Shown here piece by piece: positions 1 through 64,000 of a stretch of 64,000 nt of DNA. A model generated the notes under the pieces. That model worked only from the letters and a program-made list of their open reading frames with translations, was not told the DNA's origin and made no database searches. Origin of the DNA: Auanema rhodensis (Eukaryota > Animalia > Nematoda); NCBI GenBank assembly GCA_964057225.1, contig OZ059896.1:3844001-3908000 (forward strand). The letters run 5' to 3'. The position numbers and the translations under genes were made by a program. Within the stretch, counting starts at the first letter, position 1, and the number at the start of each line of letters is the position of its first letter.

Positions 1-104
1 CAATGACTTGATATAACTTTCTTTTGTATCCTGTTCATGGAATGAATAATTATATACTGTAGTATAATTTGTACATCTCTTGATAATTGTTTGTTCTTAT
101 TTGT
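1..104 (-). repeat. Sat-A diverged edge monomer fragment (T-rich orientation), identical to 1837-1940
   Basis: caatgacttgatataactttcttttgtatcc...tgtttgttcttatttgt matches 1837-1940 base for base in direct orientation, including rare diverged positions (aatgaataattatatactgtag). Confidence 0.9.
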
Positions 105-1134
105 TATCCATGAACAGGATACGAAAGAAAGTTATAACAAGTCATTGAAAAATTAAGTATTAAAAACAAAAAAAAAGTATCAAGAAGCATTTTCAGTAAG
201 AAAACATGAAGAAATTTTAACAAATACAAATAACAATGAGAAAATTATCAAGAGATGCATAACGTATTATAGAGTATCAGTAAACATTTAAAATATGAAC
301 AGGTTTCAAAAAAAGTAATATCAATTCATGGGAAAGTATTAAAAGCAGAGAAGAAGTATCAAGAAGGATTTTCAGTAAGAAAACATGAAGAAATTTTAAC
401 AAATACAAAGAAGAATGAGAAAATTATCAAGAGATATATAACGTACTATAGAGTATCAGTAAACATTTTAAATATGAACAGGTTTCAAAAAAAGTTATAA
501 CAAGTCATGGTAAAATCAAGTTTTAAAAGCAAAGAAGAAGTATCAAGAAGGATTTTCAGCAAGAAAACATGAAGAAATTTTAACAAATACAAAGAAGAAT
601 GAGAAAATTATCGAAAGATGTACAAATTATACTAGAGTATCCGTAAACATTTAAAATATGAACAGGTTTCAACAAAAGTAATATCAAGTCATGATAAAAT
701 CAAGTATTAAAAACAAAAAAAAAGTATCAAGAAGCATTTTCAGTAAGAAAACAGGAAGAAATTTTAACAAATACAAAACAGAATGACAAAATTATCGAAA
801 GATGTACAAAGTATACTAGAGTATCAGTAAACATTTAAAATATGAACAGGTTTCAACAAAAGTAAAATCAAGTCATGATAAAATCAAGTATTAAAAACAA
901 AAAAAAAGTATCAAGAAGCATTTTCAGTAAGAAAACAGGAAGAAATTTTAACAAATACAAAAAAGAATGAGAAAATTATCAAGAGATGTACAAAATATAC
1001 TAGAGTAAAATATTATTTATTCCATGAACATGATACGAAAGAAAGTTATAACAAGTCATGGTAAAATCAAGTATTAAAAACAAAAAAAAGTATCAAGAAG
1101 CATATTCAGTAGGAAAACATGAAGAAATTTTAAC
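105..1134 (+). repeat. Sat-A satellite block, A-rich orientation, ~5.6 monomers of 179-184 bp
   Basis: Recurring aagtatcaagaag(g/c)attttcagtaagaaaacatgaagaaattttaacaaatac motif at ~180-bp spacing; ends abruptly at ...gaaattttaac. Confidence 0.95.
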
Positions 1135-1207
1135 TTTGTTCGCAAATAAACAGTTGTTTATGTTATTCTTATCGTTTATATAAAATTTAAATATACATTT
1201 CTAGAAT

Positions 1208-1333
1208 TGAGCGGCAAAATTAAGCGCCAATATGCTTGGTGGCGATTACAATGGGTTTTTGCGCGGTGACCTCTACAGCACTAGTATAGAACGGAGATGC
1301 TAGGGTTACTATTCAACACACAGCTTGATCAGC
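1208..1333 (+). promoter_or_regulatory. Putative histone H4 promoter and 5' leader, copy 1 (TATA-like TATAGAA at 1285-1291)
   Basis: Locally GC-richer segment with a CCAAT (gcgccaat) and a TATA-like element 49 nt upstream of the H4-like ATG; copy 2 has TATATAA at the same position. Activity is inferred, not shown. Confidence 0.5.
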
Positions 1334-1378
1334 ATGTCTGAACGTGGTAAAGGAGGAAAAGGTCTTGAACTTATATGA
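1334..1378 (+). pseudogene. H4: Truncated histone H4 5' fragment, copy 1 (MSERGKGGKGLELI*)
   Basis: atg tct gaa cgt ggt aaa gga gga aaa ggt ctt gaa matches the H4 N-terminus MSGRGKGGKGLG at 10/12 residues; both differences are GGA>GAA. GKGL distinguishes H4 from H2A. Homology is lost after codon 11-12 and a TGA follows at codon 15. Confidence 0.85.
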
Positions 1379-1702
1379 TTGAATAATAAAATAGTGATTG
1401 ACTTATCTGTGCTATGTGCTTGTTGTTGATTAGAAGTTGAAGTAATGATGCTGACTACAACCGCTCTTTCTTTTTTTTAAAATGATATGATTGTTTAGAT
1501 TTTCATTGCTTGCTTATGCTATTTTGAAAATTTGAATATTCTTAGTGTTGTATTTTTTTAAATTTTTATTTTTTCTCTTTTTTTTTCATATTTATACTTA
1601 TATATATAAATATAATGTATATATTGAGAGATTTAGCTAACTAGTTAATATATTAGCATTTGTACAGTTCGGCTTTCATTGACGTTAGGAATGTGGGCGT
1701 GG

Positions 1703-2369
1703 TTTATTTACTCTAGTATACTCTATACATCTCCTGATAATTGTTTGATCTTATTTATATTTCTTGAAAATTCTTCACATTTTCTTATTGAAAGTGCTTC
1801 TTGATATTTCTTATTTGCTTTTATTATTTGATTTTACAATGACTTGATATAACTTTCTTTTGTATCCTGTTCATGGAATGAATAATTATATACTGTAGTA
1901 TAATTTGTACATCTCTTGATAATTGTTTGTTCTTATTTGTATTTGTAGAAATTTTCCAACACAAAATGCTTCTTAACACTTTTTCTTTGTTTTTAATACT
2001 TGATTTTACCATGACATGATATAACTTTCTTTCGTATCCTGCTCATGGAATAAATAATAGTTTACTCTAGTATACTCTGTACATCTCCTGAAAATTTTCT
2101 CATTCTACTTTGTATTCTTTAAAAATTCTTCATGTTTTCTTACTGAAAATACTTCTTGATACTTCTTCTTTGCTTTTAAAACTTGATTTTATCATGACTT
2201 GTTATAACTTTTTTTGAAACCTGTTTATATTTAAAATGTTTACTGATACTCTATAGTACGTTATATATCTCTTGATAATTTTCTCATTCTTCTTGGTATT
2301 TGTTAAAATTTTTTTATGTTTTCCTACTGAAGATGCTTCTTGATACTTTTTTTTGTTTTTAATACTTGA
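1703..2369 (-). repeat. Sat-A block, T-rich orientation, ~3.6 monomers; most diverged next to the cassette
   Basis: tactctagtatac...catctc..gataatt...cttcttgatac motifs; degenerate variants at 1703-2000 grade into consensus-like monomers. Confidence 0.9.
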
Positions 2370-4043
2370 AGCATTTTCAGTAAGAAAACATGAAGAAATT
2401 TTAACAAATACAAAGAAGAATGAGAAAATTATCAAGAGATGTACAAAGTATACTAGAGTAAACTATTATTTTATCCATGAACAGGATACGAAAGAAAGTT
2501 ATATCAAGTCATTGAAAAATCAAGTATTAAAAACAAAGAAAAAGTATCAAGAAGCATTTTCAGTAAGAAAACATGAAGAAATTTTAAAGAATACAATTAA
2601 GAATGAGAAAATTATCAAGAGATGTACAAAGTATACTAGAGTAAATAATTATTTTATCCATGAACAAGATACGAAAGAAAGTAATATCAAGTCATGATAA
2701 AATCAAGTATTAAAAACAAAGAAGAAGTATTAAGAAGGATTTTCAATAAGAAAACATGAAGAAATTTTAACAAATACAAATAAGAATGAGAAAATTATCA
2801 AGAGATGTATAACATATTATAGAGTATCAGTAAACATTTAAAATATGAACAGGTTTCAAAAAAAGTAATATCAATTCATGGGTAAGTATTAAAAGCAGAG
2901 AAGAAGTATCAAGAAGGATTTTCAGTAAGAAAACATGAAGAAATTTTAACAAATACAAAGAAGAATGAAAAAATTATCAAGAGATGCATAACGTATTATA
3001 GAGTATCAGTAAACATTTAAAATATGAACAGGTTTCAAAAAAAGTAATATCATTTCATGGGGAAGTATTAAAAGCAAAGAAGAAGTATCAAGAAGGATTT
3101 TCAATAAGAAAACATGAAGAAATTTTAACAAATACAAAGAAGAATGAAAAAATTATCAAGAGATGCATAACGTATTATAGAGTATCAGTAAACATTTAAA
3201 ATATGAACAGATTTCAAAAAAAGTAATATCATTTCATGGGGAAGTATTAAAAACAAAAAAAAGTATCAAGAAGCATTTTCAGTAAGATAACATGAAGAAA
3301 TTTCAACAAATACAAAAAAGAATGAGAAAATTATCGAAAGATGCATAACATATTATAGAGTATCAGTAAACATTTGGAATATGAACAGGTTTCAAAAAAA
3401 GTAATATCAATTCATGGGGAAGTATTAAAAGCAGAGAAGAAGTATCAAGAAGGATTTTCAGTAAGAAAACATGAAGAAATTTTAACAAATACAAAGAAGA
3501 ATGAAAAAATTATCAAGAGATGCATAACGTATTATAGAGTATCAGTAAACATTTAAAATATGAACAGATTTCGAAAAAAGTAATATCATTTCATGGGGAA
3601 GTATTAAAAGCAAAGAAGAAGTATCAAGAAGGATTTTCAATAAGAAAACATGAAGAAATTTTAACAAATACAAAGAAGAATGAAAAAATTATCAAGAGAT
3701 GCATAACGTATTATAGAGTATCAGTAAACATTTAAAATATGAACAGGTTTCAAAAAAAGTAATATCATTTCATGGGGAAGTATTAAAAGCAAAGAAGAAG
3801 TATCAAGAAGGATTTTCAATAAGAAAACATGAAGAAATTTTAACAAATACAAAGAAGAATGAAAAAATTATCAAGAGATGCATAACGTATTATAGAGTAT
3901 CAGTAAACATTTAAAATATGAACAGGTTTCAAAAAAAGTAATATCATTTCATGGGGAAGTATTAAAAGCAAAGAAGAAGTATCAAGAAGGATTTTCAATA
4001 AGAAAACATGAAGAAATTTCAACAAATACAAATAAGAATGAAA
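2368..4043 (+). repeat. Sat-A block, A-rich orientation, ~9 monomers (183-bp type then mostly 179-bp type)
   Basis: Periods measured directly: 183 bp (2431 to 2614) and 179 bp (3542 to 3721). Confidence 0.95.
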
Positions 4044-4046
4044 GAA

Positions 4047-7000
4047 CCTTCTTGATACTTCTTCTTTGCATTTAAAACTTGATTTTACCATGACTTGTTA
4101 TAACTTTTTTTGAAACCTGTTCATATTTAAAATGTTTACTGATACTCTATAGTACGTTATATATCTCTTGATAATTTTCTCATTCTTATTTGTATTTGTT
4201 GAAATTTCTTCATGTTTTCTTATTGAAAATCCTTCTTGTTACTTCTTCTTTGCTTTTAATACTTCCCCATGAAATGATATTACCTTTTTTGAAACCTGTT
4301 CATATTTTAAATGTTTACTGATACTCTATAATATGTTATACATCTCTTGATAATTTTCTCATTCTTATTTGTATTTGTTGAAATTTCTTCATGTTATCTT
4401 ACTGAAAATGCTTCTTGATACTTTTTTTTGTTTTTAATACTTGATTTTACCTTGACTTGATATTACTTTCTTTCGTATCATGTTCATGGAAGAAATAATA
4501 GTTTACTCTAGTATACTTTGTACATCTCTTGATAATTTTCTCATTCTTATTTGTATTTGTTGAAATTTCTTCATGTTTTCTTATTGAAAATCCTTCTTGA
4601 TACTTCTTCTTCGCTTTTAATACTTCCCCATGAAATGATATTACTTTTTTTGAAACCTGTTCATATTTTAAATGTTTACTGATACTCTATTATACGTTAT
4701 GCATCTCTTGATAATTTTTTCATTCTTCTTTGTATTTGTTAAAATTTCTTCATGTTTTCTTACTGAAAATCCTTCTTGATACTTCTTCTCTGCTTTTAAT
4801 ACTTCCCCATGAATTGATATTACTTTTTTTGAAACCTGTTCATATTTCAAATGTTTACTGATACTCTATAATATGTTATGCATCTTTCGATAATTTTCTC
4901 ATTCTTTTTTGTATTTGTTAAAATTTCTTCATGTTTTCTTACTGAAAATCCTTCTTGATACTTCTTCTTTGCTTTTAAAACTTGATTTTACCATGATTTG
5001 TTATAACTTTTTTTGAAACCTGTTCATATTTTAAATGTTTACTGATACTCTATAATACGTTATGCATCTCTTGATAATTTTTTCATTCTTCTTTGTATTT
5101 GTTAAAAATTTCTTCATGTTTTCTTACTGAAAATCCTTCTTGATACTTCTTCTCTGCTTTTAATACTTCCCCATGAATTGATATTACTTTTTTTGAAACC
5201 TGTTCATATTTCAAATGTTTACTGATACTCTATAATATGTTATGCATCTTTCGATAATTTTCTCATTCTTTTTTGTATTTGTTAAAATTTCTTCATGTTT
5301 TCTTACTGAAAATCCTTCTTGATACTTCTTCTTTTCTTTTAAAACTTGATTTTACCATGACTTGTTATAACTTTTTTTGAAACCTGTTCATATTTAAAAT
5401 GTTTACTGATACTCTATAAAACGTTATATATCTCTTGATAATTTTCTCATTCTTATTTGTATTTGTTGAAATATCTTCATGTTTTCTTATTGAAAATCCT
5501 TCTTGATACTTCTTCTTTGCTTTTAAAACTTGATTTTACCATGACTTGTTATAACTTTTTTTGAAACCTGTTTATATTTAAAATGTTTACTGATACTCTA
5601 TAGTACGTTATATATCTCTTGATAATTTTCTCATTCTTATTTGTATTTGTTGAAATTTCTTCATGTTTTCTTATTGAAAATCCTTCTTGATACTTCTTCT
5701 TTGCTTTTAATACTTCCCCATGAAATGATATTACTTTTTTCGAAATCTGTTCATATTTTAAATGTTTACTGATACTCTATAATACGTTATGCATCTCTTG
5801 ATAATTTTTTCATTCTTCTTTGTATTTGTTAAAATTTCTTCATGTTTTCTTACTGAAAATCCTTCTTGATACTTCTTCTTTGCTTTTAAAACTTGATTTT
5901 ACCATGACTTGTTATAACTTTTTTTGAAACCTGTTCATATTTAAAATGTTTACTGATACTCTATAGTACGTTATATATCTCTTGATAATTTTCTCATTCT
6001 TCTGTGTATTTGTTAAAATTTCTTCATGTTTTCCTACTGAAGATGCTTCTTGATACTTTTTTTTGTTTTTAATACTTGATTTTACCATGACTTGTTATAA
6101 CTTTCTTTCGTATCATGTTCATGGAATAAATAATATTTTACTCTAGTATATTTTGTACATCTCTTGATAATTTTCTCATTCTTTTTTGTATTTGTTAAAA
6201 TTTCTTCCTGTTTTCTTACTGAAAATGCTTCTTGATACTTTTTTTTTGTTTTTAATACTTGATTTTATCATGACTTGATTTTACTTTTGTTGAAACCTGT
6301 TCATATTTTAAATGTTTACTGATACTCTAGTATACTTTGTACATCTTTCGATAATTTTGTCATTCTTTTTTGTATTTGTTAAAATTTCTTCATGTTTTCT
6401 TACTGAAAATCCTTCTTGATACTTCTTCTTTGCTTTTAAAACTTGATTTTACCATGACTTGTTATAACTTTTTTTGAAACCTGTTCATATTTAAAATGTT
6501 TACTGATACTCTATAGTACGTTATATATCTCTTGATAATTTTCTCATTCTTATTTGTATTTGTTAAAATTTCTTCATGTTTTCTTACTGAAAATGCTTCT
6601 TGATACTTTTTTTTGTTTTTAAAACTTGATTTTATCATGACTTGATATTACTTTCTTTCGTATCTTGTTCATGTAGTAAATAATTATTTACTCTAGTATA
6701 CTTTGTACATTTCTTGATAATTTTCTCATTCTTCTTTGTATTCTTAAAAATTTCTTCATGTTTTCTTACTGAAAATCCTTCTTGATACTTCTTCTTTGCT
6801 TTTAAAACTCGATTTTCCCATGAATTGATATTACTTTTTTTGAAACCTGTTCATATTTTAAATGTTTACTGATACTCTATTATACGTTATGCATCTCTTG
6901 ATAATTTTTTCATTCTTCTTTGTATTTGTTGAAATTTCTTCATGTTATCTTACTGAAAATGCTTCTTGATACTTTTTTTTGTTTTTAATACTTGATTTTA

Positions 7001-10000
7001 CCTTGACTTGATATTACTTTCTTTCGTATCATGTTCATGGAATAAATAATAGTTTACTCTAGTATACTTTGTACATCTCTTGATAATTTTCTCATTCTTA
7101 TCTGTATTTGTTAAAATTTCTTCATGTTTTCTTACTGAAAATCCTTCTTGATACTTCTTCTTCGCTTTTAATACTTCCCCATGAAATGATATTACCTTTT
7201 TTGAAACCTGTTCATATTTTAAATGTTTACTGATACTCTATAATATGTTATACATCTCTTGATAATTTTCTCATTCTTATTTGTATTTGTTGAAATTTCT
7301 TCATGTTATCTTACTGAAAATGCTTCTTGATACTTTTTTTTGTTTTTAATACTTGATTTTACCTTGACTTGATATTACTTTTTTTCGTATCATGTTCATG
7401 GAATAAATAATAGTTTACTCTAGTATACTTTGTACATCTCTTGATAATTTTCTCATTCTTATTTGTATTTGTTGAAATTTCTTCATGTTTTCTTATTGAA
7501 AATCCTTCTTGATACTTCTTCTTCGCTTTTAATACTTCCCCATGAAATGATATTACTTTTTTTGAAACCTGTTCATATTTTAAATGTTTACTGATACTCT
7601 ATTATACGTTATGCATCTCTTGATAATTTTTTCATTCTTCTTTGTATTTGTTAAAATTTCTTCATGTTTTCTTACTGAAAATCCTTCTTGATACTTCTTT
7701 CTGCTTTTAATACTTCCCCATGAATTGATATTACTTTTTTTGAAACCTGTTCATATTTCAAATGTTTACTGATACTCTATAATATGTTATGCATCTTTCG
7801 ATAATTTTCTCATTCTTTTTTGTATTTGTTAAAATTTCTTCATGTTTTCTTACTGAAAATCCTTCTTGATACTTCTTCTTTTCTTTTAAAACTTGATTTT
7901 ACCATGACTTGTTATAACTTTTTTTGAAACCTGTTCATATTTAAAATGTTTACTGATACTCTATAGTACGTTATATATCTCTTGATAATTTTCTCATTCT
8001 TATTTGTATTTGTTGAAATATCTTCATGTTTTCTTATTGAAAATCCTTCTTGATACTTCTTCTTTGCTTTCAAAACTTGATTTTACCATGATTTGTTATA
8101 ACTTTTTTTGAAACCTGTTCATATTTTAAATGTTTACTGATACTCTATAATACGTTATGCATCTCTTGATAATTTTTTCATTCTTCTTTGTATTTGTTAA
8201 AAATTTCTTCATGTTTTCTTACTGAAAATCCTTCTTGATACTTCTTCTCTGCTTTTAATACTTCCCCATGAATTGATATTACTTTTTTTGAAACCTGTTC
8301 ATATTTCAAATGTTTACTGATACTCTATAATATGTTATGCATCTTTCGATAATTTTCTCATTCTTTTTTGTATTTGTTAAAATTTCTTCATGTTTTCTTA
8401 CTGAAAATCCTTCTTGATACTTCTTCTTTTCTTTTAAAACTTGATTTTACCATGACTTGTTATAACTTTTTTTGAAACCTGTTCATATTTAAAATGTTTA
8501 CTGATACTCTATAGTACGTTATATATCTCTTGATAATTTTCTCATTCTTATTTGTATTTGTTGAAATATCTTCATGTTTTCTTATTGAAAATCCTTCTTG
8601 ATACTTCTTCTTTGCTTTTAAAACTTGATTTTACCATGACTTGTTATAACTTTTTTTGAAACCTGTTTATATTTAAAATGTTTACTGATACTCTATAGTA
8701 CGTTATATATCTCTTGATAATTTTCTCATTCTTATTTGTATTTGTTGAAATTTCTTCATGTTTTCTTATTGAAAATCCTTCTTGATACTTCTTCTTTGCT
8801 TTTAATACTTCCCCATGAAATGATATTACTTTTTTCGAAATCTGTTCATATTTTAAATGTTTACTGATACTCTATAATACGTTATGCATCTCTTGATAAT
8901 TTTTTCATTCTTCTTTGTATTTGTTAAAATTTCTTCATGTTTTCTTACTGAAAATCCTTCTTGATACTTCTTCTCTGCTTTTAATACTTCCCCATGAATT
9001 GATATTACTTTTTTTGAAACCTGTTCATATTCCAAATGTTTACTGATACTCTATAATATGTTATGCATCTTTCGATAATTTTCTCATTCTTTTTTGTATT
9101 TGTTAAAATTTCTTCATGTTTTCTTACTGAAAATCCTTCTTGATACTTCTTCTTTGCTTTTAAAACTTGATTTTACCATGACTTGTTATAACTTTTTTTG
9201 AAACCTGTTCATATTTAAAATGTTTACTGATACTCTATAGTACGTTATATATCTCTTGATAATTTTCTCATTCTTCTGTGTATTTGTTAAAATTTCTTCA
9301 TGTTTTCCTACTGAAGATGCTTCTTGATACTTTTTTTTGTTTTTAATACTTGATTTTACCATGACTTGTTATAACTTTCTTTCGTATCATGTTCATGGAA
9401 TAAATAATATTTTACTCTAGTATATTTTGTACATCTCTTGATAATTTTCTCATTCTTTTTTGTATTTGTTAAAATTTCTTCCTGTTTTCTTACTGAAAAT
9501 GCTTCTTGATACTTTTTTTTTGTTTTTAATACTTGATTTTATCATGACTTGATTTTACTTTTGTTGAAACCTGTTCATATTTTAAATGTTTACTGATACT
9601 CTAGTATACTTTGTACATCTTTCGATAATTTTGTCATTCTGTTTTGTATTTGTTAAAATTTCTTCATGTTTTCTTACTGAAAATGCTTCTTGATACTTTT
9701 TTTTTGTTTTAATACTTGATTTTATCATGACTTGATTTTACTTTTGTTGAAACCTGTTCATATTTTAAATGTTTACTGATACTCTAGTATACTTTGTACA
9801 TCTTTCGCTAATTTTCTCATTCTTCTTTGTATTTGTTAAAATTTCTTCATGTTTTCTTACTGAAAATCCTTCTTGATACTTCTTCTTTGCTTTTAAAACT
9901 TGATTTTACCATGACTTGTTATAACTTTTTTTGAAACCTGTTCATATTTAAAATGTTTACTGATACTCTATAGTACGTTATGCATCTCTTGATAATTTTC

Positions 10001-13000
10001 TCATTCTTCTTTGTATTCTTAAAAATTTCTTCATGTTTTCTTACTGAAAATCCTTCTTGATACTTCTTCTTTGCTTTTAAAACTCGATTTTCCCATGAAT
10101 TGATATTACTTTTTTTGAAACCTGTTCATATTTAAAATGTTTACTGATACTCTATAGTACGTTATATATCTCTTGATAATTTTCTCATTCTTCTGTGTAT
10201 TTGTTAAAATTTCTTCATGTTTTCCTACTGAAGATGCTTCTTGATACTTTTTTTTGTTTTTAATACTTGATTTTACCATGACTTGTTATAACTTTCTTTC
10301 GTATCATGTTCATGGAATAAATAATATTTTACTCTAGTATATTTTGTACATCTCTTGATAATTTTCTCATTCTTTTTTGTATTTGTTAAAATTTCTTCCT
10401 GTTTTCTTACTGAAAATGCTTCTTGATACTTTTTTTTTGTTTTTAATACTTGATTTTATCATGACTTGATTTTACTTTTGTTGAAACCTGTTCATATTTT
10501 AAATGTTTACTGATACTCTAGTATACTTTGTACATCTTTCGATAATTTTGTCATTCTTTTTTGTATTTGTTAAAATTTCTTCATGTTTTCTTACTGAAAA
10601 TCCTTCTTGATACTTCTTCTTTGCTTTTAAAACTTGATTTTACCATGACTTGTTATAACTTTTTTTGAAACCTGTTCATATTTAAAATGTTTACTGATAC
10701 TCTATAGTACGTTATATATCTCTTGATAATTTTCTCATTCTTATTTGTATTTGTTAAAATTTCTTCATGTTTTCTTACTGAAAATGCTTCTTGATACTTT
10801 TTTTTGTTTTTAAAACTTGATTTTATCATGACTTGATATTACTTTCTTTCGTATCTTGTTCATGTAGTAAATAATTATTTACTCTAGTATACTTTGTACA
10901 TTTCTTGATAATTTTCTCATTCTTCTTTGTATTCTTAAAAATTTCTTCATGTTTTCTTACTGAAAATCCTTCTTGATACTTCTTCTTTGCTTTTAAAACT
11001 CGATTTTCCCATGAATTGATATTACTTTTTTTGAAATATGTTCATATTTTAAATGTTTACTGATACTCTATAATACGTTATACATTTCTTGATAATTTTC
11101 TCATTCTTCTTTGTATTTGTTAAAATTTCTTCATGTTTTCTTATTGAAAATCCTTCTTGATACTTCTTCTTTGTTTTTAATACTTGATTTTATCATGACT
11201 TGATATTACTTTCTTTCGTATCTTGTTCATGTAGTAAATAATTATTTACTCTAGTATACTTTGTACATTTCTTGATAATTTTCTCATTCTTATTTGTATT
11301 TGTTAAAATTTCTTCATGTTTTCTTACTGAAAATGCTTCTTGATACTTTTTTTTTGTTTTTAATACTTGATTTTACCATGACTTGTTATAACTTTCTTTC
11401 GTATCCTGTTCATGGAATAAATAATAGTTTACTCTAGTATACTTTGTACATTTCTTGATAATTTTCTCATTCTTATTTGTATTTGTTAAAATTTCTTCAT
11501 GTTTTCTTACTGAAAATCCTTCTTGATACTTCTTCTTTGCTTTTAAAACTTGATTTTACCATGACTTGTTATAACTTTTTTTGAAACCTGTTCATATTTA
11601 AAATGTTTACTGATACTCTATAGTACGTTATATATCTCTTGATAATTTTCTCATTCTTATTTGTATTTGTTAAAATTTCTTCATGTTTTCTTACTGAAAA
11701 TGCTTCTTGATACTTTTTTTTGTTTTTAATACTTGATTTTACCATGACTTGTTATAACTTTCTTTCGTATCCTGTTCATGGAATAAATAATAGTTTACTC
11801 TTGTATACTTTGTACATCTCCTGATAATTTTCTCATTCTTCTTTGTATTCTTGAAAATTTCTTCATGTTTTCTTACTGAAAATCCTTCTTGATACTTCTT
11901 CTTTGCTTTTAAAACTCGATTTTCCCATGAATTGATATTACTTTTTTTGAAACCTGTTCATATTTTAAATGTTTACTGATACTCTATAATACGTTATACA
12001 TTTCTTGATAATTTTCTCATTCTTCTTTGTATTTGTTAAAATTTCTTCATGTTTTCTTATTGAAAATCCTTCTTGATACTTCTTCTTTGCTTTTAATACT
12101 TCCCCATGAAATGATATTACTTTTTTTGAAACCTGTTCATATTTTAAATGTTTACTGATACTCTATAATATGTTATGCATCTTTCGATAATTTTCTCATT
12201 CTTTTTTGTATTTGTTAAAATTTCTTCATGTTTTCTTACTGAAAATCCTTCTTGATACTTCTTCTTTGCTTTTAAAACTTGATTTTACCATGACTTGTTA
12301 TAACTTTTTTTGAAACCTGTTCATATTTAAAATGTTTACTGATACTCTATAATACGTTATGCATCTCTTGATAATTTTTTCATTCTTCTTTGTATTTGTT
12401 AAAATTTCTTCATGTTTTCTTACTGAAAATCCTTCTTGATACTTTTTTTTTGTTTTTAATACTTGATTTTATCATGACTTGATATTACTTTTGTTGAAAC
12501 CTGTTCATATTTTAAATGTTTACTGATACTCTAGTATAATTTGTACATCTTTCGATAATTTTCTCATTCTTCTTTGTATTTGTTAAAATTTCTTCATGTT
12601 TTCTTGCTGAAAATCCTTCTTGATACTTCTTCTTTGCTTTTAAAACTTGATTTTACCATGACTTGTTATAACTTTTTTTGAAACCTGTTCATATTTAAAA
12701 TGTTTACTGATACTCTATAGTACGTTATATATCTCTTGATAATTTTCTCATTCTTCTTTGTATTTGTTAAAATTTCTTCATGTTTTCTTACTGAAAATCC
12801 TTCTTGATACTTCTTCTTTGCTTTTAAAACTTGATTTTACCATGACTTGTTATAACTTTTTTTGAAACCTGTTCATATTTAAAATGTTTACTGATACTCT
12901 ATAATACGTTATGCATCTCTTGATAATTTTTTCATTCTTCTTTGTATTTGTTAAAATTTCTTCATGTTTTCTTACTGAAAATCCTTCTTGATACTTCTTC

Positions 13001-14084
13001 TTTGCTTTTAAAACTTGATTTTACCATGACTTGTTATAACTTTTTTTGAAACCTGTTCATATTCCAAATGTTTACTGATACTCTATAATATGTTATGCAT
13101 CTTTCGATAATTTTCTCATTCTTTTTTGTATTTGTTAAAATTTCTTCATGTTTTCTTACTGAAAATCCTTCTTGATACTTCTTCTTTGCTTTTAAAACTT
13201 GATTTTACCATGACTTGTTATAACTTTTTTTGAAACCTGTTCATATTCCAAATGTTTACTGATACTCTATAATATGTTATGCATCTTTCGATAATTTTCT
13301 CATTCTTTTTTGTATTTGTTAAAATTTCTTCATGTTTTCCTACTGAAGATGCTTCTTGATACTTTTTTTTGTTTTTAATACTTGATTTTACCATGACTTG
13401 TTATAACTTTCTTTCGTATCATGTTCATGGAATAAATAATATTTTACTCTAGTATATTTTGTACATCTCTTGATAATTTTCTCATTCTTTTTTGTATTTG
13501 TTAAAATTTCTTCCTGTTTTCTTACTGAAAATGCTTCTTGATACTTTTTTTTTGTTTTTAATACTTGATTTTATCATGACTTGATTTTACTTTTGTTGAA
13601 ACCTGTTCATATTTTAAATGTTTACTGATACTCTAGTATACTTTGTACATCTTTCGATAATTTTGTCATTCTGTTTTGTATTTGTTAAAATTTCTTCATG
13701 TTTTCTTACTGAAAATGCTTCTTGATACTTTTTTTTTGTTTTAATACTTGATTTTATCATGACTTGATTTTACTTTTGTTGAAACCTGTTCATATTTTAA
13801 ATGTTTACTGATACTCTAGTATACTTTGTACATCTTTCGCTAATTTTCTCATTCTTCTTTGTATTTGTTAAAATTTCTTCATGTTTTCTTACTGAAAATC
13901 CTTCTTGATACTTCTTCTTTGCTTTTAAAACTTGATTTTACCATGACTTGTTATAACTTTTTTTGAAACCTGTTCATATTTAAAATGTTTACTGATACTC
14001 TATAGTACGTTATGCATCTCTTGATAATTTTTTCATTCTTCTTTGTATTTGTTAAAATTTCTTCATGTTTTCTTACTTCTTCTT
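4047..14084 (-). repeat. Main Sat-A array, T-rich orientation, ~55 monomers of 179/183/184 bp with multi-monomer duplications
   Basis: Continuous tandem repeat, e.g. 184-bp period at 12657 to 12841; shared diagnostic variants at offsets 4191 and 4032. Confidence 0.97.
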
Positions 14085-14552
14085 AAGTCATTGTAAAATC
14101 AAATAATAAAAGCAAAGAAGAAATATCAAGAAGCACTTTCAATAAGAAAATGTGAAGAATTTTCAACAAATATAAATAAGATCAAACAATTATCAGGAGA
14201 TGTATAGAGTATACTAGAGTAAATAAACCACGCCCACATTCCTAACGTCAATGAAAGCCGAACTGTACAAATGCTAATATATTAACTAGTTAGCTAAATC
14301 TCTCAATATATACATTATATTTATATATATAAGTATAAATATGAAAAAAAAAAGAGAAAAAATAAAAATTAAAAAAAATACAACACTAAGAATATTCAAA
14401 TTTTCAAAATAGCATAAGCAAGCAATGAAAATCTAAACAATCATATCATTTTAAAAAAAAGAAAGAGCGGTTGTAGTCAGCATCATTACTTCAACTTCTA
14501 ATCAACAACAAGCACATAGCACAGATAAGTCAATCACTATTTTATTATTCAA

Positions 14553-14597
14553 TCATATAAATTCAAGACCTTTTCCTCCTTTACCACGTTCAGACAT
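14553..14597 (-). pseudogene. H4: Truncated histone H4 5' fragment, copy 2 (MSERGKGGKGLEFI*)
   Basis: Reverse complement of tcatataaattcaagaccttttcctcctttaccacgttcagacat; same H4 N-terminal match as copy 1. Confidence 0.85.
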
Positions 14598-14723
14598 GCT
14601 GATCAAGCTGTGTGTTGAATAGTAACCCTAGCATCTCCGTTATATACTAGTGCTGTAGAGGTCACCGCGCAAAAACCCATTGTAATCGCCACCAAGCATA
14701 TTGGCGCTTAATTTTGCCGCTCA
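14598..14723 (-). promoter_or_regulatory. Putative histone H4 promoter, copy 2, with TATATAA box (14640-14646)
   Basis: Minus strand reads gcactagTATATAAcggagatgctagggttactattcaacacacagcttgatcagcATG; TATA-to-ATG spacing fits a short histone 5' UTR. Confidence 0.55.
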
Positions 14724-14796
14724 ATTCTAGAAATGTATATTTAAATTTTATATAAACGATAAGAATAACATAAACAACTGTTTATTTGCGAACAAA

Positions 14797-15030
14797 CGTG
14801 GAATAGAAACATGTGAGGCATTAGATATGATCACTGTTGTTGTTATCAACATGAAAGCATAATTAATGAAATTCATAAAAAAAAATAGAGATGGATATGG
14901 AGTATCAAAGATAGGGATTCTCCTTTACATAAGAGCGAAACATATCATATCAATTATCATTACATAGCAAAAAAAGACAAGACAGACACAGTATTATATT
15001 ATAAATCATTATGAATACATCAAATTTAAA
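14797..15030. other. Unique AT-rich spacer, probably a histone-cluster intergenic region between a histone 3' end and the H4 promoter
   Basis: Single copy in the window; bounded by a histone stem-loop on one side and the H4 promoter on the other, both on the minus strand. Confidence 0.5.
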
Positions 15031-15056
15031 TGTGGCCCTAAAGAGGGCCGTTGGGT
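15029..15056 (-). promoter_or_regulatory. Replication-dependent histone mRNA 3' stem-loop (SLBP-binding, histone3 element), C. elegans-type CUUU loop
   Basis: Minus strand ACCCAAC-GGCCCT-CTTT-AGGGCC-ACATT: 6-bp stem starting GG, 4-nt loop, C/A-rich 5' flank and ACA 3' flank; stem-loop core at 15034-15049. Confidence 0.92.
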
Positions 15057-15404
15057 TGTTGATTAGAAGTTGAAGTAAATCTGATAACACAGATCGACGC
15101 AGCTTAAAAATCCGCATCGAATGCACTATACTACATGGAGAAACGCTCAATACAAAAATTAGTTATGATCGTTTGAAAAATGATGCATTAGTGTATGTTG
15201 AGTTTCCATGTACACTCAACATTGCTTCCAAAAACATTTTGACAAAAAGTTTCCCGAAAAATTTCAAAATAATTTCACAAAAAGTAGATGTTTTTAGATT
15301 CCTTTTTTCAAGACAAAAACGATGGACATTGTTATTCAACAAAAAAATTAATTCTTCACGGTGAAAATCGAGGATATAAGTGTGAACCTATATCAGTTGA
15401 TATC

Positions 15405-15471
15405 TCGGTGCATTTTTAAGCTAGCGCAAATCTGATAACACAGATCGACGCAGCTTAAAAATCCGCATCGA
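15405..15471 (+). other. 67-nt imperfect hairpin present once per Sat-B monomer (first complete instance)
   Basis: TCGGTGC-ATTTTTAAGCT-a-GCG-caa-ATCTG-ataaca-CAGAT-cga-CGC-AGCTTAAAAAT-cc-GCATCGA; about 26 pairs including one G.U. Confidence 0.8.
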
Positions 15472-16129
15472 ATGCACTATACTACATGGAGAAACGCTCA
15501 ATACAAAAATTAGTTATGATCGTTTGAAAAATGATGCATTAGTGTATGTTGAGTTTCCATGTACACTCAACATTGCTTCCAAAAACATTTTGACAAAAAG
15601 TTTCCCGAAAAATTTCAGAATAATTTCACAAAAAGTAGATGTTTTTAGATTCCTTTTTTCAAGACAAAGACGATGGACATTGTTATTCAACGAAAAAATT
15701 AATTCTTCAGGGTGAAAATCGAGGATATAAGTGTGAACTTATATCAGTTGATATCTCGGTGCATTTTTAAGCTAGCGCAAATCTGATAACACAGATCGAC
15801 GCAGCTTAAAAATCCGCATCGAATGCACTATACTACATTAAGAAAAGCTTAATACAAAAATTAGTTATGATCGTTTGAAAAATGATGCATTAGTGTATGT
15901 TGAGTTTCCATGTACACTCAACATTGCTTCCAAAAACATTTTGACAAAAATTTTCCCGAAAAATTTCAAAATAATTTCACAAAAAGTAGATGTTTTTAGA
16001 TTCCTTTTTTCAAGACAAAGACGATGGACATTGTTATTCAACAAAAAAATTAATTCTTCACGGTGAAAATCGAGGATATAAGTGTGAACCTATATCAGTT
16101 GATATCTCGGTGCATTTTCAAGCTAGCGC

Positions 16130-19100
16130 AAATCTGATAACACAGATCGACGCAGCTTAAAAATCCGCATCGAATGCACTATACTACATTAAGAAAAGCT
16201 TAATACAAAAATTAGTTATGATCGTTTGAAAAATGATGCATTAGTGTATGTTGAGTTTCCATGTACACTCAACATTGCTTCCAAAAACATTTTGACAAAA
16301 ATTTTCCCGAAAAATTTCAAAATAATTTCACAAAAAGTAGATGTTTTTAGATTCCTTTTTTCAAGACAAAGACGATGGACATTGTTATTCAACAAAAAAA
16401 TTAATTCTTCACGGTGAAAATCGAGGATATAAGTGTGAACCTATATCAGTTGATATCTCGGTGCATTTTCAAGCTAGTGCAAATCTGATAACACAGATCG
16501 ACGCAGCTTAAAAATCCGCATCGAATGCACTATACTACATTAAGAAAAGCTTAATACAAAAATTAGTTATGATCGTTTGAAAAATGATGCATTAGTGTAT
16601 GTTGAGTTTCCATGTACACTCAACATTGCTTCCAAAAACATTTTGACAAAAATTTTCCCGAAAAATTTCAAAATAATTTCACAACAAGTAGATGTTTTTA
16701 GATTCCTTTTTTCAAGACAAAGACGATGGACATTGTTATTCAACAAAAAAATTAATTCTTCACGGTGAAAATCGAGGATATAAGTGTGAACCTATATCAG
16801 TTGATATCTCGGTGCATTTTCAAGCTAGCGCAAATCTGATAACACAGATCGACGCAGCTTAAAAATCCGCATCGAATGCACTATACTACATTAAGAAAAG
16901 CTTAATACAAAAATTAGTTATGATCGTTTGAAAAATGATGCATTAGTGTATGTTGAGTTTCCATGTACACTCAACATTGCTTCCAAAAACATTTTGACAA
17001 AAATTTTCCCGAAAAATTTCAAAATAATTTCACAAAAAGTAGATGTTTTTAGATTCCTTTTTTCAAGACAAAGACGATGGACATTGTTATTCAACAAAAA
17101 AATTAATTCTTCACGGTGAAAATCGAGGATATAAGTGTGAACCTATATCAGTTGATATCTCGGTGCATTTTCAAGCTAGTGCAAATCTGATAACACAGAT
17201 CGACGCAGCTTAAAAATCCGCATCGAATGCACTATACTACATTAAGAAAAGCTTAATACAAAAATTAGTTATGATCGTTTGAAAAATGATGCATTAGTGT
17301 ATGTTGAGTTTCCATGTACACTCAACATTGCTTCCAAAAACATTTTGACAAAAATTTTCCCGAAAAATTTCAAAATAATTTCACAACAAGTAGATGTTTT
17401 TAGATTCCTTTTTTCAAGACAAAGACGATGGACATTGTTATTCAACAAAAAAAATTAATTCTTCAGGGTGAAAATCGAGGATATAAGTGTGAACTTATAT
17501 CAGTTGATATCTCGGTGCATTTTCAAGCTAGCGCAAATCTGATAACACAGATCGACGCAGCTTAAAAATCCGCATCGAATGCACTATACTACATTAAGAA
17601 AAGCTTAATACAAAAATTAGTTATGATCGTTTGAAAAATGATGCATTAGTGTATGTTGAGTTTCCATGTACACTCAACATTGCTTCCAAAAACATTTTGA
17701 CAAAAATTTTCCCGAAAAATTTCAAAATAATTTCACAAAAAGTAGATGTTTTTAGATTCCTTTTTTCAAGACAAAGACGATGGACATTGTTATTCAACAA
17801 AAAAATTAATTCTTCAGGGTGAAAATCGAGGATATAAGTGTGAACTTATATCAGTTGATATCTCGGTGCATTTTCAAGCTAGCGCAAATCTGATAACACA
17901 GATCGACGCAGCTTAAAAATCCGCATCGAATGCACTATACTACATTAAGAAAAGCTTAATACAAAAATTAGTTATGATCGTTTGAAAAATGATGCATTAG
18001 TGTATGTTGAGTTTCCATGTACACTCAACATTGCTTCCAAAAACATTTTGACAAAAATTTTCCCGAAAAATTTCAAAATAATTTCACAAAAAGTAGATGT
18101 TTTTAGATTCCTTTTTTCAAGACAAAGACGATGGACATTGTTATTCAACAAAAAAATTAATTCTTCAGGGTGAAAATCGAGGATATAAGTGTGAACTTAT
18201 ATCAGTTGATATCTCGGTGCATTTTCAAGCTAGCGCAAATCTGATAACACAGATCGACGCAGCTTAAAAATCCGCATCGAATGCACTATACTACATTAAG
18301 AAAAGCTTAATACAAAAATTAGTTATGATCGTTTGAAAAATGATGCATTAGTGTATGTTGAGTTTCCATGTACACTCAACATTGCTTCCAAAAACATTTT
18401 GACAAAAATTTTCCCGAAAAATTTCAAAATAATTTCACAAAAAGTAGATGTTTTTAGATTCCTTTTTTCAAGACAAAGACGATGGACATTGTTATTCAAC
18501 AAAAAAATTAATTCTTCACGGTGAAAATCGAGGATATAAGTGTGAACCTATATCAGTTGATATCTCGGTGCATTTTCAAGCTAGCGCAAATCTGATAACA
18601 CAGATCGACGCAGCTTAAAAATCCGCATCGAATGCACTATACTACATTAAGAAAAGCTTAATACAAAAATTAGTTATGATCGTTTGAAAAATGATGCATT
18701 AGTGTATGTTGAGTTTCCATGTACACTCAACATTGCTTCCAAAAACATTTTGACAAAAATTTTCCCGAAAAATTTCAAAATAATTTCACAAAAAGTAGAT
18801 GTTTTAGATTCCTTTTTTCAAGACAAAGACGATGGACATTGTTATTCAACAAAAAAATTAATTCTTCAGGGTGAAAATCGAGGATATAAGTGTGAACTTA
18901 TATCAGTTGATATCTCGGTGCATTTTTAAGCTAGCGCAAATCTGATAACACAGATCGACGCAGCTTAAAAATCCACATCGAATGCACTATACTACATTGG
19001 GAAACACTCAATACAAAAATTAGTTATGATCGTTTGAAAAATGATGCATTAGTGTATGTTGAGTTTCCATGTACACTCAACATTGCTTCCAAAAACATTT

Positions 19101-22100
19101 TGACAAAAATTTTCCCGAAAAATTTCAAAATAATTTCACAAAAAGTAGATGTTTTTAGATTCCTTTTTTCAAGACAAAGACGATGGACATTGTTATTCAA
19201 CAAAAAAATTAATTCTTCACGGTGAAAATCGAGGATATAAGTGTGAACCTATATCAGTTGATATCTCGGTGCATTTTCAAGCTAGTGCAAATCTGATAAC
19301 ACAGATCGACGCAGCTTAAAAATCCGCATCGAATGCACTATACTACATTAAGAAAAGCTTAATACAAAAATTAGTTATGATCGTTTGAAAAATGATGCAT
19401 TAGTGTATGTTGAGTTTCCATGTACACTCAACATTGCTTCCAAAAACATTTTGACAAAAATTTTCCCGAAAAATTTCAAGATAATTTCACAACAAGTAGA
19501 TGTTTTTAGATTCCTTTTTTCAAGACAAAGACGATGGACATTGTTATTCAACAAAAAAATTAATTCTTCACGGTGAAAATCGAGGATATAAGTGTGAACC
19601 TATATCAGTTGATATCTCGGTGCATTTTCAAGCTAGCGCAAATCTGATAACACAGATCGACGCAGCTTAAAAATCCGCATCGAATGCACTATACTACATT
19701 AAGAAAAGCTTAATACAAAAATTAGTTATGATCGTTTGAAAAATGATGCATTAGTGTATGTTGAGTTTCCATGTACACTCAACATTGCTTCCAAAAACAT
19801 TTTGACAAAAATTTTCCCGAAAAATTTCAAAATAATTTCACAAAAAGTAGATGTTTTTAGATTCCTTTTTTCAAGACAAAGACGATGGACATTGTTATTC
19901 AACAAAAAAATTAATTCTTCACGGTGAAAATCGAGGATATAAGTGTGAACCTATATCAGTTGATATCTCGGTGCATTTTCAAGCTAGTGCAAATCTGATA
20001 ACACAGATCGACGCAGCTTAAAAATCCGCATCGAATGCACTATACTACATTAAGAAAAGCTTAATACAAAAATTAGTTATGATCGTTTGAAAAATGATGC
20101 ATTAGTGTATGTTGAGTTTCATGTACACTCAACATTGCTTCCAAAAACATTTTGACAAAAATTTTCCCGAAAAATTTCAAAATAATTTCACAACAAGTAG
20201 ATGTTTTTAGATTCCTTTTTTCAAGACAAAGACGATGGACATTGTTATTCAACAAAAAAAATTAATTCTTCAGGGTGAAAATCGAGGATATAAGTGTGAA
20301 CTTATATCAGTTGATATCTCGGTGCATTTTCAAGCTAGCGCAAATCTGATAACACAGATCGACGCAGCTTAAAAATCCGCATCGAATGCACTATACTACA
20401 TTAAGAAAAGCTTAATACAAAAATTAGTTATGATCGTTTGAAAAATGATGCATTAGTGTATGTTGAGTTTCCATGTACACTCAACATTGCTTCCAAAAAC
20501 ATTTTGACAAAAATTTTCCCGAAAAATTTCAAAATAATTTCACAAAAAGTAGATGTTTTTAGATTCCTTTTTTCAAGACAAAGACGATGGACATTGTTAT
20601 TCAACAAAAAAATTAATTCTTCAGGGTGAAAATCGAGGATATAAGTGTGAACTTATATCAGTTGATATCTCGGTGCATTTTCAAGCTAGCGCAAATCTGA
20701 TAACACAGATCGACGCAGCTTAAAAATCCGCATCGAATGCACTATACTACATTAAGAAAAGCTTAATACAAAAATTAGTTATGATCGTTTGAAAAATGAT
20801 GCATTAGTGTATGTTGAGTTTCCATGTACACTCAACATTGCTTCCAAAAACATTTTGACAAAAATTTTCCCGAAAAATTTCAAAATAATTTCACAAAAAG
20901 TAGATGTTTTTAGATTCCTTTTTTCAAGACAAAGACGATGGACATTGTTATTCAACAAAAAAATTAATTCTTCAGGGTGAAAATCGAGGATATAAGTGTG
21001 AACTTATATCAGTTGATATCTCGGTGCATTTTTAAGCTAGCGCAAATCTGATAACACAGATCGACGCAGCTTAAAAATCCGCATCGAATGCACTATACTA
21101 CATTAAGAAAAGCTTAATACAAAAATTAGTTATGATCGTTTGAAAAATGATGCATTAGTGTATGTTGAGTTTCCATGTACACTCAACATTGCTTCCAAAA
21201 ACATTTTGACAAAAATTTTCCCGAAAAATTTCAAAATAATTTCACAAAAAGTAGATGTTTTTAGATTCCTTTTTTCAAGACAAAGACGATGGACATTGTT
21301 ATTCAACAAAAAAATTAATTCTTCACGGTGAAAATCGAGGATATAAGTGTGAACCTATATCAGTTGATATCTCGGTGCATTTTCAAGCTAGCGCAAATCT
21401 GATAACACAGATCGACGCAGCTTAAAAATCCGCATCGAATGCACTATACTACATTAAGAAAAGCTTAATACAAAAATTAGTTATGATCGTTTGAAAAATG
21501 ATGCATTAGTGTATGTTGAGTTTCCATGTACACTCAACATTGCTTCCAAAAACATTTTGACAAAAATTTTCCCGAAAAATTTCAAAATAATTTCACAAAA
21601 AGTAGATGTTTTTAGATTCCTTTTTTCAAGACAAAGACGATGGACATTGTTATTCAACAAAAAAATTAATTCTTCAGGGTGAAAATCGAGGATATAAGTG
21701 TGAACTTATATCAGTTGATATCTCGGTGCATTTTTAAGCTAGCGCAAATCTGATAACACAGATCGACGCAGCTTAAAAATCCACATCGAATGCACTATAC
21801 TACATTGGGAAACACTCAATACAAAAATTAGTTATGATCGTTTGAAAAATGATGCATTAGTGTATGTTGAGTTTCCATGTACACTCAACATTGCTTCCAA
21901 AAACATTTTGACAAAAATTTTCCCGAAAAATTTCAAAATAATTTCACAAAAAGTAGATGTTTTTAGATTCCTTTTTTCAAGACAAAGACGATGGACATTG
22001 TTATTCAACAAAAAAATTAATTCTTCACGGTGAAAATCTAGGATATAAGTGTGAACCTATATCAGTTGATATCTCGGTGCATTTTCAAGCTAGTGCAAAT

Positions 22101-24554
22101 CTGATAACACAGATCGACGCAGCTTAAAAATCCGCATCGAATGCACTATACTACATTAAGAAAAGCTTAATACAAAAATTAGTTATGATCGTTTGAAAAA
22201 TGATGCATTAGTGTATGTTGAGTTTCCATGTACACTCAACATTGCTTCCAAAAACATTTTGACAAAAATTTTCCCGAAAAATTTCAAAATAATTTCACAA
22301 CAAGTAGATGTTTTTAGATTCCTTTTTTCAAGACAAAGACGATGGACATTGTTATTCAACAAAAAAATTAATTCTTCACGGTGAAAATCGAGGATATAAG
22401 TGTGAACCTATATCAGTTGATATCTCGGTGCATTTTCAAGCTAGCGCAAATCTGATAACACAGATCGACGCAGCTTAAAAATCCGCATCGAATGCACTAT
22501 ACTACATTAAGAAAAGCTTAATACAAAAATTAGTTATGATCGTTTGAAAAATGATGCATTAGTGTATGTTGAGTTTCCATGTACACTCAACATTGCTTCC
22601 AAAAACATTTTGACAAAAATTTTCCCGAAAAATTTCAAAATAATTTCACAAAAAGTAGATGTTTTTAGATTCCTTTTTTCAAGACAAAGACGATGGACAT
22701 TGTTATTCAACAAAAAAATTAATTCTTCACGGTGAAAATCGAGGATATAAGTGTGAACCTATATCAGTTGATATCTCGGTGCATTTTCAAGCTAGTGCAA
22801 ATCTGATAACACAGATCGACGCAGCTTAAAAATCCGCATCGAATGCACTATACTACATTAAGAAAAGCTTAATACAAAAATTAGTTATGATCGTTTGAAA
22901 AATGATGCATTAGTGTATGTTGAGTTTCCATGTACACTCAACATTGCTTCCAAAAACATTTTGACAAAAATTTTCCCGAAAAATTTCAAAATAATTTCAC
23001 AACAAGTAGATGTTTTTAGATTCCTTTTTTCAAGACAAAGACGATGGACATTGTTATTCAACAAAAAAAATTAATTCTTCAGGGTGAAAATCGAGGATAT
23101 AAGTGTGAACTTATATCAGTTGATATCTCGGTGCATTTTCAAGCTAGCGCAAATCTGATAACACAGATCGACGCAGCTTAAAAATCCGCATCGAATGCAC
23201 TATACTACATTAAGAAAAGCTTAATACAAAAATTAGTTATGATCGTTTGAAAAATGATGCATTAGTGTATGTTGAGTTTCCATGTACACTCAACATTGCT
23301 TCCAAAAACATTTTGACAAAAATTTTCCCGAAAAATTTCAAAATAATTTCACAAAAAGTAGATGTTTTTAGATTCCTTTTTTCAAGACAAAGACGATGGA
23401 CATTGTTATTCAACAAAAAAATTAATTCTTCAGGGTGAAAATCGAGGATATAAGTGTGAACTTATATCAGTTGATATCTCGGTGCATTTTCAAGCTAGCG
23501 CAAATCTGATAACACAGATCGACGCAGCTTAAAAATCCGCATCGAATGCACTATACTACATTAAGAAAAGCTTAATACAAAAATTAGTTATGATCGTTTG
23601 AAAAATGATGCATTAGTGTATGTTGAGTTTCCATGTACACTCAACATTGCTTCCAAAAACATTTTGACAAAAATTTTCCCGAAAAATTTCAAAATAATTT
23701 CACAAAAAGTAGATGTTTTTAGATTCCTTTTTTCAAGACAAAGACGATGGACATTGTTATTCAACAAAAAAATTAATTCTTCAGGGTGAAAATCGAGGAT
23801 ATAAGTGTGAACTTATATCAGTTGATATCTCGGTGCATTTTCAAGCTAGCGCAAATCTGATAACACAGATCGACGCAGCTTAAAAATCCGCATCGAATGC
23901 ACTATACTACATTAAGAAAAGCTTAATACAAAAATTAGTTATGATCGTTTGAAAAATGATGCATTAGTGTATGTTGAGTTTCCATGTACACTCAACATTG
24001 CTTCCAAAAACATTTTGACAAAAATTTTCCCGAAAAATTTCAAAATAATTTCACAAAAAGTAGATGTTTTTAGATTCCTTTTTTCAAGACAAAGACGATG
24101 GACATTGTTATTCAACAAAAAAATTAATTCTTCACGGTGAAAATCGAGGATATAAGTGTGAACCTATATCAGTTGATATCTCGGTGCATTTTCAAGCTAG
24201 CGCAAATCTGATAACACAGATCGACGCAGCTTAAAAATCCGCATCGAATGCACTATACTACATTAAGAAAAGCTTAATACAAAAATTAGTTATGATCGTT
24301 TGAAAAATGATGCATTAGTGTATGTTGAGTTTCCATGTACACTCAACATTGCTTCCAAAAACATTTTGACAAAAATTTTCCCGAAAAATTTCAAAATAAT
24401 TTCACAAAAAGTAGATGTTTTTAGATTCCTTTTTTCAAGACAAAGACGATGGACATTGTTATTCAACAAAAAAATTAATTCTTCAGGGTGAAAATCGAGG
24501 ATATAAGTGTGAACTTATATCAGTTGATATCTCGGTGCATTTTTAAGCTAGCGC
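16130..24554 (+). repeat. 8-mer higher-order repeat of Sat-B (~2808 bp, 3 copies)
   Basis: The cacaacaag variant recurs in units with ORF starts 16577, 19385, 22193 (spacing 2808), each followed two units later by a unit with the same variant plus an A8 tract; the gctagtgc variant follows the same phase. Confidence 0.9.
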
Positions 24555-27500
24555 AAATCTGATAACACAGATCGACGCAGCTTAAAAATCCACATCGAAT
24601 GCACTATACTACATTGGGAAACACTCAATACAAAAATTAGTTATGATCGTTTGAAAAATGATGCATTAGTGTATGTTGAGTTTCCATGTACACTCAACAT
24701 TGCTTCCAAAAACATTTTGACAAAAATTTTCCCGAAAAATTTCAAAATAATTTCACAAAAAGTAGATGTTTTTAGATTCCTTTTTTCAAGACAAAGACGA
24801 TGGACATTGTTATTCAACAAAAAAATTAATTCTTCACGGTGAAAATCGAGGATATAAGCGTGAACCTATATCAGTTGATATCTCGGTGCATTTTCAAGCT
24901 AGCGCAAATCTGATAACACAGATCGACGCAGCTTAAAAATCCGCATCGAATGCACTATACTACATTAAGAAAAGCTTAATACAAAAATTAGTTATGATCG
25001 TTTGAAAAATGATGCATTAGTGTATGTTGAGTTTCCATGTACACTCAACATTGCTTCCAAAAACATTTTGACAAAAATTTTCCCGAAAAATTTCGAAATA
25101 ATTTCACAAAAAGTAGATGTTTTTAGATTCCTTTTTTCAAGACAAAGACGATGGACATTGTTATTCAACAAAAAAATTAATTCTTCACGGTGAAAATCGA
25201 GGATATAAGTGTGAACCTATATCAGTTGATATCTCGGTGCATTTTCAAGCTAGCGCAAATCTGATAACACAGATCGACGCAGCTTAAAAATCCACATCGA
25301 ATGCACTATACTACATTGGGAAAAGCTTAATACAAAAATTAGTTATGATCGTTTGAAAAATGATGCATTAGTGTATGTTGAGTTTCCATGTACACTCAAC
25401 ATTGCTTCCAAAAACATTTTGACAAAAATTTTTTCGAAAAATTTCAAAATAATTTAGCAAAAAGTAGATGTTTTTAGATTCCTTTTTTCAAGACAAAGAC
25501 GATGGACATTGTTATTCAACAAAAAAATTAATTCTTCAGGGTGAAAATCGAGGATATAAGTGTGAACTTATATCAGTTGATATCTCGGTGCATTTTCAAG
25601 CTAGCGCAAATCTGATAACACAGATCGACGCAGCTTAAAAATCCGCATCGAATGCACTATACTACATTAAGAAAAGCTTAATACAAAAATTAGTTATGAT
25701 CGTTTGAAAAATGATGCATTAGTGTATGTTGAGTTTCCATGTACACTCAACATTGCTTCCAAAAACATTTTGACAAAAATTTTCCCGAAAAATTTCAAAA
25801 TAATTTCACAAAAAGTAGATGTTTTTAGATTCCTTTTTTCAAGACAAAGACGATGGACATTGTTATTCAACAAAAAAATTAATTCTTCAGGGTGAAAATC
25901 GAGGATATAAGTGTGAACTTATATCAGTTGATATCTCGGTGCATTTTCAAGCTAGCGCAAATCTGATAACACAGATCGACGCAGCTTAAAAATCCGCATC
26001 GAATGCACTATACTACATTAAGAAAAGCTTAATACAAAAATTAGTTATGATCGTTTGAAAAATGATGCATTAGTGTATGTTGAGTTTCCATGTACACTCA
26101 ACATTGCTTCCAAAAACATTTTGACAAAAATTTTCCCGAAAAATTTCAAAATAATTTCACAAAAAGTAGATGTTTTTAGATTCCTTTTTTCAAGACAAAG
26201 ACGATGGACATTGTTATTCAACAAAAAAATTAATTCTTCACGGTGAAAATCGAGGATATAAGTGTGAACCTATATCAGTTGATATCTCGGTGCATTTTCA
26301 AGCTAGCGCAAATCTGATAACACAGATCGACGCAGCTTAAAAATCCGCATCGAATGCACTATACTACATTAAGAAAAGCTTAATACAAAAATTAGTTATG
26401 ATCGTTTGAAAAATGATGCATTAGTGTATGTTGAGTTTCCATGTACACTCAACATTGCTTCCAAAAACATTTTGACAAAAATTTTCCCGAAAAATTTCAA
26501 AATAATTTCACAAAAAGTAGATGTTTTTAGATTCCTTTTTTCAAGACAAAGACGATGGACATTGTTATTCAACAAAAAAATTAATTCTTCAGGGTGAAAA
26601 TCGAGGATATAAGTGTGAACTTATATCAGTTGATATCTCGGTGCATTTTTAAGCTAGCGCAAATCTGATAACACAGATCGACGCAGCTTAAAAATCCACA
26701 TCGAATGCACTATACTACATTGGGAAACACTCAATACAAAAATTAGTTATGATCGTTTGAAAAATGATGCATTAGTGTATGTTGAGTTTCCATGTACACT
26801 CAACATTGCTTCCAAAAACATTTTGACAAAAATTTTCCCGAAAAATTTCAAAATAATTTCACAAAAAGTAGATGTTTTTAGATTCCTTTTTTCAAGACAA
26901 AGACGATGGACATTGTTATTCAACAAAAAAATTAATTCTTCACGGTGAAAATCGAGGATATAAGCGTGAACCTATATCAGTTGATATCTCGGTGCATTTT
27001 CAAGCTAGCGCAAATCTGATAACACAGATCGACGCAGCTTAAAAATCCGCATCGAATGCACTATACTACATTAAGAAAAGCTTAATACAAAAATTAGTTA
27101 TGATCGTTTGAAAAATGATGCATTAGTGTATGTTGAGTTTCCATGTACACTCAACATTGCTTCCAAAAACATTTTGACAAAAATTTTCCCGAAAAATTTC
27201 GAAATAATTTCACAAAAAGTAGATGTTTTTAGATTCCTTTTTTCAAGACAAAGACGATGGACATTGTTATTCAACAAAAAAATTAATTCTTCACGGTGAA
27301 AATCGAGGATATAAGTGTGAACCTATATCAGTTGATATCTCGGTGCATTTTCAAGCTAGCGCAAATCTGATAACACAGATCGACGCAGCTTAAAAATCCA
27401 CATCGAATGCACTATACTACATTGGGAAACACTCAATACAAAAATTAGTTATGATCGTTTGAAAAATGATGCATTAGTGTATGTTGAGTTTCCATGTACA

Positions 27501-30500
27501 CTCAACATTGCTTCCAAAAACATTTTGACAAAAATTTTCCCGAAAAATTTCGAAATAATTTCACAAAAAGTAGATGTTTTTAGATTCCTTTTTTCAAGAC
27601 AAAGACGATGGACATTGTTATTCAACAAAAAAATTAATTCTTCACGGTGAAAATCGAGGATATAAGTGTGAACCTATATCAGTTGATATCTCGGTGCATT
27701 TTCAAGCTAGCGCAAATCTGATAACACAGATCGACGCAGCTTAAAAATCCACATCGAATGCACTATACTACATTGGGAAACACTCAATACAAAAATTAGT
27801 TATGATCGTTTGAAAAATGATGCATTAGTGTATGTTGAGTTTCCATGTACACTCAACATTGCTTCCAAAAACATTTTGACAAAAATTTTCCCGAAAAATT
27901 TCAAAATAATATCACAAAAAGTAGATGTTTTTAGATTCCTTTTTTCAAGACAAAGACGATGGACATTGTTATTCAACAAAAAAATTAATTCTTCACGGTG
28001 AAAATCGAGGATATAAGTGTGAACCTATATCAGTTGATATCTCGGTGCATTTTCAAGCTAGCGCAAATCTGATAACACAGATCGACGCAGCTTAAAAATC
28101 CGCATCGAATGCACTATACTACATTAAGAAAAGCTTAATACAAAAATTAGTTATGATCGTTTGAAAAATGATGCATTAGTGTATGTTGAGTTTCCATGTA
28201 CACTCAACATTGCTTCCAAAAACATTTTGACAAAAATTTTCCCGAAAAATTTCAAAATAATTTCACAAAAAGTAGATGTTTTTAGATTCCTTTTTTCAAG
28301 ACAAAGACGATGGACATTGTTATTCAACAAAAAAATTAATTCTTCAGGGTGAAAATCGAGGATATAAGTGTGAACTTATATCAGTTGATATCTCGGTGCA
28401 TTTTTAAGCTAGCGCAAATCTGATAACACAGATCGACGCAGCTTAAAAATCCGCATCGAATGCACTATACTACATTAAGAAAAGCTTAATACAAAAATTA
28501 GTTATGATTGTTTGAAAAATGATGCATTAGTGTATGTTGAGTTTCCATGTACACTCAACATTGCTTCCAAAAACATTTTGACAAAAATTTTCCCAAAAAA
28601 TTTCAAAATAATTTCACAAAAAGTAGATGTTTTTAGATTCCTTTTTTCAAGACAAAGACGATGGACATTGTTATTCAACAAAAAAATTAATTCTTCACGG
28701 TGAAAATCGAGGATATAAGTGTGAACCTATATCAGTTGATATCTCGGTGCATTTTCAAGCTAGCGCAAATCTGATAACACAGATCGACGCAGCTTAAAAA
28801 TCCGCATCGAATGCACTATACTACATTAAGAAAAGCTTAATACAAAAATTAGTTATGATCGTTTGAAAAATGATGCATTAGTGTATGTTGAGTTTCCATG
28901 TACACTCAACATTGCTTCCAAAAACATTTTGACAAAAATTTTCCCGAAAAATTTCAAAATAATTTCACAAAAAGTAGATGTTTTTAGATTCCTTTTTTCA
29001 AGACAAAGACGATGGACATTGTTATTCAACAAAAAAATTAATTCTTCACGGTGAAAATCGAGGATATAAGTGTGAACCTATATCAGTTGATATCTCGGTG
29101 CATTTTCAAGCTAGCGCAAATCTGATAACACAGATCGACGCAGCTTAAAAATCCGCATCGAATGCACTATACTACATTAAGAAAAGCTTAATACAAAAAT
29201 TAGTTATGATCGTTTGAAAAATGATGCATTAGTGTATGTTGAGTTTCCATGTACACTCAACATTGCTTCCAAAAACATTTTGACAAAAATTTTCCCGAAA
29301 AATTTCAAAATAATTTCACAAAAAGTAGATGTTTTTAGATTCCTTTTTTCAAGACAAAGACGATGGACATTGTTATTCAACAAAAAAATTAATTCTTCAG
29401 GGTGAAAATCGAGGATATAAGTGTGAACTTATATCAGTTGATATCTCGGTGCATTTTTAAGCTAGCGCAAATCTGATAACACAGATCGACGCAGCTTAAA
29501 AATCCACATCGAATGCACTATACTACATTGGGAAACACTCAATACAAAAATTAGTTATGATCGTTTGAAAAATGATGCATTAGTGTATGTTGAGTTTCCA
29601 TGTACACTCAACATTGCTTCCAAAAACATTTTGACAAAAATTTTCCCGAAAAATTTCAAAATAATTTCACAAAAAGTAGATGTTTTTAGATTCCTTTTTT
29701 CAAGACAAAGACGATGGACATTGTTATTCAACAAAAAAATTAATTCTTCACGGTGAAAATCGAGGATATAAGTGTGAACCTATATCAGTTGATATCTCGG
29801 TGCATTTTCAAGCTAGCGCAAATCTGATAACACAGATCGACGCAGCTTAAAAATCCACATCGAATGCACTATACTACATTGGGAAACACTCAATACAAAA
29901 ATTAGTTATGATCGTTTGAAAAATGATGCATTAGTGTATGTTGAGTTTCCATGTACACTCAACATTGCTTCCAAAAACATTTTGACAAAAATTTTCCCGA
30001 AAAATTTCAAAATAATATCACAAAAAGTAGATGTTTTTAGATTCCTTTTTTCAAGACAAAGACGATGGACATTGTTATTCAACAAAAAAATTAATTCTTC
30101 ACGGTGAAAATCGAGGATATAAGTGTGAACCTATATCAGTTGATATCTCGGTGCATTTTCAAGCTAGCGCAAATCTGATAACACAGATCGACGCAGCTTA
30201 AAAATACGCATCGAATGCACTATACTACATTAAGAAAAGCTTAATACAAAAATTAGTTATGATCGTTTGAAAAATGATGCATTAGTGTATGTTGAGTTTC
30301 CATGTACACTCAACATTGCTTCCAAAAACATTTTGACAAAAATTTTCCCGAAAAATTTCAAAATAATTTCACAAAAAGTAGATGTTTTTAGATTCCTTTT
30401 TTCAAGACAAAGACGATGGACATTGTTATTCAACAAAAAAATTAATTCTTCAGGGTGAAAATCGAGGATATAAGTGTGAACTTATATCAGTTGATATCTC

Positions 30501-33500
30501 GGTGCATTTTTAAGCTAGCGCAAATCTGATAACACAGATCGACGCAGCTTAAAAATCCACATCGAATGCACTATACTACATTGGGAAACACTCAATACAA
30601 AAATTAGTTATGATCGTTTGAAAAATGATGCATTAGTGTATGTTGAGTTTCCATGTACACTCAACATTGCTTCCAAAAACATTTTGACAAAAATTTTCCC
30701 GAAAAATTTCAAAATAATTTCACAAAAAGTAGATGTTTTTAGATTCCTTTTTTCAAGACAAAGACGATGGACATTGTTATTCAACAAAAAAATTAATTCT
30801 TCACGGTGAAAATCGAGGATATAAGTGTGAACCTATATCAGTTGATATCTCGGTGCATTTTCAAGCTAGCGCAAATCTGATAACACAGATCGACGCAGCT
30901 TAAAAATCCGCATCGAATGCACTATACTACATTAAGAAAAGCTTAATACAAAAATTAGTTATGATCGTTTGAAAAATGATGCATTAGTGTATGTTGAGTT
31001 TCCATGTACACTCAACATTGCTTCCAAAAACATTTTGACAAAAATTTTCCCGAAAAATTTCGAAATAATTTCACAAAAAGTAGATGTTTTTAGATTCCTT
31101 TTTTCAAGACAAAGACGATGGACATTGTTATTCAACAAAAAAATTAATTCTTCACGGTGAAAATCGAGGATATAAGTGTGAACCTATATCAGTTGATATC
31201 TCGGTGCATTTTCAAGCTAGCGCAAATCTGATAACACAGATCGACGCAGCTTAAAAATCCACATCGAATGCACTATACTACATTGGGAAACACTCAATAC
31301 AAAAATTAGTTATGATCGTTTGAAAAATGATGCATTAGTGTATGTTGAGTTTCCATGTACACTCAACATTGCTTCCAAAAACATTTTGACAAAAATTTTC
31401 CCGAAAAATTTCAAAATAATATCACAAAAAGTAGATGTTTTTAGATTCCTTTTTTCAAGACAAAGACGATGGACATTGTTATTCAACAAAAAAATTAATT
31501 CTTCACGGTGAAAATCGAGGATATAAGTGTGAACCTATATCAGTTGATATCTCGGTGCATTTTCAAGCTAGCGCAAATCTGATAACACAGATCGACGCAG
31601 CTTAAAAATACGCATCGAATGCACTATACTACATTAAGAAAAGCTTAATACAAAAATTAGTTATGATCGTTTGAAAAATGATGCATTAGTGTATGTTGAG
31701 TTTCCATGTACACTCAACATTGCTTCCAAAAACATTTTGACAAAAATTTTCCCGAAAAATTTCAAAATAATTTCACAAAAAGTAGATGTTTTTAGATTCC
31801 TTTTTTCAAGACAAAGACGATGGACATTGTTATTCAACAAAAAAATTAATTCTTCAGGGTGAAAATCGAGGATATAAGTGTGAACTTATATCAGTTGATA
31901 TCTCGGTGCATTTTTAAGCTAGCGCAAATCTGATAACACAGATCGACGCAGCTTAAAAATCCACATCGAATGCACTATACTACATTGGGAAACACTCAAT
32001 ACAAAAATTAGTTATGATCGTTTGAAAAATGATGCATTAGTGTATGTTGAGTTTCCATGTACACTCAACATTGCTTCCAAAAACATTTTGACAAAAATTT
32101 TCCCAAAAAATTTCAAAATAATTTCACAAAAAGTAGATGTTTTTAGATTCCTTTTTTCAAGACAAAGACGATGGACATTGTTATTCAACAAAAAAATTAA
32201 TTCTTCACGGTGAAAATCGAGGATATAAGTGTGAACCTATATCAGTTGATATCTCGGTGCATTTTCAAGCTAGCGCAAATCTGATAACACAGATCGACGC
32301 AGCTTAAAAATCCGCATCGAATGCACTATACTACATTAAGAAAAGCTTAATACAAAAATTAGTTATGATCGTTTGAAAAATGATGCATTAGTGTATGTTG
32401 AGTTTCCATGTACACTCAACATTGCTTCCAAAAACATTTTGACAAAAATTTTCCCGAAAAATTTCAAAATAATTTCACAAAAAGTAGATGTTTTTAGATT
32501 CCTTTTTTCAAGACAAAGACGATGGACATTGTTATTCAACAAAAAATTAATTCTTCAGGGTGAAAATCGAGGATATAAGTGTGAACTTATATCAGTTGAT
32601 ATCTCGGTGCATTTTTAAGCTAGCGCAAATCTGATAACACAGATCGACGCAGCTTAAAAATCCGCATCGAATGCACTATACTACATTAAGAAAAGCTTAA
32701 TACAAAAATTAGTTATGATCGTTTGAAAAATGATGCATTAGTGTATGTTGAGTTTCCATGTACACTCAACATTGCTTCCAAAAACATTTTGACAAAAATT
32801 TTCCCGAAAAATTTCAAAATAATTTCACAAAAAGTAGATGTTTTTAGATTCCTTTTTTCAAGACAAAGACGATGGACATTGTTATTCAACAAAAAATTAA
32901 TTCTTCAGGGTGAAAATCGAGGATATAAGTGTGAACTTATATCAGTTGATATCTCGGTGCATTTTTAAGCTAGCGCAAATCTGATAACACAGATCGACGC
33001 AGCTTAAAAATCCACATCGAATGCACTATACTACATTGGGAAACACTCAATACAAAAATTAGTTATGATCGTTTGAAAAATGATGCATTAGTGTATGTTG
33101 AGTTTCCATGTACACTCAACATTGCTTCCAAAAACATTTTGACAAAAAGTTTCCCGAAAAATTTCAAAATAATTTCACAAAAAGTAGATGTTTTTAGATT
33201 CCTTTTTTCAAGACAAAGACGATGGACATTGTTATTCAACGAAAAAATTAATTCTTCAGGGTGAAAATCGAGGATATAAGTGTGAACTTATATCAGTTGA
33301 TATCTCGGTGCATTTTTAAGCTAGCGCAAATCTGATAACACAGATCGACGCAGCTTAAAAATCCGCATCGAATGCACTATACTACATTGAGAAAAGCTTA
33401 ATACAAAAATTAGTTATGATCGTTTGAAAAATGATGCATTAGTGTATGTTGAGTTTCCATGTACACTCAACATTGCTTCCAAAAACATTTTGACAAAAAT

Positions 33501-36500
33501 TTTCCCGAAAAATTTCAAAATAATTTCACAAAAAGTAGATGTTTTTAGATTCCTTTTTTCAAGACAAAGACGATGGACATTGTTATTCAACAAAAAAATT
33601 AATTCTTCACGGTGAAAATCGAGGATATAAGTGTGAACCTATATCAGTTGATATCTCGGTGCATTTTCAAGCTAGCGCAAATCTGATAACACAGATCGAC
33701 GCAGCTTAAAAATCCGCATCGAATGCACTATATTACATTAAGAAAAGCTTAATACAAAAATTAGTTATGATCGTTTGAAAAATGATGCATTAGTGTATGT
33801 TGAGTTTCCATGTACACTCAACATTGCTTCCAAAAACATTTTGACAAAAATTTTCCCGAAAAATTTCAAAATAATTTCACAAAAAGTAGATGTTTTTAGA
33901 TTCCTTTTTTCAAGACAAAGACGATGGACATTGTTATTCAACAAAAAAATTAATTCTTCAGGGTGAAAATCGAGGATATAAGTGTGAACTTATATCAGTT
34001 GATATCTCGGTGCATTTTTAAGCTAGCGCAAATCTGATAACACAGATCGACGCAGCTTAAAAATCCGCATCGAATGCACTATACTACATTAAGAAAAGCT
34101 TAATACAAAAATTAGTTATGATCGTTTGAAAAATGATGCATTAGTGTATGTTGAGTTTCCATGTACACTCAACATTGCTTCCAAAAACATTTTGACAAAA
34201 ATTTTCCCGAAAAATTTCAAAATAATTTCACAAAAAGTAGATGTTTTTAGATTCCTTTTTTCAAGACAAAGACGATGGACATTGTTATTCAACAAAAAAT
34301 TAATTCTTCAGGGTGAAAATCGAGGATATAAGTGTGAACTTATATCAGTTGATATCTCGGTGCATTTTTAAGCTAGCGCAAATCTGATAACACAGATCGA
34401 CGCAGCTTAAAAATCCACATCGAATGCACTATACTACATTGGGAAACACTCAATACAAAAATTAGTTATGATCGTTTGAAAAATGATGCATTAGTGTATG
34501 TTGAGTTTCCATGTACACTCAACATTGCTTCCAAAAACATTTTGACAAAAAGTTTCCCGAAAAATTTCAAAATAATTTCACAAAAAGTAGATGTTTTTAG
34601 ATTCCTTTTTTCAAGACAAAGACGATGGACATTGTTATTCAACGAAAAAATTAATTCTTCAGGGTGAAAATCGAGGATATAAGTGTGAACTTATATCAGT
34701 TGATATCTCGGTGCATTTTTAAGCTAGCGCAAATCTGATAACACAGATCGACGCAGCTTAAAAATCCGCATCGAATGCACTATACTACATTGAGAAAAGC
34801 TTAATACAAAAATTAGTTATGATCGTTTGAAAAATGATGCATTAGTGTATGTTGAGTTTCCATGTACACTCAAAATTGCTTCCAAAAACATTTTGACAAA
34901 AATTTTCCCGAAAAATTTCAAAATAATTTCACAAAAAGTAGATGTTTTTAGATTCCTTTTTTCAAGACAAAGACGATGGACATTGTTATTCAACAAAAAA
35001 ATTAATTCTTCACGGTGAAAATCGAGGATATAAGTGTGAACCTATATCAGTTGATATCTCGGTGCATTTTCAAGCTAGCGCAAATCTGATAACACAGATC
35101 GACGCAGCTTAAAAATCCGCATCGAATGCACTATATTACATTAAGAAAAGCTTAATACAAAAATTAGTTATGATCGTTTGAAAAATGATGCATTAGTGTA
35201 TGTTGAGTTTCCATGTACACTCAACATTGCTTCCAAAAACATTTTGACAAAAATTTTCCCGAAAAATTTCAAAATAATTTCACAAAAAGTAGATGTTTTT
35301 AGATTCCTTTTTTCAAGACAAAGACGATGGACATTGTTATTCAACAAAAAAATTAATTCTTCAGGGTGAAAATCGAGGATATAAGTGTGAACTTATATCA
35401 GTTGATATCTCGGTGCATTTTTAAGCTAGCGCAAATCTGATAACACAGATCGACGCAGCTTAAAAATCCGCATCGAATGCACTATACTACATTAAGAAAA
35501 GCTTAATACAAAAATTAGTTATGATCGTTTGAAAAATGATGCATTAGTGTATGTTGAGTTTCCATGTACACTCAACATTGCTTCCAAAAACATTTTGACA
35601 AAAATTTTCCCGAAAAATTTCAAAATAATTTCACAAAAAGTAGATGTTTTTAGATTTCTTTTTTCAAGACAAAGACGATGGACATTGTTATTCAACAAAA
35701 AAATTAATTCTTCAGGGTGAAAATCGAGGATATAAGTGTGAACTTATATCAGTTGATATCTCGGTGCATTTTTAAGCTAGCGCAAATCTGATAACACAGA
35801 TCGACGCAGCTTAAAAATCCACATCGAATGCACTATACTACATTGGGAAACACTCAATACAAAAATTAGTTATGATCGTTTGAAAAATGATGCATTAGTG
35901 TATGTTGAGTTTCCATGTACACTCAACATTGCTTCCAAAAACATTTTGACAAAAATTTTCCCGAAAAATTTCAAAATAATTTCACAAAAAGTAGATGTTT
36001 TTAGATTCCTTTTTTCAAGACAAAGACGATGGACATTGTTATTCAACAAAAAAATTAATTCTTCACGGTGAAAATCGAGGATATAAGTGTGAACCTATAT
36101 CAGTTGATATCTCGGTGCATTTTCAAGCTAGCGCAAATCTGATAACACAGATCGACGCAGCTTAAAAATCCGCATCGAATGCACTATACTACATTAAGAA
36201 AAGCTTAATACAAAAATTAGTTATGATCGTTTGAAAAATGATGCATTAGTGTATGTTGAGTTTCCATGTACACTCAACATTGCTTCCAAAAACATTTTGA
36301 CAAAAATTTTCCCGAAAAATTTCAAAATAATTTCACAAAAAGTAGATGTTTTTAGATTCCTTTTTTCAAGACAAAGACGATGGACATTGTTATTCAACAA
36401 AAAAATTAATTCTTCAGGGTGAAAATCGAGGATATAAGTGTGAACTTATATCAGTTGATATCTCGGTGCATTTTTAAGCTAGCGCAAATCTGATAACACA

Positions 36501-39500
36501 GATCGACGCAGCTTAAAAATCCGCATCGAATGCACTATACTACATTAAGAAAAGCTTAATACAAAAATTAGTTATGATCGTTTGAAAAATGATGCATTAG
36601 TGTATGTTGAGTTTCCATGTACACTCAACATTGCTTCCAAAAACATTTTGACAAAAATTTTCCCGAAAAATTTCAAAATAATTTCACAAAAAGTAGATGT
36701 TTTTAGATTCCTTTTTTCAAGACAAAGACGATGGACATTGTTATTCAACAAAAAAATTAATTCTTCACGGTGAAAATCGAGGATATAAGTGTGAACCTAT
36801 ATCAGTTGATATCTCGGTGCATTTTCAAGCTAGCGCAAATCTGATAACACAGATCGACGCAGCTTAAAAATCCGCATCGAATGCACTATACTACATTAAG
36901 AAAAGCTTAATACAAAAATTAGTTATGATCGTTTGAAAAATGATGCATTAGTGTATGTTGAGTTTCCATGTACACTCAACATTGCTTCCAAAAACATTTT
37001 GACAAAAATTTTCCCGAAAAATTTCAAAATAATTTCACAAAAAGTAGATGTTTTTAGATTCCTTTTTTCAAGACAAAGACGATGGACATTGTTATTCAAC
37101 AAAAAATTAATTCTTCAGGGTGAAAATCGAGGATATAAGTGTGAACTTATATCAGTTGATATCTCGGTGCATTTTTAAGCTAGCGCAAATCTGATAACAC
37201 AGATCGACGCAGCTTAAAAATCCGCATCGAATGCACTATACTACATTAAGAAAAGCTTGATACAAAAATTAGTTATGATCGTTTGAAAAATGATGCATTA
37301 GTGTATGTTGAGTTTCCATGTACACTCAACATTGCTTCCAAAAACATTTTGACAAAAATTTTCCCGAAAAATTTCAAAATAATTTCACAAAAAGTAGATG
37401 TTTTTAGATTCCTTTTTTCAAGACAAAGACGATGGACATTGTTATTCAACAAAAAAATTAATTCTTCAGGGTGAAAATCGAGGATATAAGTGTGAACTTA
37501 TATCAGTTGATATCTCGGTGCATTTTCAAGCTAGCGCAAATCTGATAACACAGATCGACGCAGCTTAAAAATCCGCATCGAATGCACTATACTACATTAA
37601 GAAAAGCTTAATACAAAAATTAGTTATGATCGTTTGAAAAATGATGCATTAGTGTATGTTGAGTTTCCATGTACACTCAACATTGCTTCCAAAAACATTT
37701 TGACAAAAATTTTCCCGAAAAATTTCAAAATAATTTCACAAAAAGTAGATGTTTTTAGATTTCTTTTTTCAAGACAAAGACGATGGACATTGTTATTCAA
37801 CAAAAAAATTAATTCTTCAGGGTGAAAATCGAGGATATAAGTGTGAACTTATATCAGTTGATATCTCGGTGCATTTTTAAGCTAGCGCAAATCTGATAAC
37901 ACAGATCGACGCAGCTTAAAAATCCACATCGAATGCACTATACTACATTGGGAAACACTCAATACAAACATTAGTTATGATCGTTTGAAAAATGATGCAT
38001 TAGTGTATGTTGAGTTTCCATGTACACTCAACATTGCTTCCAAAAACATTTTGACAAAAATTTTCCCGAAAAATTTCAAAATAATTTCACAAAAAGTAGA
38101 TGTTTTTAGATTCCTTTTTTCAAGACAAAGACGATGGACATTGTTATTCAACAAAAAAATTAATTCTTCAGGGTGAAAATCGAGGATATAAGTGTGAACC
38201 TATATCAGTTGATATCTCGGTGCATTTTCAAGCTAGCGCAAATCTGATAACACAGATCGACGCAGCTTAAAAATCCGCATCGAATGCACTATACTACATG
38301 GAGAAACGCTCAATACAAAAATTAGTTATGATCGTTTGAAAAATGATGCATTAGTGTATGTTGAGTTTCCATGTACACTCAACAATGCTTCCAAAAACAT
38401 TTTGACAAAAATTTTCCCGAAAAATTTCAAAATAATTTCACAAAAAGTAGATGTTTTTAGATTCCTTTTTTCAAGACAAAGACGATGGACAATGTTATTC
38501 AACGAAAAAATTAATTCTTCACGGTGAAAATCGAGGATATAAGTGTGAACCTATATCAGTTGATATCTCGGTGCATTTTCAAGCTAGCGCAAATCTGATA
38601 ACACAGATCGACGCAGCTTAAAAATCCGCATCGAATGCACTATACTACATTAAGAAAAGCTTAATACAAAAATTAGTTATGATCGTTTGAAAAATGATGC
38701 ATTAGTGTATGTTGAGTTTCCATGTACACTCAACATTGCTTCCAAAAACATTTTGACAAAAATTTTCCCGAAAAATTTCAAAATAATTTCACAAAAAGTA
38801 GATGTTTTTAGATTCCTTTTTTCAAGACAAAGACGATGGACATTGTTATTCAACAAAAAAATTAATTCTTCACGGTGAAAATCGAGGATATAAGTGTGAA
38901 CCTATATCAGTTGATATCTCGGTGCATTTTCAAGCTAGCGCAAATCTGATAACACAGATCGACGCAGCTTAAAAATCCACATCGAATGCACTATACTACA
39001 TTGGGAAACACTCAATACAAAAATTAGTTATGATCGTTTGAAAAATGATGCATTAGTGTATGTTGAGTTTCCATGTACACTCAACATTGCTTCCAAAGAC
39101 ATTTTGACAAAAATTTTCCCGAAAAATTTCAAAATAATTTCACAAAAAGTAGATGTTTTTAGATTCCTTTTTTCAAGACAAAGACGATGGACATTGTTAT
39201 TCAACAAAAAAATTAATTCTTCACGGTGAAAATCGAGGATATAAGTGTGAACCTATATCAGTTGATATCTCGGTGCATTTTCAAGCTAGCGCAAATCTGA
39301 TAACACAGATCGACGCAGCTTAAAAATCCGCATCGAATGCACTATACTACATTAAGAAAAGCTTAATACAAAAATTAGTTATGATCGTTTGAAAAATGAT
39401 GCATTAGTGTATGTTGAGTTTCCATGTACACTCAACATTGCTTCCAAAAACATTTTGACAAAAATTTTCCCGAAAAATTTCAAAATAATTTCACAAAAAG

Positions 39501-42500
39501 TAGATGTTTTTAGATTCCTTTTTTCAAGACAAAGACGATGGACATTGTTATTCAACAAAAAAATTAATTCTTCACGGTGAAAATCGAGGATATAAGTGTG
39601 AACCTATATCAGTTGATATCTCGGTGCATTTTCAAGCTAGCGCAAATCTGATAACACAGATCGACGCAGCTTAAAAATCCGCATCGAATGCACTATACTA
39701 CATTAAGAAAAGCTTAATACAAAAATTAGTTATGATCGTTTGAAAAATGATGCATTAGTGTATGTTGAGTTTCCATGTACACTCAACATTGCTTCCAAAA
39801 ACATTTTGACAAAAATTTTCCCGAAAAATTTCAAAATAATTTCACAAAAAGTAGATGTTTTTAGATTCCTTTTTTCAAGACAAAGACGATGGACATTGTT
39901 ATTCAACAAAAAAATTAATTCTTCACGGTGAAAATCGAGGATATAAGTGTGAACCTATATCAGTTGATATCTCGGTGCATTTTCAAGCTAGCGCAAATCT
40001 GATAACACAGATCGACGCAGCTTAAAAATCCGCATCGAATGCACTATACTACATTAAGAAAAGCTTAATACAAAAATTAGTTATGATCGTTTGAAAAATG
40101 ATGCATTAGTGTATGTTGAGTTTCCATGTACACTCAACATTGCTTCCAAAAACATTTTGACAAAAATTTTCCCGAAAAATTTCAAAATAATTTCACAAAA
40201 AGTAGATGTTTTTAGATTCCTTTTTTCAAGACAAAGACGATGGACATTGTTATTCAACAAAAAAATTAATTCTTCACGGTGAAAATCGAGGATATAAGTG
40301 TGAACCTATATCAGTTGATATCTCGGTGCATTTTCAAGCTAGCGCAAATCTGATAACACAGATCGACGCAGCTTAAAAATCCGCATCGAATGCACTATAC
40401 TACATTAAGAAAAGCTTAATACAAAAATTAGTTATGATCGTTTGAAAAATGATGCATTAGTGTATGTTGAGTTTCCATGTACACTCAACATTGCTTCCAA
40501 AAACATTTTGACAAAAATTTTCCCGAAAAATTTCAAAATAATTTCACAAAAAGTAGATGTTTTTAGATTCCTTTTTTCAAGACAAAGACGATGGACATTG
40601 TTATTCAACAAAAAAATTAATTCTTCAGGGTGAAAATCGAGGATATAAGTGTGAACTTATATCAGTTGATATCTCGGTGCATTTTTAAGCTAGCGCAAAT
40701 CTGATAACACAGATCGACGCAGCTTAAAAATCCGCATCGAATGCACTATACTACATTAAGAAAAGCTTAATACAAAAATTAGTTATGATCGTTTGAAAAA
40801 TGATGCATTAGTGTATGTTGAGTTTCCATGTACACTCAACATTGCTTCCAAAAACATTTTGACAAAAATTTTCCCGAAAAATTTCAAAATAATTTCACAA
40901 AAAGTAGATGTTTTTAGATTCCTTTTTTCAAGACAAAGACGATGGACATTGTTATTCAACAAAAAAATTAATTCTTCACGGTGAAAATCGAGGATATAAG
41001 TGTGAACCTATATCAGTTGATATCTCGGTGCATTTTCAAGCTAGCGCAAATCTGATAACACAGATCGACGCAGCTTAAAAATCCGCATCGAATGCACTAT
41101 ACTACATTAAGAAAAGCTTAATACAAAAATTAGTTATGATCGTTTGAAAAATGATGCATTAGTGTATGTTGAGTTTCCATGTACACTCAACATTGCTTCC
41201 AAAAACATTTTGACAAAAATTTTCCCGAAAAATTTCAAAATAATTTCACAAAAAGTAGATGTTTTTAGATTCCTTTTTTCAAGACAAAGACGATGGACAT
41301 TGTTATTCAACAAAAAAATTAATTCTTCACGGTGAAAATCGAGGATATAAGTGTGAACCTATATCAGTTGATATCTCGGTGCATTTTCAAGCTAGCGCAA
41401 ATCTGATAACACAGATCGACGCAGCTTAAAAATCCACATCGAATGCACTATACTACATTGGGAAACACTCAATACAAAAATTAGTTATGATCGTTTGAAA
41501 AATGATGCATTAGTGTATGTTGAGTTTCCATGTACACTCAACATTGCTTCCAAAAACATTTTGACAAAAATTTTCCCGAAAAATTTCAAAATAATTTCAC
41601 AAAAAGTAGATGTTTTTAGATTCCTTTTTTCAAGACAAAGACGATGGACATTGTTATTCAACAAAAAAATTAATTCTTCAGGGTGAAAATCGAGGATATA
41701 AGTGTGAACTTATATCAGTTGATATCTCGGTGCATTTTTAAGCTAGCGCAAATCTGATAACACAGATCGACGCAGCTTAAAAATCCGCATCGAATGCACT
41801 ATACTACATTAAGAAAAGCTTAATACAAAAATTAGTTATGATCGTTTGAAAAATGATGCATTAGTGTATGTTGAGTTTCCATGTACACTCAACATTGCTT
41901 CCAAAAACATTTTGACAAAAATTTTCCCGAAAAATTTCAAAATAATTTCACAAAAAGTAGATGTTTTTAGATTCCTTTTTTCAAGACAAAGACGATGGAC
42001 ATTGTTATTCAACAAAAAAATTAATTCTTCACGGTGAAAATCGAGGATATAAGTGTGAACCTATATCAGTTGATATCTCGGTGCATTTTCAAGCTAGCGC
42101 AAATCTGATAACACAGATCGACGCAGCTTAAAAATCCGCATCGAATGCACTATACTACATTAAGAAAAGCTTAATACAAAAATTAGTTATGATCGTTTGG
42201 AAAATGATGCATTAGTGTATGTTGAGTTTCCATGTACACTCAACATTGCTTCCAAAAACATTTTGACAAAAATTTTCCCGAAAAATTTCAAAATAATTTC
42301 ACAAAAAATAGATGTTTTTAGATTCCTTTTTTCAAGACAAAGACGATGGACATTGTTATTCAACAAAAAAATTAATTCTTCACGGTGAAAATCGAGGATA
42401 TAAGTGTGAACCTATATCAGTTGATATCTCGGTGCATTTTCAAGCTAGCGCAAATCTGATAACACAGATCGACGCAGCTTAAAAATCCACATCGAATGCA

Positions 42501-45500
42501 CTATACTACATTGGGAAACACTCAATACAAAAATTAGTTATGATCGTTTGAAAAATGATGCATTAGTGTATGTTGAGTTTCCATGTACACTCAACATTGC
42601 TTCCAAAAACATTTTGACAAAAATTTTCCCGAAAAATTTCAAAATAATTTCACAAAAAGTAGATGTTTTTAGATTCCTTTTTTCAAGACAAAGACGATGG
42701 ACATTGTTATTCAACAAAAAAATTAATTCTTCACGGTGAAAATCGAGGATATAAGTGTGAACCTATATCAGTTGATATCTCGGTGCATTTTCAAGCTAGC
42801 GCAAATCTGATAACACAGATCGACGCAGCTTAAAAATCCGCATCGAATGCACTATACTACATTAAGAAAAGCTTAATACAAAAATTAGTTATGATCGTTT
42901 GAAAAATGATGCATTAGTGTATGTTGAGTTTCCATGTACACTCAACATTGCTTCCAAAAACATTTTGACAAAAATTTTCCCGAAAAATTTCAAAATAATT
43001 TCACAAAAAGTAGATGTTTTTAGATTCCTTTTTTCAAGACAAAGACGATGGACATTGTTATTCAACAAAAAAATTAATTCTTCAGGGTGAAAATCGAGGA
43101 TATAAGTGTGAACTTATATCAGTTGATATCTCGGTGCATTTTTAAGCTAGCGCAAATCTGATAACACAGATCGACGCAGCTTAAAAATCCGCATCGAATA
43201 CACTATACTACATTAAGAAAAGCTTAATACAAAAATTAGTTATGATCGTTTGAAAAATGATGCATTAGTGTATGTTGAGTTTCCATGTACACTCAACATT
43301 GCTTCCAAAAACATTTTGACAAAAATTTTCCCGAAAAATTTCAAAATAATTTCACAAAAAGTAGATGTTTTTAGATTCCTTTTTTCAAGACAAAGACGAT
43401 GGACATTGTTATTCAACAAAAAAATTAATTCTTCACGGTGAAAATCGAGGATATAAGTGTGAACCTATATCAGTTGATATCTCGGTGCATTTTCAAGCTA
43501 GCGCAAATCTGATAACACAGATCGACGCAGCTTAAAAATCCGCATCGAATGCACTATACTACATTAAGAAAAGCTTAATACAAAAATTAGTTATGATCGT
43601 TTGAAAAATGATGCATTAGTGTATGTTGAGTTTCCATGTACACTCAACATTGCTTCCAAAAACATTTTGACAAAAATTTTCCCGAAAAATTTCAAAATAA
43701 TTTCACAAAAAGTAGATGTTTTTAGATTCCTTTTTTCAAGACAAAGACGATGGACATTGTTATTCAACAAAAAATTAATTCTTCAGGGTGAAAATCGAGG
43801 ATATAAGTGTGAACTTATATCAGTTGATATCTCGGTGCATTTTTAAGCTAGCGCAAATCTGATAACACAGATCGACGCAGCTTAAAAATCCGCATCGAAT
43901 GCACTATACTACATTAAGAAAAGCTTAATACAAAAATTAGTTATGATCGTTTGAAAAATGATGCATTAGTGTATGTTGAGTTTCCATGTACACTCAACAT
44001 TGCTTCCAAAAACATTTTGACAAAAATTTTCCCGAAAAATTTCAAAATAATTTCACAAAAAGTAGATGTTTTTAGATTTCTTTTTTCAAGACAAAGACGA
44101 TGGACATTGTTATTCAACAAAAAAATTAATTCTTCAGGGTGAAAATCGAGGATATAAGTGTGAACTTATATCAGTTGATATCTCGGTGCATTTTTAAGCT
44201 AGCGCAAATCTGATAACACAGATCGACGCAGCTTAAAAATCCACATCGAATGCACTATACTACATTGGGAAACACTCAATACAAACATTAGTTATGATCG
44301 TTTGAAAAATGATGCATTAGTGTATGTTGAGTTTCCATGTACACTCAACATTGCTTCCAAAAACATTTTGACAAAAATTTTCCCGAAAAATTTCAAAATA
44401 ATTTCACAAAAAGTAGATGTTTTTAGATTCCTTTTTTCAAGACAAAGACGATGGACATTGTTATTCAACAAAAAAATTAATTCTTCAGGGTGAAAATCGA
44501 GGATATAAGTGTGAACCTATATCAGTTGATATCTCGGTGCATTTTCAAGCTAGCGCAAATCTGATAACACAGATCGACGCAGCTTAAAAATCCGCATCGA
44601 ATGCACTATACTACATGGAGAAACGCTCAATACAAAAATTAGTTATGATCGTTTGAAAAATGATGCATTAGTGTATGTTGAGTTTCCATGTACACTCAAC
44701 AATGCTTCCAAAAACATTTTGACAAAAATTTTCCCGAAAAATTTCAAAATAATTTCACAAAAAGTAGATGTTTTTAGATTCCTTTTTTCAAGACAAAGAC
44801 GATGGACATTGTTATTCAACAAAAAAATTAATTCTTCACGGTGAAAATCGAGGATATAAGTGTGAACCTATATCAGTTGATATCTCGGTGCATTTTCAAG
44901 CTAGCGCAAATCTGATAACACAGATCGACGCAGCTTAAAAATCCGCATCGAATGCACTATACTACATTAAGAAAAGCTTAATACAAAAATTAGTTATGAT
45001 CGTTTGAAAAATGATGCATTAGTGTATGTTGAGTTTCCATGTACACTCAACATTGCTTCCAAAAACATTTTGACAAAAATTTTCCCGAAAAATTTCAAAA
45101 TAATTTCACAAAAAGTAGATGTTTTTAGATTCCTTTTTTCAAGACAAAGACGATGGACATTGTTATTCAACAAAAAAATTAATTCTTCAGGGTGAAAATC
45201 GAGGATATAAGTGTGAACCTATATCAGTTGATATCTCGGTGCATTTTCAAGCTAGCGCAAATCTGATAACACAGATCGACGCAGCTTAAAAATCCGCATC
45301 GAATGCACTATACTACATGGAGAAACGCTCAATACAAAAATTAGTTATGATCGTTTGAAAAATGATGCATTAGTGTATGTTGAGTTTCCATGTACACTCA
45401 ACAATGCTTCCAAAAACATTTTGACAAAAATTTTCCCGAAAAATTTCAAAATAATTTCACAAAAAGTAGATGTTTTTAGATTCCTTTTTTCAAGACAAAG

Positions 45501-48500
45501 ACGATGGACATTGTTATTCAACAAAAAAATTAATTCTTCACGGTGAAAATCGAGGATATAAGTGTGAACCTATATCAGTTGATATCTCGGTGCATTTTCA
45601 AGCTAGCGCAAATCTGATAACACAGATCGACGCAGCTTAAAAATCCGCATCGAATGCACTATACTACATTAAGAAAAGCTTAATACAAAAATTAGTTATG
45701 ATCGTTTGAAAAATGATGCATTAGTGTATGTTGAGTTTCCATGTACACTCAACATTGCTTCCAAAAACATTTTGACAAAAATTTTCCCGAAAAATTTCAA
45801 AATAATTTCACAAAAAGTAGATGTTTTTAGATTCCTTTTTTCAAGACAAAGACGATGGACATTGTTATTCAACAAAAAAATTAATTCTTCAGGGTGAAAA
45901 TCGAGGATATAAGTGTGAACTTATATCAGTTGATATCTCGGTGCATTTTTAAGCTAGCGCAAATCTGATAACACAGATCGACGCAGCTTAAAAATCCGCA
46001 TCGAATGCACTATACTACATTGGGAAACACTCAATACAAAAATTAGTTATGATCGTTTGAAAAATGATGCATTAGTGTATGTTGAGTTTCCATGTACACT
46101 CAACAATGCTTCCAAAAACATTTTGACAAAAATTTTCCCGAAAAATTTCAAAATAATTTCACAAAAAGTAGATGTTTTTAGATTCCTTTTTTCAAGACAA
46201 AGACGATGGACATTGTTATTCAACAAAAAAATTAATTCTTCACGGTGAAAATCGAGGATATAAGTGTGAACCTATATCAGTTGATATCTCGGTGCATTTT
46301 CAAGCTAGCGCAAATCTGATAACACAGATCGACGCAGCTTAAAAATCCGCATCGAATGCACTATACTACATTAAGAAAAGCTTAATACAAAAATTAGTTA
46401 TGATCGTTTGAAAAATGATGCATTAGTGTATGTTGAGTTTCCATGTACACTCAACATTGCTTCCAAAAACATTTTGACAAAAATTTTCCCGAAAAATTTC
46501 AAAATAATTTCACAAAAAGTAGATGTTTTTAGATTCCTTTTTTCAAGACAAAGACGATGGACATTGTTATTCAACAAAAAAATTAATTCTTCACGGTGAA
46601 AATCGAGGATATAAGTGTGAACCTATATCAGTTGATATCTCGGTGCATTTTCAAGCTAGCGCAAATCTGATAACACAGATCGACGCAGCTTAAAAATCCG
46701 CATCGAATGCACTATACTACATTAAGAAAAGCTTAATACAAAAATTAGTTATGATCGTTTGAAAAATGATGCATTAGTGTATGTTGAGTTTCCATGTACA
46801 CTCAACATTGCTTCCAAAAACATTTTGACAAAAATTTTCCCGAAAAATTTCAAAATAATTTCACAAAAAGTAGATGTTTTTAGATTCCTTTTTTCAAGAC
46901 AAAGACGATGGACATTGTTATTCAACAAAAAATTAATTCTTCAGGGTGAAAATCGAGGATATAAGTGTGAACTTATATCAGTTGATATCTCGGTGCATTT
47001 TTAAGCTAGCGCAAATCTGATAACACAGATCGACGCAGCTTAAAAATCCGCATCGAATGCACTATACTACATTAAGAAAAGCTTAATACAAAAATTAGTT
47101 ATGATCGTTTGAAAAATGATGCATTAGTGTATGTTGAGTTTCCATGTACACTCAACATTGCTTCCAAAAACATTTTGACAAAAATTTTCCCGAAAAATTT
47201 CAAAATAATTTCACAAAAAGTAGATGTTTTTAGATTTCTTTTTTCAAGACAAAGACGATGGACATTGTTATTCAACAAAAAAATTAATTCTTCAGGGTGA
47301 AAATCGAGGATATAAGTGTGAACTTATATCAGTTGATATCTCGGTGCATTTTTAAGCTAGCGCAAATCTGATAACACAGATCGACGCAGCTTAAAAATCC
47401 ACATCGAATGCACTATACTACATTGGGAAACACTCAATACAAACATTAGTTATGATCGTTTGAAAAATGATGCATTAGTGTATGTTGAGTTTCCATGTAC
47501 ACTCAACATTGCTTCCAAAAACATTTTGACAAAAATTTTCCCGAAAAATTTCAAAATAATTTCACAAAAAGTAGATGTTTTTAGATTCCTTTTTTCAAGA
47601 CAAAGACGATGGACATTGTTATTCAACAAAAAAATTAATTCTTCAGGGTGAAAATCGAGGATATAAGTGTGAACCTATATCAGTTGATATCTCGGTGCAT
47701 TTTCAAGCTAGCGCAAATCTGATAACACAGATCGACGCAGCTTAAAAATCCGCATCGAATGCACTATACTACATGGAGAAACGCTCAATACAAAAATTAG
47801 TTATGATCGTTTGAAAAATGATGCATTAGTGTATGTTGAGTTTCCATGTACACTCAACAATGCTTCCAAAAACATTTTGACAAAAATTTTCCCGAAAAAT
47901 TTCAAAATAATTTCACAAAAAGTAGATGTTTTTAGATTCCTTTTTTCAAGACAAAGACGATGGACATTGTTATTCAACAAAAAAATTAATTCTTCACGGT
48001 GAAAATCGAGGATATAAGTGTGAACCTATATCAGTTGATATCTCGGTGCATTTTCAAGCTAGCGCAAATCTGATAACACAGATCGACGCAGCTTAAAAAT
48101 CCGCATCGAATGCACTATACTACATTAAGAAAAGCTTAATACAAAAATTAGTTATGATCGTTTGAAAAATGATGCATTAGTGTATGTTGAGTTTCCATGT
48201 ACACTCAACATTGCTTCCAAAAACATTTTGACAAAAATTTTCCCGAAAAATTTCAAAATAATTTCACAAAAAGTAGATGTTTTTAGATTCCTTTTTTCAA
48301 GACAAAGACGATGGACATTGTTATTCAACAAAAAAATTAATTCTTCAGGGTGAAAATCGAGGATATAAGTGTGAACCTATATCAGTTGATATCTCGGTGC
48401 ATTTTCAAGCTAGCGCAAATCTGATAACACAGATCGACGCAGCTTAAAAATCCGCATCGAATGCACTATACTACATGGAGAAACGCTCAATACAAAAATT

Positions 48501-51500
48501 AGTTATGATCGTTTGAAAAATGATGCATTAGTGTATGTTGAGTTTCCATGTACACTCAACAATGCTTCCAAAAACATTTTGACAAAAATTTTCCCGAAAA
48601 ATTTCAAAATAATTTCACAAAAAGTAGATGTTTTTAGATTCCTTTTTTCAAGACAAAGACGATGGACATTGTTATTCAACAAAAAAATTAATTCTTCACG
48701 GTGAAAATCGAGGATATAAGTGTGAACCTATATCAGTTGATATCTCGGTGCATTTTCAAGCTAGCGCAAATCTGATAACACAGATCGACGCAGCTTAAAA
48801 ATCCGCATCGAATGCACTATACTACATTAAGAAAAGCTTAATACAAAAATTAGTTATGATCGTTTGAAAAATGATGCATTAGTGTATGTTGAGTTTCCAT
48901 GTACACTCAACATTGCTTCCAAAAACATTTTGACAAAAATTTTCCCGAAAAATTTCAAAATAATTTCACAAAAAGTAGATGTTTTTAGATTCCTTTTTTC
49001 AAGACAAAGACGATGGACATTGTTATTCAACAAAAAAATTAATTCTTCAGGGTGAAAATCGAGGATATAAGTGTGAACTTATATCAGTTGATATCTCGGT
49101 GCATTTTTAAGCTAGCGCAAATCTGATAACACAGATCGACGCAGCTTAAAAATCCGCATCGAATGCACTATACTACATTGGGAAACACTCAATACAAAAA
49201 TTAGTTATGATCGTTTGAAAAATGATGCATTAGTGTATGTTGAGTTTCCATGTACACTCAACAATGCTTCCAAAAACATTTTGACAAAAATTTTCCCGAA
49301 AAATTTCAAAATAATTTCACAAAAAGTAGATGTTTTTAGATTCCTTTTTTCAAGACAAAGACGATGGACATTGTTATTCAACAAAAAAATTAATTCTTCA
49401 CGGTGAAAATCGAGGATATAAGTGTGAACCTATATCAGTTGATATCTCGGTGCATTTTCAAGCTAGCGCAAATCTGATAACACAGATCGACGCAGCTTAA
49501 AAATCCGCATCGAATGCACTATACTACATTAAGAAAAGCTTAATACAAAAATTAGTTATGATCGTTTGAAAAATGATGCATTAGTGTATGTTGAGTTTCC
49601 ATGTACACTCAACATTGCTTCCAAAAACATTTTGACAAAAATTTTCCCGAAAAATTTCAAAATAATTTCACAAAAAGTAGATGTTTTTAGATTCCTTTTT
49701 TCAAGACAAAGACGATGGACATTGTTATTCAACAAAAAAATTAATTCTTCAGGGTGAAAATCGAGGATATAAGTGTGAACTTATATCAGTTGATATCTCG
49801 GTGCATTTTCAAGCTAGCGCAAATCTGATAACACAGATCGACGCAGCTTAAAAATCCGCATCGAATGCACTATACTACATTAAGAAAAGCTTAATACAAA
49901 AATTAGTTATGATCGTTTGAAAAATGATGCATTAGTGTATGTTGAGTTTCCATGTACACTCAACATTGCTTCCAAAAACATTTTGACAAAAATTTTCCCG
50001 AAAAATTTCAAAATAATTTCACAAAAAGTAGATGTTTTTAGATTCCTTTTTTCAAGACAAAGACGATGGACATTGTTATTCAACAAAAAAATTAATTCTT
50101 CAGGGTGAAAATCGAGGATATAAGTGTGAACTTATATCAGTTGATATCTCGGTGCATTTTCAAGCTAGCGCAAATCTGATAACACAGATCGACGCAGCTT
50201 AAAAATCCGCATCGAATGCACTATACTACATTAAGAAAAGCTTAATACAAAAATTAGTTATGATCGTTTGAAAAATGATGCATTAGTGTATGTTGAGTTT
50301 CCATGTACACTCAAAATTGCTTCCAAAAACATTTTGACAAAAATTTTCCCGAAAAATTTCAAAATAATTTCACAAAAAGTAGATGTTTTTAGATTCCTTT
50401 TTTCAAGACAAAGACGATGGACATTGTTATTCAACAAAAAATTAATTCTTCAGGGTGAAAATCGAGGATATAAGTGTGAACTTATATCAGTTGATATCTC
50501 GGTGCATTTTTAAGCTAGCGCAAATCTGATAACACAGATCGACGCAGCTTAAAAATCCGCATCGAATGCACTATACTACATTAAGAAAAGCTTAATACAA
50601 AAATTAGTTATGATCGTTTGAAAAATGATGCATTAGTGTATGTTGAGTTTCCATGTACACTCAACATTGCTTCCAAAAACATTTTGACAAAAATTTTCCC
50701 GAAAAATTTCAAAATAATTTCACAAAAAGTAGATGTTTTTAGATTTCTTTTTTCAAGACAAAGACGATGGACATTGTTATTCAACAAAAAAATTAATTCT
50801 TCAGGGTGAAAATCGAGGATATAAGTGTGAACTTATATCAGTTGATATCTCGGTGCATTTTTAAGCTAGCGCAAATCTGATAACACAGATCGACGCAGCT
50901 TAAAAATCCACATCGAATGCACTATACTACATTGGGAAACACTCAATACAAACATTAGTTATGATCGTTTGAAAAATGATGCATTAGTGTATGTTGAGTT
51001 TCCATGTACACTCAACAATGCTTCCAAAAACATTTTGACAAAAATTTTCCCGAAAAATTTCAAAATAATTTCACAAAAAGTAGATGTTTTTAGATTCCTT
51101 TTTTCAAGACAAAGACGATGGACATTGTTATTCAACAAAAAAATTAATTCTTCACGGTGAAAATCGAGGATATAAGTGTGAACCTATATCAGTTGATATC
51201 TCGGTGCATTTTCAAGCTAGCGCAAATCTGATAACACAGATCGACGCAGCTTAAAAATCCGCATCGAATGCACTATACTACATTAAGAAAAGCTTAATAC
51301 AAAAATTAGTTATGATCGTTTGAAAAATGATGCATTAGTGTATGTTGAGTTTCCATGTACACTCAACATTGCTTCCAAAAACATTTTGACAAAAATTTTC
51401 CCGAAAAATTTCAAAATAATTTCACAAAAAGTAGATGTTTTTAGATTCCTTTTTTCAAGACAAAGACGATGGACATTGTTATTCAACAAAAAAATTAATT

Positions 51501-54500
51501 CTTCAGGGTGAAAATCGAGGATATAAGTGTGAACTTATATCAGTTGATATCTCGGTGCATTTTCAAGCTAGCGCAAATCTGATAACACAGATCGACGCAG
51601 CTTAAAAATCCGCATCGAATGCACTATACTACATGGAGAAACGCTCAATACAAAAATTAGTTATGATCGTTTGAAAAATGATGCATTAGTGTATGTTGAG
51701 TTTCCATGTACACTCAACAATGCTTCCAAAAACATTTTGACAAAAATTTTCCCGAAAAATTTCAAAATAATTTCACAAAAAGTAGATGTTTTTAGATTCC
51801 TTTTTTCAAGACAAAGACGATGGACATTGTTATTCAACAAAAAAATTAATTCTTCACGGTGAAAATCGAGGATATAAGTGTGAACCTATATCAGTTGATA
51901 TCTCGGTGCATTTTCAAGCTAGCGCAAATCTGATAACACAGATCGACGCAGCTTAAAAATCCGCATCGAATGCACTATACTACATTAAGAAAAGCTTAAT
52001 ACAAAAATTAGTTATGATCGTTTGAAAAATGATGCATTAGTGTATGTTGAGTTTCCATGTACACTCAACATTGCTTCCAAAAACATTTTGACAAAAATTT
52101 TCCCGAAAAATTTCAAAATAATTTCACAAAAAGTAGATGTTTTTAGATTCCTTTTTTCAAGACAAAGACGATGGACATTGTTATTCAACAAAAAAATTAA
52201 TTCTTCAGGGTGAAAATCGAGGATATAAGTGTGAACCTATATCAGTTGATATCTCGGTGCATTTTCAAGCTAGCGCAAATCTGATAACACAGATCGACGC
52301 AGCTTAAAAATCCGCATCGAATGCACTATACTACATGGAGAAACGCTCAATACAAAAATTAGTTATGATCGTTTGAAAAATGATGCATTAGTGTATGTTG
52401 AGTTTCCATGTACACTCAACAATGCTTCCAAAAACATTTTGACAAAAATTTTCCCGAAAAATTTCAAAATAATTTCACAAAAAGTAGATGTTTTTAGATT
52501 CCTTTTTTCAAGACAAAGACGATGGACATTGTTATTCAACAAAAAAATTAATTCTTCACGGTGAAAATCGAGGATATAAGTGTGAACCTATATCAGTTGA
52601 TATCTCGGTGCATTTTCAAGCTAGCGCAAATCTGATAACACAGATCGACGCAGCTTAAAAATCCGCATCGAATGCACTATACTACATTAAGAAAAGCTTA
52701 ATACAAAAATTAGTTATGATCGTTTGAAAAATGATGCATTAGTGTATGTTGAGTTTCCATGTACACTCAACATTGCTTCCAAAAACATTTTGACAAAAAT
52801 TTTCCCGAAAAATTTCAAAATAATTTCACAAAAAGTAGATGTTTTTAGATTCCTTTTTTCAAGACAAAGACGATGGACATTGTTATTCAACAAAAAAATT
52901 AATTCTTCAGGGTGAAAATCGAGGATATAAGTGTGAACTTATATCAGTTGATATCTCGGTGCATTTTTAAGCTAGCGCAAATCTGATAACACAGATCGAC
53001 GCAGCTTAAAAATCCGCATCGAATGCACTATACTACATTGGGAAACACTCAATACAAAAATTAGTTATGATCGTTTGAAAAATGATGCATTAGTGTATGT
53101 TGAGTTTCCATGTACACTCAACAATGCTTCCAAAAACATTTTGACAAAAATTTTCCCGAAAAATTTCAAAATAATTTCACAAAAAGTAGATGTTTTTAGA
53201 TTCCTTTTTTCAAGACAAAGACGATGGACATTGTTATTCAACAAAAAAATTAATTCTTCACGGTGAAAATCGAGGATATAAGTGTGAACCTATATCAGTT
53301 GATATCTCGGTGCATTTTCAAGCTAGCGCAAATCTGATAACACAGATCGACGCAGCTTAAAAATCCGCATCGAATGCACTATACTACATTAAGAAAAGCT
53401 TAATACAAAAATTAGTTATGATCGTTTGAAAAATGATGCATTAGTGTATGTTGAGTTTCCATGTACACTCAACATTGCTTCCAAAAACATTTTGACAAAA
53501 ATTTTCCCGAAAAATTTCAAAATAATTTCACAAAAAGTAGATGTTTTTAGATTCCTTTTTTCAAGACAAAGACGATGGACATTGTTATTCAACAAAAAAA
53601 TTAATTCTTCAGGGTGAAAATCGAGGATATAAGTGTGAACTTATATCAGTTGATATCTCGGTGCATTTTCAAGCTAGCGCAAATCTGATAACACAGATCG
53701 ACGCAGCTTAAAAATCCGCATCGAATGCACTATACTACATTAAGAAAAGCTTAATACAAAAATTAGTTATGATCGTTTGAAAAATGATGCATTAGTGTAT
53801 GTTGAGTTTCCATGTACACTCAACATTGCTTCCAAAAACATTTTGACAAAAATTTTCCCGAAAAATTTCAAAATAATTTCACAAAAAGTAGATGTTTTTA
53901 GATTCCTTTTTTCAAGACAAAGACGATGGACATTGTTATTCAACAAAAAAATTAATTCTTCAGGGTGAAAATCGAGGATATAAGTGTGAACTTATATCAG
54001 TTGATATCTCGGTGCATTTTCAAGCTAGCGCAAATCTGATAACACAGATCGACGCAGCTTAAAAATCCGCATCGAATGCACTATACTACATTAAGAAAAG
54101 CTTAATACAAAAATTAGTTATGATCGTTTGAAAAATGATGCATTAGTGTATGTTGAGTTTCCATGTACACTCAAAATTGCTTCCAAAAACATTTTGACAA
54201 AAATTTTCCCGAAAAATTTCAAAATAATTTCACAAAAAGTAGATGTTTTTAGATTCCTTTTTTCAAGACAAAGACGATGGACATTGTTATTCAACAAAAA
54301 ATTAATTCTTCAGGGTGAAAATCGAGGATATAAGTGTGAACTTATATCAGTTGATATCTCGGTGCATTTTTAAGCTAGCGCAAATCTGATAACACAGATC
54401 GACGCAGCTTAAAAATCCGCATCGAATGCACTATACTACATTAAGAAAAGCTTAATACAAAAATTAGTTATGATCGTTTGAAAAATGATGCATTAGTGTA

Positions 54501-57500
54501 TGTTGAGTTTCCATGTACACTCAACATTGCTTCCAAAAACATTTTGACAAAAATTTTCCCGAAAAATTTCAAAATAATTTCACAAAAAGTAGATGTTTTT
54601 AGATTTCTTTTTTCAAGACAAAGACGATGGACATTGTTATTCAACAAAAAAATTAATTCTTCAGGGTGAAAATCGAGGATATAAGTGTGAACTTATATCA
54701 GTTGATATCTCGGTGCATTTTTAAGCTAGCGCAAATCTGATAACACAGATCGACGCAGCTTAAAAATCCACATCGAATGCACTATACTACATTGGGAAAC
54801 ACTCAATACAAACATTAGTTATGATCGTTTGAAAAATGATGCATTAGTGTATGTTGAGTTTCCATGTACACTCAACAATGCTTCCAAAAACATTTTGACA
54901 AAAATTTTCCCGAAAAATTTCAAAATAATTTCACAAAAAGTAGATGTTTTTAGATTCCTTTTTTCAAGACAAAGACGATGGACATTGTTATTCAACAAAA
55001 AAATTAATTCTTCACGGTGAAAATCGAGGATATAAGTGTGAACCTATATCAGTTGATATCTCGGTGCATTTTCAAGCTAGCGCAAATCTGATAACACAGA
55101 TCGACGCAGCTTAAAAATCCGCATCGAATGCACTATACTACATTAAGAAAAGCTTAATACAAAAATTAGTTATGATCGTTTGAAAAATGATGCATTAGTG
55201 TATGTTGAGTTTCCATGTACACTCAACATTGCTTCCAAAAACATTTTGACAAAAATTTTCCCGAAAAATTTCAAAATAATTTCACAAAAAGTAGATGTTT
55301 TTAGATTCCTTTTTTCAAGACAAAGACGATGGACATTGTTATTCAACAAAAAAATTAATTCTTCAGGGTGAAAATCGAGGATATAAGTGTGAACTTATAT
55401 CAGTTGATATCTCGGTGCATTTTCAAGCTAGCGCAAATCTGATAACACAGATCGACGCAGCTTAAAAATCCGCATCGAATGCACTATACTACATTAAGAA
55501 AAGCTTAATACAAAAATTAGTTATGATCGTTTGAAAAATGATGCATTAGTGTATGTTGAGTTTCCATGTACACTCAACATTGCTTCCAAAAACATTTTGA
55601 CAAAAATTTTCCCGAAAAATTTCAAAATAATTTCACAAAAAGTAGATGTTTTTAGATTCCTTTTTTCAAGACAAAGACGATGGACATTGTTATTCAACAA
55701 AAAAATTAATTCTTCAGGGTGAAAATCGAGGATATAAGTGTGAACTTATATCAGTTGATATCTCGGTGCATTTTCAAGCTAGCGCAAATCTGATAACACA
55801 GATCGACGCAGCTTAAAAATCCGCATCGAATGCACTATACTACATTAAGAAAAGCTTAATACAAAAATTAGTTATGATCGTTTGAAAAATGATGCATTAG
55901 TGTATGTTGAGTTTCCATGTACACTCAACATTGCTTCCAAAAACATTTTGACAAAAATTTTCCCGAAAAATTTCAAAATAATTTCACAAAAAGTAGATGT
56001 TTTTAGATTCCTTTTTTCAAGACAAAGACGATGGACATTGTTATTCAACAAAAAATTAATTCTTCAGGGTGAAAATCGAGGATATAAGTGTGAACTTATA
56101 TCAGTTGATATCTCGGTGCATTTTTAAGCTAGCGCAAATCTGATAACACAGATCGACGCAGCTTAAAAATCCGCATCGAATGCACTATACTACATTAAGA
56201 AAAGCTTAATACAAAAATTAGTTATGATCGTTTGAAAAATGATGCATTAGTGTATGTTGAGTTTCCATGTACACTCAACATTGCTTCCAAAAACATTTTG
56301 ACAAAAATTTTCCCGAAAAATTTCAAAATAATTTCACAAAAAGTAGATGTTTTTAGATTTCTTTTTTCAAGACAAAGACGATGGACATTGTTATTCAACA
56401 AAAAAATTAATTCTTCAGGGTGAAAATCGAGGATATAAGTGTGAACTTATATCAGTTGATATCTCGGTGCATTTTTAAGCTAGCGCAAATCTGATAACAC
56501 AGATCGACGCAGCTTAAAAATCCACATCGAATGCACTATACTACATTGGGAAACACTCAATACAAACATTAGTTATGATCGTTTGAAAAATGATGCATTA
56601 GTGTATGTTGAGTTTCCATGTACACTCAACAATGCTTCCAAAAACATTTTGACAAAAATTTTCCCGAAAAATTTCAAAATAATTTCACAAAAAGTAGATG
56701 TTTTTAGATTCCTTTTTTCAAGACAAAGACGATGGACATTGTTATTCAACAAAAAAATTAATTCTTCACGGTGAAAATCGAGGATATAAGTGTGAACCTA
56801 TATCAGTTGATATCTCGGTGCATTTTCAAGCTAGCGCAAATCTGATAACACAGATCGACGCAGCTTAAAAATCCGCATCGAATGCACTATACTACATTAA
56901 GAAAAGCTTAATACAAAAATTAGTTATGATCGTTTGAAAAATGATGCATTAGTGTATGTTGAGTTTCCATGTACACTCAACATTGCTTCCAAAAACATTT
57001 TGACAAAAATTTTCCCGAAAAATTTCAAAATAATTTCACAAAAAGTAGATGTTTTTAGATTCCTTTTTTCAAGACAAAGACGATGGACATTGTTATTCAA
57101 CAAAAAAATTAATTCTTCAGGGTGAAAATCGAGGATATAAGTGTGAACTTATATCAGTTGATATCTCGGTGCATTTTCAAGCTAGCGCAAATCTGATAAC
57201 ACAGATCGACGCAGCTTAAAAATCCGCATCGAATGCACTATACTACATGGAGAAACGCTCAATACAAAAATTAGTTATGATCGTTTGAAAAATGATGCAT
57301 TAGTGTATGTTGAGTTTCCATGTACACTCAACAATGCTTCCAAAAACATTTTGACAAAAATTTTCCCGAAAAATTTCAAAATAATTTCACAAAAAGTAGA
57401 TGTTTTTAGATTCCTTTTTTCAAGACAAAGACGATGGACATTGTTATTCAACAAAAAAATTAATTCTTCACGGTGAAAATCGAGGATATAAGTGTGAACC

Positions 57501-60500
57501 TATATCAGTTGATATCTCGGTGCATTTTCAAGCTAGCGCAAATCTGATAACACAGATCGACGCAGCTTAAAAATCCGCATCGAATGCACTATACTACATT
57601 AAGAAAAGCTTAATACAAAAATTAGTTATGATCGTTTGAAAAATGATGCATTAGTGTATGTTGAGTTTCCATGTACACTCAACATTGCTTCCAAAAACAT
57701 TTTGACAAAAATTTTCCCGAAAAATTTCAAAATAATTTCACAAAAAGTAGATGTTTTTAGATTCCTTTTTTCAAGACAAAGACGATGGACATTGTTATTC
57801 AACAAAAAAATTAATTCTTCAGGGTGAAAATCGAGGATATAAGTGTGAACCTATATCAGTTGATATCTCGGTGCATTTTCAAGCTAGCGCAAATCTGATA
57901 ACACAGATCGACGCAGCTTAAAAATCCGCATCGAATGCACTATACTACATGGAGAAACGCTCAATACAAAAATTAGTTATGATCGTTTGAAAAATGATGC
58001 ATTAGTGTATGTTGAGTTTCCATGTACACTCAACAATGCTTCCAAAAACATTTTGACAAAAATTTTCCCGAAAAATTTCAAAATAATTTCACAAAAAGTA
58101 GATGTTTTTAGATTCCTTTTTTCAAGACAAAGACGATGGACATTGTTATTCAACAAAAAAATTAATTCTTCACGGTGAAAATCGAGGATATAAGTGTGAA
58201 CCTATATCAGTTGATATCTCGGTGCATTTTCAAGCTAGCGCAAATCTGATAACACAGATCGACGCAGCTTAAAAATCCGCATCGAATGCACTATACTACA
58301 TTAAGAAAAGCTTAATACAAAAATTAGTTATGATCGTTTGAAAAATGATGCATTAGTGTATGTTGAGTTTCCATGTACACTCAACATTGCTTCCAAAAAC
58401 ATTTTGACAAAAATTTTCCCGAAAAATTTCAAAATAATTTCACAAAAAGTAGATGTTTTTAGATTCCTTTTTTCAAGACAAAGACGATGGACATTGTTAT
58501 TCAACAAAAAAATTAATTCTTCAGGGTGAAAATCGAGGATATAAGTGTGAACTTATATCAGTTGATATCTCGGTGCATTTTTAAGCTAGCGCAAATCTGA
58601 TAACACAGATCGACGCAGCTTAAAAATCCGCATCGAATGCACTATACTACATTGGGAAACACTCAATACAAAAATTAGTTATGATCGTTTGAAAAATGAT
58701 GCATTAGTGTATGTTGAGTTTCCATGTACACTCAACAATGCTTCCAAAAACATTTTGACAAAAATTTTCCCGAAAAATTTCAAAATAATTTCACAAAAAG
58801 TAGATGTTTTTAGATTCCTTTTTTCAAGACAAAGACGATGGACATTGTTATTCAACAAAAAAATTAATTCTTCACGGTGAAAATCGAGGATATAAGTGTG
58901 AACCTATATCAGTTGATATCTCGGTGCATTTTCAAGCTAGCGCAAATCTGATAACACAGATCGACGCAGCTTAAAAATCCGCATCGAATGCACTATACTA
59001 CATTAAGAAAAGCTTAATACAAAAATTAGTTATGATCGTTTGAAAAATGATGCATTAGTGTATGTTGAGTTTCCATGTACACTCAACATTGCTTCCAAAA
59101 ACATTTTGACAAAAATTTTCCCGAAAAATTTCAAAATAATTTCACAAAAAGTAGATGTTTTTAGATTCCTTTTTTCAAGACAAAGACGATGGACATTGTT
59201 ATTCAACAAAAAAATTAATTCTTCAGGGTGAAAATCGAGGATATAAGTGTGAACTTATATCAGTTGATATCTCGGTGCATTTTCAAGCTAGCGCAAATCT
59301 GATAACACAGATCGACGCAGCTTAAAAATCCGCATCGAATGCACTATACTACATTAAGAAAAGCTTAATACAAAAATTAGTTATGATCGTTTGAAAAATG
59401 ATGCATTAGTGTATGTTGAGTTTCCATGTACACTCAACATTGCTTCCAAAAACATTTTGACAAAAATTTTCCCGAAAAATTTCAAAATAATTTCACAAAA
59501 AGTAGATGTTTTTAGATTCCTTTTTTCAAGACAAAGACGATGGACATTGTTATTCAACAAAAAAATTAATTCTTCAGGGTGAAAATCGAGGATATAAGTG
59601 TGAACTTATATCAGTTGATATCTCGGTGCATTTTCAAGCTAGCGCAAATCTGATAACACAGATCGACGCAGCTTAAAAATCCGCATCGAATGCACTATAC
59701 TACATTAAGAAAAGCTTAATACAAAAATTAGTTATGATCGTTTGAAAAATGATGCATTAGTGTATGTTGAGTTTCCATGTACACTCAAAATTGCTTCCAA
59801 AAACATTTTGACAAAAATTTTCCCGAAAAATTTCAAAATAATTTCACAAAAAGTAGATGTTTTTAGATTCCTTTTTTCAAGACAAAGACGATGGACATTG
59901 TTATTCAACAAAAAATTAATTCTTCAGGGTGAAAATCGAGGATATAAGTGTGAACTTATATCAGTTGATATCTCGGTGCATTTTTAAGCTAGCGCAAATC
60001 TGATAACACAGATCGACGCAGCTTAAAAATCCGCATCGAATGCACTATACTACATTAAGAAAAGCTTAATACAAAAATTAGTTATGATCGTTTGAAAAAT
60101 GATGCATTAGTGTATGTTGAGTTTCCATGTACACTCAACATTGCTTCCAAAAACATTTTGACAAAAATTTTCCCGAAAAATTTCAAAATAATTTCACAAA
60201 AAGTAGATGTTTTTAGATTTCTTTTTTCAAGACAAAGACGATGGACATTGTTATTCAACAAAAAAATTAATTCTTCAGGGTGAAAATCGAGGATATAAGT
60301 GTGAACTTATATCAGTTGATATCTCGGTGCATTTTTAAGCTAGCGCAAATCTGATAACACAGATCGACGCAGCTTAAAAATCCACATCGAATGCACTATA
60401 CTACATTGGGAAACACTCAATACAAACATTAGTTATGATCGTTTGAAAAATGATGCATTAGTGTATGTTGAGTTTCCATGTACACTCAACAATGCTTCCA

Positions 60501-63500
60501 AAAACATTTTGACAAAAATTTTCCCGAAAAATTTCAAAATAATTTCACAAAAAGTAGATGTTTTTAGATTCCTTTTTTCAAGACAAAGACGATGGACATT
60601 GTTATTCAACAAAAAAATTAATTCTTCACGGTGAAAATCGAGGATATAAGTGTGAACCTATATCAGTTGATATCTCGGTGCATTTTCAAGCTAGCGCAAA
60701 TCTGATAACACAGATCGACGCAGCTTAAAAATCCGCATCGAATGCACTATACTACATTAAGAAAAGCTTAATACAAAAATTAGTTATGATCGTTTGAAAA
60801 ATGATGCATTAGTGTATGTTGAGTTTCCATGTACACTCAACATTGCTTCCAAAAACATTTTGACAAAAATTTTCCCGAAAAATTTCAAAATAATTTCACA
60901 AAAAGTAGATGTTTTTAGATTCCTTTTTTCAAGACAAAGACGATGGACATTGTTATTCAACAAAAAAATTAATTCTTCAGGGTGAAAATCGAGGATATAA
61001 GTGTGAACTTATATCAGTTGATATCTCGGTGCATTTTCAAGCTAGCGCAAATCTGATAACACAGATCGACGCAGCTTAAAAATCCGCATCGAATGCACTA
61101 TACTACATTAAGAAAAGCTTAATACAAAAATTAGTTATGATCGTTTGAAAAATGATGCATTAGTGTATGTTGAGTTTCCATGTACACTCAACATTGCTTC
61201 CAAAAACATTTTGACAAAAATTTTCCCGAAAAATTTCAAAATAATTTCACAAAAAGTAGATGTTTTTAGATTCCTTTTTTCAAGACAAAGACGATGGACA
61301 TTGTTATTCAACAAAAAAATTAATTCTTCAGGGTGAAAATCGAGGATATAAGTGTGAACTTATATCAGTTGATATCTCGGTGCATTTTCAAGCTAGCGCA
61401 AATCTGATAACACAGATCGACGCAGCTTAAAAATCCGCATCGAATGCACTATACTACATTAAGAAAAGCTTAATACAAAAATTAGTTATGATCGTTTGAA
61501 AAATGATGCATTAGTGTATGTTGAGTTTCCATGTACACTCAACATTGCTTCCAAAAACATTTTGACAAAAATTTTCCCGAAAAATTTCAAAATAATTTCA
61601 CAAAAAGTAGATGTTTTTAGATTCCTTTTTTCAAGACAAAGACGATGGACATTGTTATTCAACAAAAAAATTAATTCTTCAGGGTGAAAATCGAGGATAT
61701 AAGTGTGAACTTATATCAGTTGATATCTCGGTGCATTTTCAAGCTAGCGCAAATCTGATAACACAGATCGACGCAGCTTAAAAATCCGCATCGAATGCAC
61801 TATACTACATTAAGAAAAGCTTAATACAAAAATTAGTTATGATCGTTTGAAAAATGATGCATTAGTGTATGTTGAGTTTCCATGTACACTCAAAATTGCT
61901 TCAAAAACATTTTGACAAAAATTTTCCCGAAAAATTTCAAAATAATTTCACAAAAAGTAGATGTTTTTAGATTCCTTTTTTCAAGACAAAGACGATGGAC
62001 ATTGTTATTCAACAAAAAATTAATTCTTCAGGTGAAAATCGAGGATATAAGTGTGAACTTATATCAGTTGATATCTCGGTGCATTTTTAAGCTAGCGCAA
62101 ATCTGATAACACAGATCGACGCAGCTTAAAAATCCGCATCGAATGCACTATACTACATTAAGAAAAGCTTAATACAAAAATTAGTTATGATCGTTTGAAA
62201 AATGATGCATTAGTGTATGTTGAGTTTCCATGTACACTCAACATTGCTTCCAAAAACATTTTGACAAAAATTTTCCCGAAAAATTTCAAAAATAATTTCA
62301 CAAAAAGTAGATGTTTTTAGATTCCTTTTTTCAAGACAAAGACGATGGACATTGTTATTCACAAAAAAATTAATCTTCAGGGTGAAAATCGAGGATATAA
62401 GTGTGAACTTATATCAGTTGATATCTCGGTGCATTTTTAAGCTAGCGCAAATCTGATAACACAGATCGACGCAGCTTAAAAATCCACATCGAATGCACTA
62501 TACTACATTGGGAAACACTCAATACAAACATTAGTTATGATCGTTGAAAAATGATGCATTAGTGTATGTTGAGTTTCCATGTACACTCAACATTGCTTCC
62601 AAAAACATTTTGACAAAATTTTCCCGAAAATTTCAAAATAATTTCACAAAAAGTAGATGTTTTTAGATTCCTTTTTTCAAGACAAAGACGATGGACATTG
62701 TTATTCAACAAAAAAATTAATTCTTCAGGGTGAAAATCGAGGATATAAGTGTGAACCTATATCAGTTGATATCTCGGTGCATTTTCAAGCTAGCGCAAAT
62801 CTGATAACACAGATCGACGCAGCTTAAAAATCCGCATCGAATGCACTATACTACATGGAGAAACGCTCAATACAAAAATTAGTTATGATCGTTTGAAAAA
62901 TGATGCATTAGTGTATGTTGAGTTTCCATGTACACTCAACAATGCTTCCAAAAACATTTTGACAAAAATTTTCCCGAAAAATTTCAAAATAATTTCACAA
63001 AAAGTAGATGTTTTTAGATTCCTTTTTCAAGACAAAGACGATGGACAATGTTATTCAAACGAAAAAAATTAATTCTTCACGGTGAAAATCGAGGATATAA
63101 GTGTGAACCTATATCAGTTGATATCTCGGTGCATTTTCAAGCTAGCGCAAATCTGATAACACAGATCGACGCAGCTTAAAAATCCGCATCGAATGCACTA
63201 TACTACATGGAGAAACGCTCAATACAAAAATTAGTTATGATCGTTTGAAAAATGATGCATTAGTGTATGTTGAGTTTCCATGTACACTCAACAATGCTTC
63301 CAAAAACATTTTGACAAAAATTTTCCCGAAAAATTTCAAAATAATTTCACAAAAAAGTAGATGTTTTTAGATTCCTTTTTTCAAGACAAAGACGATGGAC
63401 ATTGTTATTCAACAAAAAAATTAATTCTTCACGGTGAAAATCGAGGATATAAGTGTGAACCTATATCAGTTGATATCTCGGTGCATTTTCAAGCTAGCGC

Positions 63501-64000
63501 AAATCTGATAACACAGATCGACGCAGCTTAAAAATCCGCATCGAATGCACTATACTACATTAAGAAAAGCTTAATACAAAAATTAGTTATGATCGTTTGA
63601 AAAATGATGCATTAGTGTATGTTGAGTTTCCATGTACACTCAACATTGCTTCCAAAAACATTTTGACAAAAATTTTCCCGAAAAATTTCAAAATAATTTC
63701 ACAAAAAGTAGATGTTTTTAGATTCCTTTTTTCAAGGACAAAGACGATGGACATTGTTATTCAACAAAAAAATTAATTCTTCAGGGTGAAAATCGAGGAT
63801 ATAAGTGTGAACTTATATCAGTTGATATCTCGGTGCATTTTTAAGCTAGCGCAAATCTGATAACACAGATCGACGCAGCTTAAAAATCCGCATCGAATGC
63901 ACTATACTACATTGGGAAACACTCAATACAAAAATTAGTTATGATCGTTTGAAAAATGATGCATTAGTGTATGTTGAGTTTCCATGTACACTCAACAATG

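What the first reader, a model, noticed from the sequence alone, without database searches (positions are those of the whole stretch)
1135..15078. Histone-gene regulatory parts wired to two satellites: convergent H4 promoters around Sat-A and a histone stem-loop at the edge of Sat-B
Seen: the only non-satellite DNA in 64 kb derives from a histone locus that has lost its coding sequence but kept its cis-elements. Two H4 promoter/start fragments face each other (+ at 1334, - at 14597) across ~12 kb of Sat-A. A perfect histone stem-loop lies on the minus strand immediately downstream of the Sat-B array. Established: replication-dependent histone promoters fire in S phase, the stem-loop/SLBP system defines histone mRNA 3' ends and stability, and satellite transcripts and dsRNA can feed heterochromatin pathways. 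Inference: this could be a cell-cycle-coupled satellite transcription unit, giving both-strand Sat-A RNA and SLBP-bound Sat-B RNA. The simpler alternative is passive debris of a histone cluster overrun by satellites.
Basis: partly seen in the sequence, partly recalled or inferred. Interest (0 to 1): 0.8.

Follow-up and report, generated by a model that had tools for sequence, protein, structure and literature searches.

The report
Dead histone fragment at satellite seams
A small broken piece of a nematode histone gene cluster sits where two satellite repeat arrays meet and was copied in mirror image along with them. It is faintly transcribed, but nothing shows that it controls satellite RNA.

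Summary
The first 34 nt of a histone H4 gene (11 codons plus 1 nt), with its 5' flank, occur at 1334-1367 (+) and 14564-14597 (-). A histone mRNA 3' hairpin lies at 15031-15052 (-), 24 nt from the 351-bp Sat-B array, and it matches the C. elegans consensus exactly.

The convergent arrangement is not a design. The two H4 pieces are arms of a 712-bp inverted duplication (1135-1845 vs 14796-14085, 99.2% identical). The intervening 184-bp Sat-A changes polarity three times between the arms and five times within 1-14221. A third copy lies just before the window, and scan notes place the same relic at eight or more other Sat-A/Sat-B seams over about 3.4 Mb.

Three small runs that are probably RNA hold contigs over 14385-14688 and 14120-14305. 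They hold none over 14689-15017 and none over Sat-B, although Sat-B is overwhelmingly abundant in a DNA run. The contigs reach 23-42 nt upstream of the proposed TATA box. No RNA is seen ending at the hairpin.

Best reading: a passively co-amplified histone-cluster relic with weak, possibly residual, promoter-region transcription into Sat-A. The scan reached the same conclusion on sister loci. Interest is low.

The parts
1135..1845 (+). Left arm of the inverted duplication. It holds the H4 5' flank, H4 codons 1-11, 54 nt of unknown origin, the 24-nt repeat, the AT-rich tail and 137 nt of Sat-A. It lacks the spacer and hairpin.
   Evidence: blastn: 1135-1845 vs 14796-14085, 99.16% over 712 columns. 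There are six differences.
1135..1333 (+). H4 5' flank (putative promoter), left copy. CCAAT at 1227-1231, TATAGAA at 1285-1291, upstream TATATAAAA at 1177-1185.
   Evidence: Motif positions. Promoter function was not tested.
1334..1367 (+). H4 codons 1-11 plus 1 nt, left copy. The ORF stops after 14 codons.
1422..1445 (+). 24-nt repeat, copy in the left arm.
   Evidence: Identical to 15055-15078 and reverse-complementary to 14486-14509.
14085..14796 (-). Right arm of the inverted duplication.
14564..14597 (-). H4 codons 1-11 plus 1 nt, right copy. The break with live H4 lies directly after 14564.
   Evidence: DNA-run contigs continue past 14564 with letters that read GKG, as in live H4 (table 7).
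14598..14796 (-). H4 5' flank, right copy. TATATAA at 14640-14646, CCAAT at 14700-14704, TATATAAAA at 14746-14754.
   Evidence: RNA contigs end at 14669-14688 inside this flank.
14486..15078 (-). 593-bp histone relic unit boxed by a perfect 24-bp inverted repeat (14486-14509 and 15055-15078). In order: hairpin, spacer, H4 flank, H4 start, 54 nt of unknown origin.
   Evidence: Scan notes s1-373260 and s1-373218 describe the same unit elsewhere.
14797..15030 (-). Spacer between the hairpin and the H4 flank. It is present only at the Sat-B seam, has no coding relic, and no RNA contig of this copy lies on it.
15031..15052 (-). Histone mRNA 3' hairpin with flanks. The stem-loop is 15034-15049 with loop CUUU, the nematode type.
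   Evidence: A contig whose loose end reads ...ERA-stop (H3-type) is identical over 15018-15057.
14222..14485 (.). AT-rich non-satellite tail of unknown origin. The left-arm copy is 1446-1708.
   Evidence: No similarity to Sat-A or Sat-B and no Pfam or Rfam match.
3..1134 (.). Sat-A: block 3-104 (T-rich polarity) then 110-1134 (opposite polarity). Bases 1-104 are identical to 1837-1940.
1709..14221 (.). Sat-A core between the cassettes. Blocks 1709-2367 (+), 2370-4038 (-), 4044-14075 (+) and 14085-14221 (-), joined by near-palindromic junctions.
15077..63997 (+). Sat-B array: 351-bp unit, 139 copies, 98% alike, one polarity.
   Evidence: It is hugely abundant in DNA run X1 and absent from runs X2-X4.

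Best explanation
This is a non-functional relic of a nematode replication-dependent histone cluster. It comprises the 3' hairpin of an upstream histone gene (probably H3), the intergenic spacer, the H4 5' flank and the first 11 H4 codons.

The relic became the seam between a 351-bp and a 184-bp satellite and has since been copied passively with them. Fold-back or inverted duplication of the seam produced the two near-identical arms, and so the 'convergent' H4 pieces. Segmental duplication of the whole Sat-B / island / Sat-B domain then spread the relic to many sites on the chromosome.

The hairpin and promoter motifs look intact because the copies are young (99.2% alike), not because they are shown to be under selection.

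Weak transcription is seen over the relic and the first ~100 nt of Sat-A. One end of it lies about 70-125 nt upstream of the H4 ATG. This is most simply residual or adventitious promoter-region activity, or read-through, with no demonstrated consequence.

Shown: the anatomy, the homology, the duplication and the presence of contigs in probable RNA runs. Inferred: the order of events, the lack of function and the direction of the RNA.
For: - The arms 1135-1845 and 14796-14085 are 99.16% identical, with six differences, one of them inside the TATA motif.
- Sat-A has five polarity switches with near-palindromic junctions.
- Bases 1-104 equal 1837-1940, which shows a further direct duplicate.
- The H4 piece is 33/34 identical to ten complete H4 genes, but carries G3E and stops after 14 codons.
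- DNA-run contigs continue into true H4 coding exactly where the relic breaks.
- The hairpin equals the C. elegans consensus.
- An H3-type contig is identical to the window for only 40 nt and then diverges.
- Sat-B is absent from runs X2-X4 while its summed depth is 1-3e7 in DNA run X1. RNA contigs cover 14385-14688 and 14120-14305 only.
- No other coding or RNA-family relic is present.
- Scan notes report the same relic at eight or more other seams, and H2B-derived satellites elsewhere in this genome.
Against: - RNA contigs are concentrated on the H4 relic rather than on the far more abundant satellites, and they stop inside the H4 5' flank. That is what a weakly active relic promoter would give.
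- The contigs cross from the cassette into Sat-A.
- DNA-run variants listed at 10% or more fall outside the 14564-14704 H4 core and outside the hairpin. With only 11 variants this is about P=0.05 and was chosen post hoc.
- The recurrence of the unit at every seam could in principle reflect retention.
Confidence: 0.8

Rival explanations
1. One reading: a cell-cycle-coupled satellite transcription unit. Relic H4 promoters fire convergently into Sat-A and give double-stranded RNA. Minus-strand Sat-B RNA is ended and stabilised at the histone hairpin by the hairpin-binding protein.
For: - Probable RNA contigs cover the relic (14385-14688) and cross into Sat-A (14120-14305), with alleles of both arms represented.
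- The hairpin is sequence-perfect.
- The Sat-A polarity switches would make any read-through RNA fold back on itself.
Against: - No Sat-B contig appears in X2-X4, and none of this copy lies over 14689-15017. The only contig on the hairpin is an H3-type contig that diverges from the window after 15057, so nothing is seen reading from Sat-B into the hairpin.
- RNA contigs extend upstream of the proposed TATA and start site.
- The geometry is explained by inverted duplication.
- No AATCC-type element follows the hairpin at the position conserved in C. elegans; the nearest lies about 110 nt away.
- In C. elegans, histone 3' processing is also reported to involve CSR-1 with antisense small RNAs next to the hairpin (PMC11125478). 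None are known here.
- Strand, ends and cell-cycle dependence are all untested.
Confidence: 0.07
2. The 593-bp unit (14486-15078) is a non-autonomous DNA transposon of the Pack or MITE type. Its 24-bp terminal inverted repeats captured a histone-cluster fragment and it inserted at the satellite border.
For: A perfect 24-bp inverted repeat bounds the unit exactly. TA dinucleotides lie near both ends. Scan note s1-373260 proposed the same idea.
Against: - There is no clear target-site duplication. The flanks read ...ATCA | unit | ATCT....
- The outer end of one repeat is simply where Sat-B begins, with a 2-nt overlap. The other repeat continues into unrelated sequence.
- Every reported copy sits in the same Sat-A/Sat-B context, as segmental duplication predicts and transposition does not.
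- The window holds no other copy of the 24-mer at up to 4 mismatches.
- An inversion with staggered breaks would also leave short inverted duplicates.
Confidence: 0.1
3. Assembly artefact: the inverted arms and polarity switches come from chimeric fold-back long reads or a collapsed, mis-joined satellite assembly.
For: Long satellite regions with palindromic junctions are error-prone to assemble. The short k-mer contigs used here cannot confirm long-range order.
Against: - The two arms differ at six positions. Independent runs carry contigs with the left-arm alleles (X4: 14561 A>G and 14642 A>C) and with the right-arm alleles (X3: 0 mismatches in 304 nt).
- The seams at 14221/14222 and 14796/14797 are covered in independent data.
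- The same architecture is reported at several other loci.
Confidence: 0.03

Closest known systems
Replication-dependent histone gene clusters of nematodes (C. elegans his genes; Keall et al. 2007, PMC1924863)
   Same: The hairpin and flanks are identical to the C. elegans strings, including the nematode-specific C at the first loop position. The order is an H4 N-terminal coding start preceded by a CCAAT/TATA-type flank, with hairpin, spacer and next gene in sequence.
   Different: There is no histone coding sequence upstream of the hairpin; Sat-B starts 29 nt from the stem. H4 stops after 11 genuine codons. No AATCC or AATAAA elements follow the hairpin at the C. elegans position.
Gene-fragment relics and pseudogene pieces co-amplified at satellite junctions by segmental or inverted duplication (general satellite biology, reviewed in PMC5615363; my own knowledge for the generalisation)
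   Same: A unique junction fragment is carried in many near-identical copies together with flanking arrays. Satellite polarity inverts repeatedly, and the junctions are palindromic.
   Different: Here the hitch-hiking fragment happens to consist of recognisable histone cis-elements, and it is weakly represented in RNA.
Foldback-type elements that seed satellites, such as Tetris in Drosophila virilis (PMC4079207) and Tm1 Mutator/Foldback elements in root-knot nematodes (PMC3169594)
   Same: Inverted repeats are combined with tandem repeats, and there is a link between inverted-repeat structures and satellite growth.
   Different: No transposase is present, no terminal repeats are built of tandem units, and no target-site duplication is seen. 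The domain is tens to hundreds of kb, far larger than a transposon. These papers were seen only as search hits and were not read in depth.
Satellite-derived double-stranded or small-RNA heterochromatin loci, such as fission yeast dg/dh repeats (my own knowledge)
   Same: Low-level satellite transcription occurs, and the structure has the potential for double-stranded RNA through convergent promoters or fold-back junctions.
   Different: Here no strand information, no small RNAs and no chromatin data are available. This is only a functional analogy.

Membership tests
Histone mRNA 3' stem-loop (Rfam RF00032) | 6-bp stem, 4-nt loop and conserved flanks, scoring at or above the family's gathering score | tested here: inconclusive
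   28.3 bits against a gathering score of 34, E 1.6e-4. The shortfall comes from the nematode CUUU loop and a non-consensus 3' tail. The stem is perfect.
Histone mRNA 3' stem-loop (Rfam RF00032) | Identity with the lineage's own histone hairpin | tested here: met
   22/22 with flanks, found once against 0 expected. The same string is tabulated for C. elegans H2A, H2B, H3 and H4 mRNAs. It is 40/40 identical to an H3-type contig of the same organism.
Histone mRNA 3' stem-loop (Rfam RF00032) | Lies in the 3' UTR of a histone coding sequence | tested here: not met
   Upstream on the minus strand are 5 nt, the 24-nt repeat and then Sat-B. No histone ORF or Pfam match is present.
Histone mRNA 3' stem-loop (Rfam RF00032) | RNA 3' ends formed a few nt after the hairpin | tested here: inconclusive
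   Only contigs were available, and they cannot show ends. No contig of this copy lies on 14689-15017. The only hairpin contig is an H3-type contig that diverges from the window after 15057.
Histone H4 gene | Complete H4 coding sequence (103 aa) | tested here: not met
   Eleven genuine codons with G3E, then 3 unrelated codons and a stop.
Histone H4 gene | Homology of the 5' coding start to H4 | tested here: met
   33/34 nt identical to ten complete H4 genes. DNA-run contigs continue with ...GKG where the relic breaks.
Active replication-dependent histone promoter | Initiation about 25-30 nt downstream of the TATA box, restricted to S phase | tested here: inconclusive
   Probable RNA contigs include 23-42 nt upstream of the TATA at 14640-14646, so at least some RNA does not start at the predicted site. 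No strand, 5'-end or cell-cycle data exist.
Pack-type / MITE DNA transposon | Terminal inverted repeats | tested here: met
   A 24-bp perfect inverted repeat at 14486-14509 and 15055-15078.
Pack-type / MITE DNA transposon | Target-site duplication, and copies in unrelated genomic contexts | tested here: not met
   No direct repeat flanks the unit. All copies known from the window and the scan notes lie at the same Sat-A/Sat-B seam. A genome-wide search was not possible with these tools.
Satellite small-RNA / double-stranded RNA locus | Transcripts from both strands and small RNAs mapping to the satellite | not testable with these tools
   Only unstranded contigs of three small runs were available, and no small-RNA run was offered.

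The most novel reading that the evidence does not exclude
The relic H4 flank keeps enough promoter activity, possibly tied to S phase, to send transcripts from every seam into the Sat-A island. There the fold-back junctions at about 2368, 4041 and 14080 turn them into long hairpin RNA. This would seed small RNAs that mark the recurring Sat-B / island / Sat-B domains of this nematode chromosome. On this reading a histone promoter has been co-opted as the trigger for satellite silencing.
Probability: 0.06. Interest if true: 0.65.

Novelty: new member of a known kind. Interest (0 to 1): 0.2.

Why it matters
Taken as read here, the locus is a tidy example of how a gene-cluster fragment gets trapped at a satellite junction. 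It is then multiplied by inverted and segmental duplication and stays 'perfect' simply because the copies are young. That makes it useful as a marker for reconstructing how these megabase satellite domains grew, but it is not a new mechanism.

It would matter more if the weak RNA over the relic proved to be promoter-driven and to feed small-RNA production over the satellite. The present data do not show that.

Tried and rejected
- **Rfam miRNA-like hits:** the sub-threshold hits at 2314-2393 (mir-392, MIR1512, lsy-6) are only the palindromic Sat-A polarity switch at 2368.
- **Hidden coding relics:** a Pfam scan of the ten longest stop-free frames of 14222-15078 found nothing credible.
- **PDB sequence search:** a search with the 24-aa frame holding the H4 start found nothing, because the query is too short.
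- **Satellites born from the relic:** blastn of the unique DNA against Sat-A and Sat-B, and of Sat-A against Sat-B, gave only chance 8-18-nt matches (E 0.1 or worse). The satellites are therefore not derived from the relic.
- **A second H3 end:** a GAAAGAGCG ('ERA') string next to the inner 24-mer looked like one, but it has no stop, no H3 coding upstream and a different spacing. I take it as coincidence.
- **Literature:** searches for a 351-bp nematode satellite, or for histone-derived satellite junctions in nematodes, found nothing specific.
- **Metagenome scan:** scanning with the H4 start returned only complete H4 genes of unrelated animals with no 5'-flank homology. The relic promoter could therefore not be compared with a live promoter.
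- **Variant positions as a test of constraint:** too few variants and post hoc boundaries, so inconclusive.
- **Run availability:** no run on record as RNA and no raw-read run was offered. Transcript strand and ends could therefore not be read.
Full report
**What is in the sequence**

The window is almost all satellite. A 184-bp AT-rich repeat (Sat-A) fills 3-14221 apart from one insert. A 351-bp repeat (Sat-B, 139 copies, 98% alike) fills 15077-63997. Two stretches are non-satellite: 1135-1708 and 14222-15078.

The 34-nt string that opens a histone H4 gene occurs exactly twice, at 1334-1367 (+) and 14564-14597 (-), with none expected by chance. A metagenome scan with that string returned ten complete H4 genes (MSGRGKGGKGLGKGG...). 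They share 33/34 nt with the relic, and all have Gly (GGA) at codon 3 where the relic has Glu (GAA). They share nothing else with the cassette except the hairpin. None of the ten contigs looked human.

After codon 11 the relic leaves H4 and stops three codons later.

On the minus strand at 15031-15052 lies AACGGCCCTCTTTAGGGCCACA, one match against 0 expected. Rfam Histone3 gives 28.3 bits and E 1.6e-4, below the gathering score of 34. The stem-loop folds with z = -3.7. The same string, with its unusual C at the first loop position, is the one tabulated for C. elegans H2A, H2B, H3 and H4 mRNA ends in PMC1924863. The genome is therefore a nematode's, and other notes of this scan say the same.

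**The anatomy explains the 'convergent' geometry**

The two H4 pieces are not independent. Bases 1135-1845 and 14796-14085 are arms of one inverted duplication, 99.16% identical over 712 columns. They differ at six positions. One of these turns TATATAA (right arm) into TATAGAA (left arm).

The left arm is a truncated copy. It begins abruptly in the H4 5' flank and lacks the 234-bp spacer and the hairpin. Those are present only at the Sat-B seam (14797-15052).

Sat-A is not one array. Relative to the long block it runs + (3-104), - (110-1134), + (1709-2367), - (2370-4038), + (4044-14075) and - (14085-14221). The switches are near-palindromic junctions, with arms of 41-342 nt at 85-95% and spacers of 28-135 nt.

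Bases 1-104 are 104/104 identical to 1837-1940. A scan note places a full 592-letter relic 405 nt before the window. A third copy therefore lies upstream as a direct duplicate of the left arm. The whole domain is roughly mirror-symmetric: Sat-B, relic pointing inward, Sat-A core, relic pointing inward, Sat-B.

Scan notes describe the same relic at Sat-A/Sat-B seams at about -1.88, -1.74, -0.65, +0.12-0.14, +0.82, +1.35 and +1.53 Mb on the same piece. They also describe satellites built from H2B gene starts elsewhere in this genome. I did not verify those loci.

**What the relic is made of**

Read on the minus strand from Sat-B, the unit runs in this order:
- a 24-nt segment (15078-15055);
- the hairpin;
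- a 234-bp spacer;
- about 200 bp of H4 5' flank, with TATATAAAA at 14746-14754, CCAAT at 14700-14704 and TATATAA at 14640-14646;
- H4 codons 1-11;
- 54 nt of unknown origin;
- the reverse complement of the same 24-nt segment (14509-14486);
- a 264-bp AT-rich tail;
- Sat-A.

The unit 14486-15078 (593 bp) is thus boxed by a perfect 24-bp inverted repeat. The unique DNA has no similarity to either satellite, and the satellites have none to each other. No other coding relic or RNA family is present.

In DNA run X1, contigs that match upward from 14564 continue on the other side with letters that read GKG. The live H4 gene therefore continues exactly where the relic breaks (table 7).

In run X4, a 449-nt contig is identical to the window over 15018-15057 only. 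It then runs on with letters that read ...ERA-stop, the H3 C-terminus. The hairpin therefore probably came from an H3 gene lying upstream of H4 in the same orientation. In C. elegans, however, the 32-36 nt around the hairpin are shared by all four histone classes, so this attribution is not firm.

**Transcription**

No run on record as RNA, and no raw-read run, was offered. I laid 1431 bases (14000-15430) on three small runs guessed to be RNA (X2-X4, about 20 Mb of contigs each, one study) and on one DNA run (X1).

Sat-B has a summed depth of 1-3e7 in X1 but no contig at all in X2-X4. So these three runs are not whole-genome DNA, and Sat-B serves as the silent control that the tool asks for.

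In X2-X4, contigs lie in these places:
- 14454-14669, 14385-14688 and 14423-14672, with 0-2 mismatches;
- 14137-14305 and 14120-14302, which cross the cassette/Sat-A seam at 14221/14222;
- generic tandem Sat-A.

The gap at 14306-14384 is low-complexity sequence that the tool skipped. Nothing of this copy lies on 14689-15017. Nothing lies on the hairpin except the H3-type contig, which diverges from the window after 15057.

The contigs carry arm-diagnostic alleles. X4 has the left-arm bases at both 14561 and 14642, X3 has the right-arm bases, and X2 is mixed. Several copies are therefore represented, and both arms exist in independent data.

The upper contig ends (14669, 14672, 14688) lie between the CCAAT and TATA motifs. 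If the RNA is sense, it starts about 70-125 nt upstream of the ATG, perhaps downstream of the upstream TATATAAAA. If it is antisense, it ends there. Contigs cannot tell strand, ends or level. This agrees with what an earlier follow-up found on a sister locus (s1-373189).

**Reading**

The simplest account that fits everything has three steps:
1. A slice of an H3-to-H4 histone cluster became the border between two growing satellites.
2. The border was mirrored by fold-back or inverted duplication, one of many such events in Sat-A.
3. The whole domain was then multiplied by segmental duplication.

The cis-elements look untouched because the copies are young. With 99.2% identity between arms there is no power to see selection, and one of the six differences actually hits the TATA motif.

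The Sat-B/hairpin half of the functional hypothesis finds no support. No Sat-B RNA is seen. The hairpin has no coding sequence or known promoter feeding it. It also lacks the AATCC-type element that follows C. elegans hairpins; the nearest AATCC is about 110 nt away. In C. elegans, 3' processing is further reported to involve CSR-1 with antisense small RNAs beside the hairpin (PMC11125478), and nothing of the kind is known here.

The Sat-A half keeps a small residue. RNA is concentrated on the relic, stops inside the H4 flank and reaches into Sat-A. A weakly active relic promoter region is therefore plausible; I put it near 50% that the RNA is sense and starts in that flank. Any read-through RNA would fold back at the polarity switches, but that is potential only, not evidence.

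**Rivals**

The 24-bp inverted repeat invites a Pack/MITE reading. Against it:
- There is no target-site duplication.
- One repeat end is merely where Sat-B starts, with a 2-nt overlap.
- All known copies share one context.

An inversion with staggered breaks would leave the same mark. An assembly artefact is unlikely, given the arm-specific alleles in independent runs.

**Verdict**

The feature is real and ordinary in kind: a histone-cluster pseudo-fragment co-amplified at satellite seams, with faint transcription of unknown strand. The scan had already reached this conclusion on sister copies (s1-373189, s1-373159, s1-373188). My independent checks on this window agree.

Noticed in passing
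window 1-147 and 1837-1940: Bases 1-104 are 104/104 identical to 1837-1940. Bases 1-41 pair with 107-147 (95%), forming a fold-back junction. This implies that a third cassette copy just upstream of the window is a direct duplicate of the left arm.
   Followed up: partly
window 2314-2393, 4041, 14080: The Sat-A polarity switches are near-palindromes with arms up to 342 nt at 93-95%. The one at 2368 produces spurious sub-threshold Rfam miRNA hits (mir-392, MIR1512, lsy-6).
   Followed up: yes
window 15170-15349 (Sat-B): DNA run X1 holds many contigs that skip about 178-180 nt inside the Sat-B unit, so a shorter Sat-B variant of roughly half a unit exists in the genome.
   Followed up: no
window 15018-15057 (-): A 449-nt contig of run X4 is a live H3-type 3' end (...ERA-stop). 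It matches the window for 40 nt, including 16 nt past the hairpin. That is beyond the 3-6-nt cleavage distance measured in C. elegans, so it is unprocessed or read-through RNA, or that run contains some DNA.
   Followed up: no
window 4039-14077: TRF scores Sat-A almost equally as a 184-bp unit and as a 366-bp dimer (87-88% matches), which suggests a two-unit higher-order repeat.
   Followed up: no
whole window; scan notes over about 3.4 Mb of the same piece: The Sat-B / 14-15-kb Sat-A island / Sat-B domain with histone relics recurs many times along this chromosome piece. Sat-B is enormously abundant in the DNA run. The large-scale organisation of this satellite region may deserve its own look, for example spacing, polarity flips and any link to chromosome biology of a holocentric nematode.
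   Followed up: no
L001 (soil metagenome contig, 31% GC): The H4 gene here is interrupted by an intron after ...RDNIQ, unlike the nine intronless H4 genes found in the same scan.
   Followed up: no
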